From Escherichia coli (lineage in GTDB: Bacteria > Pseudomonadota > Gammaproteobacteria > Enterobacterales > Enterobacteriaceae): a DNA stretch of 64,000 nucleotides. Shown here one piece after another: positions 1 through 64,000 of the stretch. The notes below the pieces were generated by a model. That model made no database searches. It was given only the letters and a program-made list of their open reading frames with translations, and was not told the DNA's origin. The DNA lies in the NCBI RefSeq assembly GCF_030013205.1, contig NZ_CP122648.1; one strand, written 5' to 3'. Made by a program: the position numbers and the translations under genes. Every line of letters begins with the position of its first letter. Within the stretch, counting starts at the first letter, position 1.

Positions 1-951
1 TTTAAGCGGCGCATCAATCGAGAATACCAGCGCAGCTACTTGTCCCAGGGTATTCGCAATGGCATAAATCACCATTAAAGTATTACCCATGTTGTAATAC
101 TCGCCCAGCTTCTGAAAGGCGTAATACTGACCGTTAGTCATTAAGTCATCCGGGATATTACGCGAGTCAAACATCATCCCCATCGCCAGTGAGCCCAGAA
201 TGGCACAAACCGCAACCATCACCGCCAGGCATAACATCCCTTTTGGAAATTCTTTTCCTGGGTTGCGCGTTTGATTAACGTAAGGAGAAATCTTCTCTGC
301 TCCGCCAACCGCGAAAACCAGCATTGAAATAGTGGTAATGTAGGTAAAGTCGATATGAGGAATGAACGTTTCCCAGGTAATGTTTGTGGTCGCAATATGC
401 ACTTCAGTAATTGCAGGCGCGGTTACCGCCATCGCCACATACAGGAGCGACATAACAAACATCGCAATCCCTGCCACAGAACCGACGATTTTCAGCGATT
501 TCATACCGCGTGAAGCAACCCACATAAAGAAGATAAACAGCACCAGCGTTAACCCCTGTAACGCTACGACTGAATATTCTTTGATTAACGAACCGTCGCC
601 TTTCATCGCCCAACCGAGCGCAATCAGTATTGCCTGGGGTTTTTGTGCCAGATAGGGAATATGCACTACCCAGTAGGTCCACGCGGCGAGGTAAGCCAGT
701 CCGGGTCCCATCGTGTGTTTAATCCAGGTACTGACCCCGCCCTTCCCATCTTTGAAGGTCGAGCCTAACTGACCAACAATTAGCGCATAAGGTGTGAAAT
801 AGAGCGCAAAGATAAACACCCATGAAAAAACAACCACCAGCCCCTGGTTGGCGTAGTTATTAACAACGTTGCCAAAACCCCAGACAGTGATAAAAGACAT
901 CAGCGCAATGTTGTACCATCGCAGCTGTTTTTCCTGAACATTCCCAGCCAT
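1..951 (-). CDS. ycaM: APC-family amino acid/polyamine transporter, N-terminal part only (gene continues beyond window start)
   Basis: Reverse-strand ORF with ATG at 951 (MAGNVQEKQLRWYNIALMSF...), multi-TM permease-like sequence; synteny next to ycaD/ycaC/dms. Confidence 0.7.
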   Translation of the reverse strand, partial: MAGNVQEKQLRWYNIALMSFITVWGFGNVVNNYANQGLVVVFSWVFIFALYFTPYALIVGQLGSTFKDGKGGVSTWIKHTMGPGLAYLAAWTYWVVHIPYLAQKPQAILIALGWAMKGDGSLIKEYSVVALQGLTLVLFIFFMWVASRGMKSLKIVGSVAGIAMFVMSLLYVAMAVTAPAITEVHIATTNITWETFIPHIDFTYITTISMLVFAVGGAEKISPYVNQTRNPGKEFPKGMLCLAVMVAVCAILGSLAMGMMFDSRNIPDDLMTNGQYYAFQKLGEYYNMGNTLMVIYAIANTLGQVAALVFSIDAPLK

Positions 952-1160
952 AGACAAATCCTTCGCCAAAATTAAAGGGGCATCTGTAAAACGAGGGATT
1001 ATGCGCGGCAAATAAGAAGTGCGGAAATAGCGAAATGCAAAATTATAACCTGCTGCACATTTTATTTTTAAACGAATAAAATTTGGAATAAAGCAAGTCA
1101 GATAGAAGAAACAAAAAAGCAGAGTGTGAAACAGTAAGTTCACACTCTGCTTGAATTCAT

Positions 1161-2309
1161 TTACACGTGAGCAACGGGTTTCGGCGTATGACCGGCGTTG
1201 CGAAGCAGCATCAGCAAATAGATAAACGATACGCTGGCGATCATGATAAACAATAAATTATCGGAGAAATTCTGCATTAGCATGGCAGTAAATGACGGGC
1301 CAAGCAGACTTCCCACGGTATAGCTCAACAGTAAGGCCTGGTTCATCGCCACCAGTTGATGATGTTCAACTTTCTCGCAAGCCCATGCCATCGCCACCGG
1401 ATATAGCGTAAAGCCAGCGGCACCGAGGATGAATAACGCAGGGGCCATCGCCGCCTGGCTAAGCATCGCGATACTGCCGAGAATGACGACAAAGACCTGA
1501 ACACGCAACACCAGCAGTCGGCCAAACTTATCCGCCAGACGTCCAATCGGCCATTGTCCAAGGATACCCGCACTGACCAGTACCGCCATCCAGAAACCAA
1601 TGCTGGCATTGCTCACCCCTTTGTGATTGAGGTACAGCGGCATCAGGCCATATAGAGATCCCAGAACGATTCCTGAGATAATGCAGCCATTCACGCCAAG
1701 CCGCGCCTGACGGAGTTTTAGCATTGACGTAATTGACGTCGAATCATGCTTTTCAGCCTGCTGATTCAGCACACGCGTAAACAACAGCGGTAAGATCCCT
1801 GCCAACGTCAAACCTGTAACCCACGGCAATACGGACATCAGCTCGGTTGAAACTTTGCTGACCAGTAACTGGCCTAAAAACGTTCCCACGTAATAAACCA
1901 TCATATACGCAGCAAGCAAACGCCCACGGTTACGTGACGTCCCACTGCACATCAGCGCGCTCTCAACAACCACCCAAATCATGGCACAGCCGACGCCGGC
2001 GACAAAACGCCAAGCCAACCAGCTCCAGAATCCAATCATCAGGCCAAGGCCGGCACAGCCAGCGGCAAAAATGAAGGAGGCCAGATAATAGCTGCGGTTA
2101 AAGCCAATGCGCTTAATGACATACCCTGTCAGCAATGTACCGACCAGGTTGCCGGTAAAATAGGATGAGCTGACAACGCCTACCTGCCATGTGGACATAT
2201 GTTCCTGGGCGAGCCAAAGCGGCACGAGTGTATTTAACACTGCGATCGCCAGAGTCAACAAAAGCAGGCCAGACAGCAAAAGCATGACAGGCCGGGTATA
2301 CGTGGACAT
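1161..2309 (-). CDS. ycaD: MFS transporter YcaD
   Basis: 382-aa [21 protein letters not shown]..., 12-TM MFS-like; synteny. Confidence 0.9.
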
Positions 2310-2623
2310 GAATTAAAACCGTGAGGAAGTTCAAATTTCATGCGCATCATGCCACCGCCAAAAACATTGTCAATGGGTGAAAATACGCGCATATCGCAGC
2401 GGAGGTATTATCGATTTATATTACTCATTCATAACGCTAATGCTGGAGAGATGATTAATCTCATCTGATTGTTTTTATTGATCTAACACAAATTTCATAC
2501 GCTTCGTTCAGTCGAAAAATTTCATGGTCACAGCAAACTCATATTTCCCGTCTATGCTTTCAGAGCAATGCATCGCGTCTGACCGATTTCAGACGTACCA
2601 CTGACTCTCGAAAGGAGAAGAGG

Positions 2624-3250
2624 ATGACCAAACCGTATGTTCGTCTTGATAAAAATGATGCTGCCGTTTTGCTTGTTGATCACCAGGCTGGTTTACTTTC
2701 CCTTGTACGGGATATCGAACCCGATAAGTTTAAAAATAACGTGCTGGCGCTGGGCGACCTGGCTAAGTATTTCAACTTACCTACTATTCTTACCACCAGT
2801 TTTGAAACCGGTCCTAACGGCCCATTAGTTCCAGAACTGAAAGCACAGTTTCCCGATGCACCTTACATTGCTCGCCCGGGAAATATTAACGCCTGGGATA
2901 ACGAAGATTTTGTAAAAGCTGTCAAAGCGACAGGTAAAAAACAGTTAATTATTGCCGGTGTGGTAACCGAAGTTTGCGTGGCATTCCCGGCGCTTTCAGC
3001 CATTGAAGAAGGGTTTGATGTATTTGTCGTGACTGATGCATCAGGGACCTTTAATGAAATTACCCGGCATTCGGCGTGGGATCGCATGTCGCAAGCTGGT
3101 GCGCAATTGATGACATGGTTCGGCGTGGCTTGCGAGCTGCACCGTGACTGGCGTAATGATATTGAAGGACTGGCGACGTTGTTCTCTAACCACATTCCTG
3201 ATTATCGTAATTTGATGACCAGTTATGACACATTAACGAAGCAGAAATAA
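2624..3250 (+). CDS. ycaC: isochorismatase-family hydrolase YcaC
   Basis: 208-aa ORF MTKPYVRLDKNDAAVLLVDHQAG..., cysteine hydrolase family. Confidence 0.9.
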   Translation: MTKPYVRLDKNDAAVLLVDHQAGLLSLVRDIEPDKFKNNVLALGDLAKYFNLPTILTTSFETGPNGPLVPELKAQFPDAPYIARPGNINAWDNEDFVKAVKATGKKQLIIAGVVTEVCVAFPALSAIEEGFDVFVVTDASGTFNEITRHSAWDRMSQAGAQLMTWFGVACELHRDWRNDIEGLATLFSNHIPDYRNLMTSYDTLTKQK

Positions 3251-3285
3251 AAGAGAACCGGGGTCGAAACCCCGGTTGTTACTGA

Positions 3286-4149
3286 TTAGCTTGCGACGGC
3301 CATCCCCACGGTCATATGCAAACCATAGAATACGCCGCGGCCGATTAATTCTCCTGCCAGAAGCAGAATGAATGAGACGGATAGTAGCGGAACCGCAGGC
3401 TGATAACCTTTTAGCTGTGGTGCAATCCACAAACACAGGGCAACAGCCAAAAGCACGATCCGCCAGGACATCAGCGCACCATAGTCCGGCACCAGCGCTG
3501 CGGCCTGCTGCACAGAACTATGAATAGTCGCCAGCTCTGCGCCCTGCATCACTGACATCACGCCACTCACTACCAGTGCCAGTACAGAAATGGCTGGCAG
3601 CAGACGCATCGCCCAGCCATCGACGCCAGCCAGACTCAGCAACAGGTAACCCAGTAACGGGCCGCCCATGAACATCGTCAGGAAGAAGCCCATCGGTGTC
3701 CAGATGCTGTACCAGGTGGGTACGGTATCGATGCTGTTATAGACACGCACCATCATCCAGACAAAGATGACGCCAAGAACCATCGTCACCACCAGCCACA
3801 GCGTACGCAATGCCGGTGACAGCTTTTTCAGCATTGCCAGTAACCAGCCGATGCCACCAACAGCAAAAAAGATGGAACCGCTGGCGATTTCGTTACTGAG
3901 TGCTGAAGCCCCTACCCGGTTGAGCGAGTTAAAGGCGCGCATCGGTGAACCAAGATGAAGCATAGAGGCGATAAAGCCAATGCCCATCAGCACCCATAAA
4001 CCAAACATGCAGGCAATAACACGCTGCTGGGCTTCTGCTCGCAGGTCGCCTTTGAGCAGCGCCAAAGCCAGAACGATAAAACCACCTGCTACACATTGCC
4101 CGAAGACCGTGAAGATCATCAGCGGCCATTCATGCCATCCACTTCCCAT
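3286..4149 (-). CDS. dmsC: DMSO reductase membrane anchor subunit
   Basis: ORF 3286..4212 trimmed to ATG at 4149 (MGSGWHEWPLMIF...), 287 aa, polytopic membrane protein directly downstream of dmsB. Confidence 0.9.
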   Translation of the reverse strand: MGSGWHEWPLMIFTVFGQCVAGGFIVLALALLKGDLRAEAQQRVIACMFGLWVLMGIGFIASMLHLGSPMRAFNSLNRVGASALSNEIASGSIFFAVGGIGWLLAMLKKLSPALRTLWLVVTMVLGVIFVWMMVRVYNSIDTVPTWYSIWTPMGFFLTMFMGGPLLGYLLLSLAGVDGWAMRLLPAISVLALVVSGVMSVMQGAELATIHSSVQQAAALVPDYGALMSWRIVLLAVALCLWIAPQLKGYQPAVPLLSVSFILLLAGELIGRGVFYGLHMTVGMAVAS

Positions 4150-4150
4150 C

Positions 4151-4768
4151 TCACACCTCCTTCGGGTTTGCCAGATAGCCAGTGGTATCCCCGGTCGGGC
4201 GGCTGTTGGCATTGGGTTTGATCACAATATTCGGTTTGGTAAAGTGAGCTCGCGGCAACGGCGCAACAGCCGCCAGATCGCCATGTTTTTTACGCAGCTC
4301 GTCGATAGGGCCGAAATCCAGCGCCCGCAGCGGGCAGGATTCTACGCAGATCGGTTTTTTCCCCTCCGCAACACGGTCATAACAACCATCGCATTTGGTC
4401 ATATGGCCTTTCGTTTCGTTATATTGCGGTGCGCCGTACGGGCAAGCCATATGGCAGTAACGGCAGCCAATGCACACATCTTCATCGACCACAACAAAAC
4501 CATCTTCACGTTTATGCATCGCACCGCTCGGGCAGACTTTAGTACAAGCCGGATCTTCGCAGTGGTTACATGAAATCGACAGATAGTAGGCAAACACGTT
4601 CTGATGCCAGACACCGTTATCTTCCTGCCAGTCACCGCCAGCATATTCATAAATGCGGCGGAAGCTGACTTCCGGCGTCAGATCTTTATAGTCTTTACAG
4701 GCCAGCTCGCATGTTTTGCAACCGGTGCAACGGCTGGAATCAATAAAAAATCCATACTGGGTTGTCAT
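4151..4768 (-). CDS. dmsB: DMSO reductase iron-sulfur subunit
   Basis: 205-aa ORF with four Cys clusters (CxxCxxCxxxCP), ferredoxin-type. Confidence 0.93.
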   Translation of the reverse strand: MTTQYGFFIDSSRCTGCKTCELACKDYKDLTPEVSFRRIYEYAGGDWQEDNGVWHQNVFAYYLSISCNHCEDPACTKVCPSGAMHKREDGFVVVDEDVCIGCRYCHMACPYGAPQYNETKGHMTKCDGCYDRVAEGKKPICVESCPLRALDFGPIDELRKKHGDLAAVAPLPRAHFTKPNIVIKPNANSRPTGDTTGYLANPKEV

Positions 4769-4778
4769 CGGTTACTCC

Positions 4779-7223
4779 TTACACCTTTTCAACCTGAACA
4801 AGGTTTGTATGTGACGGATTCCCCTTAGCGAGAGGAGACGGACGTTGAGTGGTCAGTACGTTGATACAACCGCCCTTATCGACACGTTTTGCATCCGGGT
4901 CATACCAGGCACCTTCACCCAGTGCGACCACACCCGGCATCATTCGTGGCGTCACTTTCGCCTCAATATGAACTTCACCACGGTCATTAAAGATCCTGAC
5001 ATTATCGCCGTTGTTGATACCGCGTTTTTGTGCATCAAGCGGGTTGATCCACATTTCCTGACGGCAAGCTGCTTTCAGCACATCAACGTTGCCGTAAGTT
5101 GAGTGAACGCGAGATTTGTAGTGGAAGCCAGTAAGCTGCAGCGGATATTGTTTGTTCAGCGGATCCTGATAACTTTCAAAGCCCGGCGTATAGATCGGCA
5201 GTGGATCGATCACATCGCCTTCTGGCAATTCCCAGGTCACGGCAATGTCAGCCAGCGCCTGCGAATAAATCTCAATTTTACCCGATGGCGTGGTCAGTGG
5301 ATTTGCCTGAGGATCTTCACGGAAAGCTTTATAAGCAACGTGGTGCCCTTGTGGGTCGCGCTTTTTAAAGATCCCCTGCTTGCGGAACTCTTCAAACGTT
5401 GGCAGTTCAGGAATCGCTTCCCGCGACTGGGCATACAGATGCCGCATCCACTCTTCCTGTGTACGGCCTTCAGTAAACTGTTGCTCAACGCCAAGACGTT
5501 TTGCCAGTTCGCTGGTCATTTCATAGATGGTCTTACATTCAAAGCGCGGTTTAATCACCTGATCGTTGAAAATCACGTAAGACATATTCCCGCAGGATGC
5601 ATCCAGTGCAAAGTCCATCTGTTCGGAAGCGGTGCAGTCAGGCAGCAGGATGTCAGCATATTTCGCTGATGAGGTCATGTGGCAGTCGATAACCACAATC
5701 AGCTCGCACTTCTTATCATCCTGAAGGATTTCATGGGTACGGTTGATTTCAGAATGCTGGTTAATCAGGCAGTTACCGGCATAGTTCCAGATCATTTTGA
5801 TCGGCACATCCAGCTTATCTTTCCCGCGCACACCATCACGCAGCGCTGTCATTTCCGGGCCACGTTCAATGGCATCGGTCCACATAAACATCGAAATGCT
5901 GGTCTGGATCGGGTTTTCGAGGGTCGGCATACGGACAAACGGTAAGCTGTATGAACCTTCACGCGCGCCGCTGTTGCCTCCGTTAATACCAACGTTACCG
6001 GTCAGAATCGCCAGCATCGAGATAGCACGGGTTGCGATTTCACCGTTAGCGTGACGCTGCGGGCCCCATCCCTGGCTGATGAACGCCGGTTTGGTACTAC
6101 CGATTTCACGAGCCAATTTGATGATTTTGTCTGCCGGAACACCGGTGATTTGCGAGGCCCATTCCGGCGTTTTAGCCACGCCATCTGGCCCTTCACCCAG
6201 AATATAAGCTTTATAGTGACCATTTTTCGGCGCACTGGCTGGCAGTGTTTTCTCGTCGTAGCCAACGCAATATTTATCGAGGAATGCCTGATCCACCAGG
6301 TTTTCGGTGATCATGACATACGCCAGACCGTTAACCAGTGCGGCATCTGTTCCCGGACGAATAGGGATCCACTCATCTTCGCGCCCGGCACCGGTGTCGG
6401 TATAGCGCGGATCGATGATGATCATGCGAGCATTAGATTTCTGGCGCGCCTGTTCAAGATAGTAAGTCACCCCACCGCCACTCATTCGCGTTTCGCCAGG
6501 GTTATTACCAAACAGCACTACCAGTTTACTGTTTTCGATATCCGACGGGCTGTTACCATCTGCCCAGCCGCCGTAGGTATAGTTCAAACCTTCCGCAATT
6601 TGCGCGGAAGAGTAGTCACCGTAATGGTTCAGATAACCGCCGCAGCAGTTCATCAGGCGAGCGACCAGGGTATTTCCCGGCGGCCAGGAGCGGGTCATGG
6701 TGCCACCCAGCGTACCGGTGCCATAGTTCAGATAGATGGATTCGTTGCCGTACTCTTTGATCAGGCGCTGCATATTGGTCGCGATGATGTCGTAGGCTTC
6801 TTCCCAGCTAATGCGCTCGAATTTGCCTTCACCGCGCGCCCCGACTCGTTTCATCGGATATTTCAGGCGGTCCGGATTGTAGACACGGCGACGCATGGAA
6901 CGCCCACGCAGACAGGCGCGCACCTGGTGCAGGCCGTCATAGTTGTCATCGCCGGTATTATCCGTTTCAACATATTTAATTTCACCGTCCACAACGTGCA
7001 TACGTAGCGGGCAGCGACTACCACAGTTAACTGTACAGGCGCTCCAGATAACCTTTTCGTCTGATTTTGTTGGAATGGCGCTATCGACAGCGTGCGCAAT
7101 CCGACTAAAAGGTAATGTTAACGCGCTGCTTGCCATTGCCAGGCCGCCGATCGCTGTCGTTTTTACCAAACCACGGCGACTCACCTCAGCAGCCAATACC
7201 GCATCAGGGATTTTCGTTTTCAT
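4779..7223 (-). CDS. dmsA: DMSO reductase catalytic molybdopterin subunit with Tat signal
   Basis: 814-aa ORF, N-terminal SRRGLVK twin-arginine motif, molybdopterin oxidoreductase family. Confidence 0.95.
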   Translation of the reverse strand: MKTKIPDAVLAAEVSRRGLVKTTAIGGLAMASSALTLPFSRIAHAVDSAIPTKSDEKVIWSACTVNCGSRCPLRMHVVDGEIKYVETDNTGDDNYDGLHQVRACLRGRSMRRRVYNPDRLKYPMKRVGARGEGKFERISWEEAYDIIATNMQRLIKEYGNESIYLNYGTGTLGGTMTRSWPPGNTLVARLMNCCGGYLNHYGDYSSAQIAEGLNYTYGGWADGNSPSDIENSKLVVLFGNNPGETRMSGGGVTYYLEQARQKSNARMIIIDPRYTDTGAGREDEWIPIRPGTDAALVNGLAYVMITENLVDQAFLDKYCVGYDEKTLPASAPKNGHYKAYILGEGPDGVAKTPEWASQITGVPADKIIKLAREIGSTKPAFISQGWGPQRHANGEIATRAISMLAILTGNVGINGGNSGAREGSYSLPFVRMPTLENPIQTSISMFMWTDAIERGPEMTALRDGVRGKDKLDVPIKMIWNYAGNCLINQHSEINRTHEILQDDKKCELIVVIDCHMTSSAKYADILLPDCTASEQMDFALDASCGNMSYVIFNDQVIKPRFECKTIYEMTSELAKRLGVEQQFTEGRTQEEWMRHLYAQSREAIPELPTFEEFRKQGIFKKRDPQGHHVAYKAFREDPQANPLTTPSGKIEIYSQALADIAVTWELPEGDVIDPLPIYTPGFESYQDPLNKQYPLQLTGFHYKSRVHSTYGNVDVLKAACRQEMWINPLDAQKRGINNGDNVRIFNDRGEVHIEAKVTPRMMPGVVALGEGAWYDPDAKRVDKGGCINVLTTQRPSPLAKGNPSHTNLVQVEKV

Positions 7224-7393
7224 AATGGCTCACTCAAGCTTGCTCACGATTGATTCCAGTAACAAACCGTATTGTGTAATTATTTCTATAGCAGGTCGCT
7301 ATATAGGCTTGTATACATCGAATAATTTGAAAATCAAAGAGATAGGTAGATTTTCACTCGAAAGTAGTATTACGTGTAAGTGAGGAGTAATTA

Positions 7394-7407
7394 TTGTTCG
7401 GTATCAA
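7394..7407. promoter_or_regulatory. FNR-like box TTGTT-N4-ATCAA upstream of dmsA
   Basis: Sequence ttgttcggtatcaa, one mismatch to the TTGAT-N4-ATCAA consensus; dmsABC is known to be FNR-activated. Confidence 0.4.
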
Positions 7408-7419
7408 AGGGAGACAAAA

Positions 7420-7439
7420 AAAGCGCCCGCAGGCGCTTT
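7420..7439. repeat. 20-bp direct repeat aaagcgcccgcaggcgcttt, putative attL core of the P2-like prophage
   Basis: Identical 20-mer occurs again at 28470..28489; together they bracket all phage genes. Confidence 0.55.
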
Positions 7440-7522
7440 AACGTTTCTTGCTCCCCCTGATGATTTACTTATTTTTCAACGAATAAGCCAAAACAGGGGG
7501 AACAAATTAACACAAATTATAA

Positions 7523-8515
7523 CTAATCGATGGACAGTTTATGGACACTTTCAGCCAGCGGATTAAAGTTGATCGCGTCCTGTAAGAAGTCCGGCGAAAA
7601 ATGAGCGTACGTCATTGTTTGCTGAATCGTTGCGTGCCCCAGGATTCGTTGCAACGTAACAATATTTCCGCCATTCATCATAAAGTGTGTGGCAAATGTA
7701 TGACGCATGACATGCGTAGCCTGCCCCTTCGGCAAATCCGGTTTCACCTCCTGAAGAATCTCCCGGAACTTCAGATAATCAACCTGATACAATAACCCCG
7801 TTCGACGGGTTTTAATCAGAGGCACGACCGAATCCGCCACAGGAACCGAACGGGATTTTCCGTTTTTGGTGTTAAAGAACGTCACCCGGTTGCCAACGAT
7901 ATGCTCTCCACGTAGTTCCGATGCTTCACTCCATCGGGCACCAGTAGAAAGACACAGAATGGCAACACGACGCGCATCACCCTCCAGTCGCTCAAGAAGC
8001 CGTTCAATCTCATCATCAGAAAGAAAGGCCATCTCTGTGTTCTGAACTTTCAGTTTTCGTATACCGCGTACAGGGTTCGCGTTGTGAAAGACCTCAGCTT
8101 CAATCAGCACCGTGAACATGGTAGACAGTACGCATAAGTCACGATTAATACTGGACGGCATTAATCCGGCCTGTAATTTCTCTGACCGATATTCAAGCAT
8201 AAATTTTCGCGTCATCTGACTGGCGCGAGGATCTCCCATTTCACGAACAACCTTCCCTAGCCTAACCCTGTAGCTATCCCCGTAAGCCTGATTACGCCCA
8301 TCAAGCATCCACCACGCATCAAGCAGCTCTGATAATCGCCGCTGATCAGCTGGCTTAGCCTGCCATGGCTTGTCATGAAAGTTCTGTAACACATACTTCT
8401 CAAACTCCTGAGCCTTTGATTTCAGGGCAAAGATTTTTCGAATCCGCTTTCCTTCCGCCCCCTGCGGTCTGACATCGACCTGATAACGTCCGTCTTTGAG
8501 TTGCTTAATCGACAT
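7523..8515 (-). CDS. int: P2-type tyrosine integrase
   Basis: Strong similarity to P2 Int as I recall it (SIKQLKDGRY..., LCLSTGARW, HxxRHTFATH, YAHF); ATG at 8515 with GGAGG RBS; the track start at 8530 is TTG. Confidence 0.9.
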   Translation of the reverse strand: MSIKQLKDGRYQVDVRPQGAEGKRIRKIFALKSKAQEFEKYVLQNFHDKPWQAKPADQRRLSELLDAWWMLDGRNQAYGDSYRVRLGKVVREMGDPRASQMTRKFMLEYRSEKLQAGLMPSSINRDLCVLSTMFTVLIEAEVFHNANPVRGIRKLKVQNTEMAFLSDDEIERLLERLEGDARRVAILCLSTGARWSEASELRGEHIVGNRVTFFNTKNGKSRSVPVADSVVPLIKTRRTGLLYQVDYLKFREILQEVKPDLPKGQATHVMRHTFATHFMMNGGNIVTLQRILGHATIQQTMTYAHFSPDFLQDAINFNPLAESVHKLSID

Positions 8516-8584
8516 GATTAGCCCCTCCAACGGATAAATTAACTAAACACTCCTTGCGATATGTAATTCGCTCAATGTGTAGAG

Positions 8585-8926
8585 TCAGCCAACATTGCGG
8601 CCTGATCGGGGTGATTTTTGGGTAATACCGATTGAAACCTGATCGCCCTCCGACTGAATAGATCCATCAAGAGAGAGAGCCGGAGCAATCTGCCCGGCGA
8701 CAGGTAGCGTCTTATCTTTTATTAGCCACAGCATGTATTTTTCAAAGCGATCGACTTGCAGAACCGCCTCAACGATTTTTGCTCTAGCGTTCTTTTGCCC
8801 CGATTCGTAATTCCTTATGGTTGCCAAAGACAACCCAGTAATATCCGCAAACTGCTTTTGTGTTAACCCTTCCGCCTTACGTATCTGACGTAACTTTTTT
8901 GCATAGTCTATTGACAAGATAACCAT
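8585..8926 (-). CDS. phage immunity repressor (CI/C-type, XRE HTH)
   Basis: HTH LTQKQFADITGLSLATIRNYESG; ATG at 8926 preferred over the TTG at 8980; leftward next to int as in P2/186. Confidence 0.7.
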   Translation of the reverse strand: MVILSIDYAKKLRQIRKAEGLTQKQFADITGLSLATIRNYESGQKNARAKIVEAVLQVDRFEKYMLWLIKDKTLPVAGQIAPALSLDGSIQSEGDQVSIGITQKSPRSGRNVG

Positions 8927-8947
8927 TTGAGTATTAACCTCTCGCAC

Positions 8948-8971
8948 AAAGATAACCGTTTGATTATCTTT
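8948..8971. promoter_or_regulatory. inverted repeat aaagataa-N8-ttatcttt in the repressor/early switch region
   Basis: Perfect 8-bp arms between the repressor start and the first rightward gene; candidate operator. Confidence 0.35.
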
Positions 8972-9030
8972 ACAAACCAAAACAAACCATCACAAGGCGC
9001 GACAAGCGCACCAACGCAAGAGGATAACAA

Positions 9031-9552
9031 ATGCGGGACTTCATTGCCGATAAAGAGTTATCTGACCACCAACCACTTCAGGAAAGTGACGCACTCAGCG
9101 GATCCATTGATGCCGCCAACGACGACGAACACGAAGAAAACAAGAAAAAGCGTTCCTACAAAAAAGGAGCGACTTTACGGCTGGATGGTCCGATCGCCGG
9201 GCTTTGCTCTCTGGAAAAAGGCGCGGCATATATTGGGCTAACAAAATCTGCACTGCGCGTAGCCATTCATCGCGGTCAAATGCCGGGACACAAGACGCGC
9301 ACAAACCCGGAAGATGAAAACTCAGACGGAGTATGGTGGTTTAACGCCAAAGAGTGGGACGCACTGGCTGACGAGCTACCGGAACTTGAGCCACCAGAAT
9401 GGCACAACTGGAAAAGTTACTGGACGTATGACCGCCAGAAAAGAAAGTTCTTTCCAGCTAATAAAGAAGACTGCCAGACCATTAACGGTAAGCGAGTTTA
9501 TACAGGCAGAAGCTCAAAACTGAACCAACTCAGAAACAACAGAGGCAACTAA
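9031..9552 (+). CDS. first rightward early gene, possible Cox/Apl-like HTH regulator (unusually long)
   Basis: ATG with GAGGA RBS; HTH-like stretch IGLTKSALRVAIHRGQMPG; occupies the position of cox/apl. Confidence 0.35.
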   Translation: MRDFIADKELSDHQPLQESDALSGSIDAANDDEHEENKKKRSYKKGATLRLDGPIAGLCSLEKGAAYIGLTKSALRVAIHRGQMPGHKTRTNPEDENSDGVWWFNAKEWDALADELPELEPPEWHNWKSYWTYDRQKRKFFPANKEDCQTINGKRVYTGRSSKLNQLRNNRGN

Positions 9553-9556
9553 TCGT

Positions 9557-9979
9557 ATGAAAACAAACACGTCAGATTTCACAATAACTATTTCAAAAAA
9601 TGACCAAGCATTAATTGATAACCTGAAATACCTTGCGGAAAAACATAATAACGGACGAATTGCAATTAATTTACGACACATCACAGGAGTAACAATTGTA
9701 ACCAGTTACTGGCATCTATATCTAATCGCTAAATCAGTACTGGAAAACAAAGATTCTGTTGTCAATGGAAGAGATGTAGATACTCTTCCTGCACAAATCA
9801 AACCGATAGCCTATCAATTGCGTAATCGTTTTAAAAATGAAGGTGGGATTATATTTGACTTTCCCGCAGCTGTAGCCGTGAGCTTCTCTCGGGAGGATAT
9901 ACTTCACTCATTTCGTTTTGCTCTATCAGGTGACGAGACATTATGGCAGCTAGAAGATGCCGGGAGCAGCCCGGCATAA
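9557..9979 (+). CDS. hypothetical protein, AT-rich gene
   Basis: 140-aa ORF, visibly AT-rich relative to neighbours. Confidence 0.45.
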   Translation: MKTNTSDFTITISKNDQALIDNLKYLAEKHNNGRIAINLRHITGVTIVTSYWHLYLIAKSVLENKDSVVNGRDVDTLPAQIKPIAYQLRNRFKNEGGIIFDFPAAVAVSFSREDILHSFRFALSGDETLWQLEDAGSSPA

Positions 9980-9985
9980 ATCAAA

Positions 9986-10177
9986 TTAAAAATCAACCAG
10001 TTGTGTGACAGGTGGGTATTTACGCTGAATTTTGTCAGTTACTAACGCCAGTAATATATGAATCTCTGCGTTTAATGCGTCTTTATCACCCGTCGTTTTT
10101 ACCCTAGGAGGGTTAATGTTATCCAGAGCAGCACTAAGGTCACTCAACAAATTAACAACTTTTTTATCTTCTGACAT
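9986..10177 (-). CDS. hypothetical small protein, lone reverse-strand gene
   Basis: 63-aa ORF with GAGG RBS 5 nt upstream of its start; convergent with the 140-aa gene. Confidence 0.35.
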   Translation of the reverse strand: MSEDKKVVNLLSDLSAALDNINPPRVKTTGDKDALNAEIHILLALVTDKIQRKYPPVTQLVDF

Positions 10178-10312
10178 GAAAACCTCTAAACAATTTAATT
10201 AAACATAAGCCAGGACCTGAACCGGCCAGTCCAAGTCCTAGACACACAAAAAATACCACAAATCAATACAAGGTGACACGAGTACACCTTACCGAAGGTA
10301 CAGAGTTTTAAT

Positions 10313-10663
10313 ATGAAACTACAGCGCAATTCTTCACAGCCGCGCTTCCGCAACGGTGCGGAACGCCACGCTAACCGTTTCGCTACCAGTGCATCACGTA
10401 GCAACTCTCGCTACAGCCTGAGCGAAACACACGCAACGCCGGATGGCTACCCAGTAAAACAAATCGGCGAGCATACCTGGCTGATTGAGAAAGCTGGAAT
10501 TGTGGTCCACAAATGCCCACGCAATCCGTTTACCGGAAACCGCATTTTTGCATTGAGCTGCGGCGACAATCAGTTCGGGCAGGATTTCACATTATACGAA
10601 GCACTTCGCACGGTTGATCGTCTGCTTCGCGGGCAAAGTTTTATTAAACAGGCTGATTTATAA
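10313..10663 (+). CDS. hypothetical protein
   Basis: 116-aa ORF in rightward gene block. Confidence 0.45.
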   Translation: MKLQRNSSQPRFRNGAERHANRFATSASRSNSRYSLSETHATPDGYPVKQIGEHTWLIEKAGIVVHKCPRNPFTGNRIFALSCGDNQFGQDFTLYEALRTVDRLLRGQSFIKQADL

Positions 10664-10673
10664 CAGGTGCGTT

Positions 10674-10961
10674 ATGACCAAAGAGCATGCACAAGGTGTA
10701 TTTATCCGTTTTATTGATTTTCGCGGTGAAATGTTATTACGCGCATCCGCTATTGATGGAGTGGCTCCAGCGGGTAAAAACGGAGCCAACGAAGCCACTT
10801 ACGTTTATCTGAACAGCACGCGACTGCTTGTGGAACTTCCGTACCAGACCGTACGAGAAATCATTAGTGAAGCTGAAAAGGCACGCCAGGCTAATGGCGA
10901 TAAACCCTATATCGAAATTATTTGTATGGATTCAGAAACTGAAATTCAGAAAGCAGATTAA
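10674..10961 (+). CDS. hypothetical protein
   Basis: ATG at 10674 with AGGTG RBS, directly after the previous stop. Confidence 0.45.
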   Translation: MTKEHAQGVFIRFIDFRGEMLLRASAIDGVAPAGKNGANEATYVYLNSTRLLVELPYQTVREIISEAEKARQANGDKPYIEIICMDSETEIQKAD

Positions 10962-10972
10962 AGGGCGTTGCG

Positions 10973-11215
10973 ATGGGCAAAGAATATAAAACTCTCATTA
11001 ACAAAGCACTTGAGCGTTTTTATTTTCGCTTAAGTGCATCAGGCGCTCATGCTGAACGTGCAGCCCGTGACTCATTGACCAGGGCAATCCGGAGTCTGTA
11101 TGACGTGGCTTTTTACGCTGATGATCTGGATGCACTTAACGAACTTTCCGAGCTGATCTGTGCCGCAGAATGCGGGGAACATATTGAACCGTATAAGCTG
11201 GGGAATATCGCATGA
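10973..11215 (+). CDS. hypothetical protein
   Basis: 80-aa ORF, tight spacing in operon. Confidence 0.45.
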   Translation: MGKEYKTLINKALERFYFRLSASGAHAERAARDSLTRAIRSLYDVAFYADDLDALNELSELICAAECGEHIEPYKLGNIA

Positions 11216-11325
11216 GTATATTTATCTCGTGGCTTGTTCTGATTATTTCGGTGATCTGCGCTATTGGCATTATGCGAATTATTCATTCAGTGAAAAAGAT
11301 TGAGCGTTTTTTCTCTGACGAATAA
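11212..11325 (+). CDS. 37-aa hydrophobic peptide (MSIFISWLVLIISVICAIGIMRIIHSVKKIERFFSDE), not in ORF track
   Basis: ATG overlaps the upstream stop (ATGA); single predicted TM segment. Confidence 0.3.
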   Translation: MSIFISWLVLIISVICAIGIMRIIHSVKKIERFFSDE

Positions 11326-11418
11326 CAGCACAAATAAAACACCAGATTAAATAAGAAAACGTGAAAACCATCCGAATTAACGGAGGCATTCACACACGTA
11401 AATAATGGAGATACAAAA

Positions 11419-11829
11419 ATGAACGCAAAAGAAAAAGGCATTATAACTGCGCTAAAAAATATATCGGAGACCGCAAACAGAGCCATTCAGGATGCAACAA
11501 ATGCAGGAATGATTGGGCCTGCCACCACAGCCATGATGATAGCAAGAGTAACCGCCGAAGCAGCCGAAATTATCGAAAAACAGGATGCTGAACTAACGGT
11601 TCTCAGAACACAATCAGTCACCGAACTGGATTTGTCTAACACCGGACGCCTTATTTACACAATTGGCTCGGAGCCACAGCAATACACCATTATCGTCGGA
11701 TTACAGGATAAATACCTGATCACTCCTCACCCCATAAGGGAATCAGAAATTCTGACAAATCTCCGCCTGATAGAGCGCTCTCAAGTCGCATTCATTGATG
11801 ACGCACAGCGCACCGTATTTAACGCATAG
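11419..11829 (+). CDS. hypothetical protein
   Basis: 136-aa ORF. Confidence 0.45.
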   Translation: MNAKEKGIITALKNISETANRAIQDATNAGMIGPATTAMMIARVTAEAAEIIEKQDAELTVLRTQSVTELDLSNTGRLIYTIGSEPQQYTIIVGLQDKYLITPHPIRESEILTNLRLIERSQVAFIDDAQRTVFNA

Positions 11830-11853
11830 GGTTACTGGACAAAGGGGGGCGCA

Positions 11854-12057
11854 ATGGCAATTAAGCGTTTTTCCGTCATTCGTTTCACATCCAGAGGGCG
11901 TGAATACGAGGTTGACGAACGGCTGATTAAAACGCTCGACCGTCACCGTTCGCAACCTGACGCGCATCACATTTACCTCACTGACGACACTTACTTCTGC
12001 GCCACCAACGTGGTGCAGGTGAATCTTATCAGACAGGTACAGGAGTCACGCAGATGA
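11854..12057 (+). CDS. hypothetical protein
   Basis: 67-aa ORF, overlapping stop/start with the next gene. Confidence 0.4.
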   Translation: MAIKRFSVIRFTSRGREYEVDERLIKTLDRHRSQPDAHHIYLTDDTYFCATNVVQVNLIRQVQESRR

Positions 12058-12299
12058 CCATTCTGGACTACATCACAGCCAATCCGGGTTGTAGCGGTGG
12101 AGAAATCGCCGCCGCGCTGAATACCCCAACCACAGCCATTAATGCTGAGTTGCGCCGACTCTGGCGTGACGGCTTAGTCATCAGAGAAGAGCGCAAAACA
12201 GGCGGTCGGTTCTCTTACCAGGTAAACCCGATGCCGTTCGGGTGTGGCAACCCACTTACTCACATGTTTAACCAGCTACTGAAGGAAGCCAGAGCATGA
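12054..12299 (+). CDS. small winged-helix-like DNA-binding protein
   Basis: 81-aa ORF, ...GEIAAALNTPTTAINAELRRLWRDGLV... resembles a winged helix. Confidence 0.45.
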   Translation: MTILDYITANPGCSGGEIAAALNTPTTAINAELRRLWRDGLVIREERKTGGRFSYQVNPMPFGCGNPLTHMFNQLLKEARA

Positions 12300-12595
12300 G
12301 CACCATCAACCACCAGGAACTACGCGAACTGGCGACTGACCTGCAACGAATGGCAACGCATCAAAAATTACTGGCGTTTCGCGCAATGCTCTCGCCATCT
12401 GCCGTGTTGGCACTACTGGATGAGCTGGAGCACGCCAGAACCACAGCGCCAGCCATTCGCCTGACGCTCCATCATGAAATCGCTGATTTCTGTGCACCAC
12501 TGGGTTCACCTGGCGAACCGGAAACACCGGAAGCAATGCAGCGAGAGCTGCTGCAACGCATCGACAAGGTTTTTGATTTTTTCCTTAACCAGTAA
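12296..12595 (+). CDS. hypothetical protein
   Basis: 99-aa ORF. Confidence 0.45.
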   Translation: MSTINHQELRELATDLQRMATHQKLLAFRAMLSPSAVLALLDELEHARTTAPAIRLTLHHEIADFCAPLGSPGEPETPEAMQRELLQRIDKVFDFFLNQ

Positions 12596-12606
12596 GGGAT
12601 CGCAGC

Positions 12607-12810
12607 ATGAACAAAAAGACCTGGTTTCGCGCATACATGTGGGCGCTGGTATGCGTCCTCGTTTCTCTCATTCTGTATGCAGGACTCCTCCCCCGAATGA
12701 TTTCATCAGACAGCTCCTTCCTGGTATTGCTGGGCATTTTCATTGCCATGCTGTACCCGGCAGGCGTTGTTCGCCTTTTCAGTAAGTACATCAAGGAAAT
12801 CAAACAATGA
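12607..12810 (+). CDS. small two-TM membrane protein, partner of downstream SPFH protein
   Basis: 67 aa with two hydrophobic helices; stop overlaps the SPFH start. Confidence 0.5.
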   Translation: MNKKTWFRAYMWALVCVLVSLILYAGLLPRMISSDSSFLVLLGIFIAMLYPAGVVRLFSKYIKEIKQ

Positions 12811-13637
12811 AGAAATTCAAACTCTTTCAGATTATCCCTCTTTTTGCCGCCATCCTGCTGGTTGGTTGCGATCGTGTTGAGCCAGGTAATGTGGGCATCA
12901 AAGTCAACAAACTGGGCGACGACAAAGGCGTCGGTGAAGTGGTTGGTGTTGGCCGCTACTGGACTGGCTGGAATACCGAGGTTTACATCTTCCCGACCTT
13001 CAAACAAATGAAGACCTACGATGAGCCGTTCAGCTTCCAGATGAGTGACGGCACAACCATCGGCTATCACATCGGTGTGGCCTACAAGGTTGATCCATCC
13101 AAAGTTACTACAGTGTTTCAGACCTACCGCAAAGGCGTGGATGACATTACCGACACTGACCTGCGCCAGAAGATCGCCGATGCACTCAACCGACTGGCCA
13201 GCAAAATGACCACCGACAAATTTATCGACGGCGGGAAATCTGAACTACTGGATGCAGCTCTTAAAGACATTCAGGAGGAAATGACACCCATCGGTATTCA
13301 GGTAATGAGCCTCTCATATGTGGGTAAGCCGGAGTACCCGTCAACCGTTATCGACAGCATTAATGCCAAAGTCACGGCAAACCAGAAAACCCTGCAACGC
13401 GAACAGGAAGTCAAGCAACGTGAAGCAGAAGCCAACATGTTGCGCGCAGAAGCTGCCGGACAGGCTGATGCCATTCGCACAAAAGCCCAGGCTGAAGCCG
13501 ACGCCATTCGTTTACGCGGTGAAGCTCTGCGCCAGAATCCCGGCGTTATGGAGCTGGAAGCAATCAACAAATGGAACGGCACGCTGCCGCAATACATGAC
13601 CAGCAATACCGCTGTTCCGTTTGTTCCGGTGAAGTAA
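12807..13637 (+). CDS. SPFH/band-7 (prohibitin-like) lipoprotein
   Basis: Lipobox LLVGC after signal peptide; SPFH-like core and Ala/Glu-rich coiled-coil C-terminus. Confidence 0.75.
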   Translation: MKKFKLFQIIPLFAAILLVGCDRVEPGNVGIKVNKLGDDKGVGEVVGVGRYWTGWNTEVYIFPTFKQMKTYDEPFSFQMSDGTTIGYHIGVAYKVDPSKVTTVFQTYRKGVDDITDTDLRQKIADALNRLASKMTTDKFIDGGKSELLDAALKDIQEEMTPIGIQVMSLSYVGKPEYPSTVIDSINAKVTANQKTLQREQEVKQREAEANMLRAEAAGQADAIRTKAQAEADAIRLRGEALRQNPGVMELEAINKWNGTLPQYMTSNTAVPFVPVK

Positions 13638-13643
13638 TTAAAC

Positions 13644-13668
13644 CCGGCCAGTGAAAATCACTGGCCGG
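13644..13668 (+). terminator. 11-bp-stem hairpin after SPFH gene
   Basis: ccggccagtga-aaat-cactggccgg; a T-run follows about 12 nt later. Confidence 0.4.
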
Positions 13669-14004
13669 AGCAGTATCAGGATTTTTTAGTATGCCGTTCT
13701 CACAAAAAAACCGCTTGCCATGCCGCAATCAGTCAGGTTACATTTCCGCTGCACCTCATAAAACGGGTGCCGGGATTTCCACCCCGCTGACAACCAAAGC
13801 GCACAACCGCGCCAGCGGTTTTTTTGTGCGTACCGTATCGCCACGTCTTTTTCGCACACGAATTATGGTGGGGCGTATGGGGCCGACTTCGGTCGGGCCG
13901 GGTTCTTTGGTTGCCGGTTGTGGAAACCCTGTACGTCTCACCACCCCGAGTTTTCCACCTCTGGATGGTGAGTTTTCAAAACTTACAACCAAAGAGGCCA
14001 CACC

Positions 14005-14235
14005 ATGGCAAACCGCAAACAACAGCGCACATACGCTGCGCGTCGTCACATCCAGACTGAAATCAACCGCAGACTTTTCCGCGCATTCCGCGTCGCGCAA
14101 ATCATGCACATCAATATGCTGCATGAACGCAGTCACGCACTATCGAACAGCTATTCCGCCTCTGTTTTCAGCTATCTGGCGGATGATCTGCGCGAGCTTC
14201 AGCAGCTCATCCAGCAGCAAAACAAACTCCATTAA
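14005..14235 (+). CDS. hypothetical basic protein
   Basis: 76-aa ORF with AGAGG RBS. Confidence 0.4.
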   Translation: MANRKQQRTYAARRHIQTEINRRLFRAFRVAQIMHINMLHERSHALSNSYSASVFSYLADDLRELQQLIQQQNKLH

Positions 14236-14307
14236 TTCCTGTTCCGGGCCTTTCCTGCACCTTGCGGCGGGAGGCCTTCGCACATCTGTAACAAGAGGAG
14301 TGCCGCA

Positions 14308-14673
14308 ATGATTCTCGCCAACGACTTTCTTGAATACCTGCTCAACACAGAGCGTGATCTTGCCGTTCGCGTGCGTGACCGTTATGACATGTACCTGAAA
14401 TCCCTGCCTGTACCGCAGCTCGCTGACGGAAAGATTGTTATTGATGGCCGCTACATGATTGACAGCCACGAGGGAAATTACAGGCTTTACCGCATTGAAG
14501 GCGGCACCCCGTCCGTTATTGGCATTTACCAGCGCCCATCCTCTGCGATCGTCGATGTGATTGCAGACAGCATCCGCATCACACATCACTATGCCGACAC
14601 AGAAGACACCGTGCTGGAAATTCAGCGGCTGGCTACAGTCTGCCGCGACACCCTGAATGGCATGACGAAGTAA
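14308..14673 (+). CDS. hypothetical protein
   Basis: 121-aa ORF with AGAGGA RBS. Confidence 0.45.
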   Translation: MILANDFLEYLLNTERDLAVRVRDRYDMYLKSLPVPQLADGKIVIDGRYMIDSHEGNYRLYRIEGGTPSVIGIYQRPSSAIVDVIADSIRITHHYADTEDTVLEIQRLATVCRDTLNGMTK

Positions 14674-14679
14674 ATCACT

Positions 14680-14967
14680 ATGACAGCAGAGTACATCAGG
14701 GACTGGCAACAACCGCGCCACGCAGTGGGGCGTGAAGGAACGGGGATCCCTGCTCCTGAAGCGGTGGAAGGTGTCGCAACGTCACAGGCCGACATTATCG
14801 ACCGTTTTAATGCGCTGGAAACCCGCCATCAGCAGGACAGCCAGAAAATCACTTTACTGACCACAGAGCTGACAGCACTGAAGGAAAAACTGCGCACGCA
14901 GGACGGCGATCCGCAGAACCGGTTCACCGCAACGGGCGCAGCCTCCGATCAACTGGCTGACTTCTGA
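14680..14967 (+). CDS. hypothetical protein
   Basis: 95-aa ORF. Confidence 0.4.
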   Translation: MTAEYIRDWQQPRHAVGREGTGIPAPEAVEGVATSQADIIDRFNALETRHQQDSQKITLLTTELTALKEKLRTQDGDPQNRFTATGAASDQLADF

Positions 14968-14990
14968 TAAGACAAAGGAGCAAATTTTTT

Positions 14991-15254
14991 ATGAATCTGG
15001 TGATGTCAGATATTACCCGCAACAAGCTGGGTTGCTATATGGCGCAGCAGGCGTCGCTTAACAACATCCCGGTATCTGCACTGGTATCGCGATTTACCGT
15101 GGAACCCTCGGTGTCCGCCATTGCTGCCGCACTGCATGTGCACGGTGTGCAACGCGTGGAAATAATCGAACCCACACAGAATATGGCCATCAGCGACATA
15201 CAGGCGGCGCGCTGTGAGTCATTCACCATCAGCGAAGGTGGACGCAATGAGTAA
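14991..15254 (+). CDS. hypothetical protein
   Basis: 87-aa ORF with AAGGAG RBS; overlaps the gpI start by 8 nt. Confidence 0.45.
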   Translation: MNLVMSDITRNKLGCYMAQQASLNNIPVSALVSRFTVEPSVSAIAAALHVHGVQRVEIIEPTQNMAISDIQAARCESFTISEGGRNE

Positions 15255-15774
15255 TTCGCTGTTACCACCATCAGCCAGCAATTTCATGCGTTGTGCCGAA
15301 GCCGTCGGGACACGCATTACAGACATTCCGGTAGACCTCAACACGCTGTGGTCGCCGGATACCTGCCCGGTGCATCTGCTGCCTTATCTCGCCTGGGCAT
15401 TTTCCGTTGACCGCTGGGATCGCAACTGGCCGGAAGAGACAAAGCGACAGGTGATTCGTGATGCATGGCTGATACACCGACACAAGGGAACCATCAGCGC
15501 ACTGCGCCGGGCCATTGAGCCGCTGGGATATCTCATTCGTGTGTCTGAGTGGTGGGAGTTCGACGGCGAACCCGGAACATTCAAGGTTGATGTTGGCACG
15601 CTGGACAGTGGTGTGACCGAGGAAATGTATCTGGAAATGGAACGGCTGATTGCCGATGCCAAACCCGCAAGTCGCCACCTTATCGGCCTGAACATTATCC
15701 AGGACATTCCTGGCTATCTGTATACAGGCGGTGTGGTCTGTGATGGTGATGTTATTACTGTTTATCCCGGATAA
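15247..15774 (+). CDS. P2-like tail protein I
   Basis: ATG at 15247 (MSNSLLPPSAS...) with AGGTGG RBS; family motifs LWSPDTCP, LLPYLAWAFSVDRWD. Confidence 0.8.
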   Translation: MSNSLLPPSASNFMRCAEAVGTRITDIPVDLNTLWSPDTCPVHLLPYLAWAFSVDRWDRNWPEETKRQVIRDAWLIHRHKGTISALRRAIEPLGYLIRVSEWWEFDGEPGTFKVDVGTLDSGVTEEMYLEMERLIADAKPASRHLIGLNIIQDIPGYLYTGGVVCDGDVITVYPG

Positions 15775-15784
15775 GTGAGAAACA

Positions 15785-18442
15785 ATGAGCACGAAATTTA
15801 AAACCGTTATCACTACTGCCGGAGCCGCGAAGCTGGCAGCCGCCACTGTCCCCGGCGGGAAAAAAGTAACTCTGTCTGCAATGGCCGTGGGTGACGGTAA
15901 TGGCAAATTGCCGGTGCCGGATGCCGGTCAGACGAAACTGGTGCATGAGGTCTGGCGTCACGCTCTGAATAAAGTCAGCGTGGATAACAAGAATAAAAAC
16001 TATATCGTGGCTGAACTGGTTGTACCGCCAGAAGTGGGCGGCTTCTGGATGCGTGAGCTGGGTCTGTATGACGATGCCGGAACACTGATTGCGGTCGCTA
16101 ACATGGCGGAAAGCTATAAACCTGAACTCGCTGAAGGCTCCGGGCGCGCGCAGACCTGCCGCATGGTTATTATTGTCAGCAACGTGGCGTCCGTTGAGCT
16201 GAGTATTGATGCCAGCACAGTGATGGCGACGCAGGATTACGTCGATGACAAAATCGCAGAGCATGAGCAGTCCCGCCGCCATCCTGACGCCACGCTGACA
16301 GAAAAAGGTTTTACTCAGTTAAGTAGCGCAACAAACAGCACCAGTGAAGAGCTGGCGGCAACGCCAAAGGCAGTAAAAGCAGCCTATGACAATGCTGAAA
16401 AACGTATGCAGAAAGACCAGAACGGTGACGATATTCCAGATAAGGGCGCTTTTCTGGACAACGTTGGCGTTACCAGCCTGACGTTTATGAAAAACAATGG
16501 CGAAATGCCGCTTGATGCTGACTTGAATACATTTGGTCCCGTTAAGGCTTATCTTGGCATCTGGTCTAAAGCAACATCCACCAACGCAACACTGGAGAAA
16601 AATTTCCCGGAAGATAATGCTGTCGGTGTGCTTGAGGTTTTTGCAGCTGGCAATTTTGCAGGCACGCAACGTTTTATCACGAGAGACGGCAATGTATACA
16701 TGCGTAAACTCGCCAATAAGTGGAATGGCACTGATGGTCCGTGGGGCGTATGGCGTCACACTCAATCAGCTACCCGCCCTTTGAGTACGACTATAGACCT
16801 GAATACGCTTGGAGCCGCTGAGCATCTTGGTTTATGGCGTAACAGTAGCTCGGCTATAGCTTCATATGAACGCAATTATCCAGAGGAAGGCGGCTTTGCT
16901 CAGGGGACGCTTGAGATCCTCGAAGGCGGGAATTATGGAAGAACGCAACGTTATACCACTCGTCGTGGGAATATGTACGTTCGCTGCCTTGCGGCAAGCT
17001 GGGATGCATCAAATCCGCAGTGGGAACCGTGGTTAAGAGTCGGTCATCAGTCAGAGAGCCGTTATTACGAAGGTGATTTGAATGTTCTAACCGACCCCGG
17101 TATTTACAGTGTTACAGGAAAGGCGACAAACGGTCCGATGCTGGACGCTGCTGGGGCGACATTGCTTGGGATACTGGAAGTAATCAGGCGTTTTGATGGT
17201 GTATCTGTCTGGCAGCGTTACACAACCACAGGGAAATCAGAAACCACACAGGGGCGCACTTTTGAGCGCGTCTACGCCGGGAGCACATGGACCGAATGGC
17301 GAGAAGTGTATAACTCCTTTTCGTTGCCCCTGAATATGGGGATCGGTGGCGCAGTGGCAAAACTCACCAGCCTGGACTGGCAGACCTACGATTTTGTGCC
17401 GGGCAGTCTGATAACCGTTCGGCTTGATAACATGACCAATATTCCCGACGGTATGGACTGGGGCGTCATTGATGGCAACCTGATAAACATCGCTGTTGGT
17501 CCGAGTGATGATTCCGGTACGGGGCGCTCAATGCATGTATGGCGCAGCACTGTAAGTAAAGCGAATTACCGCTTTTTTATGGTTCGCATTTCAGGAAATC
17601 CGGGAAGCCGCACGATTACGACAAGACGTGTGCCAATTATCGACGAAGCTCAGACATGGGCGGCGAAACAGACATTCAGCGGTGGTCTTTCTGGCGAACT
17701 ATCCGGCAATGCTGCTACAGCAACAAAGCTGAAAACGGCAAGGACAATTAACGGCGTAAAATTTGACGGCTCGGCAAATATTGAAGCGTTTCCGCCAGGT
17801 GTTCCGCTGCCGTGGCCATCAGATACTGTGCCGTCTGGTTACGCCCTGATGCAGGGACAGACTTTTGATAAATCTGCATACCCGAAACTTGCAGTCGCTT
17901 ATCCGTCAGGCGTGATCCCGGATATGCGTGGCTGGACAATCAAGGGCAAACCCGCCAGTGGTCGGGCCGTATTGTCTCTGGAACAGGACGGCATTAAATC
18001 GCACACCCACAGTGCCAGCGCATCCAGTACGGATTTGGGTACGAAAACCACATCGTCGTTTGATTACGGTACTAAATCAACGAATAACACAGGTGCACAT
18101 ACCCACAATGTATCTGGTACTGCAAATAGTGCTGGCGCACATACTCATACCGTTCCATTAAGGAGACCAAACAGTGGCGGTATGAATTTCGACTGGCTGG
18201 ATGGTGCATCAAGTGGCACGGTGGTGGGGAATGGAACTGTGCCTTCTTCTGGCGCACATACCCACTCAGTATCAGGTACCGCTACAAGTGCTGGGGCACA
18301 TGCACACACTGTTGGTATTGGCGCTCATACGCACTCTGTTGCGATTGGTTCACATGGACACACCATCACCGTTAACGCTGCTGGTAACGCGGAAAACACC
18401 GTTAAAAACATCGCATTTAATTATATTGTGAGGCTTGCATAA
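15785..18442 (+). CDS. P2-like tail fiber protein H
   Basis: 885-aa ORF; conserved N-terminus [21 protein letters not shown]...; C-terminal His-rich repeats (GAHTHxV). Confidence 0.85.
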
Positions 18443-19059
18443 TGGCATTCAGAATGAGTGAACAATCACGTACTGTAAAAATTTATAACCTGCTGGCCGG
18501 AACTAATGAGTTTATTGGTGAAGGTGACGCATATATTCCACCTCATACAGGGCTGCCAGCCAATTCTACAGATATCGCCCCACCGGAAATTCCTGCTGGC
18601 TTTGTGGCAGTTTTTAACAGTGAAAATGAATCGTGGAATATTGTTGAAGACCATCGTGGTAAAACGGTCTATGACGTGGCATCGGGGGACGCGTTGTTTA
18701 TTTCTGAACCCGGACCGCTACCAGAGAATGTCACCTGGTTGTCGCCAGCAGGGGAGTATCAGAAGTGGGACGGCGTATCCTGGGTGAAGGATGAGGAAGC
18801 AGAAAAACTGTTTCGGATACGGGAAGCGGAAGAGAAAAAGGCAAGGTTGATCCAGGAAGCAACAGATAACATCGCAATTCTGCAGGATGCAGTTAATCTT
18901 GAAATAGCAACAAACGAGGAAAATTCACAACTGGATTCCTGGAGAAAATACAGAGTATTAGTGAGTAGAATTGACACCAGTACAGCTCCGGATATCGTAT
19001 GGCCAGAGCTGATGAATCAGGGTTATGTGCGGGAGGACGAGCAGATAACTTCAGACTGA
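18442..19059 (+). CDS. tail fiber assembly protein (gpG-like)
   Basis: 205-aa ORF immediately after H with overlapping stop/start. Confidence 0.7.
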
Positions 19060-19586
19060 AATTTAGTGATGAATGTTGAATCATCTGGAATATCATGCAA
19101 TACCAATGCATGAGCACCTATTGTGACATTGTTTCCTATACGCACTTTGCCACCAAGAATGGTGGCATTACAACCAATGGTCACATTATGTCCTATAACA
19201 ATATCCATATCATTAAAATCACCACGCAGCCCAATAGTTACCCCTGGTTTTATTGAACAATTTTCACCGATTGTTACTTTGTGACCGATAACAACACTGT
19301 TGAGATAAGAAATATCAAAGCCTTTCCCTATATTTACAGTTAAAGGGACTGTTACATTATATTTATCAAGAATGAAACGTTCTATTTTCCCCGCAATCTT
19401 CCGACAGCATCCGCCTTTATCAAAAAGGTATTTGGCTATGCGCCACCAAAATAAATAACGAACTCTTCTATGTTTTATTGCGCGAACAATTGCCTTTCGC
19501 CAGGAGAAAGGACGCTCGCTACCGATTACTTCATAGTGAATACAATCTTTAAGTTCATTAATATTCATATCTCTATTATTCAGCAT
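19023..19586 (-). CDS. hexapeptide-repeat (LbH) acetyltransferase, AT-rich cargo gene
   Basis: Repeated [LIV]-G-x-x-x-x motifs ([22 protein letters not shown]...); AT-rich; sits at the P2 Z/fun position. Confidence 0.75.
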
Positions 19587-19756
19587 AAGATAATCATGTG
19601 ACCAATTATTGTAATAATTTTAATGGTATGTTTCTACTGGCTATCCAGCGTGTCTGATGTCCAGTAACAAATCGTTAACACTGGTGCAATCAAATGGTGA
19701 GTGTTAAGACTGGCCACTTATTACCAGGTATGAGGGTATGAGTGGCCAGCATTAAA

Positions 19757-20251
19757 TCAGAACAGCCCTTTAACTGAACTGGCCGCGCTGTTAAGGGATG
19801 ATGTCACTTTATCTTTGAAGCCGGACAGCATATCGCTGAACGATGAGGATTGCAGGCGCTCCCGCAAATCCTCATCACAGCGTTCAAGGGTCAGTGAAAA
19901 TTCTATCTTTTTCGCCTTACCGTAGCGATCAAACTCGGAACGGGTCGTATTCGTTTCGGTCAGGACATACATGCCGTAAATCTGCCCGACGCCATCAATA
20001 AGAGGCCAGGGGCGTCCTGTATACGCCTGCGTGGTCAGCAGCGACAGCGACACTTCGCCACCTGTAATTTCAGGATAAAGCACACCAGAAAGAACGATGC
20101 GATCATCACCTGCACCGATATACTGCCAGCTTGCTGAACGGTTAACGCGTTCATTTTTCACATGCCGCCAGCTTTTGTTTTGCTGTAACTGCTGATGCGG
20201 CAGCGTGCGCAGCTCAAAAACAAACATGCCGTAGATCATCATCATGGCCAT
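19757..20251 (-). CDS. P2-like tail protein U
   Basis: 164-aa ORF following T on the minus strand. Confidence 0.7.
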   Translation of the reverse strand: MAMMMIYGMFVFELRTLPHQQLQQNKSWRHVKNERVNRSASWQYIGAGDDRIVLSGVLYPEITGGEVSLSLLTTQAYTGRPWPLIDGVGQIYGMYVLTETNTTRSEFDRYGKAKKIEFSLTLERCDEDLRERLQSSSFSDMLSGFKDKVTSSLNSAASSVKGLF

Positions 20252-20257
20252 GACTCC

Positions 20258-29895: not shown

Positions 29896-31239
29896 TTAAC
29901 GGTAGCGTTTTATGGGGCTATTTTGATCCTGTTCAGCCAGCCAGGCGAGCTTTTCGCCAATCTTGCCTTCAAGGCCCCTGTTTGTCGGGAAATAATAGCG
30001 TGTTTGTGCTATTTCCGGCGGGAAGTAAACCTCACCGGCAGCATAAGCGTTTGCTTCATCATGAGCGTAACGATATTCCTGCCCGTAGCCCATTTCCTTC
30101 ATTAATTTCGTCGGCGCATTACGCAAATGAACCGGCACGTCATAATCCGGACGTTCGCGAGCATCCGCCAGCGCGGCTTTAAACGCAGTGTAGACAGCGT
30201 TGCTTTTTGGCGCGCAGGCCAGGTAAACAATCGCCTGAGCAATGGCGCGTTCTCCTTCCGCCGGGCCAACTCGGGTAAAGCAATCCCAGGCCGCAATTGC
30301 CACCTGCATCGCTCGTGGATCAGCATTACCCACATCTTCCGACGCTATCGCCAGACAGCGACGCGCGACATATAACGGATCGCCACCGGCAGTAATAATT
30401 CGCGCATACCAGTACAGCGCCGCATCGGGTGCGCTACCACGTACCGACTTATGCAGTGCGGAAATGAGATCGTAAAAGCGATCGCCTTTGTTATCAAAGC
30501 GGGCGCTACGTTCACCGGCGATTTCGGTCAGTAATTCAGGCTTCAGGACCCGCTTACCGCTATCATCGACTTCGGCCATATCCGCCATCATTTCCAGCGT
30601 ATTTAACGCCCGGCGCGCGTCGCCATTCACCAGTTCAGCAATGGCGCGTCGCGTTTCATCTGGCAGAACTATATCCTGACCACCATAGCCACGGGTTTTG
30701 TCTTCCATCGCCTGAGTAAGCACCTGCTCAATATCCTCTGTACTCAGGGATTTCAGCAGATAGACACGGGCACGGGAAAGCAGTGCCGAGTTAAGTTCAA
30801 ACGACGGGTTTTCAGTGGTTGCGCCAATAAAAGTGATGGTGCCGTCTTCAATATGTGGCAGAAATGCATCCTGCTGGCTTTTGTTGAATCGGTGAACTTC
30901 GTCAACAAAAAGAATAGTGCGGCGACCAGCATTGCGGTTTTGCCGAGCGCGCTCGATCGCCTCGCGAATCTCTTTCACGCCAGAAGTAACGGCAGAAATA
31001 CGTTCCACATCAGCGTTCGCATAGCGGGCAATCACTTCAGCGAGGGTTGTTTTGCCGGTACCCGGTGGCCCCCAGAGGATCATAGAATGCAAATGCCCGG
31101 CTTCGATAGCACGCGGCAACGGCTTCCCCGCAGCCAACAAATGTTGCTGGCCGATATACTGTGCTAAATTTTCTGGCCGCATACGCGCGGCCAGAGGTTG
31201 AAAAGTATTATCCGAAAAATCGAGCGACAGATTGCTCAC
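29896..31239 (-). CDS. rarA: replication-associated recombination protein A (AAA+ ATPase)
   Basis: 447-aa ORF with Walker [10 protein letters not shown]. Confidence 0.93.
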
Positions 31240-31249
31240 TCAGGTGCCT

Positions 31250-31864
31250 CTACTTACGTTGATCATCTACCGTTACGCCTTGCGGCGGGGTGAAGGTAAA
31301 TTTCGCTGCATCCACAGTCCCATTTTGCTGGGATTTCAGCTGATAACTGCTGCGCTGATCGTCCTGCTCCACCGCGCTAAACTGATGGATTGTGCCATCA
31401 CGTCCCACGTTAATGGTGAACTGCTTCAGATTGCCATTGCTGGCTTTCGGCGTCAGGACAAAGTCATCGCCATTCTGTTTGATATTGTACTGCTGCCAGT
31501 CGCTGGACTGGTTGCGGGCAATCAGCATAAACGGCGTATTACCGGTGGCATCTTTCAGCCAGGTTGCCGTAGCTTGCTCAACGAACGGGTTATAGAACCA
31601 CAGTGTTTTACCGTCAGAAACCAGAATGCTTTCATCAGGTTGAGTCATATGCCAGTTGAATAAGTTTGGACGTTTCACCCACAGATCGCCCTGGCCTTCC
31701 TGCACCGCCGCGCCGCTACCGTCAGTCACTTTTTGTGTGAAGCTGGCGTGGAAGCTGCTGACTTTATCCAGGCGGCTTTTAAGATCGCTTGCGGCATCAG
31801 CCCAAACGCTGCTTGCTACTAAGCTTGAGAGTAATGCACAGGTGATGGCAATTTTTTTCATCAT
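31250..31864 (-). CDS. lolA: outer-membrane lipoprotein carrier protein LolA
   Basis: 204-aa ORF with signal peptide; synteny. Confidence 0.93.
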
Positions 31865-32019
31865 TATTCCTCAAATTACGTCACTCCCGATCGGGAGTTC
31901 CCTCTACTCTCTATTCCAGGCTAATAATCAGCTTGAGGAAAGAAGAAAATACTGAATTTTCAGTTGTTAGAGTGCCGGATGCGACGCTACCGAGCCTTAT
32001 CCGGCCTACGATGCATTAA

Positions 32020-35000
32020 TTAGTCAAACGGCGGTGGGGCCAGCACTTCACGATTACCGTTGTGCCCCTGTTCGCTGACAATCCCCTGCGCTTCCATCTG
32101 TTCGATAATACGCGCTGCACGGTTATAACCAATGCGGAACTGACGCTGTACGCCAGAAATTGATGCTTTGCGTTTTTCAGTGACAAACTGCACCGCCTGA
32201 TCGAACAACGGATCCAGCTCTTCAGCGCCATCGAAACCGCCCGCGCCACCTTCGCTTTCGCTGTCGGAGGTGATGCCATCAACATACTGTGGGCGACCAC
32301 GCGCTTTCCAGTCCTGCACCACGGCATGAACTTCCTGATCGCGAACAAAAGCACCATGGACACGTACCGGCAACGTGGAGTTCGGCCCAGAGTAGAGCAT
32401 ATCCCCCATACCCAGCAGTGATTCCGCACCAGCCTGATCAAGAATGGTACGTGAGTCAATCTTACTGGATACGGTAAAGGCGATACGGGTCGGAATATTC
32501 GCTTTAATCAGACCAGTAATAACATCAACCGATGGACGCTGAGTTGCCAGTACGAGGTGGATACCCGCGGCACGGGCTTTTTGCGCCAGACGTGCTATCA
32601 GCTCTTCCACTTTTTTACCTACGGTCATCATCAGGTCGGCAAATTCGTCCACCAAAACCACAATGTATGGTTCTTTTTTCAGCACCGGATGCTGGACGTC
32701 CATACTGTCACCCGGCTTCCAGTACGGGTCTGGAATCGGACGCATCATGCGATCGGCTTCAGCAATTTTTTCGTTATAACCCGCCAGATTACGCACACCT
32801 AGGGCGGACATCAGCTTATAACGACGTTCCATTTCATTTACGCACCAGCGCAAAGCGTTGGCAGCATCTTTCATGTCGGTAACGACTTCCGTTAACAGAT
32901 GCGGAATGCCTTCATAAACCGAAAGCTCCAGCATTTTCGGGTCGATCATGATGAAACGCACATCTTCTGGCTGTGCTTTATAAAGCATGCTCAGGATCAT
33001 CGCGTTCACACCGACAGACTTACCGGAACCGGTAGTCCCCGCAACCAACAAGTGCGGCATTTTCGCCAGATCGGCAACCACCGGCTCACCGGCGATATCT
33101 TTACCCAGTACCACGGTTAATGGCGACGGATTATCGCGGAATTTGGCGTTATCCAAAACTTCGCGCAGATATACGGTTTGTCGTTTTTTATTCGGTAACT
33201 CCAGACCTACATAGGGTTTGCCAGGAATAACTTCAACGACACGCACCGCCACCGTCGAAAGTGAACGGGCAAGGTCACGTGACAAGTTAGAAATACGCGC
33301 CGCTTTTACGCCCGGTGCCAGGTTCAATTCAAAGCGAGTGATAACCGGCCCCGGAGAATAATTGACGACATCGGCTTTAATACGGAAATCAGCCAGACGC
33401 GCTTCCACCAGACGCGCCATTTGTTCAAGCGCAAAGGTATCTACCGGCTCCACTTCGCTCGGCGGAGGTGTCAACAAATCCAAAGAAGGCAGCGGCGTCG
33501 TCGGTTTATGCAACGGACGGCTGTCGCCATTACGCATCAACAGCGGATGAAGCAGGGTATCCTGCGGCTGTGGCGCAACTGGCTGTTGTGGCTGCTGATA
33601 CTGCGGCTGCGGTGCAACCGGTTGTTGTGGCTGCTGATACTGCTGCTGCGGCGCAACCGGTTGTTGTGGCTGCTGATACTGCGGCTGCGGTGCAACCGGT
33701 TGTTGCGGCTGCTGATATTGTGGCTGCGGCGCAACCTGCTGTTGTGGCTGCTGATACTGCTGCTGCGGTGCAACCGGTTGTTGCGGCTGCTGTACAGGTT
33801 CAACAATTGGCGTAAACAACGGTTCGTGTGGACCATCATCCAGCAACGCTTTCATTGGCGAAAATTCAAAATCATCCAGCGAGAACGGATTCGCCCCAGC
33901 CGGTTGTTCGCCGGAATAACGTTGTTGTTGAGTTTGCGCAAACTGACGAGCCAGTTCAGCCTCTGCCGCAGCATCTGCATCTTCTGCGTTTACGGGCACA
34001 TCATGTTGATACTGTTCGCCATAGCGTTGCTGCTGTGTCTGGGCGAACTGACGTGCCAGTTCATCCTGCTGCATCGCATCGATTTCATCATCGTTGTACT
34101 GATCGCCAGAATCGTACTGATTGCGCTGGGCTTCACGGGCTTTTTCTTCTGCCGCACGCTGTGAGGGCAGCTTAATACCGTAAGACGCCAATTCACGACG
34201 AGTTGGCACGCGGATACGTTTCGGTCGTGGCAACTGCGGGCCAATCCCCTCTTTGACCTGCGGACGCGGTCCACCGCTATTTGCCAGACTGAAGACTGGC
34301 GCGGCAACGGTTGCGGCAGCCCCCGTCGCCAGTGTCGCTTTTTTCACGCCAGATGCCAGCGGAGAAACAGCGGCAGCGGCTTCTACTGGAGGTACTGCTG
34401 CAACAGAAGGTGCTTTCAGCGAAGATTTGATCGGTTCTGGTTCTTTAACCGGTTCAGGAATCGGTTGATACCAGGCCGCAAGTTGTTCACGTTCACGGGC
34501 ACGCTTCTCTTCCACTTCTTCAAAATAGTAAAGCGGCGGACGCGCGGGTTTTGTCTCTTCTACAACGGGCTCAGGCTCCACAACAGGGTGCTGTTCAACG
34601 GGTTGCGGCTGTTGGTACAACGGCTCCTGAGCGGCTGGCTGCTGATAAGTTTGCTCAGTCTGGTATGTAGACTGTGGAGCAAAAGTGGATTGCTGCTCTT
34701 CGGCTTGCCAGGCGTTACCTGCCGCCGTTTGTTCTGGCGCAGGGGCGTAATACGGCTGTTGCGCAGACTGTTCCGCCGCAGTTGCATAATACGGCTGCTG
34801 AACAGGTTGTTCCGCCGCAGGAGCGTAGTGAGGTTGTTGCACAGGTTGTTCCGCTGCTGGCGCATAATACGGCGGCTGTGGCTGTACAGGTTGTTGCAGC
34901 GGCTCATTATATTGCACTGCAGGCTGCGCATATTGTGGCTGCTGTGGGTAACCTTCCGGTGCCGGAGCAATCACCGGCTCTCCCGTTTGTGGACCCGGTA

Positions 35001-36087
35001 CAGGCTGCCAGGCTACTGTAGGTTGCGAAGGTGGAACATCAACAGAGGCAACAGGCGGCGTCTGAGTCACAGGTTCAACCGGCGCAGCCCAGCTTTGTGT
35101 CGCCGTGGTAGCAGCAGCTGCTACAGCAACAGGTTCGGTAATTGGCGCACCATTTAATAATGGATCGTATTCGTCATATTCTGGCTGCGTTGCACGATTG
35201 CCCGAAAAGAGGACGTCGTCAGGGTCGGCAGCCACACCGCGTGCAGTGTAGGTAATCTCTTCGTCATCATCCATCCGCTTACCGGAGAACAACGCAGCGT
35301 CTGTTTGCCGCCCCATCGGATTAATGAATTTTTCCGCCAACCGTTTACGACGCGCTAACGCGCCGCGAAGAATACGGGCACGGCGTGATTCATGCTGTTT
35401 GCCGTGATTTTCATCTTCATACTCTTCGTCATCTTCATACTCATCTTCATCGACCCAGGTATCATCGCGACGGGTACGATTACTGGCGAAGGTGAGAATG
35501 TTTAAAATCCAGCCGCCGAGTTTTTCAGCAATGGTCACCCATGACCAACCGGTGAACAGCGTCAGACCCGCAGCCCAAACGCAGAGCAGCGCAATAGTTC
35601 CCCCGCTACTGTGTAGCAGTGGTTGTAGCGTAGTGCTTAGTAAGCTGCCAATGACGCCACCGGAGGCAAAATACCAGATATCGTCAGCGTTGATTGCCGC
35701 CAGACCACAGGAGGTAAGGATGAGCGCCAAAACGCCAATGATGCGTAGCGAAACGGCAAAATAATCAATGTATTCGTCGCTGGACTGATGACGCCAGGCA
35801 AACCAACAACCGCCGACAATAATGACGGGAATGGTGTAAGCCATCACGCCAAAAATAAAGAACAGCGTATCTGCCAGCCACGCACCGGGCATCCCACCTA
35901 AATTATGGATAGGTTCATGCCAGGCCGTTTGCGACCAGCTGGGGTCCGAAGGGTTAAAGCTTAGTAAGGCAGCCATCAACCAGACGGCAAACAGGACAAT
36001 AAGGATCAGCAACGCCTCCAGAAGGCGGCGGCCGCTACTTAACTTTGTCAATGTGACTTCTTTGTCTTCAGTGTATTCCTGGCTCAA
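32020..36087 (-). CDS. ftsK: DNA translocase FtsK
   Basis: 1355-aa ORF: N-terminal TM domain, long Pro/Gln-rich linker, C-terminal motor with Walker A. Confidence 0.95.
33575..33800. repeat. about 5.5 tandem copies of a 39-bp unit inside the ftsK linker (encodes [13 protein letters not shown] repeats)
   Basis: Repeated ctgctgatactgcggctgcggtgcaaccggttgttgtgg visible on the plus strand. Confidence 0.7.
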
Positions 36088-36221
36088 GAAAGGCTCTCCA
36101 GGTTACAGGCTTTTCCTGCCCGATGCTAAAACGGACAACAGTACCAGGTTACCCCAGTACTGTTGCTGTATGGATTAACAGGAGTGTAATCAAAATACGC
36201 CGATTTTGCACCTGTTCCGTG

Positions 36222-36716
36222 TTAGCGCGTCTTAATAACCAGACGATTACTCTGCTTGACTTCTTCCATAACAACGTATGTCCGTGTGTCATTGACGCCA
36301 GGCAGACGCAGCAGGGTTTCCCCCAGCAACTTACGGTAAGCTGACATATCCGGCACGCGTGTTTTCAACAGGTAGTCGAAATCACCGGATACTAAATGAC
36401 ACTCCTGAATTTCTTCAAGTTTTTGTACAGCGGTATTGAATTGTTCAAACACATCCGGTGCGCCACGATTCAGAGTAATCTCAACGAATACCAGAAGTGA
36501 TGCATCCAGATAATGAGGGTTCAGCAGCGCCGTATAGCCCTGAATAAACCCTTGTCTTTCCAGCCGACGCACACGCTCAAGGCACGGCGTTGGGGAAAGT
36601 CCCACACGTTTAGAAAGCTCGACGTTAGAAATACGCCCATCCTTTTGCAACTCATTAAGAATGTTACGATCGATACGGTCGAGATCTTTGCCTGGGCGCT
36701 TCTTGCTATCTACCAT
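36222..36716 (-). CDS. lrp: leucine-responsive regulatory protein
   Basis: ATG at 36716 (MVDSKKRPGKDLDRIDRNIL...), 164 aa, AsnC family. Confidence 0.95.
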   Translation of the reverse strand: MVDSKKRPGKDLDRIDRNILNELQKDGRISNVELSKRVGLSPTPCLERVRRLERQGFIQGYTALLNPHYLDASLLVFVEITLNRGAPDVFEQFNTAVQKLEEIQECHLVSGDFDYLLKTRVPDMSAYRKLLGETLLRLPGVNDTRTYVVMEEVKQSNRLVIKTR

Positions 36717-37142
36717 TATTATTGTCTCTCTGTATTCCTTCCCTACTCCTGTCTGACCCTGAAACATCACTGTTCAGAGTCGCTACCCGTCACGATAGAC
36801 CGAAATCATGAAGATTCACGGCGCGCAATGCCTGGGTCTACGGTGAGAAGACCGTTGCCTTGTGGCAGCTATCGACATCACGAATGGCGTCTGTCCACGC
36901 CATACGTAGATTTCACTAGCACGGTAAACATGGTATTTACATGCATGGTTATGCGCATATAAGAATACTGTTTTTTTCTTCCTCGAATGTTTTCGCAAAA
37001 CACCAGGGGATTGTCAAAGCAAAACATCGATTTTTAGTACAACATGCCAGATATTCATTACCAGGGGCGTTTATTCATCATTTAATCGGCTTATAAAGCG
37101 GGAAATTTAAGTAGCAGAGGTGATAATGACGGGAGAATTTGA

Positions 37143-38225
<1,083 letters not shown>

Positions 38226-38252
38226 TTTTACAAATCAGTAACAAAAGTAAAG

Positions 38253-38291
38253 AAGGCGACACCATGCGACTATGGGTCGCCTTTATTTTTT
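38253..38291 (+). terminator. rho-independent terminator after trxB
   Basis: aggcgac...gtcgcct hairpin followed by ttattttttcc. Confidence 0.5.
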
Positions 38292-38347
38292 CCTCGTTGT
38301 AACATTGCTCTGCAAATAATTCTGATAACTCACCTGCTAAGCGTGCA

Positions 38348-40114
38348 ATGAATAAATCCCGTCAAAAAGAGTTAACCCGCTGGTTAAAACAGCAAAGCGT
38401 CATCTCCCAACGTTGGCTGAATATTTCTCGTCTGCTGGGCTTTGTGAGCGGCATATTGATCATTGCCCAAGCCTGGTTCATGGCGCGAATTCTGCAACAT
38501 ATGATTATGGAGAATATTCCCCGTGAAGCCCTGCTGCTTCCCTTTACGTTACTGGTTCTGACCTTTGTACTGCGCGCATGGGTGGTCTGGTTACGCGAAC
38601 GGGTGGGTTATCACGCCGGGCAGCATATCCGCTTTGCCATCCGCCGTCAGGTTCTCGACCGTCTGCAACAAGCAGGGCCAGCGTGGATTCAGGGTAAACC
38701 GGCGGGGAGCTGGGCGACGCTGGTACTCGAGCAAATTGACGATATGCATGATTACTATGCACGCTACCTGCCGCAAATGGCGCTGGCAGTGTCGGTGCCG
38801 TTGCTGATTGTGGTGGCTATCTTCCCCTCTAACTGGGCTGCGGCGCTCATTCTGCTGGGCACTGCTCCGTTAATTCCGTTGTTTATGGCGCTGGTTGGAA
38901 TGGGGGCTGCCGATGCTAACCGACGTAACTTTCTCGCTCTTGCTCGCTTAAGTGGGCATTTTCTCGATCGCCTGCGCGGCATGGAAACATTGCGTATTTT
39001 TGGTCGTGGTGAAGCTGAAATTGAAAGTATTCGTTCTGCTTCGGAAGATTTCCGCCAACGGACAATGGAAGTGCTACGGCTGGCGTTTTTATCCTCCGGC
39101 ATTCTCGAATTTTTTACCTCGCTGTCAATTGCTCTGGTGGCGGTCTACTTTGGTTTTTCCTATCTCGGCGAGCTGGATTTTGGTCACTATGATACTGGCG
39201 TGACGCTGGCTGCGGGTTTTCTGGCCCTGATCCTTGCGCCGGAGTTTTTCCAGCCATTACGCGATCTCGGTACGTTTTATCATGCTAAAGCCCAGGCTGT
39301 TGGCGCAGCTGACAGTCTGAAAACGTTTATGGAAACCCCGCTCGCCCATCCGCAACGTGGTGAGGCGGAATTAGCATCAACCGATCCGGTGACCATTGAA
39401 GCCGAGGATCTGTTTATTACATCACCAGAAGGTAAAACGCTGGCTGGACCGCTGAACTTTACTTTGCCAGCAGGCCAACGTGCAGTGTTGGTTGGTCGCA
39501 GCGGTTCAGGTAAAAGCTCACTGCTGAACGCGCTTTCTGGTTTTCTCTCATATCAGGGATCGCTACGAATCAACGGGATAGAATTACGCGATTTATCACC
39601 GGAATCATGGCGTAAACATCTCTCCTGGGTTGGGCAAAACCCACAATTACCGGCAGCAACACTACGGGATAACGTACTACTGGCACGACCTGATGCCAGC
39701 GAACACGAGTTACAAACAGCGCTGGATAACGCCTGGGTCAGTGAGTTTCTACCGCTCCTGCCACAAGGCGTTGATACGCCTGTTGGCGACCAGGCTGCCC
39801 GCCTTTCCGTGGGGCAGGCACAGCGCGTGGCGGTGGCCCGAGCATTACTAAATCCCTGTTCGCTATTACTGTTGGATGAACCCGCTGCCAGCCTTGATGC
39901 TCACAGTGAACAGCGCGTAATGGAGGCGCTTAATGCCGCCTCTCTGCGCCAGACAACGTTAATGGTCACCCACCAGTTAGAAGATCTTGCTGACTGGGAT
40001 GTCATTTGGGTAATGCAGGATGGTCAGATTATTGAGCAAGGACGTTACGCGGAATTAAGTGTGGCTGGTGGCCCATTCGCCACATTACTGGCCCATCGTC
40101 AGGAGGAGATTTAA
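38348..40114 (+). CDS. cydD: ABC transporter CydD (cysteine/glutathione exporter)
   Basis: 588-aa ABC TMD-NBD fusion, Walker A GRSGSGKSS. Confidence 0.95.
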   Translation: MNKSRQKELTRWLKQQSVISQRWLNISRLLGFVSGILIIAQAWFMARILQHMIMENIPREALLLPFTLLVLTFVLRAWVVWLRERVGYHAGQHIRFAIRRQVLDRLQQAGPAWIQGKPAGSWATLVLEQIDDMHDYYARYLPQMALAVSVPLLIVVAIFPSNWAAALILLGTAPLIPLFMALVGMGAADANRRNFLALARLSGHFLDRLRGMETLRIFGRGEAEIESIRSASEDFRQRTMEVLRLAFLSSGILEFFTSLSIALVAVYFGFSYLGELDFGHYDTGVTLAAGFLALILAPEFFQPLRDLGTFYHAKAQAVGAADSLKTFMETPLAHPQRGEAELASTDPVTIEAEDLFITSPEGKTLAGPLNFTLPAGQRAVLVGRSGSGKSSLLNALSGFLSYQGSLRINGIELRDLSPESWRKHLSWVGQNPQLPAATLRDNVLLARPDASEHELQTALDNAWVSEFLPLLPQGVDTPVGDQAARLSVGQAQRVAVARALLNPCSLLLLDEPAASLDAHSEQRVMEALNAASLRQTTLMVTHQLEDLADWDVIWVMQDGQIIEQGRYAELSVAGGPFATLLAHRQEEI

Positions 40115-41836
40115 ATGCGCGCTTTGCTACCCTATCTGGCACTGTATAAACGTCATAAATGGATGTTAAGTCTTGGTATTGTGCTGGCAATTGTCACGCT
40201 GCTCGCCAGTATCGGTCTGTTGACACTTTCCGGCTGGTTCCTCTCGGCCTCAGCGGTAGCGGGGGTTGCCGGACTGTACAGCTTCAACTATATGCTACCC
40301 GCTGCGGGCGTGCGTGGTGCAGCAATCACCCGTACTGCCGGGCGCTATTTTGAACGTCTGGTAAGTCACGACGCGACTTTCCGCGTGTTGCAGCATCTGC
40401 GCATTTATACCTTCAGCAAATTGCTGCCCCTCTCCCCTGCAGGACTGGCGCGCTATCGTCAGGGCGAATTGCTCAACCGCGTGGTGGCGGATGTTGATAC
40501 GCTCGATCATCTTTACCTGCGCGTTATCTCGCCGCTGGTGGGCGCTTTTGTGGTGATTATGGTGGTGACAATCGGGTTAAGTTTCCTTGATTTCACCCTC
40601 GCCTTTACGCTGGGCGGCATTATGTTACTGACGCTTTTCCTGATGCCACCACTGTTTTATCGTGCGGGGAAAAGCACCGGGCAAAATCTGACTCATCTTC
40701 GCGGGCAGTATCGCCAACAACTGACGGCCTGGCTGCAAGGGCAAGCTGAGCTGACCATTTTTGGTGCCAGCGATCGTTATCGCACGCAGTTAGAGAATAC
40801 CGAAATTCAGTGGCTGGAAGCGCAACGTCGTCAATCTGAACTCACCGCATTATCGCAAGCGATAATGCTGCTCATTGGCGCGTTAGCGGTGATCCTGATG
40901 CTGTGGATGGCGTCTGGCGGCGTTGGCGGCAATGCTCAACCCGGCGCGTTAATTGCCCTGTTTGTCTTCTGCGCGTTAGCCGCGTTTGAAGCACTGGCAC
41001 CAGTAACGGGTGCATTTCAGCATCTGGGGCAAGTCATTGCCTCTGCCGTACGGATCACTGACTTAACGGTTCAAAAACCGGAAGTCACCTTCCCTGATAC
41101 CCAAACTCGTGTTGCCGATCGCGTTTCGCTGACGTTACGGGATGTTCAATTCACTTATCCGGAGCAATCCCAACAGGCACTTAAAGGGATTTCTCTTCAG
41201 GTAAACGCCGGGGAACATATAGCGATTCTCGGGCGAACCGGATGCGGCAAATCAACACTGTTACAACTGCTGACCCGCGCATGGGACCCGCAACAAGGCA
41301 AGATTTTGCTTAACGATAGCCCCATAGCCAGCCTGAATGAAGCGGCTCTACGACAGACCATCAGCGTTGTTCCTCAGCGAGTGCATCTGTTTAGCGCCAC
41401 GCTGCGTGATAATCTGTTACTCGCCTCACCTGGCAGTAGTGATGAGGCTCTGGCGGAGATCTTGCGTCGCGTTGGTCTGGAGAAGCTGCTCGAGGATGCA
41501 GGTCTCAACAGTTGGTTGGGTGAAGGCGGACGCCAGCTCTCCGGTGGTGAACTGCGCCGTCTGGCTATCGCCCGTGCGCTGTTACATGATGCGCCGCTGG
41601 TATTGCTGGATGAACCTACAGAAGGCTTAGATGCCACAACCGAAAGTCAGATCCTTGAATTGCTTGCAGAAATGATGCGTGAGAAAACGGTGTTAATGGT
41701 CACCCATCGACTTCGCGGACTCTCTCGTTTCCAACAAATAATAGTGATGGACAACGGGCAAATTATTGAGCAAGGTACTCACGCAGAACTGCTTGCCAGA
41801 CAGGGGCGTTATTACCAGTTCAAGCAGGGTTTGTAA
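40115..41836 (+). CDS. cydC: ABC transporter CydC
   Basis: 573 aa, start abuts the cydD stop, Walker A GRTGCGKST. Confidence 0.95.
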   Translation: MRALLPYLALYKRHKWMLSLGIVLAIVTLLASIGLLTLSGWFLSASAVAGVAGLYSFNYMLPAAGVRGAAITRTAGRYFERLVSHDATFRVLQHLRIYTFSKLLPLSPAGLARYRQGELLNRVVADVDTLDHLYLRVISPLVGAFVVIMVVTIGLSFLDFTLAFTLGGIMLLTLFLMPPLFYRAGKSTGQNLTHLRGQYRQQLTAWLQGQAELTIFGASDRYRTQLENTEIQWLEAQRRQSELTALSQAIMLLIGALAVILMLWMASGGVGGNAQPGALIALFVFCALAAFEALAPVTGAFQHLGQVIASAVRITDLTVQKPEVTFPDTQTRVADRVSLTLRDVQFTYPEQSQQALKGISLQVNAGEHIAILGRTGCGKSTLLQLLTRAWDPQQGKILLNDSPIASLNEAALRQTISVVPQRVHLFSATLRDNLLLASPGSSDEALAEILRRVGLEKLLEDAGLNSWLGEGGRQLSGGELRRLAIARALLHDAPLVLLDEPTEGLDATTESQILELLAEMMREKTVLMVTHRLRGLSRFQQIIVMDNGQIIEQGTHAELLARQGRYYQFKQGL

Positions 41837-41877
41837 GCTATTATTGAACGATCCGACTAGCGTGGAGTTTTGCGGTC

Positions 41878-42582
41878 ATGCGCCTGGTTCAGCTTTCTCG
41901 CCATTCAATAGCCTTCCCTTCCCCGGAAGGCGCATTACGTGAGCCTAACGGCCTGCTGGCACTGGGGGGCGATCTTAGCCCTGCGCGCCTGTTAATGGCT
42001 TACCAGCGTGGTATTTTTCCGTGGTTTTCTCCAGGTGACCCCATCCTCTGGTGGTCGCCCGATCCTCGCGCGGTGCTTTGGCCTGAATCACTGCATATCA
42101 GCCGTAGTATGAAGCGATTTCATAAACGCTCGCCCTATCGTGTCACGATGAATTACGCTTTTGGTCAGGTCATTGAAGGCTGTGCCAGCGATCGCGAAGA
42201 AGGAACCTGGATCACGCGTGGCGTGGTCGAAGCCTACCATCGCCTTCACGAACTCGGTCATGCCCACTCTATTGAAGTCTGGCGTGAAGATGAGCTTGTC
42301 GGCGGTATGTACGGCGTGGCCCAGGGAACGCTATTTTGTGGCGAGTCCATGTTCAGCCGGATGGAAAATGCGTCTAAAACGGCGCTTCTGGTATTCTGTG
42401 AGGAATTTATTGGTCATGGCGGTAAACTTATCGACTGCCAGGTCCTTAACGATCACACAGCGTCGCTTGGTGCCTGCGAAATTCCCCGCCGGGATTACCT
42501 CAATTATCTCAATCAAATGCGCCTCGGACGATTGCCGAATAATTTCTGGGTACCACGGTGCTTGTTTTCACCACAAGAATGA
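41878..42582 (+). CDS. aat: leucyl/phenylalanyl-tRNA--protein transferase
   Basis: 234-aa ORF; synteny. Confidence 0.92.
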
Positions 42583-42863
42583 ATGTTTTCGGCACATTTC
42601 TCCCCAGAGTGTTATAATTGCGGTCGCAGAGTTGGTTACGCTCATTACCCCGCTGCCGATAAGGAATTTTTCGCGTCAGGTAACGCCCATCGTTTATCTC
42701 ACCGCTCCCTTATACGTTGCGCTTTTGGTGCGGCTTAGCCGTGTGTTTTCGGAGTAATGTGCCGAACCTGTTTGTTGCGATTTAGCGCGCAAATCTTTAC
42801 TTATTTACAGAACTTCGGCATTATCTTGCCGGTTCAAATTACGGTAGTGATACCCCAGAGGAT

Positions 42864-43085
<222 letters not shown>

Positions 43086-43266
43086 TTGTTTTACCGCCTG
43101 ATGGGCGAAGAGAAAGAACGAGTAAAAGGTCGGTTTAACCGGCCTTTTTATTTTGTGATATGTATGAAGTACTTTGGAAGTATAAGTCCATAACTTGTCT
43201 CGATGTAGATATACTGCACAACTTGTTTACAGTATGAGCAAACAATAATTATCATTAAAATTCTTC

Positions 43267-43295
43267 TTGACCGTTTTACTCCAACTCCCTATAGT
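43267..43295 (+). promoter_or_regulatory. sigma70-like promoter (TTGACC-17-TATAGT) upstream of tRNA-Ser
   Basis: Near-consensus -35 and -10 with 17-bp spacer about 40 nt upstream of the tRNA 5' end. Confidence 0.4.
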
Positions 43296-43338
43296 AGCGC
43301 CCCGTTGCCACCCATGAGGTTTGGTAGCAAAACAATTT

Positions 43339-43426
43339 GGTGAGGTGTCCGAGTGGCTGAAGGAGCACGCCTGGAAAGTGTGTATACGGCAACGTATCGG
43401 GGGTTCGAATCCCCCCCTCACCGCCA
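43339..43426 (+). tRNA. serW: tRNA-Ser (anticodon GGA)
   Basis: 88-nt GGTGAGGTGTCCGAGTGG...TTCGAATCCCCCCCTCACCGCCA with long variable arm and GGA in the anticodon loop. Confidence 0.93.
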
Positions 43427-43472
43427 TATTCAAAGAAGAGCTCGTACGAAAGTAGGGGCTTTTTTTTCGCAT
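43408..43472. repeat. direct repeat copy 1 (tRNA-Ser 3' end plus terminator)
   Basis: aatccccccctcaccgccatattcaaagaagagctcgtacgaaagtaggggcttttttttcgcat. Confidence 0.7.
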
Positions 43473-43587
43473 ATTGCACACACCGGGGGGATGAGAAGCC
43501 CCGACCGGGGTTCGACAACTGGCGCAGCCAGTTGGACAGACCACGAACACAGTGAGTGGGCTGCCCGCAGGGCGAGCGAAGCGAGTC

Positions 43588-43651
43588 AATCCCCCCCTCA
43601 CCGCCATATTTAAAGAAAAACTCGTACGAAAGTACGAGTTTTTTTTCGCAT
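43588..43651. repeat. direct repeat copy 2 (duplicated tRNA-Ser 3' end plus terminator)
   Basis: aatccccccctcaccgccatatttaaagaaaaactcgtacgaaagtacgagttttttttcgcat, near-identical to copy 1. Confidence 0.7.
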
Positions 43652-43889
43652 TTTATCTGCCTGTACGGCAGTGAACTCAAATACTACACGTTTAGTCCGT
43701 TATTAATAAAGCAAAACCATCTCATTTTCCTGCTACCACCCTTTTTTATCCTTACCTTCCCGCAGCACTAATTATCAACAACTTACCATCATCATCAAAA
43801 AAAGGGTCTGAACCTCCTCCACCCCATAAACAAAAAGTCCGTAACCTCTTTCGAGATTACGGACTTCACCAACCTACCTGACAATTAGA

Positions 43890-46166
43890 TTAATGCGCTG
43901 CTTCCGCCTTGTGCTTTTGTGCACTCTGGAATCCGTAAGTCAGCTCATTTTTCTCTTTATCCAGCGCGACGGTGACCTGACCGCCGTCCACCAGCGAACC
44001 AAACAACAGTTCGTTGGCGAGCGGTTTTTTCAGGTTGTCCTGGATGACACGCGCCATCGGACGTGCGCCCATTGCCCGGTCGTAACCTTTCTCGGCTAGC
44101 CAGTTACGCGCTTCCTGGCTCACTTCCAGAGAAACACCTTTCTGATCCAACTGAACCTGCAACTCGACGATGAATTTATCCACTACCTGATGGATCACGT
44201 CGGTTGACAGATGATCGAACCAGATAATGTTGTCGAGACGGTTACGAAACTCCGGCGTAAAGATCTTCTTGATCTCTTCCATCGCATCGGTGCTGTTGTC
44301 CTGGTGGATAAGACCAATCGATTTACGCTCAGTTTCTCGTACCCCAGCGTTGGTGGTCATCACCAATACCACGTTACGGAAGTCCGCTTTGCGTCCGTTG
44401 TTATCGGTCAGCGTACCGTTGTCCATCACCTGCAACAGAATATTGAACACGTCCGGGTGCGCTTTCTCGATTTCGTCCAGCAGCAGCACCGCATGTGGAT
44501 GCTTGATGACCGCATCAGTCAGCAAACCGCCCTGATCAAAACCAACGTATCCCGGAGGCGCACCAATCAGACGGCTGACGGTATGGCGTTCCATATACTC
44601 GGACATATCAAAGCGCAGAAGCTCAATGCCCAAAGCTTTCGAAAGCTGTAGCGTCACCTCTGTTTTCCCGACCCCGGTAGGGCCGGCAAACAGGAACGAA
44701 CCGACCGGTTTATGTTCGTGACCTAAACCTGCACGCGCCATCTTAATGGCTTCAGTCAGCGCCTCGATGGCTTTATCCTGACCGAAGACCAGCATTTTCA
44801 GGCGATCGCCGAGGTTTTTCAGGGTATCGCGGTCACTCTGAGAAACACTCTTCTCTGGAATGCGCGCAATACGGGCCACCACGGACTCAATATCCGCCAC
44901 ATTAACGGTTTTCTTGCGTTTGCTTACCGGCATCAGGCGTGCGCGAGCGCCCGCTTCGTCGATAACGTCAATGGCTTTATCCGGCAGATGACGATCGTTA
45001 ATGTATTTCACCGCCAGCTCTACCGCTGCACGCACCGCTTTTGCGGTATAACGCACGTCGTGGTGCGCTTCATACTTCGGTTTCAGGCCATTGATGATTT
45101 GAACAGTTTCTTCGATCGACGGTTCAGTAATATCAATTTTCTGGAAGCGACGCGCCAGAGCACGGTCTTTCTCGAAAATGTTGCTGAACTCCTGATAGGT
45201 TGTCGAACCAATTACGCGAATTTTACCGCTGGAGAGCAACGGTTTGATTAGGTTAGCCGCATCGACCTGACCACCAGACGCTGCACCCGCACCGATAATG
45301 GTGTGGATCTCATCAATAAACAGGATGCTGTTAGTGTCCTGCTCCAGCTGCTTGAGCAACGCTTTAAAACGTTTTTCAAAGTCGCCGCGATATTTTGTGC
45401 CCGCTAACAGAGAACCGATATCGAGAGAGTAAATCGTACAGTCAGCCATCACTTCCGGCACATCGCCCTGAACAATTCGCCAGGCAAGACCTTCTGCAAT
45501 CGCGGTTTTACCGACACCAGATTCCCCCACCAGCAGCGGGTTGTTTTTACGGCGACGGCAGAGAACCTGAATAGCACGCTCCAGCTCCTTCTCACGACCA
45601 ATCAGTGGGTCGATTCCGCCCACGCGCGCAAGCTGATTCAGGTTCGTCGTGAAATTCTCCATACGTTCCTCCCCACCAGCTTGTTCTTCGCTGTTTGGCT
45701 GGCTGCCAGGATCAGAAGACTGTGTCGGCTCGTCTTTACGCGTGCCATGAGAGATAAAGTTCACCACATCGAGACGGCTGACTTCATGTTTACGCAACAG
45801 ATATGCCGCCTGCGACTCCTGTTCGCTAAAGATAGCGACCAGAACGTTTGCACCGGTAACCTCATTGCGACCGGAGGACTGGACATGGAAGACCGCACGT
45901 TGCAGTACACGCTGAAAACTCAGCGTCGGCTGTGTGTCGCGCTCCTCTTCACTGGCAGGCAGAACAGGTGTGGTTTGTTCAATAAAGGCTTCCAGTTCCT
46001 GACGGAGCGCAACCAAATCCACAGAACACGCTTCCAGCGCCTCCCGGGCAGATGGGTTACTGAGCAGCGCCAGTAACAAGTGCTCGACGGTCATAAACTC
46101 ATGACGGTGCTCGCGCGCTCTGGCGAAAGCCATATTTAAACTGAGTTCCAGTTCTTGATTGAGCAT
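43890..46166 (-). CDS. clpA: ATP-dependent Clp protease ATP-binding subunit ClpA
   Basis: ATG at 46166 ([19 protein letters not shown]...), 758 aa, two AAA+ modules. Confidence 0.95.
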
Positions 46167-46196
46167 AGGCACCTCCCCCAATTTTTATGCCTGCAT

Positions 46197-46517
46197 TCAG
46201 GCTTTTTCTAGCGTACACAGCAATGGATGCTCATTCTCCCTCGCGTACTTGTTCACCATCGCCACTTTGGTTTCTGCAACCTCGGCGGTAAAGACTCCGC
46301 AAATGGCCTTCCCCTGGTAGTGAACAGCGAGCATCAATTGCGTTGCACGTTCTACATCATAAGAAAAGAATTTTTGTAACACGTCAATAACAAACTCCAT
46401 CGGAGTGTAATCATCATTGACTAATATCACTTTATACATAGATGGCGGTTTTAGCGCGTCGCGAACTTTTTCTTCCGCCAGTTGATCAAAGTCCAGCCAG
46501 TCGTTCGTTTTACCCAT
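46197..46517 (-). CDS. clpS: Clp adaptor ClpS
   Basis: 106-aa [46 protein letters not shown]... Confidence 0.95.
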
Positions 46518-46690
46518 TGTCAGTTATCATCTTCGGTTACGGTTATCGGCAGAACGCCCTGCCGCTGACAAGAGCTTATTTGCCTGACCAATCTACTCCA
46601 CATGATAGATAACTATCATTTATATCATTTAGTTAATTAGTCTTTATTTTTCATTATGTTGCAAATAACAACCCCGTCAAAAACAGTGAT

Positions 46691-46715
46691 ATTAACTACA
46701 CCATTAACTACACCG
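46691..46715. repeat. island-end repeat attaactacaccattaactacaccg (tandem 12-mers)
   Basis: Near-identical 25-mer at 57068..57092; both followed by CGAACAA-type motifs. Confidence 0.6.
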
Positions 46716-47303
46716 CTTCACGAACAATATCGAACAACCGCGAACAAAGATCAACACGCTTTAATCATTATCATTTTCCGGCTATCCGTCATGAAGCTGG
46801 TGGATGATCTGCGTGGTGATTTCCACCATTCAGAGCAGGGGCGGTCATCATGACCATGCCATAACAAAAACCCCATATTCGTGGTTTTTCTGTGTCGGGG
46901 CTATTCTGCTGTTGCCGTGCTGGTGGATATTCTCCGGTATGCGGCTCCCCATATCGGCATCAGGCCCACCAGCGTGAAGCGTTTTTCATTTTTCGCGGGT
47001 ATAAAAAATCGATGGGGCGGGCAGTCCTGAAGACGTCAGGGTACGGAGATTTGACCCGCCCCTCCCTGTGCATGAGCACAATAAGTAACCGAAGGCGGAA
47101 TTCCGCCCTCGGTACTTACATATGAGAAACGATATTTCTTCCACCGATACCCTTTATTTGGGTATTGCGAGTAAGCCCCAAAATCTGGGTGTTACTCTTA
47201 CTACCCAAACTACGGGTAGTTTCCGTAGTTTCATGGTCGAGTTGCAAATCTGCAACTCACCCACCAGCCAACGCAATTTTGCGTTATCGGGAATATCAGC
47301 AAG

Positions 47304-47591
47304 TTACCGCCGCAGTCGTTCCGGCTTCTTCCACTGGTAAGTATTTTTCGCGCTCTCCCTCCGTTGTTGAGAACGGCGACGGTATGCCAGCAACTCAAGG
47401 ACTCTGGTTCGTATGTTGCGCATATCCACGCCGTTAAGCTCAATACCATCACGGCGCATCACCTCAGCAACAACACGCGCGTAATTTTCAGCGGTGACTG
47501 TATCCGGCTGCGCGGCCTGTTCGTCAGCCAACTGGCTGATTCCACCAGCACAGCGGATTAATCGCAGTATTTCAGATTCGGTCATTATCAT
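47304..47591 (-). CDS. hypothetical protein downstream of terS-like gene
   Basis: 95-aa ORF, ATG overlaps the upstream stop. Confidence 0.5.
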   Translation of the reverse strand: MIMTESEILRLIRCAGGISQLADEQAAQPDTVTAENYARVVAEVMRRDGIELNGVDMRNIRTRVLELLAYRRRSQQRRESAKNTYQWKKPERLRR

Positions 47592-48073
47592 GCCTGTTTT
47601 GCGACCTCATTCACTACGTCATTTTTTACCATCCGGCTGATAATCTGATTACACAAATCGTCAATAATTGACTGCACTCTGTTTACTGCCATCGGTTTAA
47701 GCCCGGCATCACGTGCCAGAATATTGGGGAGTTTTGCCAGTTCCTCGCTTACGATTTCCCCCCATATAGCCATCTCTTTTCGCACATCATCGGCGGGTAT
47801 GAGTTGCGCCGTTTCCTGTTCGAACTTGAGGCGTTCACGTTCGGACTGATACCAGGCCTTACGGTCTTGTGGCTCCATTTCTTCCAGTGATGCCGGAACG
47901 GGAAGATCAAGAAAACAGGTCAGAATGTCAGTCACCCGATAGAGTTTCAGCTTGTCATGCCCTCCGGCTGGCTGGATGTTTTTCAGCCTTGCCGCCGCAG
48001 TCTGACGACATATTCCCGCTATCGCCGCCAGTTGATTAATGTTCAGCATCAGATTTTTCAGTTCTCGATCCAT
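47588..48073 (-). CDS. Nu1-like small terminase subunit / packaging-redirection (Rpp-like) protein
   Basis: ATG at 48073 (MDRELKNLMLNINQLAAIAGICRQTAAARL...), N-terminal wHTH plus coiled coil resembling lambda Nu1; the track start at 48160 is TTG. Confidence 0.55.
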   Translation of the reverse strand: MDRELKNLMLNINQLAAIAGICRQTAAARLKNIQPAGGHDKLKLYRVTDILTCFLDLPVPASLEEMEPQDRKAWYQSERERLKFEQETAQLIPADDVRKEMAIWGEIVSEELAKLPNILARDAGLKPMAVNRVQSIIDDLCNQIISRMVKNDVVNEVAKQA

Positions 48074-48226
48074 ACCCGCTCCAGAATGTTTTAAACATGC
48101 ATCTTGCGAACAACTTTCAGAAGAGGTCAAAAAATGCGCTATATGTTGAGCATAAAACAAGCAAAATTAACATGCCAAAAATAAAAATACTTAAAATTCA
48201 ATACAATATGAAGATGATGATGACGA

Positions 48227-48322
48227 ATGAAAATGCAAAAACTAGCCTTTTTCCGCGCCGCTCCCGCCCCGTGGCAGACCACTCCACCGGGAGGACCCGT
48301 AAAAAAGGCGGCTGTCGCCGCC
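48227..48322. repeat. conserved intergenic element A (about 72 nt shared with element B, then a GC hairpin)
   Basis: About 85 percent identical to 50761..50832; hairpin ggcggctgtcgccgcc at 48307..48322. Confidence 0.6.
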
Positions 48323-48329
48323 CTTGTTG

Positions 48330-50243
48330 TCATGCTCCACTCGATTTCAGTAATCCGCGATAATCGAGGGCCGCGACACCTGCATCTATGCGCACTTTCC
48401 AGGCGACACCATCAACAGTAAAGCCCACCTGCTCCTCAAGATATGGCGTATCCATACCATCAAGATAAGCGACTTCTATTGTGTCCATCCCCTTAGCTGC
48501 GGCTACATACCATTCCTTGCTATTGGCCTTATCAAGACGTGGCTCAACAATTACTTCTGCCATATCTTTCACCACGTTAATGATGCCGGGGTTCTGATTG
48601 ATAGTGCTCTCATCACCAACCGGAAAGACTGATGACGATGACAGAATGGCGCGACGCGCGGCAGATTCCAGCGCGGCAGGGACCAGAACAAAAGCAGGGG
48701 TAATATTCAGTGAGTCGCCGTTAGCATCCTCCTGGAGGCGCATCAGCTTACGGGCTTCATCAAGCCCCACCATGTCCATATCCTTCGCAATAAGATTTTT
48801 ATGATCGGCATGGAATAACGCTTTACCATCCGTAAATTTGCCGTTGCTGGTTAACAGAAGATAAACCAGATTACCTACTGTTCTGGCGGCCGCACGCCCC
48901 ATCGCCATGGGGATTGTAGTTAACTGGGTCAGGTCATCGTTGATAATGGCCTGACGGGTAACAGAAAAAATATTACCGTATGTGGCCAGCGCAATAGGTA
49001 CACCTTTATCGCTGGTGGTGATGTATTTATATTCCGCACCTTCCGGTACTTTATCCAGCTTTGAAAAACCATTCAGACCAACGCGCTTTGCTTCATGAAA
49101 GTTTGAAAGCGATCCGGTACGCGTCCATTTCTGGAACGTTTCGCCGCTGTCCTGCCAGCCTTTCAGCACTGATTTTTCAGCACCACCAGCCAGAATATGA
49201 GAAAAATCGCTGCTGCTGTGTGTGAAAGCTGCATTAACGACCTGCGAGCGATTTAAAAAACTGCCAACACTGATACCACGATCAGTTAGTGATGCCTGGG
49301 CCATTTCAAAAAGGCTCATCATCGCGTAAGGATTTCCCCGCTCTGGGCGTTCATACCCAAGACGAGAATAAAGCCCCTGACGAATTGCATCGCCTGTTAT
49401 GTTCCCGTTACCGGCATAAATATGAGTCGGGATATTTTTATTGGATGGCGTGGACTCGCGCCCCAGCTCGTTCAACAACTTTTCACGGGCCATCTCCGGT
49501 GTACATGATGCATCCTCCAGGCACGCCATTTTGATCCCGTCGTAACGACTGCCGAACAGGCTAAACACTTCACTTATTCCGTTGATGCGCTTCTGTTCAT
49601 TACCAGCAATATTGGCTGCTCCCTGTGGCGGGGTAATCATTCCTTTAATGGTTTCAGGCATGTGTGAAAAATCTCCTGTGCGTTTCGATTCAATTCGCGC
49701 CATTGCTGTGACAGATGGCAACAATTCATCAGCAAAACCGTGCTTAAGGCATTCTTTCCCGTCCATCCAGGTTTCATCTTCCAGCATGGCGGTAATTTCC
49801 TGTGCTGATTTGCCCGTTTTTCTGGCATAAGCAGGGACTAACACGGTTTCCACCTTATCCAGCAAATCAGCATAATCACGCATATCACCAGCATTTCCGC
49901 CAGAGATACCCCACGGCTTATGTATCATCATCATGGCGTTTTCCGGCATCACAACACGATCGCCAGCCATTGCGACAACCGAAGCCATTGAAGCCGCAAC
50001 ACCATCGATATAAACCGTAATTTCTGCCGGATGATTCCGTAACAGGTTATAGATGGCGATGCCTTCAAACACGTCACCACCTGGCGAATGGATCCGCAGG
50101 TCGATATGTGAGACATCGCCCAGGGCTTTCAGGTCTTCCGCAAACTGCTTCGCGGTAATACCGAAGCCGCCAATTTCTTCATAGATGGATATTTCTGCCG
50201 CTCCGCGAACACCCAGCGCCTTAATGGTGTACCAGTGATTCAT
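48330..50243 (-). CDS. prohead protease (ClpP/S49-like) fused to HK97-fold major capsid protein
   Basis: Single 637-aa ORF; N-terminal serine-protease-like region (HSPGGDVFEGIAIYN...), C-terminal roughly 400 aa capsid-like. Confidence 0.8.
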   Translation of the reverse strand: MNHWYTIKALGVRGAAEISIYEEIGGFGITAKQFAEDLKALGDVSHIDLRIHSPGGDVFEGIAIYNLLRNHPAEITVYIDGVAASMASVVAMAGDRVVMPENAMMMIHKPWGISGGNAGDMRDYADLLDKVETVLVPAYARKTGKSAQEITAMLEDETWMDGKECLKHGFADELLPSVTAMARIESKRTGDFSHMPETIKGMITPPQGAANIAGNEQKRINGISEVFSLFGSRYDGIKMACLEDASCTPEMAREKLLNELGRESTPSNKNIPTHIYAGNGNITGDAIRQGLYSRLGYERPERGNPYAMMSLFEMAQASLTDRGISVGSFLNRSQVVNAAFTHSSSDFSHILAGGAEKSVLKGWQDSGETFQKWTRTGSLSNFHEAKRVGLNGFSKLDKVPEGAEYKYITTSDKGVPIALATYGNIFSVTRQAIINDDLTQLTTIPMAMGRAAARTVGNLVYLLLTSNGKFTDGKALFHADHKNLIAKDMDMVGLDEARKLMRLQEDANGDSLNITPAFVLVPAALESAARRAILSSSSVFPVGDESTINQNPGIINVVKDMAEVIVEPRLDKANSKEWYVAAAKGMDTIEVAYLDGMDTPYLEEQVGFTVDGVAWKVRIDAGVAALDYRGLLKSSGA

Positions 50244-50449
50244 TGCTCCCCCCCAGATGCAAAACCATTCTTATCAAGCCACGCGTTAACCGCGTGTCTG
50301 ACAATCTGCGCCGCACCTGGTAATGGTTGGTCAGGATGATGATTTATGTGGTCGATCCTGTACTGCTTAAGGCGCATAACGGTCTGCGCATCCAGATGAA
50401 CGGAACCACCTTTTACCTCGCCTGTGTTCAGGTCGTTAATACAATTCAC
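50240..50449 (-). CDS. hypothetical small protein (non-ATG start)
   Basis: 69-aa ORF with GTG start and AGAGGA RBS; stop overlaps the capsid start. Confidence 0.4.
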   Translation of the reverse strand: MNCINDLNTGEVKGGSVHLDAQTVMRLKQYRIDHINHHPDQPLPGAAQIVRHAVNAWLDKNGFASGGEQ

Positions 50450-50760
50450 AGTAACTTCCTCTTACTGACTAAACTGCGCGCATTATTGATCGATAAAAGT
50501 GGTAGATAAACATATTTCTATCATAAAAATAGATTAATCAGATTCAGACACAAAAAAGCCGGAGAGAATCCGGCATAAATATCCCGCCATCTGAACACGT
50601 TTTGCACAGGCAACTCCATCTGGCAGGTGAAAAACAAATTTATTTATATATTTCAATTAATTGCAAACTGGTCTAATGACAGGGAGAAAAAAATATTGTA
50701 CAGGTGAAAACAGAAATAACTTTTAATTATCAATAAATTACTACACATGCTGCCGCCGCC

Positions 50761-50858
50761 ATGAAAATGCAAAAACCAGCCTTTTTCCGCGACGCTCCCG
50801 CCCCGTGGCAGGTCACTACACCGGGAGGACCCATAAAAAAGCCGGATTGCTCCGGCTT
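50761..50858. repeat. conserved intergenic element B (copy of element A core, different terminal hairpin)
   Basis: atgaaaatgcaaaaaccagcctttttccgcg...ccgggaggaccc then gccggattgctccggc hairpin with T-run on the minus strand. Confidence 0.6.
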
Positions 50859-50872
50859 CTGTTACTCGTTGC

Positions 50873-51295
50873 TTAAAACGGTATGTTATCCCCGTACGGA
50901 TCATCATTTCCCGCCTGTTGTTTTGCTCTGCTCAGTGCATCAGTAGCCTGCCCCTGTTGGCCTTTTTTGCCGCCCGGTCGCGCCGTTCTCGCACTGATTA
51001 CGCTGTCTGCGATAACCTGCCAGCCCTGCCGCGTCTCCCCGTTCTGTCCGGTCCACTGGCTCACCTGCATGTTACCCGCCACGCTCAGGAGTTCACCCTT
51101 GCGGTGCTTTGCCAGTGCTTCGGCCTGTCTGCCAAACGCCAGGACGGATAACCACATCGTCGCCGTTCCGTCATCTGCCTGGCTGCACGGAAGTGGGACC
51201 GCCATACTCGCCATCGTCATTTGTGTACCCTTGCTGGTGGTCTTTAACTGCGGGTCAGCCACCAGCCGCCCGTAAGCCGCTATCTGTGCTGTCAT
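50873..51295 (-). CDS. single-stranded DNA-binding protein (SSB-like)
   Basis: 140 aa, OB-fold-like N-terminus and acidic C-terminal tail DDPYGDNIPF like the SSB DDDIPF tail. Confidence 0.65.
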   Translation of the reverse strand: MTAQIAAYGRLVADPQLKTTSKGTQMTMASMAVPLPCSQADDGTATMWLSVLAFGRQAEALAKHRKGELLSVAGNMQVSQWTGQNGETRQGWQVIADSVISARTARPGGKKGQQGQATDALSRAKQQAGNDDPYGDNIPF

Positions 51296-51537
51296 GCTGT
51301 CTGCTCTCCGGTTTTAACGTTGATGGTTGTCACCTGTTCCGCTTCGGCAATCTCCCGTTCTGTCAGCGTGGCAAAGTTTGCAGCTGCCGTTGTCATGAAT
51401 GAGCTAATCAGTTCGGGATGTGCTTTCGCATATCCTTCCCCGGCGTTGCGGTCGATGATTTTTATCGACACCCTTAACCAGTGTTCCGTCAAATCAAGGG
51501 CGTGCGATTGTGATTTTTTTGTGTGCTTCGCTGTCAT
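51292..51537 (-). CDS. hypothetical protein
   Basis: 81-aa ORF overlapping the SSB start. Confidence 0.45.
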   Translation of the reverse strand: MTAKHTKKSQSHALDLTEHWLRVSIKIIDRNAGEGYAKAHPELISSFMTTAAANFATLTEREIAEAEQVTTINVKTGEQTA

Positions 51538-51583
51538 AGGCTTTATCTCACAGCAGTAAATTAAAATTTTTGCGTTTTAACCC

Positions 51584-51812
51584 TTCACCTGTTCACCTTT
51601 TGATATTTTATCTTTTAATTCATAATGTTAAGGGGTGAACAGTTTCACAAAAACTATTCACCAACTGTTCACCACTGTTCACCCTTGAAGCTCAATAAAC
51701 AATCAAAAAGGTGAACAGTGAATAGTTTGGTGAACAGTTCATAAATAACTGTTCACCCTATAACATACTGATACAAAAGATATTTATGACAGGGTGAACA
51801 GTGGTGAACAGT
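51584..51812. repeat. iteron array: at least 9 copies of TGTTCACC/GGTGAACA in both orientations (P4 ori/crr-like)
   Basis: Octamers counted at 51590, 51634, 51666, 51676, 51710, 51729, 51750, 51793, 51803, with TATTCACC variants; immediately downstream of the alpha-like gene. Confidence 0.7.
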
Positions 51813-51824
51813 TATTCCATAAGT

Positions 51825-53642
51825 TTAATTTTTGCTATCGTCATTAGTGACCGATACACATGATGGCATCCAGTCTTCTGATTCCTCCGTCAGTGTCACG
51901 TTTGAACGCAAACCGTGCTTCGTTTTCCGTTTCATATACTCCCTGCCATATTCCGCCATTGCCCCCGGCATATCTTTACCGAAGCGCGTCAGTGTTACAG
52001 GTTTACCAAACCCATGTGCCCTCATATAAGCCAGATAGGCATGATAGAGATACCTGCGTGGGCTGAATGGCACAATTTCAGCATTACCCACTAACAGGCC
52101 ATCACACATTACCGACGCCATGAGATAGCCGCAGAAGTCCACCAGCGAATCCCCCTCTCGCTTTATCGCCAGTGCTTCTTCAGATTTCTGCTGCTCATAT
52201 AACAGGCGTCTGGCTTCGTCCTGGTCAGCAAACCGTGTAAGCAGATGGCGAATCACTACCGCCAGCTCACCTTCTATTTTTTCCGCCAGCATTGGATCGC
52301 GTTCGTTCTCCGGTACAACTTCCGAAAAATTGAATATCACCCGACGACGTGAGATCCCCCCGCTGCGGTCACTGAATGACATGGCGTTATTGTTAACCGC
52401 CAGCACTACTGCCGGAATACGCGTTGAGTAGGGGGCTTTGTGTTTCGGGTCAATTGCCACCTTGTCACCGCCTGTAATGGCCTTAATTCCTGCCCCATCA
52501 CCAGCGTAGCGGGTCATATCCGGCATGATAATCAGCGAAAAGCCAACCACTAACGCGCGTTCCCTTGCATCTTCCAGCGCCTTCATGCTTGCCGATACTG
52601 TGTTGGCCTTACCCGCCAGCATGGTGCAAATCTCCGCCATCACGCTTTTACCACTTCCCCCTGGACCTGTTACCTCAATGAATAACTGCCAGTCGTACCG
52701 GTTCGCCAGCACCATGAATAATGCAGCCAGTACGCGATCCGCCTTGCGGTCATTCTCAGCCACCGAACGGCGTAACCACTTCCAGAAATTCGGCGCATGT
52801 GTTGCCAGCGTTTCCCCCTCTGCTGGTGGGCTGAAAGGTAATTCACTGGCAATTAACAACCAGTCGTTTTTGTTATGCTCCCGAAAATTACCTGTTCTGG
52901 TATCAAATACCCCGTTACTGAATCCAATCAGGTTACGGGCTGTATTCCCCATAACAGGCAAACTTAACTTCATGGTATCGACCGCCGATTTAATGGCGTT
53001 CTGCGAATAGCTGATCTCCGCATCAATGAAAATCTGTGCCATAGCTCGCTGTAATTCTTTATCCTGTACTGGCTCCCATACAACGCCGTTGTAATGGTGA
53101 ACAGTGTCAGAGTCAGCATGAATCGCCAGTTCACCGCCATAATGTGCCAGGAGAACTTCGCCGCGTTGACTTGCTCCCATCTGGTTAAGCGCCAGTGATG
53201 AAGCGTTATCGTCTTTTACCCGCTCTTTTTTCTTTACAGGCAGTTCAACTACCTTTTTCTTTTCCGCCTGCTCTGCCCGTTCACGTTCCAGATATTCGCG
53301 CCAGTTCTCCCGTTTCTGGCTGTGCATTCCTTCAGGGTAATAATCAGCATCCCTGACACCTGCCGCTGCCAGTTTCTGCCCGATGGTATTAACAAGCCCC
53401 GGACGCAATAACCCCGCCTGGTAGAGACGCACGCGATAGCGTCCGTCCGGTACGATTTGCAGGTTGTCCAGTTCGGCAAGTTGTTGCTCTCCAAGCCAGA
53501 CAGGTGGCACGTTATCGCCAGCCAGTCGCCCGTCCTGTTCCTGCCACTGCTTCGCATGTGCCCACGCATCACTACCCGCAAAAATGATGACTTCCGTCAT
53601 TTTGTCACGCGGCTGGTGTTTTAAATTTGGCGCTTTTTTCAT
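51825..53642 (-). CDS. P4 alpha-like replication protein (D5_N / SF3 helicase, primase-helicase family)
   Basis: Walker A GPGGSGKS; ATG at 53642 with GGAGAG RBS; the track start at 53657 is GTG. Confidence 0.8.
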   Translation of the reverse strand: MKKAPNLKHQPRDKMTEVIIFAGSDAWAHAKQWQEQDGRLAGDNVPPVWLGEQQLAELDNLQIVPDGRYRVRLYQAGLLRPGLVNTIGQKLAAAGVRDADYYPEGMHSQKRENWREYLERERAEQAEKKKVVELPVKKKERVKDDNASSLALNQMGASQRGEVLLAHYGGELAIHADSDTVHHYNGVVWEPVQDKELQRAMAQIFIDAEISYSQNAIKSAVDTMKLSLPVMGNTARNLIGFSNGVFDTRTGNFREHNKNDWLLIASELPFSPPAEGETLATHAPNFWKWLRRSVAENDRKADRVLAALFMVLANRYDWQLFIEVTGPGGSGKSVMAEICTMLAGKANTVSASMKALEDARERALVVGFSLIIMPDMTRYAGDGAGIKAITGGDKVAIDPKHKAPYSTRIPAVVLAVNNNAMSFSDRSGGISRRRVIFNFSEVVPENERDPMLAEKIEGELAVVIRHLLTRFADQDEARRLLYEQQKSEEALAIKREGDSLVDFCGYLMASVMCDGLLVGNAEIVPFSPRRYLYHAYLAYMRAHGFGKPVTLTRFGKDMPGAMAEYGREYMKRKTKHGLRSNVTLTEESEDWMPSCVSVTNDDSKN

Positions 53643-53938
53643 TTCGGCTCTCTCCACGCGGCAATCATGTTTTTCAGTTCCTGCAGTTTTTTATCCACAT
53701 CCACACGTGACACATGGTTATTTCTGGAAGTCGGGATTTCCCGCCGGAATCTGCTAATAAAGATCTCCACGTTCAGCGAACTATGAAATGAATAGCCATC
53801 ACGAATAAAATACACACGGTCAAACATCAGTTCTTTTACCGTTACTCTGTTACCGTTCTTATCCAGATAAATAGCGCCGGGGATAATTTTGGGGTGTGCA
53901 TAACCGCTGGCAGTCAAGCCAGATAAATATGTTCTCAT
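53639..53938 (-). CDS. hypothetical protein
   Basis: 99-aa ORF, overlapping start/stop with the alpha-like gene. Confidence 0.45.
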   Translation of the reverse strand: MRTYLSGLTASGYAHPKIIPGAIYLDKNGNRVTVKELMFDRVYFIRDGYSFHSSLNVEIFISRFRREIPTSRNNHVSRVDVDKKLQELKNMIAAWREPK

Positions 53939-53944
53939 GATTAT

Positions 53945-54265
53945 TTATCCCCGATTTGAATCAGTATTCGCTTTCTTTATGGCATTTAATGCATCTGTGG
54001 CATTTTCAATGGTGCACCGTAACGAAATATCAAACTGCCCAAGCATTGCCAGTAACAAACCGATATTACCCATATCAATGCGCATGGCCTTTTCGTCATA
54101 GTCCTCATTTTCTGACGCATGCCACATCAGGCTACCAATTGACGCAACAGCCATTGATATATTGTCAGTAGCCCCATCAGCAGCGGAATAAACCTTTTTA
54201 GCAATATCATGCTCACAGTTAAAATGCGGATTAATCAGGTACTGGTAATTTGACATATCAGGCAT
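53945..54265 (-). CDS. hypothetical protein
   Basis: 106-aa ORF. Confidence 0.45.
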   Translation of the reverse strand: MPDMSNYQYLINPHFNCEHDIAKKVYSAADGATDNISMAVASIGSLMWHASENEDYDEKAMRIDMGNIGLLLAMLGQFDISLRCTIENATDALNAIKKANTDSNRG

Positions 54266-54461
54266 GGCACACCCCCTGACGAATACGGGCGGCGAATACC
54301 ATCACGTAGCCAGCCGGGGATTGCTGGCGTGCTTCCTGTTCACTGGTGGCCTCAATGGTAATCACGCGCGGTTGTGCCGTGCTCAGGGCGATAAAACGCC
54401 AGATGTATTTATTCAGGTTGTACGAGTCCCGCCCTTGCGGGTGTCTGGTATAATTTCTCAT
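54258..54461 (-). CDS. hypothetical small protein (real part of a spurious 302-aa track ORF)
   Basis: Internal ATG at 54461 with GAGG RBS (MRNYTRHPQGRDSYNLNKYIW...). Confidence 0.3.
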   Translation of the reverse strand: MRNYTRHPQGRDSYNLNKYIWRFIALSTAQPRVITIEATSEQEARQQSPAGYVMVFAARIRQGVCHA

Positions 54462-54540
54462 AGCTGCCTCGATACTGTTGCTATCGTTGGTGGTTAGACG
54501 CCCTGCATGTGTGCCACCACTGCGGGGCGTTGTTGCTTGG

Positions 54541-54630
54541 TGCATCGCACCATTCGTTTTTAACCTATCAGCAAGTGAATCGCACTTCAAGCCTTTCTCT
54601 GAAATTTTTTTTGTGTATACTGAATCGCAC
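54541..54630. promoter_or_regulatory. three direct repeats TG(C/A)ATCGCAC plus a TATACT -10-like box upstream of the RHH gene
   Basis: Copies at 54541, 54576 and 54621; TATACT at 54616..54621. Confidence 0.4.
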
Positions 54631-54651
54631 CAACTTAGAGAGGATTCAGTA

Positions 54652-54831
54652 ATGGCAACAGGTTCAACAAATAATAAGTCGCAACAGTTAAATGCCAGAT
54701 TCCCGCATGATGTTGTTGCAGACTTAGAAAAAAATTTAGATGAAGGTGAAAGCAAGGCGCAATTTATAGTTACTGCCGTTAAAGGCGAGATCAAACGCCG
54801 CCAGCGCCGCAAGGCCAAAGAGCAGGAGTAA
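54652..54831 (+). CDS. ribbon-helix-helix (Arc/CopG-like) DNA-binding protein
   Basis: 59 aa; N-terminal beta-strand-like LNARFPHDVVADL; GAGAGG RBS. Confidence 0.55.
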   Translation: MATGSTNNKSQQLNARFPHDVVADLEKNLDEGESKAQFIVTAVKGEIKRRQRRKAKEQE

Positions 54832-54873
54832 CCATCACCAGCGCCGTGGTGTGAGTAACTACGGCGCATTGCT

Positions 54874-55062
54874 ATGCAGGACAACACAATGACCGATAAA
54901 GAATTGACCAAAACATTATCACCGGCACGGAAAAGACGGCGCAGAAAGATAGAGCATGAATCAGAAAGATTCGCGCCATGTGCTTTTGCTCTTGAGAAAT
55001 TCCTTAAAGAGCACAGGAAAAAGCTCTCGTTGCAAACCTTGGAACGAACCAAATCTGACTGA
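54874..55062 (+). CDS. hypothetical small basic protein
   Basis: 62-aa ORF followed by hairpin ggcgaccgcccccggtcgcc with T-run. Confidence 0.3.
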   Translation: MQDNTMTDKELTKTLSPARKRRRRKIEHESERFAPCAFALEKFLKEHRKKLSLQTLERTKSD

Positions 55063-55176
55063 TCACATTGCCCACCAGCCGCAAATGTGGCATTGTTGGT
55101 GATGCGTTCAAGTTTAGTGTGTATCCATTGGCGACCGCCCCCGGTCGCCTTTGTTTTATATGTCATATGCTCCCCT

Positions 55177-55386
55177 TTACGCTGCCTTGCCTGAATTAAT
55201 GCGATCCCGGCTTTTAACCCATTCCATAACCTCGGACAGCAGCCAACCTACAGAACGACCGCCCAGATTACGGCGTGACGGGAAATTCCCTTTTTTCTCC
55301 AGTTCATAGCGTGTAGTGCGACACACTCCAGTTAACTTACGACATTCATCCTCACGGATTACGCGATCTTCATTTATTTCACGCAT
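55177..55386 (-). CDS. alpA: AlpA-family transcriptional regulator
   Basis: 69 aa, MREINEDRVIREDECRKLTGVCRTTRYELEKKGNFP... typical AlpA/Xis HTH. Confidence 0.8.
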   Translation of the reverse strand: MREINEDRVIREDECRKLTGVCRTTRYELEKKGNFPSRRNLGGRSVGWLLSEVMEWVKSRDRINSGKAA

Positions 55387-55805
55387 ACAAAAACCTACAT
55401 AAAAAATTACGTATATAAACTTTTCTCTTAGCTGTAGATATATGAGATCGGATATTACTTAGATTCTTTTTTCACCTCTTAAATTAAAAACACAACCTTG
55501 CTAAAGGCTTTGTTCGCTAAGGTTCGTAGAAGCTCGTTAGTGTTTAAAATCGTGTCACGAGTTTTTAAGCGATGCAACAAAAAATGTCGTTACTTGGCAT
55601 TACGCTTGAATTATCTCATTAAAAACAAATAGATAAACCATCAAGTGTTGGAACAATCAAGAAACAGAGAATAAAAGTTCAGAAGAAGACATTCCAATTT
55701 TTTGATGGTTGACATATATAAAGCGAAGATATTTGCAGATATTTTCCGATATTCTACGATTTATTCACGGCTGTAATCTCTTAAAGAAAAAACAGCCGTA
55801 ATTTG

Positions 55806-57053
55806 TCAAGAATTTTGGGGGTAAATTCGCGGGGTCATAACAACGATTTTTTCATCATTGTTCTGGAGAAGCTCGAGACGGTCTACCCATAGATTAAGAG
55901 CATCACGTTTTGCATCAAGATAACGGGAGTGGTTATAGACTCGTTGCATCCCCGGCATCTGGTGGGCGGTAAGCTGCTCGACAATATGCGGATCCACGCC
56001 TAAATCGTTCAGCATGGTTGTAAATGTGTGCCGGATGTCATGCAACGACCAGGGGGCTTGATTAATGCGTCTGTGTGCCGTTCTTCCGTACTCTGCTACG
56101 GATGATTGCCCTTTCAGTTCTCCAAGCAATAAGCCCGTGTGCCTGTTCTTCTCCACCAGCTTCATGACAAACGGCAAGATCGCTTCCGGTATTGGCCTGA
56201 ATATTGCTACCTTCGTTTTGCTGTGTTCTTTCGGCACAGTCCAGAGCATTTCTTTAAAATCCCATTCCTGAACCTCGGAGCGTCTTAGCTCAGTGGTACG
56301 GCATCCAAAGACAATCAGAAGGCGAATTAAGGCGCTGTAGTACGGCGGGAAAATTTTTTCATCCAGTGCGCGGAGTAGCTCGCCAAGCTCCTTGTTTGTT
56401 AGCACTCGCTCGCTTATTTCTGCTTTTTTTCCCACATCACCTACGACCATATCATCAAGAACGTTACTGACGGCGTAGCGACGTTTACGGCAGTACTTAA
56501 GCGCCTGCTTGCATACCTGCAACAAAAAGCCGGCTGATACCGGATTACGCTTAGCAAGCTGGTCAAAACAGGCCAGCCAGTGGCGTAACTCGCATTTATC
56601 CAGCGGCATAGCACCAATCTGGCTGATTATGTGCTTATTGATCCGGCTTTTCAGTGATTCGTGGTCAGTGCGCTTTTCCTTCGCGTATGACTCAAGCCAG
56701 TAAGTGATCGCGTCCTTAACCGTTACAGGTGCTAACGCTTCCTGCACTGTGTGATTAAGCTCATGGCGTGGATTTTTCCCCTCCGCCAGCCAGGCGCGAC
56801 ACTGTGCCGCTTTTTCTCTGGCTGCTTTCAGGCTCAGATCGGGATAGTTGCCCAGTCTCAGGCGTTCCGGTGATACCTGCCTGCCAGTTCCGGCCCTGTA
56901 AGTGAAATACCAGGTTAACAGGCCATTGGTTGAATGCCTTACGCTAAGGTTGCCACCATCATTAAAAAAGGTGTTTTTTGTGGTTGGTGATCCGCTTAAT
57001 TTTCGTAAAAGAGTGTCGCTAAGTCTATGAATTGCCCTGCTCATGTTTCGCAT
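55806..57053 (-). CDS. int: tyrosine integrase (P4-type)
   Basis: 415 aa with catalytic-region motifs (HDIRHTFTT, YNHSRY); at the island end next to cspD. Confidence 0.9.
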   Translation of the reverse strand: MRNMSRAIHRLSDTLLRKLSGSPTTKNTFFNDGGNLSVRHSTNGLLTWYFTYRAGTGRQVSPERLRLGNYPDLSLKAAREKAAQCRAWLAEGKNPRHELNHTVQEALAPVTVKDAITYWLESYAKEKRTDHESLKSRINKHIISQIGAMPLDKCELRHWLACFDQLAKRNPVSAGFLLQVCKQALKYCRKRRYAVSNVLDDMVVGDVGKKAEISERVLTNKELGELLRALDEKIFPPYYSALIRLLIVFGCRTTELRRSEVQEWDFKEMLWTVPKEHSKTKVAIFRPIPEAILPFVMKLVEKNRHTGLLLGELKGQSSVAEYGRTAHRRINQAPWSLHDIRHTFTTMLNDLGVDPHIVEQLTAHQMPGMQRVYNHSRYLDAKRDALNLWVDRLELLQNNDEKIVVMTPRIYPQNS

Positions 57054-57067
57054 TTCCGGTCATCAAA

Positions 57068-57092
57068 ATTAACTACACCATTGACTACACCG
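57068..57092. repeat. island-end repeat attaactacaccattgactacaccg
   Basis: 24 of 25 identical to 46691..46715; 15 bp beyond the integrase start. Confidence 0.6.
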
Positions 57093-57448
57093 TGCATCGT
57101 ACAAGGGCAAACAGCGACGAACAAGGGCGAACAAGAAAAACGAAATTTTCCTTTATAATCATAGCAATAAATGAGATAGATACACCACGACGAACACCCG
57201 CGAACACTAACTGATAAATAACTATCATCTATCGTTGGCATCAGCGACATCTGTCACATTCCTGTCAATAGCGTTAACTGCTTCAAATTTTTGATTCATA
57301 CCTGCCCCCTGGCCCCTGTCAAATGCTTGACGGCTCGCCCTAATTCTCTAAATTGTATTTCTAGAGTTGACGAGGTTTTGAACAGCCCCCTCTCTGACCC
57401 CGGTTTATTCCATCTTACTTGTATAAGATTTGCGAAGGATGTCGAAGC

Positions 57449-57673
57449 ATGGAAAAGGGTACTGTTAAGTGGTTCAACAATGCCAAAGGGTTTGGTTTCA
57501 TCTGCCCTGAAGGCGGCGGCGAAGATATTTTCGCTCATTATTCCACCATTCAGATGGATGGTTACAGAACGCTAAAAGCTGGACAATCCGTTCAGTTTGA
57601 TGTCCACCAGGGGCCAAAAGGCAATCACGCCAGTGTTATTGTGCCCGTCGAAGTAGAAGCGGCAGTCGCATAG
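57449..57673 (+). CDS. cspD: cold-shock-domain protein CspD
   Basis: ATG at 57449 (MEKGTVKWFNNAKGFGFI...), 74 aa; the track start at 57419 is TTG. Confidence 0.93.
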   Translation: MEKGTVKWFNNAKGFGFICPEGGGEDIFAHYSTIQMDGYRTLKAGQSVQFDVHQGPKGNHASVIVPVEVEAAVA

Positions 57674-57745
57674 CTCTTCTGTCTCATTGTGTACATCCTA
57701 AAGGCAAAATGCCAGCCCGATCGGCTGGCATTTTTATCTCAAAAA

Positions 57746-59692
57746 TTACTCTCGTGCCAGAGCATCTACTGGATCCAGTCGTGCCGCATTTCGTGCGGGT
57801 AACCAGCCAAATAAAATCCCGGTGACCGTCGAGCAGAGAAACGCCAGCAGCAGCGCCAACGGTGAAAAACCAATCTCCCAGCCGGGTAAGAAAAGCTGCA
57901 AGGTGAAAGCAATTAACAGTGACAGTGTTATTCCCAACGCGCCACCGACCAGGCAAACCAGTACGGCTTCGATCAGGAACTGTTGCAAAACATCGCTTGC
58001 TCGCGCACCTACAGCCATGCGAATGCCAATTTCCCGCGTCCGCTCGGTCACTGACACCAGCATAATGTTCATTACACCAATACCGCCCACCACCAGCGAA
58101 ATCACCGCCACCAGCGTCAGAAACAGTTGTAAAGTACGTGTGGTCTTTTCAACGGTTTTCAAGACGCCGTCCATGTTCCAGGTAAAGAAATCCTTCTTTC
58201 CGTGGCGCAGTGAAAGTAAACGCGTGAGTTGCTGTTCCGCCTCGGCGCTGTCAAAGCCTTCTTTCACCCTGACAGTAATGGAGTTAAGCCACGACTGGCC
58301 CATAACTCGCCCGGACATCGTGCTGTAAGGTAGCCAGACACGCAGCACTTTACTGCTACCAAACATCGACTGTTTTTCTTCCGCCACACCAATGACTCTG
58401 GCGGGCATATTGCCGACCAGAATCACCTCGCCAACCACATCTGCTTTATGGGGGAAAAGCTGGCGGCGAGTATTACTGTCGAGAACCACGACCTGCGCAC
58501 GACCGTTCAGCTGCTCCTGATTAAAGGTGTTCCCTTCACTGAAGGTCATGCCATAGACATTAAAATAATCGCCGCTCACGCCATTGGCACTGGCAGCCAC
58601 ATCAACATTGTTATAACGCAGGCGCAGGTTTTGCGAGACGGCAGGTGTGGCTGAGGCGACCCACGGTTGTTTTTGGATGGCGATTAAGTCGTCGTACTTC
58701 AGCGCCTGCTGATATTGCGGATCGTCATCGCCAAAATCTTTCCCGGGATAGACATCAATAGTATTCGTACCAATAGAACGAATATCCGCCAGCACCATTT
58801 GTTTGGCGGCGTCACCCACCACGACAATGGAAACCACCGACGCAATACCGATAATAATCCCCAGCATGGTCAGTAAAGTACGCATTTTATTCGCTGCCAG
58901 CGCCCGCCATGCCATCGTCAGCGCCTCGTTAAAACCACTGACAAACTGCCGCCAGCCAGACGCCGTGTTGACAGCAGGTTCCGTCCCGCCAGCAACATTC
59001 ACTTTTTCAATGGCGGGAGGATTGCGCACAATTTCGCCGTCGCGAATTTCGATCACCCGCTCGGCCTGAGCAGCGACCTGCGGATCGTGGGTAACGATAA
59101 TCACCGTATGCCCGCGATCGCGCAGCTGATGCAGGATCGCCATCACCTCTTCGCCAGAATGGCTGTCCAGTGCGCCGGTCGGTTCATCGGCAAGAATTAC
59201 CTGACCGCCGTTCATCAATGCCCGCGCGATGCTGACGCGCTGTTGCTGACCACCCGAAAGCTGTGCCGGATAATACTCTGTACGGTCTTCCAGCCCCAGT
59301 CGTTGCAGCAACTCCTGGGCGCGAAGCAGCCGCTGTTTCCGCTCAAGACCGGCATAGACGGCGGGTACTTCAACGTTCTGCTCGGCGGTTAAATGCGAAA
59401 GCAAATGGTAACGCTGGAAAATAAAGCCGAAATGCTCGCGGCGCAGTTGCGCCAGCGCATCGGCGTCCAGAGTGGCAACATCCTGACCGGCTACGCGATA
59501 GGTGCCGCTGGTGGCCTTATCCAGGCAGCCGAGAATATTCATCAGGGTCGATTTACCGGAACCCGAAGCGCCGACAATCGCCACCATCTCACCAGCATAA
59601 ATATCGAGGGTGATGCCCTTCAGCACCTCAACCTGCTCATCACCGGCAGGATAGCTGCGACGAATATCCTTTAATTCGAGCAAGGGCGTCAT
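57746..59692 (-). CDS. macB: macrolide export ABC transporter MacB
   Basis: 648-aa N-terminal NBD (GASGSGKST) fused to FtsX-like permease. Confidence 0.95.
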
Positions 59693-60804
59693 TGTGCAGC
59701 TCCTGGTTTGGCCTCACCAATCACCACTTCATCGCCCGCTTCCAGCCCTTTGACAATCTCAACATCGGTATCGTTACGTGCGCCAATCGTCACTTCACGC
59801 TCGCGTGTTTCACCATTACGCAACAATTTGACTTTATAACGATTATCGCCAACCGGATCGCCTAACGCCGACAGAGGGATCGTCAGCACATTTTTCACAT
59901 CGGTGAGCTGAATATGCACTTGCGCGGTCATATCCAGCCGCAGCAAACCATTGGGGTTGGGTACTTCAAAACGGGCGTAATAGAAAATAGCGTCGTTAAC
60001 CTTTTCCGGCGTCGGTAGCACATCCTTGATTTGCCCCTCGTAGCGCGTCAGTGGATCGCCAAGCACCGTAAACCAAGCTTTTTGCCCCGGCTTCAGGTGG
60101 ATTACATCCGCTTCAGAAACCTGCGCTTTTACCAGCATGGTGCTCATATCTGCCAGCGTCAGAATGTTCGGTGCTTGTTGTGCGGCAATCACCGTCTGGC
60201 CTTGCAGAGTGGTTATTTGCGTGACTTCCCCGGCCATCGGGGCAACGATGCGGGTGTAATCGAGATTGGTTTTAGCCGTATCGAGTGAGGCCTGATTGCG
60301 CTTGATTTGCGCGTCAATGGTGCCAATTTGCGCCTGTTTCACAGCCATCTCCGTCGCGGCGGTATCGAGATCCTGCTGTGAAACCGCTTGCGTTTGTGCA
60401 AGACGTTGCTGACGGGAATACGTCACCCGCGCCAGTTTCAGCTCCGCTTCCGCCTGCTGCCGCTGCGCGCGTAGCTCCATCAGCGTTGCTTCCACCTCCT
60501 TAATCTGGTTTTCAGCCTGTTCAGGATCAATAACCCCTAAAAGCTGGTCTTTTTTTACTTTATCGCCAATCGCCACCGACAGCGTTTTCAACTGACCGCT
60601 GACCTGCGCGCCCACATCAACCTTACGCAGCGCGTCCAGCTTTCCGGTCGCCAGCACGCTTTGCTGTAAATCACCGGGGCGCACAATCAGCGTCTGATAA
60701 GTCGGCACGGGTGCGTTAAGAATTCTCCATAACGTAATCAGCCCGGCAATGACTATCACCAGCGCAATAACGTAACGCTTCTTCACGGTTTTCCGCTTTT
60801 TCAT
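59689..60804 (-). CDS. macA: membrane fusion protein MacA
   Basis: ATG at 60804 ([15 protein letters not shown]...), RND adaptor family. Confidence 0.93.
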
Positions 60805-60918
60805 AAATATTCTGAATACTCCATATGCCAATCCGGGTCATTAACTTCAACGAAATATCAACAAAACCCTAAAATTTACGTTAGTAATCACACTATTGAT
60901 GTTTGGTTAAGATACGCA

Positions 60919-61911
60919 ATGGTGAAATCGACGTCATGTATAACCATTGATTTCATGAATATGTCGCAGCTAACTGAACGGACCTTTACGCCATCTGAAT
61001 CTCTCAGCAGCCTGTCACTTTTTCTTAGTCTGGCACGTGGACAGTGTCGGCCGGGTAAATTCTGGCATCGCCGTAGTTTTCGCCAGAAATTTTTGCTGCG
61101 CTCGTTGATTATGCCGCGTTTAAGCGTTGAGTGGATGAACGAACTTTCCCACTGGCCTAATCTCAATGTGTTGTTAACGCGCCAGCCGCGACTGCCTGTG
61201 CGTCTGCATCGCCCTTACCTTGCGGCGAATCTTAGCCGTAAGCAATTGCTGGAGGCGTTACGTTACCATTATGCGTTACTCCGCGGATGTATGTCGGCGG
61301 AAGAATTCAGCTTATATTTGAATACCCCCGGGCTGCAACTGGCGAAGCTGGAAGGCAAAAACGGCGAGCAGTTCACACTTGAGCTGACCATGATGATCTC
61401 AATGGATAAAGAAGGTGACAGCACAATCCTGTTCCGCAACAGCGAAGGTATTCCTCTGGCAGAGATCACGTTTACCCTGTGTGAATATCAGGGGGAAAGA
61501 ACAATGTTTATTGGCGGACTGCAAGGCGCAAAATGGGAAATTCCACATCAGGAAATCCAGAATGCGACGAAAGCCTGCCACGGGCTATTTCCCAAACGCC
61601 TTGTGATGGAAGCGGCCTGTCTGTTTGCCCAACGTTTGCAGGTAGAGCAGATCATTGCCGTCAGCAATGAAACACATATTTACCGCAGCCTGCGTTATCG
61701 CGATAAAGAAGGCAAGATCCATGCTGATTACAACGCGTTCTGGGAGTCGGTAGGCGGCGTATGTGATGCTGAACGCCATTACCGCCTTCCGGCACAGATA
61801 GCACGAAAAGAGATTGCCGAAATCGCCAGTAAAAAACGGGCTGAATACCGTCGGCGCTATGAGATGCTCGACGCTATTCAGCCACAAATGGCCACGATGT
61901 TTCGCGGTTAA
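60919..61911 (+). CDS. ybjX: VirK/YbjX-family protein
   Basis: 330-aa ORF; synteny after macA; true start may be an internal ATG (MNMSQL...). Confidence 0.8.
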   Translation: MVKSTSCITIDFMNMSQLTERTFTPSESLSSLSLFLSLARGQCRPGKFWHRRSFRQKFLLRSLIMPRLSVEWMNELSHWPNLNVLLTRQPRLPVRLHRPYLAANLSRKQLLEALRYHYALLRGCMSAEEFSLYLNTPGLQLAKLEGKNGEQFTLELTMMISMDKEGDSTILFRNSEGIPLAEITFTLCEYQGERTMFIGGLQGAKWEIPHQEIQNATKACHGLFPKRLVMEAACLFAQRLQVEQIIAVSNETHIYRSLRYRDKEGKIHADYNAFWESVGGVCDAERHYRLPAQIARKEIAEIASKKRAEYRRRYEMLDAIQPQMATMFRG

Positions 61912-63566
61912 TCCGCGCGACCGCGCGCCAGCCACAGCACGCGTGAGAACATTTTTTTCAGCAGCGTCGGTACGGAATCCACACCACGACGTCCTGCCTC
62001 CATTGCCACTTCAATGGCAAGATCGGGTTTGGAAGAGCGATGGATCGCTTTCGAGATAATTTTGCGCAGATTCATCGGTACATTTTCCGGGATTTGCGCC
62101 ACGCGGTGGAACACATCGGAAAATCCCTGGCGATACATAAAATGTTCCATATCCAGCGCCGGTAACGCCGTTAAATGTTCTCGTTCGGCTTCCCGATCGT
62201 TATTCAACAGGCTGCGTACCGTAGCGGCATATTTCTTCCCTGCCTCATCGCCATCGACCAGTACATGCCATTCAATCCCCATTCGCCGGGCAAATTTAAC
62301 CAGTGGCTTTAGCCCGGACTGGGCAAACTCAATGACCTTGATCCCTTCGGCATCAAAATGATGTCCGCACTGACGCGCCAGTTCATTGATAACCCAGGTT
62401 TCCGTTTCGCCTTCCACCAGCAGCCAGCAGCGTGCAAACAGCGATGACGGACGATTAAAACGAATGTGGAAAGAGATGCGTCGGCTGTCTTCGGTACTCA
62501 AACCACTCGGCCCCAGACGCCAGGCGGCAACGCGCGAGGACTCACGTACCAGTCGGCAAACATGTTCTACCGGCGTTAACGAAAGCAGCTCGCCAGAGTT
62601 GGTGGTGGCAATGCGCTGCAATGGCAGAAGATTCAACAGATGCCAGGCAACTGAAAGCATAATGGGGTGTAAACGGGTTTCTGGATCTTCGATCAGCAAC
62701 AATGGACGGGCGTCTTTATCCAGTCGCAATGTGCCTTTTGCCTGCAACAAAGTAGCAAACAGGCCGAGCAAAATAACCCGATACGAGCGCCCTCCTGGTC
62801 GGTCAATCATCCGGTTGATGATATCCAGATAGCGCCAGCTTCGTTGCTCATTGCTGGCTCGCCGCCGCATTAAACGATATCGCGCCTGTCCGGCCCCCTG
62901 CTCAGAGAAATAATGCTCAAGCAGCTGTACCATTGCGGAAAGTCCCTGACGAATCTGTCCATCAGAGAGATTTTGCGGATGTGAGGACAACTCACGGGCG
63001 AGGAAATCGAGCTGGCGCGCGGTGACTTCCACATTGGGGACATTTGGCACCGTGCCGTTACGAATACGGCGCATAAAACGGGCATCACGCAAGCGCAGCA
63101 CCGGCATTAAACGCACCAGATGGCGTGCCTGATCGTTAATATCCTCGACATCAATCGGATGTCCGTCTTTATCGAGAAAACTGCGCAGTGTCATCACGCT
63201 GCCGTCTTCCGCACTCTCCCCTTCCAGACGATAAAAAATACGGTGATAGCCATCGGTGCATGGCGTCCAGCACGCTTCCAGCGGCCGATAGCGGCGAACC
63301 CGATGTCGGCCTGGCAGCGATTCGCGGAAGGTCAAAATAATATGCAGATGATGTTCTCGCCCGTTGATATCTCCCGGCGGGAACCAGAAATCGTCGCGCT
63401 CAAAATGGTAGAGATCTAATTCTGGCGATAGCAGCAGGGTTAAGGCGTCCAGCAAGCTGGATTTACCCCACGCGTTCTCCCCAATCAGGACGTTGTTTTG
63501 TTCCAGCATCAACGACAAACGGTTGATACCGCGAAAACCCACAATTTCAACGCGCTCAAGAATCAT
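61908..63566 (-). CDS. ybjD: OLD-family ATP-dependent endonuclease homolog
   Basis: 552-aa ORF, N-terminal ATPase (ENAWGKSSLLDAL), Toprim-like C-terminal region. Confidence 0.88.
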   Translation of the reverse strand: MILERVEIVGFRGINRLSLMLEQNNVLIGENAWGKSSLLDALTLLLSPELDLYHFERDDFWFPPGDINGREHHLHIILTFRESLPGRHRVRRYRPLEACWTPCTDGYHRIFYRLEGESAEDGSVMTLRSFLDKDGHPIDVEDINDQARHLVRLMPVLRLRDARFMRRIRNGTVPNVPNVEVTARQLDFLARELSSHPQNLSDGQIRQGLSAMVQLLEHYFSEQGAGQARYRLMRRRASNEQRSWRYLDIINRMIDRPGGRSYRVILLGLFATLLQAKGTLRLDKDARPLLLIEDPETRLHPIMLSVAWHLLNLLPLQRIATTNSGELLSLTPVEHVCRLVRESSRVAAWRLGPSGLSTEDSRRISFHIRFNRPSSLFARCWLLVEGETETWVINELARQCGHHFDAEGIKVIEFAQSGLKPLVKFARRMGIEWHVLVDGDEAGKKYAATVRSLLNNDREAEREHLTALPALDMEHFMYRQGFSDVFHRVAQIPENVPMNLRKIISKAIHRSSKPDLAIEVAMEAGRRGVDSVPTLLKKMFSRVLWLARGRAD

Positions 63567-63990
63567 ACCCCCTCCAGAAATATGTGACTTATCCTTTACG
63601 CTGGCAGTATAACGGGAAAGGCCTTGCTAATACGTGATGACATCACATTTAAGCATGGCAAATGTCTGAAAAATGAGCGAATAATCGCGTTATACTCCCT
63701 CTTGCTGATAAGCCTGCAAAAACAACAAAATCAAATAATTAGCATGATAAATTATTTTTTATTACGCCTAAAGGATTAAATCTTTCGCTTGCACTACACT
63801 GTCAATCAGACAAATGACTATATGGGGCAACCCGCTGTTGCCCTAAATCAAATTTACTGGATTTATTTATCTGGCGAATGATTTGCCTTCGTTTTTAAAA
63901 TAGCCGCGCATTATTTCCGTCGTCACTTTTTTACGACGACCCTATAAAACGACCATATTTTTCACAGGGTCAATTTTTAATTGAGGTGGA

Positions 63991-64000
63991 TATGTTCAGA
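63991..64000 (+). CDS. aqpZ: start of aquaporin Z (first codons only, MFR...)
   Basis: ATGTTCAGA at window end with synteny expectation; too short to verify. Confidence 0.35.

Follow-up and report, generated by a model that had tools for sequence, protein, structure and literature searches.

A 10.6-kb insert between clpS and cspD in Escherichia coli is most probably a recombinant Gram-negative PICI

The insert and its attachment site

Sequence analysis of a 64,000-nucleotide stretch of Escherichia coli DNA (the window) places an insert of 10,620 bp at 46609-57228, in the gap between clpS and cspD (Table 1). Its ends are an exact 11-bp direct repeat, ATGATAGTTAT, which has two matches in the window where 0.01 would be expected by chance. 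Removal in silico of the DNA between these cores restores the cspD-clpS spacer of K-12, which is 323 bp long, in a gap-free alignment that matches at 291 of 294 bases. The att core published for the PICIs EcCIIHE3034 and EcCI18098 at cspD-clpS is the identical 11 bp (Fillol-Salom 2018, PMC6092414 Table S1). The insertion point, where the 3' end of yljB lies in the cspD-clpS interval, is thus an established att site of PICIs. The original prediction of an element of about 10.4 kb in this gap was right as to its presence but not as to its borders, since the proposed limits, 46691 and 57092, coincide with repeats inside the element close to its ends, and the true cores begin and end at 46609 and 57228. 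The terminal clusters to which these repeats belong (46691-46756 and 57068-57206) are probably arm-type sites of the integrase.

All genes lie on the minus strand save the divergent YlcI/YnfO-family regulator. None of the ORFs in the 3' non-coding tail (46620-47303) had a PHROG match, and no Rfam family was found there.

Table 1. Features of the insert, in window coordinates
Feature	Position	Strand	Evidence or remarks
att core, clpS side, ATGATAGTTAT	46609..46619	-	Exact match to published EcCIIHE3034/EcCI18098 core
3' non-coding tail	46620..47303	.	Terminator-like hairpin at 47088-47113
Internal repeat cluster, clpS-side end: ATTAACTACACC x2 and CGAACA motifs	46691..46756	.	Direct-repeat families D2, D3
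Terminal gene, 93 aa, conserved across PICIs	47304..47585	-	PHROG 1561 E=1e-52
DUF1441 small-terminase homologue, 161 aa	47588..48073	-	Pfam PF07278 E=2e-35; PHROG 141 'terminase small subunit' E=9e-57
cos2: second cosQ/cosN copy, then mEp460-type cosB region	48074..48320	-	Directly upstream of terS
ClpP-like prohead protease / scaffold-like linker / HK97-type major capsid fusion, 637 aa	48330..50243	-	NF045540 904 bits (cut-off 475); PHROG 133 E=8e-284
69-aa ORF, end overlaps capsid-fusion start	50240..50449	-	PHROG 4934 E=4.8e-30
cos1: lambda-like cosQ/cosN …TATGGGTCCTCCCGG…CCACG^GGGCGGGAGCGTCGCGG…, then cdtI-type cosB region	50596..50854	-	
Single-stranded DNA-binding protein (SSB)	50873..51295	-	TIGR00621 59 bits (cut-off 54)
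81-aa protein	51292..51537	-	PHROG 1231 E=8e-49; 86% identity to IHE3034 and CFT073
Predicted iteron origin: nine exact GGTGAACAG copies	51597..51819	.	Both orientations; directly 3' of pri-rep
Pri-Rep primase/helicase, 605 aa	51825..53642	-	PHROG 864 'DNA primase' E=6e-193
DUF4222 protein	53639..53938	-	PGAP name
106-aa protein	53945..54265	-	PHROG 15327 E=1.4e-71
Icd-like small protein, 67 aa	54258..54461	-	PGAP name
Divergent YlcI/YnfO-family small protein, putative regulator	54652..54831	+	PGAP name; PHROG 949 E=3.5e-24
AlpA-type activator/excisionase	55177..55386	-	PHROG 2790 E=2.7e-17
Tyrosine integrase, 412 aa	55806..57044	-	PHROG 1 integrase E=5.5e-68; PGAP: tyrosine recombinase
Matching internal repeat cluster adjoining int	57068..57206	.	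D2/D3 copies common to 57068-57133
att core, cspD/yljB side	57218..57228	-	Overlaps stop codon of small gene yljB

Genes, replication origin and cos sites

Matches to PHROG, Pfam and other profiles bore out the predicted gene content of integrase, AlpA, divergent small regulator, primase/helicase with iterons, SSB, small terminase and capsid fusion. Only four ORFs exceed 200 aa, namely int, the primase, the capsid fusion and a 302-aa ORF that contains the Icd-like gene. PHROG 6196 covers only residues 214-301 of the latter; upstream of the Icd-like gene this ORF had no match, and PGAP calls only the 67-aa gene. The YlcI/YnfO-family gene occupies an equivalent position in CFT073, IHE3034 and EcCI224. 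In the replication block the primase scored 95 bits against the P4-family primase C-terminal domain (TIGR01613), below the cut-off of 108.7. The iterons lie within a spacer of 60-80% A+T, and iterons 3' of pri-rep are the layout reported for Gram-negative PICI origins (PMC6092414).

Of the late genes, the 69-aa ORF is more likely to be the real gene at 50240-50449 than the opposite-strand ORF annotated there by PGAP, which had no PHROG match; Klebsiella and Serratia PICIs have co-oriented ORFs of 59-64 aa that also overlap the start of the capsid fusion. The fusion is 57% identical to gp05 of mEp460 and cdtI. When the proteins are aligned, its GVAASMA and MIHKP motifs are identical to those of both phage proteases, and its linker is 29 aa shorter than theirs. 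The gene is intact and under purifying selection, with a dN/dS of about 0.08 among PICI copies, and is taken to be functional. The DUF1441 protein has 65-70% amino acid identity to TerS of mEp460-group phages, while the 93-aa terminal gene, which had no Pfam match, is 74-98% identical across CFT073, IHE3034 and EcCI224. Closer PHROG analysis found no island ORF matching portal, large terminase (TerL), tail or lysis families, in keeping with the original prediction of an integrated, helper-dependent satellite from which these genes are absent.

The island has two lambda-like cos sites. The first, cos1, is 92.4% identical to the cos junction of phage cdtI over 237 nt, reaching 24 nt into cdtI terS, and its cosB part is 96% identical. 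The predicted cut is at GGGCGGGAGCG, the exact first bases of the cdtI and Tritos records, its position being taken from where depositors began these phage records and not from measured ends. The cosQ/cosN of cos2 (94 nt) is 88% identical to that of cos1, and for cos2 the identity to the mEp460 cos region is 84%. These similarities suggest that the helpers are lambdoid phages with the same type of head module. Because both its cos sites and its terS resemble theirs, lambdoid cos phages are the likely helpers of the island, as had been presumed.

Identity of the island and alternative explanations

We consider the insert to be a classical Gram-negative PICI of the EcCI type, corresponding to SatelliteFinder 'Type A', with a probability of about 0.88. 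Such Type A elements are found in E. coli in 97% of cases. SatelliteFinder models PICIs on a core of five components, int, alpA, pri-rep, a capsid gene and terS (PMC10085698), and a comparison of gene content found the island to agree with both this core set and the forbidden set. It had been proposed that the element fits no known satellite family. This is contradicted by the published PICI att site and by a gene-by-gene match to EcCIIHE3034 and EcCI224, in one or other of which every gene is represented by an orthologue (protein identity 86-99.8%), so that all ORFs correspond one-to-one with a described family. The island would therefore seem to belong to a published satellite family and to represent no new system. 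The supposed 'P4-like' replication and regulation module is a superficial resemblance, AlpA-type and primase-type genes being common to PICIs and P4, and no island ORF matched the PHROG families annotated as the P4 capsid-size functions sid, psu and delta.

Judged by these orthologues, the island is evidently a recombinant of EcCIIHE3034 and EcCI224, both of them reference PICIs in the literature. Its SSB and its integration and early end go with EcCIIHE3034, and its replication block, like every late gene (69-aa ORF, capsid fusion, terS and 93-aa gene), with EcCI224. A search of other genomes for the gene set, as originally suggested, showed that, of 5426 complete E. coli genomes, 51 have the whole island and 186 the late module, at two or more att sites; the capsid fusion is also kept in a PICI context in Klebsiella and Serratia. 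The nearest phage relatives of TerS and the capsid fusion are lambdoid phages of the mEp460/cdtI/Stx type. The full head module occurs with a related terS in one E. coli prophage that was checked, and related DUF1441 genes are common among E. coli genomes. The detail that the island adds to known PICIs is its pair of lambda-like cos sites, one cdtI-type and one mEp460-type.

A new satellite family lying between classical and capsid-forming PICIs (cf-PICIs), with its own shell and only portal, TerL and tails borrowed, as first proposed, is improbable. It could be argued from the complete, selected protease/scaffold/capsid fusion and accompanying TerS homologue, from the short-linker fusion lineage found in PICI contexts across Enterobacterales, and from a literature search that found no test of the role of this capsid type in a PICI. 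However, genes, order, att site and sequences correspond one-to-one with those of catalogued PICIs, and a capsid gene is a core component of the PICI model, with 21 of the 29 reference Gram-negative PICIs reported to have one (PMC10111431). The SatelliteFinder trees also split PICI from cf-PICI capsid and terS sequences almost perfectly (PMC10085698). Since the genes match catalogued PICIs and those that define cf-PICIs (portal, connectors, HNH and TerL) are absent, the island would be at most a functional sub-type inside PICIs. Even harder to sustain is a decayed, immobile lambdoid prophage remnant in which int, terS and genes for replication and the capsid happen to survive. The lambdoid origin of the late genes is clear, and induction of resident prophages gave no transfer of the TerS-encoding islands at this att site, IHE3034 and 18098 (Fillol-Salom 2018, PMC6092414), so that no helper is known for this subgroup. 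Yet the 11-bp att repeats are intact and their predicted excision leaves a clean empty site, the genes are all intact and the capsid gene is under purifying selection, this compact gene set occurs at different att sites and in other genera, and alpA, Icd-like, DUF4222, pri-rep and the 93-aa gene are a PICI-specific set rather than lambdoid early genes.

It is conceivable, though we think it the less likely case, that the island is a PICI whose capsid fusion and TerS homologue mainly interfere with phage instead of aiding its own packaging, acting as poison subunits that disrupt assembly of the helper capsid or titrating helper TerL or TerS, as do Ccm and Rpp/Ppi. PICIs are known to use capsid homologues (SaPIbov5 Ccm) and TerS-binding proteins (Rpp) in this way, the fusion shares only 57% identity with proteins of the helper type and has a scaffold-like linker 29 aa shorter than theirs, and a cdtI-type helper might need no more than cos1 to package the island. 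Against this, the DUF1441 protein is a full-length TerS homologue encoded beside a cosB-like region of its own, as would be expected of a functional specificity subunit, and it has no sequence similarity to CFT073 RppA or to any solved Rpp structure.

Proposed life cycle and relationship to known systems

From EcCICFT073 and the anatomy of the island we propose the following likely life cycle for the island, which takes in its induction, its choice of helper and the roles of both cos sites, TerS and the capsid fusion. A lambdoid helper phage would induce alpA, Int with AlpA would excise the island at the 11-bp core, and Pri-Rep would fire the iteron origin to give concatemers. The helper large terminase would then cut the lambda-like cos sites of the island and package its DNA into heads built on the helper portal and later joined to helper tails. 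The two cos sites may represent two packaging routes. As a near-copy of the cdtI-type cos/cosB, cos1 should be read directly by that helper's own TerS, while cos2 has a diverged, mEp460-like cosB beside the diverged TerS homologue of the island, by which the helper TerL is probably directed to island DNA. For the protease-capsid fusion the likeliest role is to replace, or assemble together with, the homologous helper fusion, which would bias capsid assembly towards the island. A part in packaging cannot be taken for granted, however, because the lambda E-type capsid gene of EcCICFT073 was dispensable for both transfer and interference.

EcCIIHE3034 and EcCI18098 share with the island the chromosomal site, 11-bp att core, gene order and size (10.5-10.8 kb). 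Sequences were compared with EcCIIHE3034, in which protein identity to the island is 94% for int, 99% for alpA, 90% for Icd-like, 86% for the 81-aa gene, 92% for SSB and 78% for the 93-aa terminal gene, but only 48% for the primase. It likewise encodes TerS and has two cos-like sites. However, it carries a lambda E-type capsid gene, a D-type decoration gene and another terS preceded by a lambda-type cosN, where the island has the ClpP/capsid fusion, DUF1441 terS and cdtI/mEp460-type cosN. The reference for the replication and late genes is EcCI224, a Gram-negative PICI at rcnR-thiM (frmR-thiM in Table S1, PMC6092414). Its primase (99.8%), 106-aa (98%), DUF4222 (94%), 69-aa (86%), ClpP/capsid fusion (96%), DUF1441 TerS (99%) and 93-aa (98%) proteins closely match those of the island, and both cos sites are at the same places. 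EcCI224 differs in its integrase (67% identical), att site and an additional DUF6387 gene after int, and it lacks the 81-aa gene and SSB save for a 19-aa remnant.

EcCICFT073, the experimentally characterised E. coli PICI, has the same order of int, alpA, divergent YlcI, Icd-like and DUF4222, as well as pri-rep with an iteron ori, SSB, a small ORF and capsid gene, a packaging-specificity gene, the 93-aa gene and two cos sites. It is AlpA-driven with a lambdoid cos helper, as proposed here for the island. It differs in that its cos sites are of lambda/phi80 type, its lambda E-type capsid gene is accompanied by a separate decoration gene, it has perC, and its RppA, an adaptor that binds TerS, shows no BLAST similarity to the DUF1441 protein. 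Capsid-forming PICIs of the EcCIEDL933 type resemble the island in their int/alpA/primase left half, in having their own capsid protein, protease and TerS, and in the absence of tails, but at about 15 kb they also carry portal, head-tail connectors, HNH and TerL. The late genes come from the lineage represented by the head module of mEp460, cdtI and Stx-converting phages, which has the DUF1441 TerS, the ClpP/scaffold/capsid fusion (gp05) and the same cosQ/cosN sequence. Unlike the island, these phages encode TerL, a W-like protein, portal, decoration protein and tails, and identity to the island is 65% (mEp460) or about 30% (cdtI) for TerS and 57% for the capsid fusion.

Ends, gene content and family membership

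The island between clpS and cspD belongs to a known family, the Gram-negative PICIs, of which it is a new and recombinant member. Its ends are marked by two exact copies of an 11-bp core, ATGATAGTTAT, which has 2 matches in the 64 kb against 0.01 expected. Deletion of the DNA between the cores in silico left 294 bp that aligned without gaps to the cspD-clpS spacer of K-12 MG1655 (291/294 identical), and the core is single-copy in that genome. The integrase and att site are those of a PICI and not of a prophage, the core being the same as that published for the site: in Table S1 of Fillol-Salom et al. 2018 this core is given for two PICIs placed at 'cspD-clpS', EcCIIHE3034 of 10.5 kb and EcCI18098 of 10.8 kb (PMC6092414). 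The original prediction had recognised an element at clpS-cspD, but the ends it proposed, 46691 and 57092, both fall on clusters of an internal repeat (ATTAACTACACC...) just inside the island ends; these clusters are putative arm-type sites of the integrase. The stop codon of yljB, a gene of 24 codons (K-12 922740-922814), shares bases with the core copy at 57218-57228, and as integration duplicates the core, yljB stays intact.

A 100% identical copy of the island is carried by E. coli KGu016, with the same genes under PGAP annotation. That copy encodes a tyrosine integrase, an HTH (AlpA-type) regulator, a divergent YlcI/YnfO protein, an Icd-like protein, a hypothetical protein and a DUF4222 protein; it also encodes a DNA primase family protein, a hypothetical protein, an SSB, a ClpP-like prohead protease/major capsid fusion, a DUF1441 protein and a further hypothetical protein. 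Together with the profile searches, this annotation bears out the gene list first drawn up from the sequence. Nearly all genes lie on the minus strand, the exceptions being two small divergent ORFs, and this near-uniform direction, with alpA placed beside int, is a mark of PICIs in the criteria applied (Fillol-Salom 2018; SatelliteFinder PICI model). The primase matched PHROG 864 (E=6e-193) and is accompanied by an iteron origin with a spacer of 60-80% A+T, a pairing by which PICIs are recognised and a layout described for Gram-negative PICI origins. The capsid homologue and small terminase expected of a PICI are provided by the capsid fusion, which scored 904 bits with NF045540 (cut-off 475), and by the DUF1441 protein, which matched PHROG 141, 'terminase small subunit' (E=9e-57).

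At 10.6 kb the island lies within the PICI range of about 8-15 kb, and genes for portal, tail, lysis and connector functions are absent from it. In PHROG and NCBIfam scans of all island ORFs none matched portal, large terminase, tail or lysis families, so that this part of the original prediction survived closer inspection. ORFs longer than 200 aa number four: the integrase, the primase, the capsid fusion and a 302-aa ORF, in which only about 90 C-terminal residues match anything (the Icd-like gene). With all four accounted for, the island leaves no space in which a portal or TerL could have been missed. Pfam returned nothing significant for the 69-aa and 93-aa proteins. Rfam found no RNA family in the island, and none accounting for its 680-bp non-coding tail; one sub-threshold match to a eukaryotic lncRNA was taken as chance. 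A defence system, for which a search had been suggested, was not detected by PADLOC in ten island proteins, a marginal BrxA match (E=0.008) being disregarded. Within 50240-50509, PGAP calls a 57-aa ORF on the plus strand where a co-oriented 69-aa ORF matches PHROG 4934 over its full length and overlaps the start of the capsid fusion with its end. PICIs of Klebsiella and Serratia likewise have co-oriented ORFs, of 59-64 aa, that overlap the start of their capsid fusions, and the RefSeq 57-aa call is probably on the wrong strand.

Features of the island and its surroundings in the window, with protein identities from the comparison of each island protein with reference PICIs
Feature	Position	Strand	EcCIIHE3034	EcCI224	Remark
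Degraded P2-like prophage, about 21 kb	7440-28470				between dmsA and serS
RtT element (Rfam)	43339-43606				downstream of tRNA-Ser (serW)
clpS	46197-46517	-			flanks island
att core, exact 11-bp direct repeat	46609-46619 and 57218-57228				island ends
cos2	48227-48320				between capsid fusion and terS
69-aa ORF	50240-50449	-	absent	86%	
57-aa ORF (PGAP)	50336-50509	+			
cos1	50761-50854				between SSB and 69-aa ORF
Iteron origin, nine exact GGTGAACAG copies, both orientations	51597-51819				directly 3' of primase gene
alpA	55177-55386		99%	92%	next to int
cspD	about 57449-57673	+			flanks island
int			94%	67%	
81-aa gene			86%	absent	
SSB			92%	19-aa remnant	
106-aa gene			absent	98%	
DUF4222			34%	94%	
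Primase			48%	99.8%	
Capsid fusion			absent	96%	
DUF1441			absent	99%	
93-aa gene			78%	98%	

Every island gene has a counterpart in EcCIIHE3034 or EcCI224, the latter a PICI at rcnR-thiM, with 86-99.8% protein identity, which establishes orthology to known PICIs. The identities are split between these two published reference PICIs, of which the island is thus a recombinant. The protein comparison covered EcCICFT073 as well. The capsid-fusion gene itself is already present in EcCI224.

Distribution and alternative classifications

The whole island, at a coverage of at least 80%, was found in 51 of 5426 complete E. coli genomes (about 1%), and the late module, from the 69-aa ORF to the 93-aa gene, in 186 (about 3%), islands at the rcnR-thiM site included. 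Other Enterobacterales have capsid fusions of about 637 aa too, which are 91-100% identical in Shigella and E. albertii and 71-79% identical in Klebsiella, Pectobacterium, Dickeya, Citrobacter, Enterobacter, Serratia and Yersinia. The two contexts inspected, from Klebsiella and Serratia, were islands at the fis locus with the order int-(alpA)-primase-small ORF-capsid fusion and without portal or TerL. Some relatives carry additional genes. In the islands of E. coli FCI56 (L006 11702-12432) and UTME-8 (H7, at cspD-clpS), terS is separated from the capsid fusion by an additional 'tail assembly protein' gene and a tail-protein fragment. By analogy with the Tai-type (tail assembly inhibition) defence cargo described for PICIs (PMC11364771), the extra gene may be cargo of this type. 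In a PICI-like island at fis on a Klebsiella metagenome contig (L012 11186-13618), an 810-aa tape-measure-like ORF (TMP_2, Tape_meas_lam_C) directly follows the ClpP/capsid fusion, in the position of terS in the E. coli islands.

The original prediction had seen in the mixture of genes something that did not fit neatly into the satellite families it named. The combination is the definition of a PICI: the SatelliteFinder model has as its five core components an integrase, an alpA-type regulator, a primase-replicase, a capsid-morphogenesis gene and a small terminase, and forbids tail, holin, portal and connector genes (PMC10085698). 'Type A' PICIs, which have all five components, number 375 elements, 97% of them from E. 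coli (PMC10085698). Of 29 reference Gram-negative PICIs, 21 are reported to have a capsid gene, and the same paper explicitly names PICIs with a CLP_protease gene (PMC10111431). All genes of the island match catalogued PICIs, the very outcome by which the proposal of a poorly described system was, in its own terms, to be given up. What stands of that interpretation is a satellite whose helper would be a lambdoid cos phage; its novelty does not stand, and as a discovery this routine member of a catalogued satellite family matters little.

Other classifications were rejected. A cf-PICI needs portal, connectors, HNH and TerL, none of which appeared in the PHROG and NCBIfam scans of all ORFs, and the coding space is exhausted. 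P4-like satellites share with the island int, alpA and a primase only; they require psu, delta, sid and epsilon, and no ORF matched PHROG families annotated with those functions. For a PLE, a Vibrio host and capR, repA, nixI, lidI and other PLE-specific core genes would be expected; the host here is E. coli, and this class was excluded by gene content only. Against a prophage remnant speak att repeats and genes that are both intact, purifying selection, and the fact that such islands recur at several att sites and outside Escherichia. Redirection of the Rpp type, the only type of island covered in the review of Murialdo and Feiss, was also considered. The DUF1441 protein occupies the same island position as Rpp, though it is no Rpp homologue by sequence. 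In tblastn (E<1e-3) it matched nothing in the RppA-encoding CFT073 island, and a PDB sequence search with it matched no solved Rpp or TerS chain. The island is best placed, then, among the Gram-negative PICIs.

Two cos sites and candidate helpers

A 94-nt sequence occurs twice in the island, as cos1 and cos2, the copies being 88% identical. On the coding strand both sites resemble the cosQ-cosN of lambda; an island example is TTTACGGGTCCTCCCGG...CCACGGGGCGGGAGCGGCGCGG, and its lambda counterpart is TTTACGGGTCC...TTACGGGGCGGCGACCTCGCGG. The GenBank records of cdtI and Tritos start exactly at GGGCGGGAGCG..., at the position matching the left cohesive end of lambda, which suggests this point as the predicted cos cut site, the start of a record being the depositor's choice. 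Sequences of the lambda, phi80 and CFT073 cos sites are given in a 2018 supplement (PMC6092414).

The two sites point to different lambdoid phages. With the following 160 nt, cos1 is 92.4% identical over 237 nt to the cos junction of cdtI, a match that reaches 24 nt into cdtI terS and is 96% identical in its cosB part. Lying directly upstream of the island terS, cos2 and its downstream sequence are 84% identical to the cos region of mEp460 (cosB part, 79%). The island TerS is 65-70% identical to TerS of the mEp460 group and about 30% identical to that of cdtI. E. coli genomes commonly contain related DUF1441 genes, and in the one E. coli prophage inspected a closely related DUF1441 terS is followed by TerL, portal and a ClpP/capsid fusion. 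From these sequence comparisons we infer that the helpers are lambdoid phages with a head and terminase module of the mEp460, cdtI or Stx-phage type. A cdtI-type helper would read cos1 with its own TerS, and the island TerS would recognise cos2 and recruit the helper TerL. EcCIIHE3034 has two cos-like sites of different cosN types (L002 7528 and 9970), a cdtI-like GGGCGGGAGGCGCGG after SSB and a lambda-type GGGCGGCGACCT before its terS, and this fits the idea that each cos of a PICI targets a different type of helper.

Marked TerS-encoding islands of IHE3034 and 18098 showed no transfer after induction of resident prophages (Fillol-Salom 2018; PMC6092414), and the literature search found no functional study on PICIs with this capsid type or with a link to mEp460. 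For the TerS-encoding E. coli PICIs at cspD-clpS no helper is known, and the cos comparison yields a concrete and cheap helper prediction. This analysis of cos sites and helpers is the part not already in the literature searched; nothing beyond the helper prediction and the two-cos hypothesis merits a follow-up.

Apart from the island, the window contains phage-derived DNA only in the degraded P2-like prophage, which has genes for integrase, Cox, tail sheath, tube, tape-measure, ogr and hok; its capsid and scaffold genes are fragments, and terminase and portal are absent. As a helper it was rejected, being the wrong type of phage for a PICI with lambda-type cos and having fragmentary head genes. 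E. coli ETEC4079 has a 100% identical copy of this prophage, KGu016 has none, and the flanks of the island differ between KGu016 and the window. The window has one RtT element where the KGu016 annotation has two, tRNA coordinates are shifted by 177 bp between the two strains, and an IS200/IS605 transposase gene between ycaC and dmsC in KGu016 is absent from the window.

The capsid fusion and comparison with EcCICFT073

With gp05 of cdtI and of mEp460, two proteins that are nearly the same, the capsid fusion shares 57% identity. Its capsid domain aligns end to end with the phage proteins, from which it differs by the absence of 29 aa of scaffold-like linker, a short N-terminal extension and a 7-aa insertion. 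Aligned with the two phage proteases, it has the ClpP motifs GVAASMA and MIHKP unchanged, and by comparison with ClpP these carry the catalytic Ser and His. Between the fusion gene of the window and three other PICI copies, dS is about 0.25 and dN/dS about 0.08, which indicates that the gene is maintained by selection inside PICIs.

The fusion may build or resize capsids on the helper portal, or it may interfere with helper assembly. The experimentally characterised EcCICFT073, which has the same gene order as the island, is packaged in phage-sized heads, and deletion of its capsid gene or decoration gene affects neither transfer nor interference. That capsid gene is of the lambda E type, unlike the ClpP/capsid fusion of the island. 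Like the island here, EcCICFT073 has two cos sites, and the reason for the pair was a question put by its authors. We think it unlikely, if worth stating, that the fusion-bearing PICIs differ from EcCICFT073 in two ways, by having capsid shells of their own and by having two cos sites tuned to two helper terminases. The second difference would lie in cos1, a 92% copy of a cdtI-type cos/cosB, serving one terminase specificity and in cos2, which is mEp460-like, being read by the TerS of the island itself; if true, it would explain the presence of two cos sites in PICIs, a question left from 2019. The first would require island-specific, possibly smaller, shells to be made from the self-processing fusion on a portal taken from the helper. 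If that were true, these islands would represent a step between classical PICIs and capsid-forming PICIs.

Follow-up and report, generated by a model that had tools for sequence, protein, structure and literature searches.

Two 25-bp direct repeats lie close to the two ends of a small island of Escherichia coli, one of them next to the integrase gene, and the question raised by this locus is what these repeats are: the att cores duplicated by integration, arm-type sites held by the integrase, targets of another protein such as AlpA, or elements serving a process other than recombination. This question was addressed in the window, that is, in the whole 64-kb stretch of DNA analysed, and in related elements.

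The 25-bp repeats and the ends of the island

The left 25-mer (attaactacaccattaactacaccg, 46691-46715) and the right 25-mer (attaactacaccattgactacaccg, 57068-57092), both read in the window sequence, are identical at 24 of 25 positions. Each of them is composed of two head-to-tail 12-mers, the left one being ATTAACTACACC-ATTAACTACACC-G and the right one ATTAACTACACC-ATTGACTACACC-G; the initial annotation was right in describing repeats of tandem 12-mers near both island ends, with the precision that the second unit of the right copy carries one mismatch. The 12-mer can be divided into an 8-bp conserved core, ACTACACC, and a 4-bp variable linker. In a search allowing up to two mismatches, these four units were the only copies of the 12-mer with zero or one mismatch in the window, and the tandem arrangement ACTACACC-N4-ACTACACC was found twice, as against none in 100 first-order Markov simulations. 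The similarity of the two ends detected by a repeat finder reaches 66 nt at 73% identity (46691-46756 versus 57068-57133), because the CGAACA units flanking the 25-mers are common to both ends.

The alignment with an empty site, which had been suggested as the way to define the attB core, was carried out with BL21 and leads to a different sequence. A 21-bp imperfect repeat, TGATARATAACTATCATYTAT, is present at 46603-46623 and 57212-57232, and comparison with the empty site identifies it as the sequence duplicated by integration. Alignment of the BL21 site with the window extends through the left flank to TGATAGATAACTATCAT and resumes in the right flank at TGATA-ATAACTATCATCTAT; the site contains the 21-bp core once, and both the 12-mer and CGAACA are absent from it. 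The observation that the initial annotation named as refuting its claim, both copies in genomes lacking the island, was thus not made. On the left side, the attL core (TGATAGATAACTATCATTTAT, 46603..46623, plus strand) starts with the host half-site B (TGATAGAT, 46603-46610), continues with AACTATC, the 7-bp overlap (46611-46617), and reaches into the island half-site C' (ATTTATAT, 46618-46625). On the right side, the attR core (TGATAAATAACTATCATCTAT, 57212..57232, plus strand) starts with the island half-site C (TGATAAAT, 57212-57219), continues with the same overlap (57220-57226) and reaches into the host half-site B' (ATCTATCG, 57227-57234). The two cores differ at position 6, where the host has G and the island A, and at position 18, where the island has T and the host C, and the distribution of these mismatches between attL and attR places the crossover inside ATAACTATCAT.

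The attP junction predicted from these cores is TGATAAATAACTATCATTTAT, with C, the overlap and C' in this order, and its half-sites are imperfect inverted repeats flanking the overlap. A cleaner equivalent is found in the core of EcCICFT073 (TGATAAAA / TATGTCC / TTTTATCA), the prototype Gram-negative phage-inducible chromosomal island (PICI), a kind of phage satellite (ISME J 2018, PMC6092414). The predicted junction appears verbatim in the IMG/VR contig L050, and that of a sister element in contig L112, which shows a 119-bp terminal overlap. Contig L050 was considered as proof of a free circle and rejected, since one of its ends runs into clpS; it represents a P-core-P' junction, from a tandem copy or a mixed assembly, and not necessarily a circle. 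Among 5426 complete genomes of E. coli, 5058 have the site intact and 366 carry this P arm at yljB, two figures that together account for all 5424 matching genomes. The attB core is a near-palindrome, ATGATAG-ATAA-CTATCAT (57220-57234), and overlaps the stop codon (57225-57227, minus strand) of yljB, a 24-codon gene (57225-57299, minus strand) that remains intact after integration. As a consequence of the insertion, 10.6 kb come to lie between clpS and the yljB and cspD genes.

Both 25-mers are therefore internal to the island, the left one starting 67 bp past the attL core and the right one ending 120 bp before the attR core. The statement that they delimit the island has to be corrected, its ends being the att cores. 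Similarly, the right copy was placed 15 bp beyond the int start, a distance that is true for the longest open reading frame (ATG at 57053); it begins 24 bp upstream of the start codon annotated by RefSeq at 57044, with a 23-bp gap.

The element is a 10.6-kb PICI of the EcCICFT073 family integrated between clpS (46197-46517, minus strand, the flanking host gene) and yljB/cspD, with 10,609 bp separating the two overlaps. The segment between clpS and cspD carries, on the minus strand in every case, int, alpA, an Icd-like gene, a DUF4222 gene, a primase gene, ssb, a capsid fusion and a DUF1441 gene. As in Gram-negative PICIs, int, alpA and a primase-type gene are co-oriented, with the probable origin downstream and a dedicated att site; the size is in the range of 10-15 kb, and annotation and Pfam revealed no tail or lysis genes, nor a portal or large terminase gene, on the island. 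The tyrosine integrase is encoded at 55806..57044 (minus strand; longest ORF to 57053; PF00589, E 2.7e-18), the RefSeq start at 57044 being in agreement with that of the EcCICFT073 integrase (MSRA...). An Arm-DNA-bind_3 domain (PF13356, E 7.9e-17) spans residues 11-98 of the protein, whose N-domain gives a weak match to that of the CP4-like integrase 3jtz. The alpA gene (55177..55386, minus strand) codes for a 69-aa Phage_AlpA winged-helix regulator (PF05930, E 2.9e-16; AlpA-family match to PDB 8c3t). Annotation and Pfam also identify, on the same strand, a D5/DUF5906-type primase (51825-53657), a fusion of a ClpP-like prohead protease and a major capsid protein (Phage_capsid_4; 48330-50243) and a terminase-small-subunit-like DUF1441 gene (47588-48160); in EcCICFT073, a capsid gene of its own and a decoration gene are found instead of the fusion. 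A segment of E. coli KGu016 matches the island at 100% identity, and at least 80% of the island is carried by 52 complete genomes.

Other features of the island were observed along the way. Just downstream of the primase stop, dense direct and inverted GGTGAACAG / TGTTCACC iterons occupy 51589-51826, and they very likely constitute the replication origin of the island, as described for PICIs. A 94-nt direct repeat, 88% identical between its copies, is located directly downstream of the capsid-fusion gene (48227-48320) and directly downstream of ssb (50761-50854). On the gene strand, each copy opens with an intrinsic-terminator hairpin and a U6 tract, the stems differing in sequence, and contains a second, conserved hairpin (CCUCCCGG...CGGGAG), with folding z-scores of -3.2 and -1.9; an Rfam search of the island gave nothing relevant and no match for these repeats. 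The 302-aa ORF at 54258-55166 (minus strand) is probably not a gene, and RefSeq annotates in this interval only short genes on both strands (Icd-like, YlcI/YnfO and hypothetical).

Phased arrays and the layout of attP in relatives

The initial annotation had also pointed to clustered CGAACAA-type motifs after both repeats. These are real and more ordered than claimed: each doubled 12-mer is followed by 6 bp and then by CGAACA units that keep a strict 10-bp register throughout. In the P'-arm array (46721..46756, plus strand), three CGAACA units start at 46721, 46731 and 46741, and a degenerate one, TCAACA, at 46751. In the P arm, array A (57098..57137, plus strand) has units starting at 57098 (CGTACA), 57108 (CAAACA), 57118 and 57128 (both CGAACA), and array B (57191..57210, plus strand) consists of two CGAACAC units starting at 57191 and 57201 and abuts the core. 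Four phased CGAACA pairs were observed in comparison with a simulated mean of 0.01, and all of them are at the island ends. Read on the int strand, the units at 57098-57128, 57191 and 57201 are of the TGTTCG type, two of them being degenerate (TGTTTG and TGTACG), and phased GTTCG-type direct repeats are thus located between the core and the int-proximal 12-mers, as is characteristic of TorI/AlpA-type arrays.

A further array is found upstream of alpA (55512..55536), where GTTCG-N5-GTTCG-N5-GCTCG on the plus strand corresponds to CGAAC units on the alpA strand, and GCGAACAAAG is common to this array and to that of the P' arm. No ACTACACC-like site exists upstream of alpA, even at one mismatch. 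One array type is therefore present at the P arm, at the P' arm and upstream of alpA, being of the CGAAC type in this island. In EcCICFT073, arrays of the G[GA]AACA/GACACA type are found at the same three places, the region upstream of alpA harboring one array of six units and another of two to three.

In the excised form, the order on the plus strand would be as follows: the int start, P1-P2 (the doubled 12-mer ATTAACTACACC ATTGACTACACC, 57068..57091), 6 bp, four phased units, an AT-rich spacer with the TTTATAATCA block, two phased units, C-O-C', a 65-bp AT-rich spacer (46626..46690), P'1-P'2 (ATTAACTACACC twice, 46691..46714), 6 bp, and three to four phased units. All the arm elements are co-oriented, on the plus strand, and the P copy lies 232 bp from the P' copy. 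A scan of the att arms for the IHF consensus gave one site, TATCATTTAGTTA at 46623, which matches the consensus with one mismatch next to C', and no other; no clear IHF consensus was found. The TTTATAATCA block (57152..57161, plus strand) does not match this consensus either; it is largely conserved between integrase groups in the alignment and is possibly a bend or host-factor site.

Regarding the remaining signals of the arms, a sigma-70-like promoter matching the consensus at 10 of 12 positions (46680-46653, minus strand; TTGACG, 16 nt, CATAAT) adjoins the doubled motif of the P' arm and points to the core. It would read into clpS-clpA in the integrated state, where the island displaces their upstream region, and across attP toward int in the excised form; relatives retain its -10 element only in part. 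No sigma-70 promoter or terminator emerged when the P arm and the alpA-int spacer were scanned. Just inside the P'-arm array, the block TTATCATTTTCCGGCTATCCGTCATGAAGCTGGTGGATG (46757-46810) is common to elements of different integrase and AlpA types, and positions 46788-46804 have a 17-nt perfect inverted match in int (56152-56168).

The conservation of this architecture was studied in 55 IMG/VR stretches with the exact doubled motif, 80 loci retrieved by their integrase and several annotated E. coli loci. The integrase-retrieved IMG/VR loci mostly start exactly at int, so that the P arm is included in few of them, and about 16 were informative; an integrase scan of the genome contig collection returned a single unrelated locus at 23% identity. 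The architecture is common to three integrase groups, whose identity to the integrase studied here is at least 93%, about 77% (EcCICFT073) and about 76%, and both arms contain the doubled ACTACACC with its 12-bp period in elements with 75-100% identical integrases. In the integrase-retrieved loci, which were not selected on the motif, ACTACACC is invariant wherever the arm is present. The linker alone varies: two groups have ATTA or ATTG in both arms, and the third has AGTG or AATG, again in both. The AGTG linker goes with one int group; it is physically linked to the 5' end of int in attP, and the association may reflect linkage rather than co-adaptation. With only the linker bases varying, the covariation of the 12-mer with Int as against AlpA is weak.

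The P' arm is abutted by five different host flanks (clpS/yljB, phoQ/roxA, smrA/abgR and two more), and the elements thus integrate at no fewer than five sites. In reconstructed attP, the starts of the P and P' copies are separated by 232, 233 and 233 bp at the three sites for which this spacing was determined. A natural variation of this distance is offered by a locus of E. coli O170:H18 at the phoQ/roxA site (L138, 14014-14090), whose P arm lacks exactly one 10-bp phased unit: the doubled motifs are 222 bp apart versus the usual 232-233 bp, and helical phase is kept. An intasome scaffold would be expected to show just such a fixed spacing, in helical phase, across the crossover.

Candidate binding proteins and rival explanations

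The doubled 12-mers are probably arm-type sites of the integrase, a putative assignment made by analogy with characterized systems and the best supported of the readings considered, including those advanced in the initial annotation. They lie outside the core in both arms of attP, are co-oriented and have no counterpart in attB, and the integrase has a separate N-terminal arm-binding domain. In addition, ACTACACC is distinct from the core half-sites TGATAAAT and ATTTATAT, and its position in both arms is conserved in relatives. The assignment to the arm domain of Int is reached by elimination, since the arrays fit AlpA and there are four half-sites for four protomers.

The CGAACA arrays, in turn, are probably AlpA/excisionase boxes, likewise putative. 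It has been reported that AlpA alone activates PalpA, and that its overexpression induces int-dependent excision with Pint unchanged (PMC6092414); the same study contrasted AlpA with P4 Vis on the excisionase question. The lack of an AlpA effect on the Pint reporter is neutral with respect to arm binding and says nothing on Int. Binding of the arrays by AlpA is the simplest reading because the same type of array is present upstream of alpA, the gene that AlpA auto-activates (PMC6092414). Among relatives the array type tracks both the int group and the alpA type, and covariation cannot separate Int from AlpA as the binder of the arrays since the two are confounded.

Recombination takes place within AACTATC, the 7-bp overlap, on either side of which lie imperfect inverted core-type half-sites. 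Taken together, the above assignments suggest a model in which four integrase protomers would occupy the four half-sites with their N-terminal Arm-DNA-bind_3 domains while their C-terminal domains hold the cores, bridging the arms to the core and assembling the intasome as in lambda and KplE1. AlpA would bind the CGAACA arrays beside each pair and beside the core in a head-to-tail manner along one face of the DNA, bending the arms and driving the reaction toward excision, and the same kind of array upstream of alpA would mediate its published auto-activation. Bound integrase would probably also damp int transcription, since P1 and P2 start 24 bp ahead of the int start codon; no consensus sigma-70 promoter for int was found, and this autoregulatory step is thus speculative.

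The assignment might also be the reverse, with the doubled 12-mers bound by AlpA or another protein of the island or the host, and the CGAACA arrays serving as integrase arm sites or in another role. Xis/AlpA-type winged-helix proteins commonly bind tandem direct repeats; that the array type correlates both with the int group and with the alpA type also speaks in favor of it. For the related motif of helper-embedded PICIs, AlpA or another protein was left open as the binder (PMC10111431). However, AlpA acts in trans on PalpA (PMC6092414), which has phased CGAAC arrays and no ACTACACC-like site. The phased unit agrees, moreover, with the mutationally defined GTTCG sites of the KplE1 excisionase TorI in motif, phasing, position and orientation. 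Between integrase clades the doubled motif changes completely, from ACTACACC to GCAATACA, while a GAAC-type unit persists after some GCAATACA copies and in KplE1, many copies being without a clear array; and the site of a host factor is not expected to change with the integrase clade. On balance, the reversed assignment is rather unlikely.

The other two explanations fare worse. That the 25-bp repeats are the att core itself, an option contemplated in the initial annotation, is suggested by the presence of near-identical direct repeats close to both island ends, one of them next to int, but the empty BL21 site has no copy of them. What integration duplicated is the different 21-bp repeat, single in the empty site, from which the 25-mers are 67 bp (left) and 120 bp (right) away, and the same 25-mer is found in elements whose cores are unrelated and which are inserted at phoQ/roxA, at smrA/abgR and elsewhere; this explanation is refuted by the comparison with the empty site. 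It is also improbable that the repeats serve packaging, as cos/pac recognition sites, replication, or int control as an operator, instead of recombination. In this respect, the left copy is at the island end near the DUF1441 and capsid genes, and the start of the right copy just upstream of int makes an operator role plausible. Nevertheless, the helically phased distance of 232-233 bp at three sites is expected for an intasome and not for packaging or replication, and the iterons lie elsewhere, in the GGTGAACAG repeats at 51589-51826. An operator role of P1/P2 would not compete with their being arm sites, the two functions being compatible, as for IntS in KplE1 (PMC2951348).

With the 12-mers as putative arm sites and the arrays as putative AlpA boxes, a broader proposal can be made tentatively, as something quite possible: AlpA would read one 10-bp-phased GTTCG-type code, shared with TorI, at its own promoter and at both att arms, and the four half-sites spaced by 232 bp (about 22 helical turns) would define a minimal symmetric intasome, unlike the five-site one of lambda. 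If this were true, induction of alpA by the helper phage would directly flip the directionality of the integrase as well as switch the island on, and excisionase boxes could be predicted from sequence across PICI, P4-like and KplE1-like int-alpA modules. AlpA is thereby predicted to be an excisionase in addition to an activator. If the 12-mers are arm sites, changing ACTACACC to TGATGTGG should cost both integration and excision. PICIs, which are widespread, carry virulence and anti-phage genes, and EcCICFT073 is their Gram-negative model. What the present analysis adds is the core at 46603-46623/57212-57232 and a map of four putative arm sites and of four arrays of putative AlpA boxes, of which the att arms contain three and the region upstream of alpA the fourth, together with the finding that classical PICIs possess an equivalent of the doubled motif that had been reported for helper-embedded PICIs only. 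The advance is incremental and brings no new principle; it would be of use in the annotation of island boundaries and for PICI-based delivery vectors.

Comparison with known systems

In phage lambda, a heterobivalent Int recognizes arm sites to the left and right of a core whose overlap measures 7 bp; some of these arm sites are adjacent and in tandem, and directionality is imposed by a small winged-helix protein that binds head-to-tail beside an arm site. Several differences separate the two systems. Lambda has five arm sites (P1, P2 and P'1-P'3), different subsets of which are used for integration and excision, whereas the island has four in two pairs, and the arm-binding domain of lambda Int belongs to another family than that of the island integrase. 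Furthermore, the Xis sites of lambda are on one arm, while the arrays of the island are on both arms and at the promoter of the regulator itself, and lambda uses IHF and Fis, whereas the island has no clear IHF consensus.

KplE1 (CPS-53)/HK620 offers a parallel closer to the proposed arrangement. The sites of its excisionase TorI were defined by mutating GTTCG, GATCG and GTCCG (PLoS Genet 2010, PMC2951348). In the K-12 sequence, the TorI sites GTTCG, GTTCG and GATCG are at exactly 10-bp spacing (L137, 455, 465 and 475) and lie between the core and the arm sites of IntS, which abut the intS ATG. Motif, 10-bp phasing, order and orientation are the same as in the arrays described here, and in both cases two blocks are located between the core and the arm sites. 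Like the island, KplE1 encodes a small winged-helix protein, which in KplE1 is the excisionase TorI, and IntS shares the Arm-DNA-bind_3 domain with the island integrase. Its arm sites also abut the int start codon, the int promoter region overlapping att (PMC2951348). At the sequence level the two systems are distant: IntS is only 22% identical to the island Int, TorI is 25% identical to the island AlpA (E 5e-5) and scores below threshold against the Pfam AlpA profile, and the arm sites of IntS, which contain TAAA, bear no sequence relation to ACTACACC. The integration target of KplE1, unlike that of the island, is a tRNA gene, argW, and the binding sites of KplE1 were mapped by experiment, whereas those of the island are predicted from sequence.

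EcCICFT073 agrees with the island in the succession of its genes (int, alpA, icd-like, DUF4222, primase, ssb and capsid-related genes), and its Int is 77% identical to that of the island. Its two arms each contain the doubled 12-mer in identical or nearly identical form, the spacing is the same, and phased arrays lie at the same three places; no mapping of its attP architecture was found in the searchable literature. It differs in its site, phoQ/roxA, in its overlap, TATGTCC, in its AlpA allele, which is 59% identical, and in its array unit, G[GA]AACA/GACACA. The late genes are different as well, with the ClpP-capsid fusion and DUF1441 in the island.

The nearest precedent for the doubled 12-mers is a motif of helper-embedded PICIs, tgTGTATTGCantgTGTATTGCa, which has been described as occurring twice, co-oriented, at 81 and 132 bp from the attP centre (NAR Genom Bioinform 2023, PMC10111431). 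It was suggested to bind four integrase arm domains, with AlpA or another protein left open, and its authors report that they did not find it in other PICIs (PMC10111431). A full-text literature search for the motif strings of the island gave no prior mention, only unrelated primer sequences. The likeness between both motifs is evident in an 8-bp core arranged in tandem with a 12-bp period and in two co-oriented copies that flank the attP centre. Measured from the nearest edges to the centre of the overlap, the distances in the island are 77 and 132 bp, as compared with the published 81 and 132 bp; from centre to centre they are 88 and 143 bp, about 10 bp off the published values, which may have been measured otherwise. 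The sequences themselves have diverged. On the int strand, where the unit of the island is GGTGTAGTTAAT, the core is GGTGTAGT(TAAT) versus TGTATTGC in helper-embedded PICIs, only GTGTA being shared, and in the checked loci with the published motif Int is 38-44% and AlpA 41-55% identical to those of the island. The int-proximal copies of the published motif that were checked are just upstream of the int start, and some GCAATACA copies are followed by GAAC-type units, for instance CGCGAACCAC-GCCGAACAAT in L153, many others having no clear array. Judged by sequence and arrangement, the 25-mers represent a divergent counterpart of the described doubled motif in the classical EcCICFT073 family, the binder being putative in both.

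What the first reader, a model, noticed from the sequence alone, without database searches (positions are those of the whole stretch)
46716..47303. Hairpin-dense noncoding stretch at the island left end
About 590 bp with no credible ORF (only short overlapping frames) contain at least six strong stem-loops. These include an 11-bp-stem hairpin accgaaggcgg-aatt-ccgccctcggt (about 47087..47112), a nested ggggcggg...cccgcccc structure (about 47024..47063), and gagttgca-aatc-tgcaactc (about 47239..47258). Most lack T-runs, so they are not simple terminators. This could be a structured ncRNA or a cluster of protein-binding palindromes.
Basis: seen in the sequence. Interest (0 to 1): 0.5.

Follow-up and report, generated by a model that had tools for sequence, protein, structure and literature searches.

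The report
Phage-satellite tail carrying a borrowed cos site
The hairpin-rich stretch is the non-coding tail of a small phage-parasitic island in E. coli; its best-defined part is a packaging (cos) site copied from SfV/SfI/P27-type phages, next to a terminator and a conserved four-palindrome block of unknown function.

Summary
The left 350 bp fold no better than shuffles.

The stretch is the non-coding tail of a 10.6-kb PICI-type phage satellite inserted between clpS and cspD. It is a mosaic rather than one RNA:
- **cos site.** The "nested GGGGCGGG...CCCGCCCC" feature is an 83-bp block, 90-96% identical to the HNH-terS intergenic cos region of SfV, SfII, SfI and ST64B (about 82% to phiP27). 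It includes the experimentally mapped SfI cohesive end TGCCCGCCCC.
- **Terminator.** The 11-bp-stem hairpin is terminator-like on the strand that carries the island's genes.
- **M2 block.** gagttgca...tgcaactc belongs to a 123-bp four-palindrome block found in 705 of 5426 E. coli genomes; every copy examined lies in a satellite tail. Its function is unknown.
- **Left end.** This part holds integrase arm-type repeats.
- **Other features.** There are four Chi sites, and an IHF-consensus box followed by a hairpin.

Rfam gives no match and no ORF is conserved. The island also carries two lambda-type cos sites, so the tail cos is a third one, of a different packaging class. This is a new variant of a known strategy. 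None of these functions was tested.

The parts
46603..46619 (.). Attachment-site identity block (TGATAGATAACTATCAT). Its partner is at 57212-57228 (TGATAAATAACTATCAT). The island spans about 46620-57228.
   Evidence: Genomes without the island match the window only up to 46623. The repeat is read directly.
46623..46635 (+). IHF-consensus-like site TATCATTTAGTTA (1 mismatch to WATCAANNNNTTR), directly beside the att core.
   Evidence: Consensus match only.
46691..46714 (+). Doubled arm-type motif ATTAACTACACC x2. A co-oriented second copy is at 57069-57092. Putative integrase arm sites.
   Evidence: (D2). The geometry is about 80 bp and about 130 bp from the two core copies. This parallels the doubled motif described for HE-PICI attP sites, which has a different sequence (PMC10111431).
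46721..46747 (+). Three CGAACAA repeats at exact 10-bp spacing (46721, 46731, 46741). Similar repeats occur at the other island end. Putative excisionase or integrase binding array.
   Evidence: Read directly. The function is inferred.
46796..46803 (+). Chi site GCTGGTGG.
46919..46926 (+). Chi site GCTGGTGG. It forms an 8-bp inverted pair with the Chi at 46966-46973, which is one of the 'stems'.
   Evidence: (I14).
46966..46973 (-). Chi site (CCACCAGC on the + strand).
46984..47066 (-). cos block, 83 bp, spanning -53 to +30 around the cut. It is copied from the HNH-terS intergenic region of SfV/SfI/ST64B/phiP27-type phages.
   Evidence: matches to phage termini and to the annotated phiP27 cos-site. 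(alignment A2). (the same block lies between the HNH and P27-family terS genes in a prophage).
47014..47023 (-). Cohesive-end sequence TGCCCGCCCC.
   Evidence: Identical to the 10-nt gap mapped experimentally for SfI (PMC3636060). It corresponds to the annotated phiP27 cos-site CGCCCGCCCC.
46990..47002 (-). TATACCCGCGAAA at +12 to +24. Eleven of its 13 positions (the ACCCGCGAAA core and the first T) are invariant across all phage and satellite copies. Candidate small-terminase recognition site.
   Evidence: Conservation line of A2. By analogy, the HK97 TerS minimal site is at +15 to +29, with the CCCG + A/T-tract read at those positions (PMC11331095). Inferred.
47068..47081 (.). Perfect short palindrome TGTGC-ATGA-GCACA, at the junction between the conserved block and the variable cargo.
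47082..47118 (-). Terminator-like hairpin. Core stem 47088-47113 has 11 pairs (8 G-C), loop AATT, tail TACTTATTGT. The extended stem is 17-18 bp.
   Evidence: The one non-Watson-Crick pair is G.T on the - strand and A.C on the + strand (read). The stem is kept in diverged copies.
47141..47263 (-). 'M2': conserved 123-bp block of four palindromes (GAGTTGCA/TGCAACTC; AAACTACGG/CCGTAGTTT; GAGTAA..TTACTC; GATACCC/GGGTATC). Function unknown.
   Evidence: z about -8 on both strands. Present in 705 of 5426 E. coli genomes. In every copy examined it lies in a satellite tail. No match in phages.
47261..47268 (-). Chi site, about 240 bp upstream of the cos cut and in the orientation active for RecBCD entering at the free cos end.
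   Evidence: Orientation logic from PMC12315714.
47264..47306 (-). Tail unit with three parts: an IHF-consensus box (+ strand TATCAGCAAGTTA, 47294-47306, overlapping the stop codon of the 93-aa gene), a hairpin AACGCAAAATTGCGTT (47271-47286), and the Chi site above.
   Evidence: Related islands carry 1-7 such units with covarying stems.
47304..47585 (-). Last gene of the island (93 aa, phrog_1561, no known function). It always precedes this kind of tail, including in the prototype EcCICFT073.

Best explanation
The stretch is the non-coding tail of a Gram-negative PICI-type phage satellite (about 46620-57228), lying between the satellite's last gene and its attachment site. It is a mosaic of DNA- and transcript-level signals rather than one RNA gene.

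Read in the direction of the island's genes (- strand), the modules are:
1. **47306-47264.** A unit made of an IHF-consensus box, a small hairpin and a Chi site.
2. **47263-47141.** A conserved four-palindrome block (M2) of unknown function. It is most likely part of the 3' untranslated end of the late operon or a protein-binding array.
3. **47118-47082.** A strong hairpin with a U-rich tail that probably terminates the operon.
4. **47066-46984.** A complete cos region copied from SfV/SfI/ST64B/phiP27-type temperate phages, which package with HNH + P27-family TerS + TerL.
5. **46983-46759.** A spacer with three more Chi sites.
6. **46758-46620.** The attP arm, with integrase arm-type repeats, a 10-bp-phased repeat array and an IHF-like site.

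Proposed mechanism. After excision and replication, a helper phage of the SfV/P27 class would recognise TATACCCGCGAAA with its small terminase. It would then cut at TGCCCGCCCC and package satellite concatemers from cos to cos. This would be independent of the two lambda-type cos sites the island also carries (about 48263 and 50797). The island could therefore exploit two unrelated helper families. The Chi sites flanking the cut would restrain RecBCD at the free ends.

Shown here: the homology, position, completeness and spread of the cos block, the location of the excess structure, the mosaic architecture, and the absence of a conserved ORF or Rfam family.

Inferred: cutting and packaging, termination, IHF binding and the Chi effect.

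The confidence given is for the composite identification (satellite tail with a phage-derived cos block, terminator-like hairpin and att arm). That the cos is actually used for packaging I would put at about 0.5.
For: **Island identity and borders**
- define the genes and borders. P4-type TGTTCACC ori iterons lie downstream of the primase gene.

**cos block**
- 46984-47066 matches, at 90-96%, the genome termini of SfV/SfIV (1-47), SfII (23-105), SfI (last 53 nt) and ST64B (last 83 nt).
- It matches phiP27 across the annotated cos-site at 81.8%.
- In an O157 prophage the same 83 bp fill the HNH-terS(P27) intergenic gap.
- The 10-nt TGCCCGCCCC equals the experimentally mapped SfI cohesive end.
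- Alignment A2 shows that identity starts at GGGAGGGGCGGG and stops just before the phage terS ribosome-binding site, so the whole intergenic signal was captured.
- ACCCGCGAAA is invariant even in distant phiP27. It sits where HK97 TerS binds (+15 to +29).

**Spread of the block**
- It recurs at the same place in satellites with different late modules and different integration sites: clpS, tRNA-Ile/mug and thiM.
- About 250 genomes have it at >=95% identity across the 101-nt query that includes the satellite-specific flanks.

**Other cos sites**
- Two lambda-like cosQ-cosN sites elsewhere in the island align to lambda cos.
- They correspond to cos1/cos2 of EcCICFT073.

**Remaining modules**
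- Terminator-like hairpin on the - strand, with very strong folding.
- Four Chi sites in 588 bp, against 24 in the 64-kb window. My Poisson estimate is about 1e-4.
- Nearly all related tails carry Chi.
- Arm-type doubled motif at both ends, with geometry like that described for HE-PICIs.
Against: - No experiment: neither cutting at this cos nor transcription of the tail was observed.
- The identical host genome (NZ_CP062865.1) has no second copy of this cos, so no resident helper of that class. Among seven listed satellite-borne copies, only one genome had further copies.
- Some satellite copies carry CCAGCCCC instead of CCCGCCCC. This could be tolerated variation or decay.
- The island's own capsid-protease fusion and DUF1441 TerS-like genes point to a Gifsy-2/lambda-type helper rather than an SfV-type one.
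- The function of the most structured part (M2) is not explained. Its longest hairpin is broken in the one diverged copy.
- The terminator call rests on a pattern scan that finds 2.5 such sites by chance in 2 kb. In L097 the same stem lacks a T-run.
- The IHF and arm-site assignments are consensus matches only.
Confidence: 0.75

Rival explanations
1. The structured part (47067-47303, - strand) is a functional RNA. It could be a 3'-UTR-derived small RNA, or an RNA stabiliser or decoy ending at the 47088-47113 terminator. The hairpins would then matter in the transcript.
For: - z about -7 to -8.
- Terminator-like end on the - strand.
- The non-Watson-Crick pair of the big stem is G.U on the - strand and A.C on the + strand.
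- Several substitutions among copies give G.U on the - strand.
- The hairpin of the unit type at 47264-47303 shows clear compensatory changes across 28 unit variants, with 0-1 of 1000 partner shuffles as good and G.T 14 versus A.C 4 on this strand.
Against: - No Rfam match.
- No promoter-like site upstream on the - strand.
- The + strand folds equally well.
- M2 copies are 79-100% identical, with no double compensatory change.
- In L097 the 6+4-bp hairpin is broken, and one change gives A.C on the - strand.
- The kept features are short perfect palindromes, one with only a 2-nt spacer (AAACTAC NN GTAGTTT). That fits a DNA operator better than an RNA hairpin.
Confidence: 0.2
2. The cos block is an inert relic of recombination between the satellite and an SfV-like prophage. 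The tail as a whole would be a junkyard of module junctions, terminators and att remnants with no packaging role.
For: - Extreme mosaicism of the tails.
- Many tails lack the block.
- The prototype EcCICFT073 transfers without it.
- No cognate prophage in the host genome.
- CCAGCCCC variants exist.
Against: - The block covers exactly the phage HNH-terS intergenic signal, from -53 to +30.
- Its cohesive-end sequence is identical to a mapped one.
- It is co-oriented with the island's genes and with its two lambda-type cos sites.
- It sits at the same position in satellites of different backbones and integration sites.
- It is >=95% conserved, flanks included, in about 250 genomes.
Confidence: 0.15
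3. A small protein is encoded here: the 26-codon frame 47234-47154 on the - strand (MKLRKLPVVWVVRVTPRFWGLLAIPK), or the + strand frame annotated as an 89-aa hypothetical protein in related islands.
For: - Six different nucleotide versions encode the same 26-aa peptide.
- In that frame, 10 of 20 variable sites in the M2 core are synonymous, against 3-6 in the other five frames.
- PGAP annotates an 89-aa ORF in L009, and the protein is on record as hypothetical.
Against: - No ribosome-binding site.
- The diverged copy L097 has a stop after 13 codons.
- In other tails the frame runs on for 66 or 82 codons into unrelated sequence.
- The 9-nt 'in-frame' deletions lie between 9-nt direct repeats.
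- The + strand frames are shifted by 1-nt and non-triplet indels among homologues, and the window's own copy is split.
- No Pfam or PHROG match.
Confidence: 0.04

Closest known systems
cos site of SfI / SfV / SfII / ST64B / phiP27 temperate phages (HK97-like packaging with HNH + TerS + TerL)
   Same: - 83 bp shared: 90-96% identity with SfV/SfII/SfI/ST64B and about 82% with phiP27.
- Identical 10-nt cohesive-end sequence TGCCCGCCCC.
- Same flanking 8-bp inverted repeats.
- Same invariant ACCCGCGAAA downstream.
   Different: Here it is not flanked by HNH and terS genes. It sits in a satellite tail, between a hairpin and the att arm. The satellite encodes neither an HNH nor a P27-family TerS.
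Helper-cos carriage by satellites: P4 (P2 cos) and cos-type SaPIs such as SaPIbov5 (phi12/phiSLT cos, HNH-dependent)
   Same: A satellite carries the helper's own cos, so the helper terminase packages it. The strategy is described in bioRxiv 10.1101/2022.09.08.507074.
   Different: This is a Gram-negative PICI. It additionally has two lambda-type cos sites and a DUF1441 TerS-like gene, so it carries cos sites of two packaging classes in one element.
EcCICFT073 cos1 / cos2 (prototype E. coli PICI)
   Same: - Same island family and gene order.
- Same 93-aa last gene followed by a tail.
- Lambda-like cosQ-cosN sites inside the late region.
   Different: - In EcCICFT073 both cos sites flank rppA and are lambda-type.
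- Its tail has three IHF-box/hairpin units but no M2 and no SfV-type cos.
- The window's island has DUF1441 instead of rppA.
REP/BIME elements of E. coli, in particular the IHF-binding RIP/RIB type (from my own knowledge)
   Same: Mosaic arrays of short imperfect palindromes combined with an IHF consensus site, placed just after stop codons at operon ends. The stems covary.
   Different: No sequence similarity to REP. The units are satellite-specific, with no match in phages, and often end in a Chi site.
Chi clusters near the cos end of recombination-module-less lambdoid phages (LLS, ST64B type)
   Same: Chi density far above background, next to cos, with an active-orientation Chi close to the free end.
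   Different: Only four sites here, in both orientations. The island-wide bias is weak (8 versus 5).

Membership tests
SfV/SfI/P27-type cos site | Sequence homology to the mapped phage cos region, including the cohesive-end sequence. | tested here: met
   90-96% identity over 83 bp to SfV/SfII/SfI/ST64B termini, and 81.8% to phiP27 across its annotated cos-site. TGCCCGCCCC is identical to the mapped SfI gap.
SfV/SfI/P27-type cos site | Presence of the region where the small terminase binds, downstream of the cut. | tested here: inconclusive
   The block extends to +30 and contains the invariant ACCCGCGAAA. The binding site is known only for HK97, at +15 to +29, and HK97 TerS gave no hit to the Pfam family that matches SfV and P27 TerS.
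SfV/SfI/P27-type cos site | Cleavage by terminase/HNH and packaging from this site. | not testable with these tools
   Needs transduction assays and end mapping.
Gram-negative PICI satellite (the island that owns the stretch) | Size of 10-20 kb, int, AlpA-type regulator, primase with adjacent ori, late zone, att repeats, and unidirectional genes. | tested here: met
   10.6 kb. int 55806-57053, HTH 55177-55386, primase 51825-53657, iterons 51582-51812, capsid fusion, DUF1441, and a 17-bp att repeat. The architecture matches PMC10111431 and EcCICFT073.
Gram-negative PICI satellite (the island that owns the stretch) | Induction, excision and transfer by a helper phage. | not testable with these tools
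   No experimental data for this island.
Intrinsic (Rho-independent) terminator | G+C-rich stem-loop followed directly by a U-run on the transcribed strand. | tested here: inconclusive
   11-bp stem with 8 G-C pairs and tail TACTTATTGT (6 T in 10) on the - strand. The scan finds 2.5 hits by chance in 2 kb. A diverged copy keeps the stem but has no T-run.
Any described RNA family (Rfam 15) | Covariance-model match at or near the gathering score. | tested here: not met
   Best hit in 46600-47350 is 16 bits against a gathering score of 39. All hits are chance-level.
IHF binding site | Match to WATCAANNNNTTR with an A/T-rich flank. | tested here: met
   TATCAGCAAGTTA at 47294-47306 and TATCATTTAGTTA at 46623-46635 each have 1 mismatch. 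In related tail units the consensus positions are kept while the four N positions vary. Binding itself was not tested.
Chi (RecBCD hotspot) | Exact octamer GCTGGTGG at a density above background. | tested here: met
   4 in 588 bp against 24 in 64 kb. RecBCD dependence was not tested.
Protein-coding small gene | Open frame kept across diverged homologues. | tested here: not met
   Premature stop in L097, variable extensions, and frameshifting indels.

The most novel reading that the evidence does not exclude
Two readings remain open.

(a) This satellite lineage carries cos sites of two unrelated packaging classes: two lambda-type sites, plus one SfV/P27-type site in a cargo slot of its tail. 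It could therefore be mobilised by two different helper phage families. The tail would act as a swap-in slot for packaging signals and defence genes.

(b) The 123-bp four-palindrome block M2 is a new satellite-specific regulatory element. It is about 79-100% conserved in 13% of E. coli genomes and lies in a satellite tail in every copy examined. It could be an RNA, or an operator array acting in satellite-helper interplay.

The probability given is for (a) being functionally true. For (b) I would give about 0.15.
Probability: 0.45. Interest if true: 0.6.

Novelty: new variant of a known kind. Interest (0 to 1): 0.45.

Why it matters
PICI satellites move virulence and defence genes between enterobacteria, and which phages can mobilise a given island sets its host range. 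The described E. coli PICIs use lambda-type cos sites read with the help of Rpp. Capsid-forming PICIs bring their own terminase. A plain copy of an SfV/P27-class cos placed in the tail of islands that also keep lambda-type cos sites would give one island two independent routes into virions. [quoted passage not shown]" (PMC6739421).

The work also shows that the tail after the conserved 93-aa gene is a recombination-prone slot. In different islands it holds cos blocks, an abortive-infection gene, IHF-box/hairpin units and Chi sites. This gives a concrete place to look for satellite cargo. It also points to an unexplained, highly conserved palindrome block (M2).

Tried and rejected
- **Rfam.** Scans of 22 kb and of the 750-bp region alone gave nothing relevant.
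- **tRNA/tmRNA scan.** Only serW, outside the region.
- **93-aa neighbour gene.** No PDB, Pfam or named PHROG match. The AlphaFold model is three helices with mean pLDDT 67, too weak for a fold search, so none was run.
- **Is the 93-aa protein an Rpp homologue?** Rejected. In EcCICFT073 rppA (c1503) would be one of the separate genes upstream of the 93-aa gene.
- **Other species.** Two scans of representative genomes with the 93-aa protein found nothing, so no cross-genus covariation set could be built.
- **Small-ORF readings.** Rejected.
- **M2 as a replication origin or crr.** Rejected. The ori iterons are TGTTCACC, downstream of the primase gene, and do not occur in the tail.
- **M2 or the IHF-box units as phage-derived cosB.** No phage match. 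In EcCICFT073 the lambda-type cos sites flank rppA rather than lying in the tail.
- **GGGGCGGG/CCCGCCCC as a required hairpin.** Rejected. Its fold is within chance, and several satellite copies break the complementarity.
- **Failed script.** One script of mine hung in a shuffle routine and gave no result. The segment folding was redone with the folding tool.
Full report
**1. Context**

The window is E. coli chromosome. It runs infA, tRNA-Ser, clpA (43890-46181, -) and clpS (46197-46517, -), and further right yljB, cspD and macB.

Between clpS and cspD lies a 10.6-kb island whose protein-coding genes (apart from two short annotated + strand ORFs) are all on the - strand:
- integrase, 55806-57053
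- a 69-aa HTH protein, plus Icd-like genes
- a P4-alpha-like primase, 51825-53657
- ssb
- a ClpP-protease/major-capsid fusion, 48330-50243
- a DUF1441 (small-terminase-like) protein, 47588-48160
- a 93-aa protein of unknown function, 47304-47585

Of 5426 complete E. coli genomes, 5424 match the clpS side of the junction. All but 365 match it only up to about 46623. A 17-bp repeat, TGATA(G/A)ATAACTATCAT, occurs at 46603-46619 and 57212-57228. The island therefore spans about 46620-57228.

This gene order is that of Gram-negative PICI satellites. It matches the prototype EcCICFT073, which I located next to phoQ in CFT073. That island also ends with a 93-aa homologue followed by a tail of about 550 bp. 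The finding (46716-47303) is this tail.

**2. The observation**

The named stem-loops are present, with small coordinate shifts. The 588 nt as a whole fold much better than shuffles, with z = -7.7 (+) and -9.6 (-).

Folding by segment shows the excess is confined to two segments:
- 47067-47140: z about -6 to -7
- 47141-47263: z about -8 on both strands

The att arm, the 46759-46983 spacer, the cos block and the 40-nt unit at 47264-47303 are within or near chance. 'Hairpin-dense' is therefore true for about 200 nt, not for 590.

**3. The tail is a mosaic**

A megablast search against complete E. coli genomes found parts of the 801-bp query in 1250 genomes but the whole of it in only 134. Different sub-segments occurred in different islands.

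I collected about 60 tails that lie downstream of the 93-aa gene, from IMG/VR and RefSeq. Module boundaries fall at these window coordinates:
- 47264
- 47141
- about 47066
- about 46984-46933
- about 46806

The islands involved are of four kinds:
- classical PICIs
- capsid-forming PICIs, with HNH, a P27-family TerS, TerL and portal
- islands with a lambda-E-type capsid and a decoration protein
- helper-embedded PICIs, inserted in a prophage terminase gene

**4. The cos site**

*Homology to phage termini.* A BLAST search against phage genomes matched only 46984-47066. The matches were:
- bases 1-47 of SfV and SfIV
- bases 23-105 of SfII
- the last 53 nt of SfI
- the last 83 nt of ST64B
- the annotated 'cos-site' of phiP27

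On the - strand the window reads GGGAGGGGCGGGTCAAATCTCCGTACCCTGACGTCTTCAGGACTGCCCGCCCC|ATCGATTTTTTATACCCGCGAAAAATGAAA.

*The cohesive end.* The 10 nt TGCCCGCCCC (47023 to 47014) are identical to the gap mapped experimentally between the ends of SfI virion DNA (PMC3636060). They correspond to CGCCCGCCCC, annotated in phiP27.

*Position in phages.* In phages this block fills the gap between the HNH endonuclease gene and the P27-family terS gene.

*Extent of the captured block.* Alignment A2 shows that identity between satellite and phage copies begins at GGGAGGGGCGGG. It ends just before the phage terS ribosome-binding site. The whole intergenic signal, from -53 to +30, was captured.

*Likely TerS site.* ACCCGCGAAA (+15 to +24) is invariant in all seven sequences, including distant phiP27. 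In HK97 the minimal TerS site is at +15 to +29 (PMC11331095). Read at those positions, the HK97 left end shows a CCCG motif followed by an A/T tract. HK97 belongs to the same HNH-dependent class and has a 10-nt 3' overhang. The HK97 left end reads ...TAACCCGATTTTTTT. The window has TATACCCGCGAAAAA at a similar distance. This is an analogy, not a test.

As a fold it is within chance. Some satellite copies break the complementarity with CCAGCCCC or GGTGCGGG. The hairpin as such is therefore not what is conserved.

*Spread.* The 101-nt cos query matched 1649 of 5426 genomes. Most matches cover only the 83-bp phage block. The one such hit I inspected lies in a prophage between the HNH and terS genes. 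About 250 genomes match at >=95% across the whole 101-nt query, which includes the satellite-specific flanks. I verified satellite contexts at three integration sites:
- the clpS site
- a tRNA-Ile/mug site
- a thiM site, in a capsid-forming PICI

*Absence of a resident helper.* The host genome identical to the window has only the one copy, so no resident helper of this class.

**5. The island has two more cos sites, of lambda type**

One lies upstream of the DUF1441 gene and the other near 50797. Both contain TTTA(C/T)GGGTCCTCCCGGTG...CCACG|GGGCGGGAGCG(G/T)CGCGG. This aligns with lambda cosQ-cosN...TTTACGGGTCCTTTCCGGTGATCCGACAGGTTACG|GGGCGGCGACCT.

This is the 'cos1/cos2' situation described for EcCICFT073: lambda-like cosQ and cosN with a different cosB. 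In CFT073 itself the two sites flank rppA, and the tail has no cos.

The SfV-type cos in the window's tail is therefore an additional site of a different packaging class. It is co-oriented with the other two and with the genes. I found no paper describing this, but my literature search was limited.

**6. The strongly structured 200 nt**

*The 11-bp-stem hairpin (47088-47113; extended stem 47082-47118).*
- It is flagged as terminator-like on the - strand, with 8 G-C pairs and the tail TACTTATTGT.
- Its single non-Watson-Crick pair is G.T on the - strand and A.C on the + strand.
- Diverged copies keep a stem: L097 has GAGGGCGG/CCGCCCTC, and L007 re-pairs with a bulge. L097 has no T-run.
- I read it as the probable terminator of the island's late operon, placed just before cos.

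*M2 (47141-47263).* This block holds four near-perfect palindromes. It occurs in 705 of 5426 genomes at 79-100% identity. In every case inspected it lies in a satellite tail. It does not occur in phages.
- Variation is too low for a covariation test.
- Among 21 variants there is no double compensatory change, there are two to four changes to G.U on the - strand, and there are a few disruptive changes.
- The diverged L097 copy keeps AAACTAC..GTAGTTT, GA(G/A)TTGCA..TGCAACTC and GATACC..GGTATC. It breaks the 6+4-bp hairpin.

*The 26-codon frame.* This frame (MKLRKLPVVWVVRVTPRFWGLLAIPK) looked interesting at first. Six nucleotide versions encode one peptide, and 10 of 20 changes are synonymous. 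Against it:
- it has no ribosome-binding site
- it is stopped after 13 codons in L097
- it runs on into unrelated sequence in other tails

I reject it. The function of M2 remains unknown.

**7. The 40-nt unit at 47264-47303, and its relatives**

Related tails carry 1-7 copies of a 43-45-nt unit:
- TAAC-NNN-TTGATATTYYCGR
- a 5-11-bp stem with a 3-4-nt loop
- YCGG or CTGG

The stem sequence differs from unit to unit (CCTCA/TGAGG, CAGCC/GGCTG, CCCCC/GGGGG, CCTGC/GCAGG, GCGCA/TGCGC, GTGCA/TGCAC...) while pairing is kept.
- In 18 units with 3-nt loops, 72% of cells pair, against 59% in partner shuffles (0 of 1000 shuffles as good) and 23-43% when the partner is slid.
- In 10 units with 4-nt loops, 91% pair against 79% (1 of 1000).
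- G.T outnumbers A.C 14 to 4 on the gene strand. This leans towards a transcript-level hairpin, but the units are not independent.

The conserved box, read on the other strand, is the IHF consensus WATCAANNNNTTR, and the four N positions are the variable ones. The TAAC was not part of my first search pattern, yet it was always present.

In the window the box is TATCAGCAAGTTA (47294-47306, one mismatch), and its TTA is the stop codon of the 93-aa gene. The unit ends in a Chi site.

These arrays have no match in phages. EcCICFT073 has three of them. The closest analogy I know is the IHF-binding BIME/RIP class of REP elements. That comparison is from memory and was not tested.

**8. Chi**

GCTGGTGG occurs four times in the 588 bp: 46796 (+), 46919 (+), 46966 (-) and 47261 (-). 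There are 24 in the whole 64-kb window and 13 in the island.

With the window rate, 0.22 are expected. By my arithmetic the Poisson probability of four or more is about 1e-4.

The pair at 46919/46966 forms one of the 8-bp 'stems' (I14). Almost every related tail has one to four Chi sites.

By the logic described for Rec-less lambdoid phages (PMC12315714), the - strand Chi at 47261 is correctly oriented for RecBCD entering at the free end left by a cut at this cos, and lies about 240 bp from it. The two + strand sites are correctly oriented for entry at the other end. This is inference.

**9. The left end (46621-46760)**

This segment is not palindromic. It holds:
- an IHF-like site beside the core
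- a doubled ATTAACTACACC motif, repeated in the same orientation at the other end of the island
- three CGAACAA repeats spaced exactly 10 bp apart

The geometry of the doubled motif is about 80 and 130 bp from the core. A doubled motif of different sequence is reported at 81 and 132 bp in HE-PICI attP sites, where it is proposed to bind the integrase arm domain or AlpA.

**10. Verdict**

The finding is real in part and is explained mostly by known kinds of signals in a known kind of element. The new points are:
- the extra cos of a second packaging class in the tail
- the picture of the tail as a modular cargo slot
- the unexplained M2 block
- the covarying IHF-box/hairpin units

No function was tested.

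Noticed in passing
window 48161-48329 and about 50700-50870 (- strand): Two lambda-type cos sites (cosQ GGGTCCT... and cosN ACG|GGGCGGGAGCG...), each preceded by a terminator-like hairpin. One is upstream of the DUF1441 gene; the other lies between ssb and the capsid region. They are about 80% identical to each other and correspond to cos1/cos2 of EcCICFT073.
   Followed up: partly
window 51582-51812: Replication origin downstream of the primase gene: at least ten copies of the iteron TGTTCACC/GGTGAACA in both orientations. From memory, this is the same octamer as the P4 ori/crr type I repeat.
   Followed up: no
window 46653-46680 (- strand): A good sigma-70-like promoter (TTGACG-16-CATAAT, 10 of 12) in the island's att arm points outwards towards clpS. 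The insertion lies about 100 bp upstream of clpS, so the island may supply or alter clpS-clpA transcription.
   Followed up: no
window 47304-47585 (-); L101:3374-3655; alignment A1: A 93-aa protein (phrog_1561) is the last gene of every satellite examined: PICI, capsid-forming PICI, helper-embedded PICI and EcCICFT073. It is 74-98% conserved and has a basic C-terminus. It has no Pfam or PDB match. The AlphaFold model is three helices with pLDDT 67. Its stop codon overlaps the IHF-like box.
   Followed up: partly
L009:2919-3610, L011:2285-3140, L101:3656-4215 and other tails: There are arrays of up to seven IHF-box/hairpin units. A second repeat type is interspersed with them: CTGAATGG-X-X'-ACGCAG-X'-AAGGC, in which X can pair with either X', giving alternative hairpins. 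It occurs in satellite tails; an array of both repeat types had no match in the phage collection.
   Followed up: partly
L097:1746-2507: In a helper-embedded PICI inserted in a prophage capsid E gene, an 'abortive infection family protein' gene sits in the tail, just after the M2 + hairpin block. This is the position where the window has the cos block, so the same slot holds different cargo.
   Followed up: no
L007 and L008 (E. coli O157:H7 146N4 and strain 2A): Close relatives of the window's island are inserted inside a prophage terminase gpA gene (helper-embedded configuration). The prophage has the same ClpP/capsid-fusion head type as the satellite.
   Followed up: no
window 43471-43680: Downstream of tRNA-Ser(GGA) there is an RtT-type repeat (Rfam RF00391, 47 bits against a gathering score of 45). 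It overlaps several long spurious ORFs on both strands.
   Followed up: no
L002:7709-7831 and L011:5438-5560: Capsid-forming PICIs have, between their own HNH and terS genes, a cos-like region of the same architecture but different sequence: GGGGTGGGGGGCG...CCCGACCCCGCC...TTTTTATGCACGGGAATTTTTT. One of them (L099) also carries the SfV-type cos in its tail.
   Followed up: no

Follow-up and report, generated by a model that had tools for sequence, protein, structure and literature searches.

Cos-type PICIs bias packaging in two ways, either by carrying the cos site of the helper or through Rpp, which alters the DNA specificity of the helper small terminase (TerS). RppC hijacks the TerS of lambda by mimicking its DNA-binding domain (which in lambda dimerises), and the Rpp proteins (RppA and RppC, PMC6739421) are devoid of the TerL-binding end; in lambda Nu1 it is the C-terminal end that binds TerL (Murialdo and Feiss). 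The island EcCICFT073, which encodes RppA, is known for two functional cos sites (PMC6092414), and in the present analysis we located this pair in inverted orientation around rppA. By definition, a capsid-forming PICI (cf-PICI) possesses its own TerL, portal, head-tail connectors and HNH. In pac-type SaPIs, a satellite TerS homolog, TerS(S), which recognises a distinct pac site, is found together with a small satellite-specific protein, Ppi, defined by binding to helper TerS and by a block of helper packaging. Lambdoid phages with head modules of the Gifsy-2/mEp460 type carry a TerS of the family PF07278 (phrog_141), which lies downstream of cos and is followed by TerL. The island analysed here, recovered from a 64-kb stretch of E. 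coli DNA (hereafter the window), suggests a third arrangement for cos-type PICIs, in which the cos and the DNA-binding domain are those of the helper (and would be refreshed by recombination with different helpers), while the C-terminal domain is private to the satellite and tail-less.

Genomic context of the island

Flanked by clpS (46197-46517) and cspD, the island (about 10.4 kb) is part of the E. coli chromosome, the identity of both flanks being taken from the annotation of a 99.9% identical genome. Its genes are found throughout on the minus strand (Table 1), in the order integrase, AlpA, Ash/Icd-like region, DUF4222 protein, D5_N/Pox_D5 primase, iterons, SSB, a 69-aa gene, a fusion of ClpP protease and major capsid protein, and finally the 161-aa and 95-aa ORFs; this architecture is that of EcCICFT073 and of the island of strain Nissle 1917. 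Since the SatelliteFinder core set for Gram-negative PICIs is present (integrase, AlpA, primase-replicase with ori, capsid and terS homolog, all in one orientation), the island is a Gram-negative, cos-type PICI of the EcCICFT073 family, the late operon of which ends with the two ORFs. The cos-type PICI context put forward in an earlier reading of this DNA (based on the letters and ORFs alone; the sequence-only reading) is thus borne out; the 161-aa ORF occupies the slot of Rpp in EcCICFT073. No genes for TerL, portal, connector, tail, lysis or HNH proteins were detected among the island ORFs, and as TerL, portal, connector and HNH are missing, it does not belong to the capsid-forming PICIs. 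The capsid fusion, upstream of both ORFs in the same late operon, is 57% identical to the 652-aa protein of phage Ayreon and has a linker shorter by about 29 aa. A search of the literature for a described DUF1441-type PICI returned none, and the 64-kb window itself holds no helper prophage with a DUF1441 TerS.

Table 1. Features of the satellite island and their positions within the window
Feature	Coordinates	Strand	Evidence or remark
att-like direct repeat	46691-46756	.	partner repeat at 57068-57133; the pair bounds the ~10.4-kb island
Palindromic hairpin with T-rich tail	47088..47113	minus	190 bp past the stop of the 95-aa ORF
95-aa ORF, last gene of EcCICFT073-family PICIs	47304..47591	minus	phrog_1561, E = 1e-52
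Gene junction GCATGATAATG	47585..47593	minus	TGA/ATG 47591 overlap and in-frame ATG 47585; same in L001, L017, L018
Satellite small-terminase homolog, 161 aa, DUF1441 class	47588..48073	minus	PF07278; phrog_141; mosaic; AF2 model
cosB-like region between cosN and terS start	48074..48226	minus	nearly identical to L014; 77% to phage 606R10
cos copy 1 (cosQ-like and cosN)	48227..48320	minus	94-nt repeat; matches phage/prophage cos regions
GC-rich hairpin GGCGGCGACAGCCGCC followed by TTTTTT	48307..48322	minus	directly 3' of the capsid gene; scan gave the stem on the + strand
ClpP-like prohead protease/major capsid fusion, 637 aa	48330..50243	minus	NCBIfam NF045540, E = 7e-272
cos copy 2, direct	50761..50854	minus	88% identical to copy 1
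Rest of PICI core	50873..57053	minus	SSB to integrase
SSB	50873-51295	minus	PICI core
ori-like iterons	51609-51826	minus	PICI core
D5_N/Pox_D5 primase	51825-53657	minus	PICI core
AlpA	55177-55386	minus	PICI core
Integrase	55806-57053	minus	PICI core

The 161-aa ORF (hereafter satellite terS) runs from ATG 48073, with a GGAG 6-9 nt 5' of the start, to the TGA at 47590-47588; the program-made ORF list extends it out to TTG 48160, and homologs begin at ATG 48073. The start codon of the 95-aa ORF (ATG 47591) overlaps the terS stop as ATGA, while RefSeq, in the 99.9% identical genome, places the start of this gene at the second in-frame ATG (47585, giving 93 aa), 2 nt past the terS stop; translational coupling, as judged from this spacing, would be compatible with either start. 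The coordinates and the ATGA overlap given previously for the two minus-strand ORFs were hence confirmed, and the junction GCATGATAATGACC showed no differences among the four DUF1441-type islands examined. Taken together, the terminase family matches of the 161-aa ORF and the roughly 1000 homologs and dN/dS values of the 95-aa ORF (see below) identify both as real genes, and not as chance ORFs.

The satellite terS adjoins cos on its downstream side (cosQ/cosN/cosB-like region at 48074-48320). From cosQ to the terS ATG, the region containing cos copy 1 is nearly identical to that of L014, an E. coli prophage locus in which TerL, portal and capsid lie downstream of TerS. The 12-nt cosN is presumably GGGCGGGAGCGG (at about 48269-48258), as predicted by alignment to the cos sequence of lambda. 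Both 94-nt cos copies contain CACGGGGCGGGAGCG, and a full phage-like cosB is found after copy 1 only, whereas in the flank of copy 2 only the proximal portion of such a cosB has a counterpart. Regarding transcription, the hairpin behind the capsid gene probably acts as an intrinsic terminator ahead of cos, the one past the 95-aa ORF probably marks the end of the transcription unit, and a promoter scan returned a weak sigma-70-like site (48178-48149) inside the cosB-like region.

The 161-aa protein, a DUF1441-class small terminase

The profile similarity to small terminases that had been anticipated for the 161-aa protein was found with PF07278 (DUF1441; 123.3 bits against a cut-off of 35.1, E = 9.5e-36) and with PHROG 141, annotated as 'terminase small subunit' (E = 3e-56). 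Pairwise identity reaches 63-70% with the TerS of the lambdoid phages Ayreon, mEp460, phi458 and vB_EcoS-606R10, and 39-48% with those of VT1-Sakai, Gifsy-2 and Fels-1. The AlphaFold2 model (mean pLDDT 81) consists of a winged HTH at residues 9-55 (strand 9-11, helices 12-19 and 23-29, wing 37-46, helix 47-55), which is succeeded by helices spanning residues 68-150 (one long helix, residues 68-89, then a helical domain comprising residues 94-150). A Foldseek search of the PDB with this model placed at the top MerR-type winged-HTH proteins and 6hn7_B (a lambda TerS fragment complexed with RppC), with no E-value below 0.1 among them. No match to Pfam Phage_Nu1 (PF07471) was obtained at E up to 0.1, and sequence and profile searches of the PDB gave nothing significant, lambda Nu1 and RppC remaining unmatched; the comparison with RppA yielded a BLASTP E of 7.6 and an hhalign probability of 0.9%. 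As phrog_141 and phrog_57 (DUF1441 and Nu1, respectively) cross-match reciprocally over most of their length (E = 4e-7 to 8e-10), the term 'Nu1-like' is correct only in the sense of distant homology. On sequence grounds, the protein is a DUF1441-class small-terminase homolog and a distant relative of Nu1; of the Nu1 layout described by the sequence-only reading, the winged HTH followed by helices and the small-terminase kinship stand, and the family has to be replaced by DUF1441.

In the phage genomes compared, cos is followed by a DUF1441 TerS, a 700-aa GpA-type TerL, gpW, portal and the ClpP-capsid fusion; in phages Ayreon and vB_EcoS-606R10 and in one E. coli prophage, the TerL follows directly upon a TerS homologous to that of the island. 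The satellite TerS thus resembles the Gifsy-2/mEp460-type TerS in identity, in predicted fold and in its position downstream of cos, and differs from it in that it is carried by a satellite without TerL, portal and tail genes, that it is devoid of the acidic tail (see below), and that the slot of TerL is occupied by the 95-aa ORF. This synteny agrees with the earlier view that a protein lacking a recognisable fold stands where TerL would be expected.

The satellite terS is a mosaic of helper and satellite sequence

In an alignment of 35 members of the DUF1441 family (6 satellite-type and 29 phage-type), the satellite type (161-162 aa) and the phage type (160-177 aa) could be separated only in the C-terminal third. 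At the nucleotide level, codons 1-65 of the satellite terS are 100% identical to the TerS gene of prophage L014, from which point the identity drops over codons 70-96 and reaches 61% over codons 97-145; the two tails share 19% amino-acid identity. In other words, codons 1-96 match a helper-type prophage, while codons 97-161 are satellite-specific, the C-terminal 65 residues being about 50-60% identical to phage small terminases. A second island (loci L017 and L018) displays the same construction with another donor, as the 5' half of its terS is 100% identical to that of phage Ayreon and the 3' half 93-100% identical to that of the window. Of the 5426 complete E. coli genomes searched, 194 carried the satellite-type 3' half, 192 of these with at least 95% identity. 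We observed, furthermore, that the tail bears a net charge of +1 in the window protein (and of +1 or 0 in all six satellite-type sequences), as opposed to an acidic tail in every one of the 29 phage-type sequences (net charge -2 to -8). The protein is not shortened (161 aa versus 163-164 aa for helper TerS), the acidic tail being replaced, and it keeps the invariant C-terminal core motif L..LP.IL.RD...P..V.RVQ.IIDD. As far as sequence comparison goes, these mosaics show that satellites repeatedly acquire cosB together with the DNA-binding half of TerS from different helpers and keep a private, tail-less C-terminal domain. They also represent natural domain swaps, suited to the dissection of a TerS family without a solved structure.

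From this identity we infer that the DNA specificity of the satellite TerS equals that of the helper. As both the DNA-binding half and the adjacent cosB match those of prophage L014, the redirection of terminase to a different island cos, which had been proposed for this protein, is not what the locus points to; in this respect it is unlike Rpp, which reads an island cosB different from that of the phage. The likeness to Rpp (PMC6739421) is otherwise considerable, comprising the same slot (after the capsid gene, behind a sense cos and before a terminal gene of 93-95 aa), a TerS-type winged-HTH N-terminus followed by a helical C-terminal domain, and a C-terminal end that departs from helper TerS. 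The differences concern sequence (similarity between Rpp and satellite TerS is undetectable), length (helper TerS exceeds Rpp by 30-40 aa, while the satellite TerS is nearly of helper length) and the helper class, which is typified here by a DUF1441 TerS and not by Nu1. On the assumption that the DNA specificity is helper-like, it must be the C-terminal domain that accounts for whatever effect is specific to the satellite, by way of oligomerisation or contact with TerL, and if the satellite indeed acts through this domain, it is the TerS oligomerisation or TerL-docking step that would be the target of piracy.

How the satellite TerS may bias packaging

We propose that the satellite parasitises lambdoid phages with heads of the mEp460/Ayreon/Gifsy-2 type (DUF1441 TerS, GpA-type TerL and ClpP-capsid fusion), with which, as prophages, it would exchange by recombination the winged-HTH half of its TerS and the cos in front of it. 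Judging from the sequence identity, the satellite TerS would bind the same cosB as the helper TerS and would enter the helper terminase at cos, most likely as mixed oligomers with helper TerS; these would form through the identical DNA-binding and linker region (a parallel to Rpp), and the altered C-terminal domain would tip packaging in favour of the satellite, at the expense of the helper. The 95-aa ORF would be a separate backbone gene, dispensable for packaging, the product of which is small and helical and has a tail that is strongly basic; its coupling to terS would exist here only because the inverted cos and spacer of the sister islands are absent. To this explanation as a whole (a hybrid satellite TerS acting in mixed complexes with helper TerS, next to an independent backbone gene) we assign a probability of roughly 0.5. 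Mixed complexes are favoured by analogy with lambda Nu1 and Rpp, and direct recruitment of TerL stands as a strong rival. Two points weigh against our proposal: a satellite TerS endowed with the DNA specificity of the helper cannot by itself tell the cos of the island from that of the helper, so that any packaging bias would need a further source, and its nearly full length and conserved C-terminal core may allow it to bind TerL directly.

In the form of this rival that is modelled on the SaPI TerS(S), oligomers of the satellite TerS would bind cos and recruit the helper TerL, helper TerS being uninvolved. The small difference in length to helper TerS and the retained core motif are in line with such a replacement, as are the practice of SatelliteFinder, which regards PICI terS homologs as redirecting packaging, and the affiliation of the helper TerL to the GpA family (like that of lambda). 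Against it speaks the loss of precisely the acidic tail that is kept by all the phage-type sequences since, if lambda Nu1 is taken as a guide, TerL would be bound by the C-terminal end. Moreover, TerS(S) recognises a pac site of its own, whereas here the DNA-binding domain and cosB match those of the helper and confer no new specificity; and as the two proteins have the same DNA-binding and linker region, mixing with helper TerS would be hard to avoid. We therefore hold replacement to be less likely, while still the most serious of the competing accounts, and retain mixed complexes as the preferred one.

The 95-aa gene belongs to the PICI backbone

The sole family match of the 95-aa protein is phrog_1561 (annotated as of unknown function); Pfam, NCBIfam and the PDB gave no match, and a profile search returned only unnamed relatives. 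Its AlphaFold2 model (pLDDT 71) comprises helices at residues 5-15, 34-47 and 54-84 and a basic tail, which ends in the invariant Y-x-W-KKPERLRR, kept even in orthologs of 47% identity; a fold search with this model in the PDB and the viral BFVD library produced no match with E below 0.6. From its charge, composition and predicted helices, it is probably a nucleic-acid-binding accessory or regulatory factor. The gene occurs in 1041 of 5426 E. coli genomes (~19%), in up to six copies per genome, and in 191 genomes together with the satellite-type terS 3' half (i.e. in 191 of the 194 carriers of the latter), a co-occurrence that is also expected of a functional pair. The family is nevertheless a narrow one, with 36 related clusters (mostly fragments) among 1.8 billion representatives, a single locus (in Cedecea) in a scan of 100,044 species genomes and, out of 50,697 phage records, one weak match, in Klebsiella phage P12620-1, where the context was uninformative. 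Several candidate relationships were rejected: BLASTP against the Ayreon TerL found nothing that would make the protein a remnant of the TerL N-terminus, no homology was found to the 94-aa 'late gene regulator' beside the Ayreon cos, matches to ankyrin (DARPin), SEA-repeat and TPR proteins in the PDB and the representatives were judged spurious (summed weak repeat-protein matches), and a PADLOC match to BrxA (E = 0.008, 14 bits) was treated as noise.

In the sister islands, the same gene is found behind other proteins. In EcCICFT073 (locus L013, strain CFT073), the capsid gene c1499, the decoration protein c1500, a 137-aa protein and the 144-aa RppA are succeeded by an inverted lambda-type cosN, a 93-aa gene and then phoQ. 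This 93-aa gene (c1505, WP_000133413.1) encodes a protein 74% identical to the 95-aa one and is likewise the last of its island; it differs in that about 280 bp with the inverted lambda-type cos (cos2) part it from rppA, whereas the gene of the window overlaps the terS stop. In Nissle 1917 and in loci L005-L007, a 180-aa protein of the Phage_Nu1 family takes the place of RppA, and is followed by an inverted cos and a terminal gene whose product is 78-87% identical to the 95-aa protein. Orthologs of 74-87% identity are hence positioned behind RppA, Nu1-like and DUF1441 genes, the products of which show no similarity to one another by BLASTP, and the usual gap between upstream gene and ortholog amounts to 160-280 bp, inverted cos included. 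The gene is also the last one in islands with podovirus-type internal virion protein genes, there as more distant orthologs (47% and 37% identical). Furthermore, the C-terminal 60 residues of the window protein are shared with L006 (Nu1 type), and L017 (DUF1441 type) carries the variant seen in CFT073 and Nissle, which indicates that the alleles do not co-vary with the upstream gene. As the same gene stands behind three different proteins in the TerS position, and its alleles do not track them, we consider it a PICI backbone gene and not a TerS-specific partner.

Published experiments on EcCICFT073 bear on its function. Fillol-Salom et al. expressed c1499-c1507 singly from pBAD18, and only c1503 (rppA) cut lambda plaques (PMC6739421); in the same study, the cat-marked island, entered in the strain list as c1504-07::cat, served as the wild-type reference in lambda and phi80 transfer assays (PMC6739421). 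According to our primer mapping, the c1505 clone (SalI to HindIII, sense) would correspond to 8317-8690, that is the entire 93-aa ORF with 57 nt upstream, and c1504-07::cat would remove roughly 8103-9001, that is the inverted cos and the 93-aa gene. As c1505 did not interfere with lambda and the deleted island transfers, the ortholog is, with regard to lambda and phi80, neither a lone interference factor nor required for transfer, which argues against the role in helper interference or island transfer suggested by the sequence-only reading. These tests involved lambda and phi80 as helpers and an RppA-type island, hence a different helper class.

The same reading had taken the two genes for a possible two-component module, an idea for which the SaPI arrangement of TerS(S) and Ppi provides the analogy. 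The 95-aa protein might, for example, use its basic tail to mimic the N-terminus of TerL and, like Ppi, sequester helper TerS by its acidic tails, the tail-less satellite TerS escaping. In its favour may be adduced the ATGA overlap kept in all DUF1441-type islands examined, the co-occurrence in 191 of 194 genomes, the near absence of the 95-aa family from phages, and the complementary charges (+9 for the 95-aa tail, +4 for the TerL N-terminus, against -2 to -8 for phage TerS and about 0 for the satellite one). All this notwithstanding, we regard such a dedicated module as improbable: the protein is found behind RppA and Nu1-like genes (and even in podovirus-type PICIs), there usually uncoupled from the upstream gene by a spacer and an inverted cos, its alleles do not co-vary with TerS type, it shares no sequence similarity with TerL, and its ortholog, unlike Ppi, left lambda plaques undiminished and could be removed from a transferring island. 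A broader version would see in the 95-aa protein a general decoy, the basic tail of which mimics the N-terminus of GpA-type TerL and captures the acidic tails of helper TerS, with the PICI proteins in the TerS position, namely Rpp and the tail-less DUF1441 variant, having shed the tail and thereby staying immune. We give this a slim chance; were it true, one in five E. coli genomes would share a Ppi-like function, which would have been missed because the ortholog was assayed alone and only against lambda.

That terS is decaying phage DNA captured beside cos and the 95-aa ORF a mere passenger would fit the frequent capture of late genes by PICIs and the finding that in EcCICFT073 neither the genes for capsid and decoration protein nor the region c1504-07 displayed a phenotype, yet it is hardly credible in view of the intact terS reading frame, of a satellite-specific half conserved to at least 95% in 192 of 194 genomes despite repeated replacement of the 5' half, and of the dN/dS of the 95-aa gene (0.23-0.41 in six pairwise comparisons, out to orthologs of 47% identity). 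Within this PICI family, which about 19% of complete E. coli genomes carry, no other unexplained gene is as conserved as the 95-aa one.

Arrangement of cos sites and the capsid gene

In the window, the cos core of the island occurs twice in direct orientation, with one copy on each side of the capsid gene; the copies share 88% identity, and a full phage-like cosB is present only at the first. In the sister islands L005-L007, which harbor a 180-aa Nu1-like gene in the slot of rppA (the gene at the small-terminase position of EcCICFT073), a lambda-type cosN lies 5' of the Nu1-like gene, and a cosN of the mEp460 type, in inverted orientation, separates the Nu1-like gene from the 93-aa gene, so that a single satellite possesses the cos sites of two different helper families. 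EcCICFT073 and the Nissle 1917 island carry two lambda-type cosN, mutually inverted and positioned one on each side of rppA or the Nu1-like gene.

While the halves of the cos core are contiguous in the islands and in the other phages, those of the deposited Ayreon sequence (L004) are separated by ~150 bp and overlapped by a CDS annotated as 'late gene regulator', a split that may be artefactual, arising from the way the genome ends were assembled or annotated. The ClpP-protease/capsid fusion of the island shares 57% identity with its Ayreon counterpart; in the island protein, the linker that joins the protease domain to the capsid domain is ~29 residues shorter, a difference that may have a bearing on capsid size.

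Repeats, flanking loci and other elements

Immediately 3' of the primase gene, where PICIs have their replication origin, GGTGAACAGT is repeated in both inverted and direct orientation, in a nested arrangement. The ~550 bp that extend from the stop codon of the 95-aa gene (93 aa by the RefSeq start) to the att repeat are devoid of a convincing ORF and contain a near-perfect palindrome (ACCGAGGGCGGAATTCCGCCTTCGGT; hairpin) succeeded by a T-rich tail.

Two tandemly integrated islands of the EcCICFT073 family were found in a single genome (L017), where the 93-aa gene of the first island is followed directly by a second integrase-AlpA-DUF4222-primase series. Directly upstream of clpA, the window has a tRNA gene and, after it, an RtT element; in L001, from another strain that carries the same island, that tRNA and clpA are separated by a type I-F CRISPR-Cas locus. 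Elsewhere, the window harbors a degraded prophage.

Coordinates of the features described in the window and in related loci
Feature	Locus	Position (strand)
cos core, first copy	window	48227-48320
cos core, second copy	window	50761-50854
ClpP-protease/capsid fusion	window	48330-50243
cos-core halves	L004 (Ayreon)	377-410, 561-709
lambda-type cosN	L005-L007	8152-8163 (+)
mEp460-type cosN	L005-L007	9028-9041 (-)
lambda-type cosN pair	L013 (CFT073)	7559-7570 (+), 8298-8309 (-)
lambda-type cosN pair	L012 (Nissle)	14215-14226 (-), 13348-13359 (+)
GGTGAACAGT repeats	window	51609-51826
95-aa stop to att repeat	window	46757-47303
hairpin	window	47088-47113
tandem islands	L017	1-12489
tRNA gene, RtT element	window	43339-43606
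degraded prophage	window	7300-24000
STnc130	degraded prophage	7314-7448
integrase	degraded prophage	7523-8530
isrK	degraded prophage	13751-13825
C4 antisense RNA	degraded prophage	13861-13948
tail fibre	degraded prophage	15785-18442
tape-measure-like protein	degraded prophage	20258-23101
Band 7 protein, Ash-like protein	degraded prophage	
tail-fibre assembly protein	degraded prophage

Follow-up and report, generated by a model that had tools for sequence, protein, structure and literature searches.

It has been reported that the PICIs of Escherichia coli use cos sites and that one of them, EcCICFT073, has two (Fillol-Salom et al. 2018, PMC6092414; 2019, PMC6739421); PICI cos sites, two per island, have thus been in print since 2018. 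The transfer of EcCICFT073 needs cos1 only, and the cosB of cos1 is recognised by an Rpp-TerS heterocomplex (PMC6092414, PMC6739421; review PMC9026076). The cosB of EcCICFT073 is reported to resemble no helper's cosB (PMC6092414, PMC6739421). Two strategies have been published for satellites of Staphylococcus: to carry the helper's own cos (SaPIbov5-type), or to encode a satellite TerS (pac SaPIs) (PMC6092414). In lambda, the R3 site, which is the key contact of TerS, lies at bp 50-65 (PMC9026076). PICIs that are embedded in their helpers have also been described (PMC10111431).

Here we analysed a window of 64,000 nucleotides of E. coli DNA (the whole stretch under study), in which an initial annotation had pointed out two copies of a conserved element of about 72 nt. 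It was suggested that they might be either a cos site plus a pseudo-cos, or duplicated helper-responsive late promoter/terminator modules. From our analysis it is highly probable that the elements are lambda-type cohesive-end sites of a 10.4-kb PICI-type satellite, which is situated between clpS and cspD. Cos sites set which DNA the helper terminase packages, and hence which phages spread the satellite and its cargo. The locus offers a natural test case, as near-identical cosQ-cosN cores are joined here to TerS-specific flanks from two phage lineages.

The satellite and its twin cores

The island shows the layout of the Gram-negative PICIs. It is bounded by att repeats, falls in the 10-20 kb size class, and follows, in a single direction, the order int, alpA, primase, ori and late zone. 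The satellite and its capsid cassette are located as follows.

46691-57082, no strand assigned: PICI-type satellite with att repeats ATTAACTACACCATT at 46691 and 57068; unit of 10,377 bp
48330-50449, minus strand: capsid cassette between the cos sites, with a 69-aa ORF (50240-50449) and a ClpP-like prohead protease/major capsid fusion gene (48330-50243)

On the minus strand the order is int, alpA-like, icd-like, DUF4222, primase, iteron region, SSB, cos B, capsid cassette, cos A, terS and a 95-aa ORF, with a closely following iteron-rich inverted repeat on the downstream side of primase. A near-identical region of E. coli KGu016, also between cspD and clpS, is annotated as integrase, HTH regulator, Icd-like protein, DUF4222 protein, primase, hypothetical protein, SSB, ClpP-like prohead protease/major capsid fusion, DUF1441 protein and hypothetical protein. 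The PHROG and NCBIfam results concurred, giving an alpA-like excisionase/regulator, a primase, an SSB, a capsid fusion (NCBIfam NF045540, 904 bits) and a terminase small subunit (phrog_141). The fusion capsid of the island is 54-65% identical to that of phages bearing the same cos. It was also considered that the 69-aa ORF might be the W-like protein of the helper from the terL-portal gap, as in a late-operon capture, and no similarity was found. The 4-kb packaging module was present, at a coverage of at least 80%, in 179 of 5,426 complete E. coli genomes. Strain EC13 matched the 4-kb module at 100%; it carries a CRISPR-Cas insertion that is absent from the window, so it is not colinear with the left part of the window.

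The twin elements were found where they had been annotated, by direct reading, by alignment and by an independent repeat search, the last of which yielded a single direct-repeat family (48227-48320 and 50761-50854, spacing of 2534). The two cores are in direct orientation on the minus (gene) strand, offset by 2534 bp. Pairwise alignment of 48227-48298 with 50761-50832 showed that 66 of the 72 positions are identical (92%), so the roughly 85 percent given initially was too low. The similarity extends past the core into A6 (T6 on the gene strand), and beyond this point the two G+C-rich hairpins differ, as in the earlier remark that copy B has the core in common with copy A and a hairpin of its own. 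Each copy lies on the 3' side of a minus-strand stop codon, as had been described: copy A adjoins that of the capsid gene (TGA, 48330-48332) and copy B that of the SSB gene (TAA, 50873-50875), with a G+C-rich hairpin and T6 between stop and core in each case. The short plus-strand ORFs that had been listed do exist at 48227-48421 and 50761-50946. They are mechanical, their ATG being the complement of the core-terminal CAT. The parts of the two cores are given below.

48227-48298, minus strand: cos A core, colinear with lambda cos and homologous to the cos of phages mEp460/569R4
48292-48298, minus strand: cosQ of cos A, GGGTCCT, followed by a 22-nt spacer
48258-48269, minus strand: predicted 12-nt cohesive end of cos A, GGGCGGGAGCGG
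48227-48257, minus strand: segment of cos A placed like the lambda I2 region, CGCGGAAAAAGGCTAGTTTTTGCATTTTCAT
50761-50832, minus strand: cos B core
50826-50832, minus strand: cosQ of cos B, GGGTCCT
50792-50803, minus strand: predicted 12-nt cohesive end of cos B, GGGCGGGAGCGT
50761-50791, minus strand: segment of cos B placed like the lambda I2 region

Lambda cos, as read from the fetched lambda ends, is ACGGGTCCTTTCCGGTGATCCGACAGGTTACG-GGGCGGCGACCT-CGCGGGTTTTCGCTATTTATGAAAATTTTCC, and the minus strand of copy A aligned to it is ACGGGTCCTCCCGGTGGAGTGGTCTGCCACG-GGGCGGGAGCGG-CGCGGAAAAAGGCTAGTTTTTGCATTTTCAT, where the hyphens mark the borders of the cohesive end. By homology, the cosN of the two copies would be ACG-GGGCGGGAGCG(G/T)-CGCGG, colinear with that of lambda. 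The cosQ heptamer is found in both copies at 22 nt from the predicted nick (23 nt in lambda). The cdtI and Tritos phage records, which were deposited independently, start with GGGCGGGAGCGT and end with ...CTGCCACG, exactly at the cosN junction. Both begin at the base equivalent to 50803, and the lambda record follows the same convention of deposition at the cohesive ends. The predicted nick positions rest on this homology and on the deposition of the phage records. The pattern GGGTCCT-N(15-25)-GGGCGG occurred exactly twice in the 64-kb window, with 0.00 occurrences expected from 100 shuffles, and the cosQ-cosN spacer was the most variable part of the core among relatives. The twofold symmetry of cosN amounted to 12 of 22 positions, which is not above composition-matched shuffles (P of about 0.2), and it was dropped as an independent support for cos.

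To judge from the sequence, both elements are very probably cos sites, and the shared core would be the cosQ-cosN unit for terminase. The initial guess of a cos site plus a pseudo-cos was hence right about the kind of element and wrong about the anatomy, since copy B keeps cosQ, cosN and a full predicted cosB of phage type and is no poorer pseudo-cos. Regarded as an annotation the result is an ordinary one, in which the cos site had been rightly guessed and cosN misplaced.

Predicted cosB regions and the TerS types found with them

Copies A and B diverge from about bp +44 of the predicted left end. The features beyond the two cores are as follows.

48074-48226, minus strand: predicted cosB region of cos A, mEp460/569R4 type, from bp +44 to +196 counted from the cohesive end, ending at the terS ATG
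47588-48073, minus strand: island terS homolog, 161 aa, DUF1441/phrog_141 (PHROG terminase small subunit, E 3e-56)
50601-50760, minus strand: predicted cosB region of cos B, cdtI/Tritos/HannyBb type
50728-50740: IHF-consensus match in the cosB of cos B
50701-50710 and 50624-50633: two direct TTTTCACCTG motifs in the cosB of cos B
50617-50619: relic phage terS start, ATG, within the cosB region of cos B
50552-50574, minus strand: intrinsic terminator that immediately follows the relic terS start and precedes the 69-aa ORF and the capsid operon

The cosB region of cos A is colinear with the phage cos-terS intergenic region at ~84% identity, and the colinearity with 569R4/mEp460 runs from cos A to the terS ATG. 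When 48162-48300 (core A with its AT-rich flank) was compared with phage genomes by blastn, matches of ~84% were obtained to mEp460, 569R4 and PhiR40-type lambdoid phages; these were on the strand opposite to the query and lay between the lysis genes and terS, or by the record end. Cos A is 196 nt upstream of the island terS, whose ATG is at bp 197 (191 in lambda). A promoter scan found a weak sigma-70-like site at 48178-48149 within this cosB, a bare consensus match which may drive terS. A search of the cosB of cos A yielded no exact repeats of at least 8 nt and no repeated R-like motif. Over its full length, the N-terminal helix-turn-helix region included, the island TerS shares 65-66% identity with the TerS of mEp460/569R4, and the TerS of cdtI aligns to it over the C-terminal half only. 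No match to the island protein was obtained in the PDB or NCBIfam searches. Because it has no PDB match and is a TerS homolog, it was rejected as an Rpp at the sequence level, and the Rpp of PICIs is thus not represented by this protein of the window island; the 144-aa protein of EcCICFT073 did match RppC (5e-31).

In blastn, copy B together with 200 nt of flank (50601-50803) showed 94% identity to the cdtI and Tritos records, over their bases 1-204 and on the strand opposite to the query, and 92% identity to an internal HannyBb site. The homology to the cdtI type passes the terS ATG by ~20 nt and stops near 50601. An alignment across related islands had been proposed as a check. For the cosB of cos B it took in 13 further islands and 12 phages, and cosQ, cosN and a cosB of roughly 185 bp were intact in 14 of 14 island copies of cos B. 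The cosB of cos B in island L096 has diverged, yet both TTTTCACCTG motifs are kept.

An IMG/VR scan with the cosN 21-mer gave 120 stretches. Two main types of cosB were found among 135 cos sites of this cosN class. Type-0 cosB (that of cos A) was followed by mEp460-type or island-type TerS only, at all 83 of the 83 scorable sites, and type-1 cosB (that of cos B) by cdtI-type TerS only, at 18 sites. There were no exceptions among the sites of the 135-site set with a scorable TerS; the rest were island cos B copies, islands without terS after cos, and truncated loci. Because of this strict co-occurrence at the scored sites, the cosB type and the TerS type could be regarded as specificity pairs, like those of lambda and phage 21. 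The TerL proteins are 77-88% identical between the mEp460-type and the cdtI-type phage groups, and the shared core is the part that these closely related TerL proteins would use. The position, the length and the co-variation of cosB with the TerS type fit a TerS-specific region, a role that is predicted for it here.

Between the stop codons and the cores, two further features were located.

48301-48322, minus strand: intrinsic terminator of the capsid gene, GGCGGC-GACA-GCCGCC followed by T6 (6-bp stem, 4-nt loop)
50835-50857, minus strand: AGCCGGAGCAATCCGGC and T6, the intrinsic terminator that ends the SSB operon and directly precedes cos B

The initial annotation had taken the hairpin of copy A (GGCGGCGACAGCCGCC, 48307-48322) to be cosN-like. 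The likeness is literally there, as GGGCGGCGAC shares 10 of 12 bases with the lambda cohesive end and adjoins a genuine cos, so one could suppose that AGGGCGGCGACAGCCGCC is the real lambda-type cosN and that the 72-nt core is accessory. We consider this to be extremely improbable. The DNA upstream of the hairpin is capsid coding and has neither cosQ nor the ACG half-site, and the 6-bp G+C stem with its T6 tail comes directly after the stop codon, starting 8 nt from it. The tenth base, with which the lambda-like 10-mer ends, is a loop base that varies among islands, being T in 8 related islands, which gives GGGCGGCGAT. In islands L069, L103 and L116 the hairpin was swapped for another sequence or terminator, and the core was kept. 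The hairpin of copy B (AGCCGGAGCAATCCGGC, 50841-50857) differs; it starts 16 nt after the SSB stop, and an identical one follows the SSB/PerC module of EcCICFT073. Moreover, the phage records begin within the core and not at the hairpin. Both hairpins have what defines an intrinsic terminator, namely a G+C-rich stem-loop, a T run and a position 3' of a gene-strand stop. The hairpin of copy A is the terminator of the capsid gene and not cosN, its likeness to the lambda end being a by-product of the GGCGGC stem. The cosN of copy A is instead placed inside the core, at 48258-48269 on the minus strand (50792-50803 for copy B).

It is also very improbable that we are dealing with transcribed regulatory RNAs or with duplicated modules for a helper-responsive late promoter or antitermination. 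Such modules would be consistent with elements that are intergenic, conserved, beside terminators and upstream of morphogenesis genes, and with the weak sigma-70-like site in the flank of cos A. However, no Rfam family was matched at the gathering threshold by either copy, the sub-threshold matches being implausible eukaryotic families, and both cores, on both strands, folded no better than shuffles (z of -1.35 to +0.24). The phage homologs lie at genome ends or between the lysis genes and terS, upstream of the latter and not downstream of Q, which speaks against late promoter/terminator modules. Within the core it is the cosQ-cosN spacer that varies, as one would expect of a cos site.

Related islands and the second cos site

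It was found that 11 fetched islands repeat the order SSB, type-1 cos, 69-aa ORF, capsid, type-0 cos and terS. The cos spacing is ~2535 bp in nine of them, while L096 has 2523 bp and L116 has 3319 bp. Identity to the window island is 22-100% for the integrases and 48-100% for the primases. The fetched islands are close kin, with capsid and TerS 92-99% identical, so the conservation of cos B could reflect a recent acquisition. Several of them belong to the helper-embedded PICIs of PMC10111431, being inserted in the terL of mEp460-type prophages, which is an indirect pointer to mEp460-type phages as natural helpers. In L037 and L063 the block from the 81-aa ORF to SSB and cos B was replaced, with the capsid gene and cos A kept, which indicates that cos B is not obligatory. 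L069 has an exact core-to-core deletion that leaves SSB, one chimeric cos and terS, and its polymorphisms do not separate a terminase-mediated deletion from homologous recombination. In L103 and L104 a direct pair of cos sites encloses a lambda-E-like capsid/decoration cassette. L105, a PICI that sits in the terL of a cdtI-type prophage, has yet another capsid variant, the third, enclosed by a direct cos pair whose second member shows a 2-nt cosN deletion. Direct cos pairs thus flank the capsid cassette in three cassette variants.

A scan of 100,044 species genomes with the exact cosN 21-mer gave 7 stretches. Two of these had a phage or island cos, one in a Citrobacter contig and the other in a Bacillota-labelled contig with mEp460-type terS and terL; none of the island or phage query proteins matched the remaining five, which look accidental. 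In a full-text literature search for GGGCGGGAGCG, the matches listed were all on unrelated topics.

From the arrangement described above, the following mechanism could be proposed. The core would carry what the helper TerL needs, namely cosQ, a cosN giving a 12-nt 5' overhang and the I2-placed segment, and the divergence at bp +44 would fall where lambda-like phages have the cosB site R3, which is bound by TerS. Cos A, with the adjacent satellite TerS of matching type, is most likely the main packaging-initiation site: the satellite (or helper) TerS would bind cosB, the helper TerL would be recruited, cosN would be nicked, and packaging would proceed towards terS. Cos B, whose cosB is of the cdtI/Tritos type, would go with a TerS whose N-terminal DNA-binding domain is unrelated, and it may allow cdtI-type helpers to begin packaging by means of the TerS that they encode. 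Either cos site may terminate packaging, and cos B could do so for any terminase of its cosN class because its cosQ and cosN are kept. Cleavage and site choice, like a dual-helper role of cos A and cos B, are deduced here from sequence, and the dual-helper role is offered tentatively, as a possibility that we regard as somewhat less than even. If both sites work, they would give the satellite a simple way to use two helper types, and loss or swap of the capsid cassette would be possible.

It might be further supposed that the paired direct cos sites are a selected design, in which one cosN is combined with two TerS specificities (mEp460- and cdtI-type), so that more kinds of phage could package the satellite, and the capsid forms a cos-bounded cassette that could be removed or exchanged through terminase cutting or through recombination between the cores. 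The core-to-core deletion of L069 and the other capsid modules between the cos pairs of L103 and L105 fit the removable cassette. About four units of 10,377 bp would amount to 41.5 kb (A to A), 39.0 kb (A to B) or 44.0 kb (B to A); the genomes of the helpers mEp460 and cdtI measure 44.5 kb and 47.0 kb, and all three lengths would plausibly fit a full-size head. Two direct cos sites should give sub-genomic products without the capsid cassette, which looks costly for the island and speaks against the proposed mechanism as a whole. We hold a selected design to be rather unlikely. If true, it would explain the second cos in PICIs, which was left unexplained in the 2018 and 2019 papers on EcCICFT073.

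Only cos A might work, with cos B being an inert recombination footprint of a cdtI-type phage, young and harmless. Only ~20 nt of phage terS remain after cos B, followed by a terminator; cos B travels with the SSB block and is missing from L037 and L063; cos2 of EcCICFT073 is dispensable for transfer; and the islands are closely related overall. All of this is in favour of a footprint. Set against it are the intact cosQ, cosN and cosB in every one of the 14 island copies, the retention by L096 of the two TTTTCACCTG motifs in an otherwise diverged cosB, and the direct cos pairs around the capsid cassette in three variants. In addition, an intact cosQ-cosN should be cut at termination regardless of cosB, according to lambda biology (PMC6739421). 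An inert cos B is in our opinion possible but unlikely.

Comparison with known systems

The window island is syntenic with EcCICFT073, with which it shares a backbone of int, alpA, icd-like, DUF4222, primase, SSB, capsid module and cos. Both have two lambda-like cosQ-cosN cores, of which one immediately precedes the packaging-specificity gene. Nevertheless, EcCICFT073 has the lambda-type cosN GGGCGGCGACCT, whereas that of the window is GGGCGGGAGCGG/T. The two copies in EcCICFT073 lie in inverted orientation on either side of rpp (17529-17564 on the plus strand and 18304-18339 on the minus strand), and no cos was found between its SSB/PerC block and its capsid module; the copies in the window are direct and flank the capsid cassette. 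The specificity protein of EcCICFT073 is Rpp (144 aa, RppC, PDB 6HLK, 5e-31), while the window island has a full TerS homolog. In contrast to EcCICFT073, both cosB regions of the window island are phage-type.

Compared with lambda cos (Murialdo and Feiss 2022, PMC9026076), the sites agree in GGGTCCT, in the distance of ~22-23 nt, in ACG-GGGCGG and in the 12-nt stagger, and also in having a conserved segment to about bp 43 that is followed by a TerS-specific region. They differ from it in 5 of the 12 cohesive-end bases, and the cosB sequences of the window are unrelated to the lambda R sites. The island TerS belongs to the DUF1441 family and has no sequence-level match to lambda gpNu1.

The cos sites of mEp460/569R4 (type 0) and of cdtI/Tritos/HannyBb (type 1) have near-identical cores, and the likeness continues through cosB, at 84% for cos A and 94% for cos B. 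Unlike the window island, these phages have a single cos, which stands before terS, terL, portal and the protease/capsid fusion. In the island both types are present 2.5 kb apart, and the cdtI-type copy is without its terS.

The two strategies of the Staphylococcus satellites have their counterparts here, cos B corresponding to the helper's cos and cos A with terS to the satellite TerS, and SaPIbov5 likewise carries a capsid homolog (Ccm). The host clade and the sequences are unrelated to those of the Staphylococcus satellites, and, unlike them, the window island combines both strategies.

Island boundaries and probable replication origin

The island, a 10,377-bp PICI-type satellite, is bounded by imperfect 66-nt direct repeats lying 10,377 bp apart:
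window 46691-46756, bounding direct repeat
window 57068-57133, bounding direct repeat

Both repeats begin with ATTAACTACACCATT and hold reiterated CGAACAA-like motifs; they are probable att sites with arm-type repeats. Directly downstream of the primase stop codon, inverted repeats rich in GGTGAACAG-type iterons were observed at window 51609-51826, which are probably the satellite replication origin.

RNA matches in the window and comparison with strain EC13

Outside the cos elements, gathering-level Rfam matches in the window were as follows:
7314-7448, STnc130
13751-13825, isrK
13861-13948, C4 antisense RNA
43339-43423, tRNA (annotated as tRNA-Ser in relatives)
43471-43606, one RtT repeat

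The adjoining isrK and C4 matches are arranged as in prophage immunity regions, but in Escherichia coli EC13 the annotation of this segment lists common chromosomal genes (pflA, ycaD). This strain matched the island packaging module at 100%. Between its tRNA-Ser gene and clpA, EC13 carries a partly pseudogenised type I-F CRISPR-Cas locus (positions 34718-43677 of the fetched locus, L141), whereas the counterpart position in the window, 43424-43890, holds only RtT sequence.

Cos pairs and the interval between them

Direct cos pairs were also found around different capsid cassettes in two further PICI variants, the comparison loci L103 and L105:
L103, 1640-1697 (-) and 4062-4133 (-), direct cos pair flanking the capsid cassette
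L105, about 673 (-) and 3212 (-), direct cos pair flanking the capsid cassette

The downstream cos of L103 is a hybrid, with lambda/EcCICFT073-like cosQ and spacer, a cohesive end of the type of the window-island cos family and a phage-21-like cosB. That of L105 has a 2-nt deletion within cosN.

In L069, a natural island from IMG/VR, the 2.5-kb capsid cassette was deleted exactly from core to core, equivalent to fusion of window 51792-50761 to 48311-47201. Such a deletion would be the product expected from recombination between the cos cores, or from packaging that began at cos A (the core nearer terS) and stopped at cos B (the core nearer SSB), followed by end joining. In the twin-cos island L116, the cos-to-cos spacing was 3319 bp because of an insertion of ∼790 bp (8723-9512) that separates cos A from the terminator of the capsid gene.

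PICIs within prophage terL

In four IMG/VR loci (L087, L097, L025 and L096), a PICI with the same module as the window island (SSB, cos, capsid, cos, terS) was inserted in terL of mEp460-type lambdoid prophages, giving the order helper cos, helper terS, terL N-terminal half, PICI and terL C-terminal half. PICIs were likewise found within terL of cdtI-type prophages in L089 and L105, the latter with a capsid cassette differing from that of the window island. These insertions likely name the natural helpers, and the terL-inserted PICIs appear to be helper-embedded PICIs of the kind described in PMC10111431.

Follow-up and report, generated by a model that had tools for sequence, protein, structure and literature searches.

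A protease-capsid fusion gene in a cos-packaged Escherichia coli phage satellite: a catalogued family with a probable accessory role

Why would a small chromosomal island carry a gene that joins a prohead protease to a major capsid protein? The question arose from a window of 64,000 nucleotides from Escherichia coli (contig NZ_CP122648.1), in which one open reading frame on the minus strand at 48330..50243 encodes a ClpP-like prohead protease, a scaffold-like linker and an HK97-fold major capsid protein in a single chain. A sequence-only reading of the window had described this 637-codon frame as uninterrupted and its architecture as unusual. The coordinates proved exact, and the frame runs from an ATG through 637 amino acids with zero internal stops. 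The presence of a ClpP-type serine protease and an HK97-fold capsid domain in one ORF was likewise borne out by matches to Pfam, NCBIfam and PHROG models. NF045540 (“ClpP-like prohead protease/major capsid protein fusion”) matched over the full length with 903.9 bits against a cutoff of 475 (E 7e-272), phrog_133 also covered the full length (E 8e-284), and the sister model NF045541 gave a score of 372, under its cutoff of 525. PGAP names the identical gene [quoted passage not shown]. The claim of unusualness, in contrast, was not sustained: the architecture defines a curated NCBIfam family, is found in approximately 140 of the best 150 representatives of clusters at 50% identity, and is that of the head gene normally present in mEp460, mEp213, LLS, cdtI and several Stx phages. 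One 59%-identical representative, P0121, sits on a 2.3-kb contig.

Such a frame could be an artefact, if a frameshift introduced in sequencing or assembly had merged separate protease and capsid genes; alternatively, the locus could be a decayed prophage remnant rather than a satellite. We found no points in favour of either. The identical 637-aa protein is recorded on 365 contigs with no sign of a split, the gene is present at ≥93% nucleotide identity in 194 of 5426 complete E. coli genomes, and the phage homologues are single ORFs too. Cultured phages as well as hundreds of independent assemblies show the same frame. The HMM match lies in one frame over its full length. Against a prophage remnant stand a precise att duplication, a complete int-alpA-pri-ori backbone, and occupation of the same integration place in 51 complete genomes. 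Frameshift artefact and prophage remnant were both rejected on the NF045540 match, the shared site, the 194 genomes and the 365 contigs, and we regard their probability as negligible. The gene is genuine and intact, and it belongs to a protease-scaffold-capsid fusion family that has been catalogued before.

Three parts can be distinguished in the protein. The protease domain (residues 1-180; 49704..50243, minus strand) matched Pfam CLP_protease over residues 38-175 (E 1.6e-34), and Foldseek aligned the N-terminus to ClpP structures with TM scores of 0.7-0.8 relative to the target. Catalytic Ser85 and His108 are present, and both are nearly invariant among 74 homologues (≥90% conserved). Residues ~181-330 (49254..49703, minus strand) form a linker that is all-helical with two flexible breaks in the AlphaFold model; it is the least conserved part of the protein and presumably acts as an internal scaffold. 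The earlier suggestion that the protease domain itself doubles as scaffold seems less plausible than a scaffold role for this predicted helical linker. The capsid domain (residues ~331-637; 48333..49253, minus strand) matched Pfam Phage_capsid_4 over residues 335-634 (E 4.4e-54). The structure models reached a pLDDT of 88. Because the full-length fold search was swamped by ClpP chains, residues 301-637 were modelled separately (pLDDT 88.7, pTM 0.83), and among the Foldseek matches listed for this model nearly all were HK97-fold phage capsids and encapsulins (probability 1.00, E 4e-9 to 2e-7). The C-terminal region is thus predicted to adopt the HK97 fold, as had been proposed. A PDB sequence search with the fusion returned only ClpP for the N-terminus and no match for the coat domain.

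Among the closest described counterparts is the “tripartite capsid gene” family of Gifsy-2, which shares the protease-linker-coat ORF and the catalytic Ser and His and to which mEp460 gp05, LLS gp5 and the genes of cdtI, mEp043/213 and Stx phages belong (NF045540). According to PMC12315714, which cites the Gifsy-2 work, the protease and coat genes of Gifsy-2 are fused, and autoproteolytic maturation in the prohead yields a coat protein of ~30-35 kDa. The window fusion differs from the phage members in that it is only 55-57% identical to any phage copy and does not adjoin portal, terL or decoration genes.

It lies instead in an island of 10,620 bp at ~46609-57228, between clpS and cspD. The island is bounded by direct repeats of the 11-bp core ATAACTATCAT at 46609..46619 (attL) and 57218..57228 (attR). 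On the opposite strand this core reads ATGATAGTTAT, which is the published att core of two PICIs at cspD-clpS, EcCIIHE3034 and EcCI18098 (Table S1). A tandem pair of the 12-mer ATTAACTACACC (46691..46714, plus strand) is a possible arm-type integrase site; the window holds four copies, all at the two ends of the island, against 0.21 expected by chance. All genes of the backbone lie on the minus strand. A tyrosine integrase (55806..57044; phrog_1) and an AlpA-type regulator/excisionase (55177..55386; phrog_2790) are 94% and 98.6% identical to their counterparts in EcCIIHE3034. A primase/D5-type replication protein (51825..53642; phrog_864, E 6e-193; “DNA primase family protein” in PGAP) is followed directly 3' by a replication origin at 51588..51812, in which ten GGTGAACAGT iterons cluster; the window contains 13 matches to this motif against 3.4 expected, and the position agrees with the PICI ori described in PMC6092414. 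A single-stranded DNA-binding protein (50873..51295; phrog_44) is 92% identical to the EcCIIHE3034 SSB. The late module ends with a conserved hypothetical gene encoding 93-95 aa (47304..47585, minus strand; phrog_1561, E 1e-52; also called by PGAP), whose product is 78% identical to that of EcCIIHE3034.

Next to the fusion, the sequence-only reading had noticed a 69-aa ORF with a GTG start and taken it for the only other morphogenesis gene nearby. The ORF exists (orf69; 50240..50449, minus strand; phrog_4934, E 5e-30). Its stop overlaps the fusion start (ATGA), the two genes are translationally coupled, and homologues occupy the same position in satellites of E. coli, Klebsiella, Dickeya and Serratia and also precede the lambda-E-type capsid gene of EcCIIHE3034. 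The sequence pattern suggests a ribbon-helix-helix (RHH) DNA-binding fold. The idea that orf69 is a connector remnant was dropped, as no similarity to the gpW-like head-tail protein of the helper was detectable.

The ORF is not, however, alone. Packaging parts also flank the fusion. A DUF1441 protein (47588..48073, minus strand) matched phrog_141, “terminase small subunit” (E 9e-57), and is 61-70% identical to the TerS proteins of mEp460 and of a helper prophage in which a related island is embedded (70% for the latter). The recognition helix and the C-terminal tail differ, and the protein may act as a TerS or as an Rpp-like packaging specificity factor. Two 94-nt direct repeats with 88% identity bracket the capsid gene: cos1 (48227..48320, minus strand; cosN GGGCGGGAGCGG at 48258-48269), which is preceded by a hairpin and a T-run, and cos2 (50761..50854, minus strand; cosN GGGCGGGAGCGT at 50792-50803). 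Both repeats align to the cosQ-cosN/cos junctions of lambda and LLS and are thus lambda-like. Annotation and PHROG scans of all island ORFs revealed no lysis, tail, portal, large terminase or connector genes, and a decoration gene is also absent from the island. The statement that the island supplies a capsid and nothing else therefore held for portal, TerL, connectors and tail, but failed for the TerS-like gene and the two cos-like sites. PADLOC detected no defence system in the fusion or in the small ORFs of the island, NCBIfam provided no name for the DUF1441 gene, orf69 or the other small ORFs, and a scan for consensus promoters and terminators gave nothing above chance.

By gene content and order the island is a classical, cos-packaged Gram-negative PICI, a satellite type that has already been described. 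It shares with the classical elements (Fillol-Salom 2018) a size of ~8-12 kb, a specific att site with a flanking direct repeat, co-oriented int, alpA and primase genes with an iteron ori 3' of the primase, two cosQ-cosN-like sites, and a TerS-derived factor (the phrog_141 match). Two sets of published PICIs resemble it in different parts. EcCI224, a reference Gram-negative PICI (Fillol-Salom et al. 2018, Table S1), shares the late module, made up of a fusion with 96% identity, the DUF1441 gene and the small hypothetical gene, as well as the 10.6 kb size and the Icd-like/DUF4222/primase backbone. Its integrase is different, and so is its att site, which the paper's table gives as frmR-thiM and the RefSeq annotation places between rcnR and thiM; it also has an extra DUF6387 gene, and no SSB is annotated. 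EcCIIHE3034 and EcCI18098 resemble the window island in att core, Int, AlpA, SSB and terminal small gene at the identities given above, whereas their late module is lambda-type, with E-like capsid, D-like decoration and Nu1-like TerS/Rpp genes, and their primase is only 48% identical. On these comparisons the window island is a mosaic of an EcCIIHE3034/EcCI18098 integration module and an EcCI224-type late module.

Other satellites share parts of this logic. EcCICFT073 (c1499 capsid, c1500 decoration, RppA, cos1/cos2) is likewise a cos-packaged PICI of ~11 kb that combines a lone capsid gene with two cos sites and a specificity factor derived from TerS (PMC6739421), but its capsid gene is lambda E-like without a protease fusion, and its helpers are lambda and phi80. 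The packaging factors differ as well: Rpp mimics TerS but is short and distant from it, and the DUF1441 protein is a TerS paralogue of nearly full length. The cf-PICIs, represented by EcCIEDL933, have the int/alpA/rep backbone and satellite-encoded capsid proteins in satellite-specific clades in common with the window island; they differ in possessing a full head and packaging set (portal, protease, connectors, HNH, TerS, TerL), where the window island has the fusion and the TerS-like gene only. Assignment to the cf-PICIs was rejected on the absence of this complete set by annotation and PHROG, and a P4-like satellite was rejected since no Sid, Psu or Delta matches were found by PHROG or annotation and the cos is lambda-like instead of P2-type. 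Tommasini, Mageeney and Williams (2023) described helper-embedded PICIs and tRNA-Ile2 PICIs “bearing a CLP_protease gene”, and the fusion-type late module also occurs in one PICI that is embedded in the terL of an mEp460-like prophage and in another that adjoins a tRNA-Ile gene. In strain EC21GDE043 the embedded PICI has a 95.6%-identical fusion, and the fusion of the prophage itself is 99.5% identical to mEp460 gp05. The window copy, unlike these helper-embedded PICIs, occupies a chromosomal intergenic site. Contrary to what had been supposed, a satellite with a lone capsid gene is not unusual, since 21 of the 29 reference Gram-negative PICIs have one (PMC10111431) and the EcCI224 fusion is nearly the same; the reference PICI EcCIRM13514 has no capsid gene. 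The gene is in this respect ordinary, because the family is catalogued and the satellite type already described.

What we add here is the satellite clade, its divergence from phage copies, purifying selection, and clade-specific indels. The satellite fusion is only ~57% identical to its closest phage or helper copy, with 59% identity between the satellite and helper coat domains, and in a neighbour-joining tree the satellite copies cluster away from the phage copies. The clade spans E. coli, Klebsiella, Dickeya and Serratia, and the orthologues of the last three genera (71-78% identity) lie in int-alpA-primase islands. Among E. coli satellite alleles dN/dS was 0.08 overall and 0.06-0.13 per domain, which indicates purifying selection in all three parts. 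The satellite clade is without ~29 linker residues found in the phage copies and has an insertion of ~10 residues in the loop after the second A-domain helix. On the evidence of its own clade, strong purifying selection and the clade-specific indels, the fusion is maintained as a functional gene rather than a relic, with a putative role in the satellite. An old satellite-specific Enterobacterales clade, strong selection and conserved differences from the helper copies argue that the gene does something for the satellite.

We hypothesize that the fusion is the late-module capsid gene of a classical cos-packaged PICI and that it is probably an accessory, which tunes or secures the capsid supply and is not strictly required. 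An mEp460-like helper, to which the related island embedded in such a prophage points indirectly, would induce the island, which would be excised and replicate from the iteron ori, and the late module would then be expressed. The 69-kDa precursor would assemble on the portals of the helper, either by itself or together with the helper paralogue of 57% identity, with the linker as internal scaffold and the protease domains facing inward. By analogy with the maturation reported for Gifsy-2, the protease would then remove roughly the N-terminal 300-330 residues, so that a shell protein of ~33 kDa remains. The DUF1441 TerS-like protein would retarget the helper terminase to the island's cos1, and approximately four tandem copies (4 x 10.6 = 42.5 kb) would fill a helper-sized head, to which helper tails would join. 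This tetramer packaging is extrapolated from arithmetic and from EcCICFT073, which has two cos sites and is packaged only as phage-length DNA (PMC6092414, PMC6739421). Deletion of the lambda-E-type capsid gene of EcCICFT073 left transfer and interference unchanged (PMC6092414), and therefore any benefit of such a gene would be conditional or subtle. At 57% identity, co-assembly with helper subunits and use of the helper portal or decoration protein are uncertain.

The same dispensability would suit a gene with no satellite role at all, a helper late gene captured into the dynamic “late zone” of a PICI. Prophage late genes are indeed captured by PICI late zones (PMC10111431), and one genome holds a truncated fusion copy beside IS1. 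Such a capture is, however, difficult to reconcile with phage copies of only 55-57% identity, the embedding helper included, with a separate clade across four genera that keeps the same coupled small ORF, or with a dN/dS of ~0.08 in all three domains and retained catalytic residues; we consider a mere passenger or relic improbable. The gene could alternatively be aimed at the helper, with the satellite precursor poisoning prohead assembly through mixed, mis-assembled shells or premature proteolysis and thereby cutting helper yield. Strong interference with helpers is a trait of classical PICIs, and faulty co-assembly is plausible for a paralogue that is 57% identical and has an altered scaffold. 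In EcCICFT073, however, interference has been mapped to the action of Rpp on TerS rather than to the capsid gene (PMC6739421, PMC6092414). The satellite, too, depends on functional heads, and the complete, catalytically intact precursor that is conserved is more than a poison subunit needs, which leaves this role very improbable.

A further possibility is redirection of capsid size. Here the fusion would act like Ccm of SaPIbov5, also a capsid-protein homologue from a cos-packaged satellite, and small shells, built alone or with helper subunits, would hold one 10.6-kb copy and exclude the 43-45-kb helper genome. Ccm is shown to make small capsids and belongs to an unrelated lineage and host phylum; PmCI172 offers another precedent, with small capsids and a capsid homologue also encoded (PMC6092414; 10.1101/2022.09.08.507074). 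The conserved linker deletion and loop insertion lie at sites that could set shell geometry, element size stays at ~10.2-11.2 kb across E. coli, the other three genera of the clade and a metagenome contig even though gene content differs, and by simple scaling arithmetic one island copy fits approximately a T=3 shell volume. Yet EcCICFT073, the E. coli PICI with a capsid gene that has been studied, is packaged as phage-sized DNA only and can do without its capsid gene (PMC6092414), which speaks against small capsids for the lambda-type module. The indels are modest, and the models describe a single protein and not an assembled shell. The constraint on element size can also be explained without small heads, because four island copies equal the helper genome length. 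We consider size redirection unlikely. A broader version, in which the fusion was not borrowed from a helper but has long been specialised for the satellite as a capsid protein that builds satellite-specific (smaller or chimeric) shells on helper portals, would draw on the conserved shortened linker, the extra A-domain loop, the constant coupling to the small RHH-like ORF and a tape-measure gene of the satellite that in some cases comes after the fusion; it too is a doubtful reading at present. We retain the accessory capsid gene as the working hypothesis.

These results mainly confirm known biology, a curated protein family in a mosaic of two published PICIs. The question that they leave is narrow but real: why do most Gram-negative PICIs retain a capsid gene that was dispensable in the sole laboratory test? 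The window island or EcCI224, combined with mEp460- or LLS-type helpers, provides a tractable test pair. If the specialised-capsid reading were true, these elements would occupy the ground between classical PICIs, whose theft extends to whole virions, and cf-PICIs, which take no more than tails.

The fusion gene was found exactly where the sequence-only reading had placed it, as one uninterrupted frame on the minus strand (48330-50243) with an ATG start, 637 residues and no internal stop. Pfam assigned CLP_protease to residues 38-175 (E = 1.6e-34) and Phage_capsid_4 to residues 335-634 (E = 4.4e-54), and PHROG 133 was matched over the full length. As a whole, the protein scored 903.9 bits against NF045540 (curated cutoff 475 bits), the NCBIfam family named 'ClpP-like prohead protease/major capsid protein fusion protein', and every computable test agreed with membership. 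An assembly artefact was ruled out: the identical 637-aa protein is on record in 365 contigs, the gene is present at a nucleotide identity of at least 93% in 194 of 5426 complete E. coli genomes, and the identical locus of strain KGu016 carries the NF045540 name in RefSeq.

An AlphaFold model of the full-length fusion was built from 74 homologues (mean pLDDT 88). Residues 1-180 form a compact alpha/beta domain, residues ~181-330 are helical throughout with two flexible breaks, and residues ~331-637 combine a long spine helix with a beta-rich core. In Foldseek comparisons the N-terminal part resembled ClpP structures (TM 0.7-0.8 relative to the targets), and a sequence search of the PDB concurred. 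Its ClpP catalytic positions are taken by Ser85 and His108, each with at least 90% conservation among the 74 homologues. Residues 301-637, modelled separately (pLDDT 88.7, pTM 0.83), had HK97-fold proteins as almost all of the best Foldseek matches listed, with a probability of 1.00, including the 80alpha/SaPI1, D3, T5, JBD30 and Bxb1 capsids and encapsulins. Pfam, NF045540 and Foldseek thus bear out the gene as a single-ORF ClpP-type serine protease and HK97-fold coat protein. The earlier description stands, since there is neither a frameshift or stop between the domains nor a C-terminus of another fold.

The same architecture had been thought unusual, which our searches contradict. Beyond the curated family, about 140 of the 150 best 50%-identity cluster representatives in a library of 1.84 billion proteins are 600-800 aa long, and most of the aligned representatives among those 150 cover both domains. 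Full-length homologues occur in 80 records of the GenBank phage collection, among them mEp043, mEp213, mEp460, cdtI, LLS, VT1-Sakai and several Stx2 phages. The gene order in mEp460 and LLS is terS-terL-gpW-portal, followed by the fusion and then a decoration gene. Protease and coat are also joined in one gene in Gifsy-2 (2010 work cited in PMC12315714).

The surrounding backbone is E. coli chromosome, with infA, serW, clpA and clpS on one side and cspD and macB on the other. Just upstream of clpA, tRNA-Ser(GGA) serW (43339-43426) and an RtT RNA match (43471-43606) are likewise ordinary chromosome, and the long ORFs there were rejected as spurious. Between clpS and cspD lies an island of 10,620 bp, bounded by ATAACTATCAT at 46609-46619 and 57218-57228. 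Its reverse complement, ATGATAGTTAT, is the core listed at 'cspD-clpS' for the phage-inducible chromosomal islands (PICIs) EcCIIHE3034 and EcCI18098 (Table S1, Fillol-Salom et al. 2018). Just inside both ends, at 46691-46714 and 57068-57091, are tandem 12-mers ATTAACTACACC, one of the four copies with a single mismatch; doubled, ATTAACTACACC is the reverse complement of the 'att site core' listed for EcCIDI14 (Fillol-Salom 2018). These repeats are probably arm-type integrase sites rather than a crossover core. The island encodes a tyrosine integrase, an AlpA regulator, Icd-like, YlcI/YnfO and DUF4222 proteins, a D5-type primase, an SSB and a late module. Ten GGTGAACAGT iterons lie directly 3' of the primase (13 matches in the window vs. 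3.4 expected by chance). In the ~700 bp from attL to the last island gene (46620-47300) there was no annotated gene, and no family match for the ORFs tested.

Compared with EcCIIHE3034, identity is 94% for the integrase, 98.6% for AlpA, 92% for the SSB and 78% for the terminal small gene; for the primase it is just 48%, and the late module has been swapped. That of EcCIIHE3034 consists of a small ORF, a lambda-E-like capsid, a D-like decoration protein and a Nu1-like 'terminase small subunit'; that of the window consists of a small ORF, the fusion and a DUF1441 protein. Exactly this module is found in the published reference PICI EcCI224, with fusions 96% identical. The island is therefore a mosaic of two described PICIs, EcCIIHE3034-like in its integration genes and EcCI224-like in its late module, and the finding is already known. 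All computable tests placed it among classical Gram-negative PICIs; the same approach rejected a cf-PICI and a P4-like satellite. Most Gram-negative PICIs carry a capsid gene (21/29 reference elements), and both tRNA-Ile2 PICIs 'bearing a CLP_protease gene' and abundant fis-adjacent PICIs have been described (PMC10111431). We also found the fusion in a tRNA-Ile PICI context. In E. coli F11 a tRNA-Ile island (locus L006, 9001-12334) is truncated in the fusion, with the N-terminus missing and IS1A nearby, an example of module decay.

The 69-aa ORF had been taken as the only other morphogenesis gene nearby, but packaging parts are present as well. The DUF1441 protein (47588-48073, minus strand) matched PHROG 141, 'terminase small subunit' (E = 9e-57), and is 61-70% identical over nearly its whole length to TerS of mEp460-type phages (70% to the helper TerS), with substitutions in the presumed HTH recognition helix and loss of the acidic C-terminal tail. 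The characterised Rpp proteins stand much further from lambda Nu1 than this protein does from TerS. A direct repeat of 94 nt (48227-48320 and 50761-50854, copies 88% identical) aligns to the lambda and LLS cos junctions, each copy being a cosQ-like block followed by cosN. The cosN sequences are GGGCGGGAGCGG in cos1 and GGGCGGGAGCGT in cos2, compared with GGGCGGCGACCT in lambda and GGGCGGCGCGCT in LLS/mEp213 (see also PMC12315714). The two sites flank the 69-aa ORF and the fusion, and cos1 lies ~150 bp upstream of the DUF1441 gene, the relative position of lambda cos to Nu1. This layout parallels EcCICFT073, with its two cos sites and its TerS-derived Rpp, the latter redirecting the helper terminase (PMC6739421).

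Strain EC21GDE043 harbours a PICI with the window's late module, its fusion 95.6% identical to that of the window, inserted into the terL gene (large terminase) of a prophage ordered DUF1441-TerS / terL / gpW / portal / fusion / DUF2190. The fusion belonging to the prophage itself shares 99.5% identity with mEp460 gp05 and just 57% with that of the satellite. This is the 'helper-embedded PICI' arrangement of Tommasini, Mageeney and Williams (PMC10111431), and it suggests that the helpers are mEp460/Gifsy-2-type lambdoid phages.

The closest copies in the GenBank phage collection are only 55-57% identical to the fusion. Proteins of 71-79% identity occur in Klebsiella, Dickeya, Pectobacterium, Serratia, Yersinia and others, and the three contexts opened (Dickeya, Klebsiella, Serratia) are int-alpA-primase islands adjoining fis/dusB. 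In each, the fusion start is overlapped by the end of a 59-64-aa ORF homologous to the 69-aa ORF of the window (50240-50449, minus strand, GTG start, stop overlapping the fusion ATG); these ORFs also resemble the one ahead of the EcCIIHE3034 lambda-E-type capsid gene. This family, which may be a ribbon-helix-helix protein to judge from the pattern of the alignment, is conserved between fusion-type and lambda-E-type PICIs (also L002, 7403-7609) and across four genera, and is translationally coupled to the capsid gene. RefSeq often leaves out such ORFs and calls a 57-aa opposite-strand ORF instead. A lambda-like, full-length tape-measure homologue (767-943 aa; TMP_2 with or without Tape_meas_lam_C) directly follows the fusion in elements from Dickeya, Klebsiella and a 10.6-kb metagenome contig with IncFII RepA in place of the primase (L007, 11156-13987; L009, 11186-13618; L018, 4481-6784); a coat gene and a tape measure alone are an odd set for a satellite to carry.

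Neighbour joining, without support values, grouped the satellite copies in a single clade whose sister group is the E. coli phage copies. For the E. coli satellite alleles, dN/dS was 0.08 overall and 0.06-0.13 for the protease, linker and coat parts taken singly. When set against the phage copies, all satellite copies are ~29 residues shorter where the helical linker begins and ~10 residues longer in a loop, modelled with low confidence, that follows the second A-domain helix. Recent capture and a decaying relic were both rejected on these grounds and on the low phage identity, which together argue for a maintained, functional, satellite-specific paralogue.

We propose that the fusion precursor would assemble on helper portals, with the linker as internal scaffold, and would then self-cleave to a ~33 kDa shell protein, as reported for Gifsy-2, while the DUF1441 protein and cos1 would steer helper terminase onto island concatemers. 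Four island copies amount to 42.5 kb, and the mEp043, LLS, mEp213 and mEp460 genomes to 42.8-44.5 kb, which fits the phage-length packaging of EcCICFT073 (PMC6092414). The main rival is a Ccm-like redirection of capsid size by the fusion. Deletion of the EcCICFT073 capsid or decoration gene left lambda interference and transfer unchanged, and the DNA packaged was all of phage size (PMC6092414). We give low weight to the fusion acting as a poison subunit, and likewise to its being a passenger gene. It also seems unlikely that the satellite clade holds a specialised coat protein building its own or chimeric shells. The reading we favour is that the satellite's own coat gene is accessory, serving head supply or compatibility.
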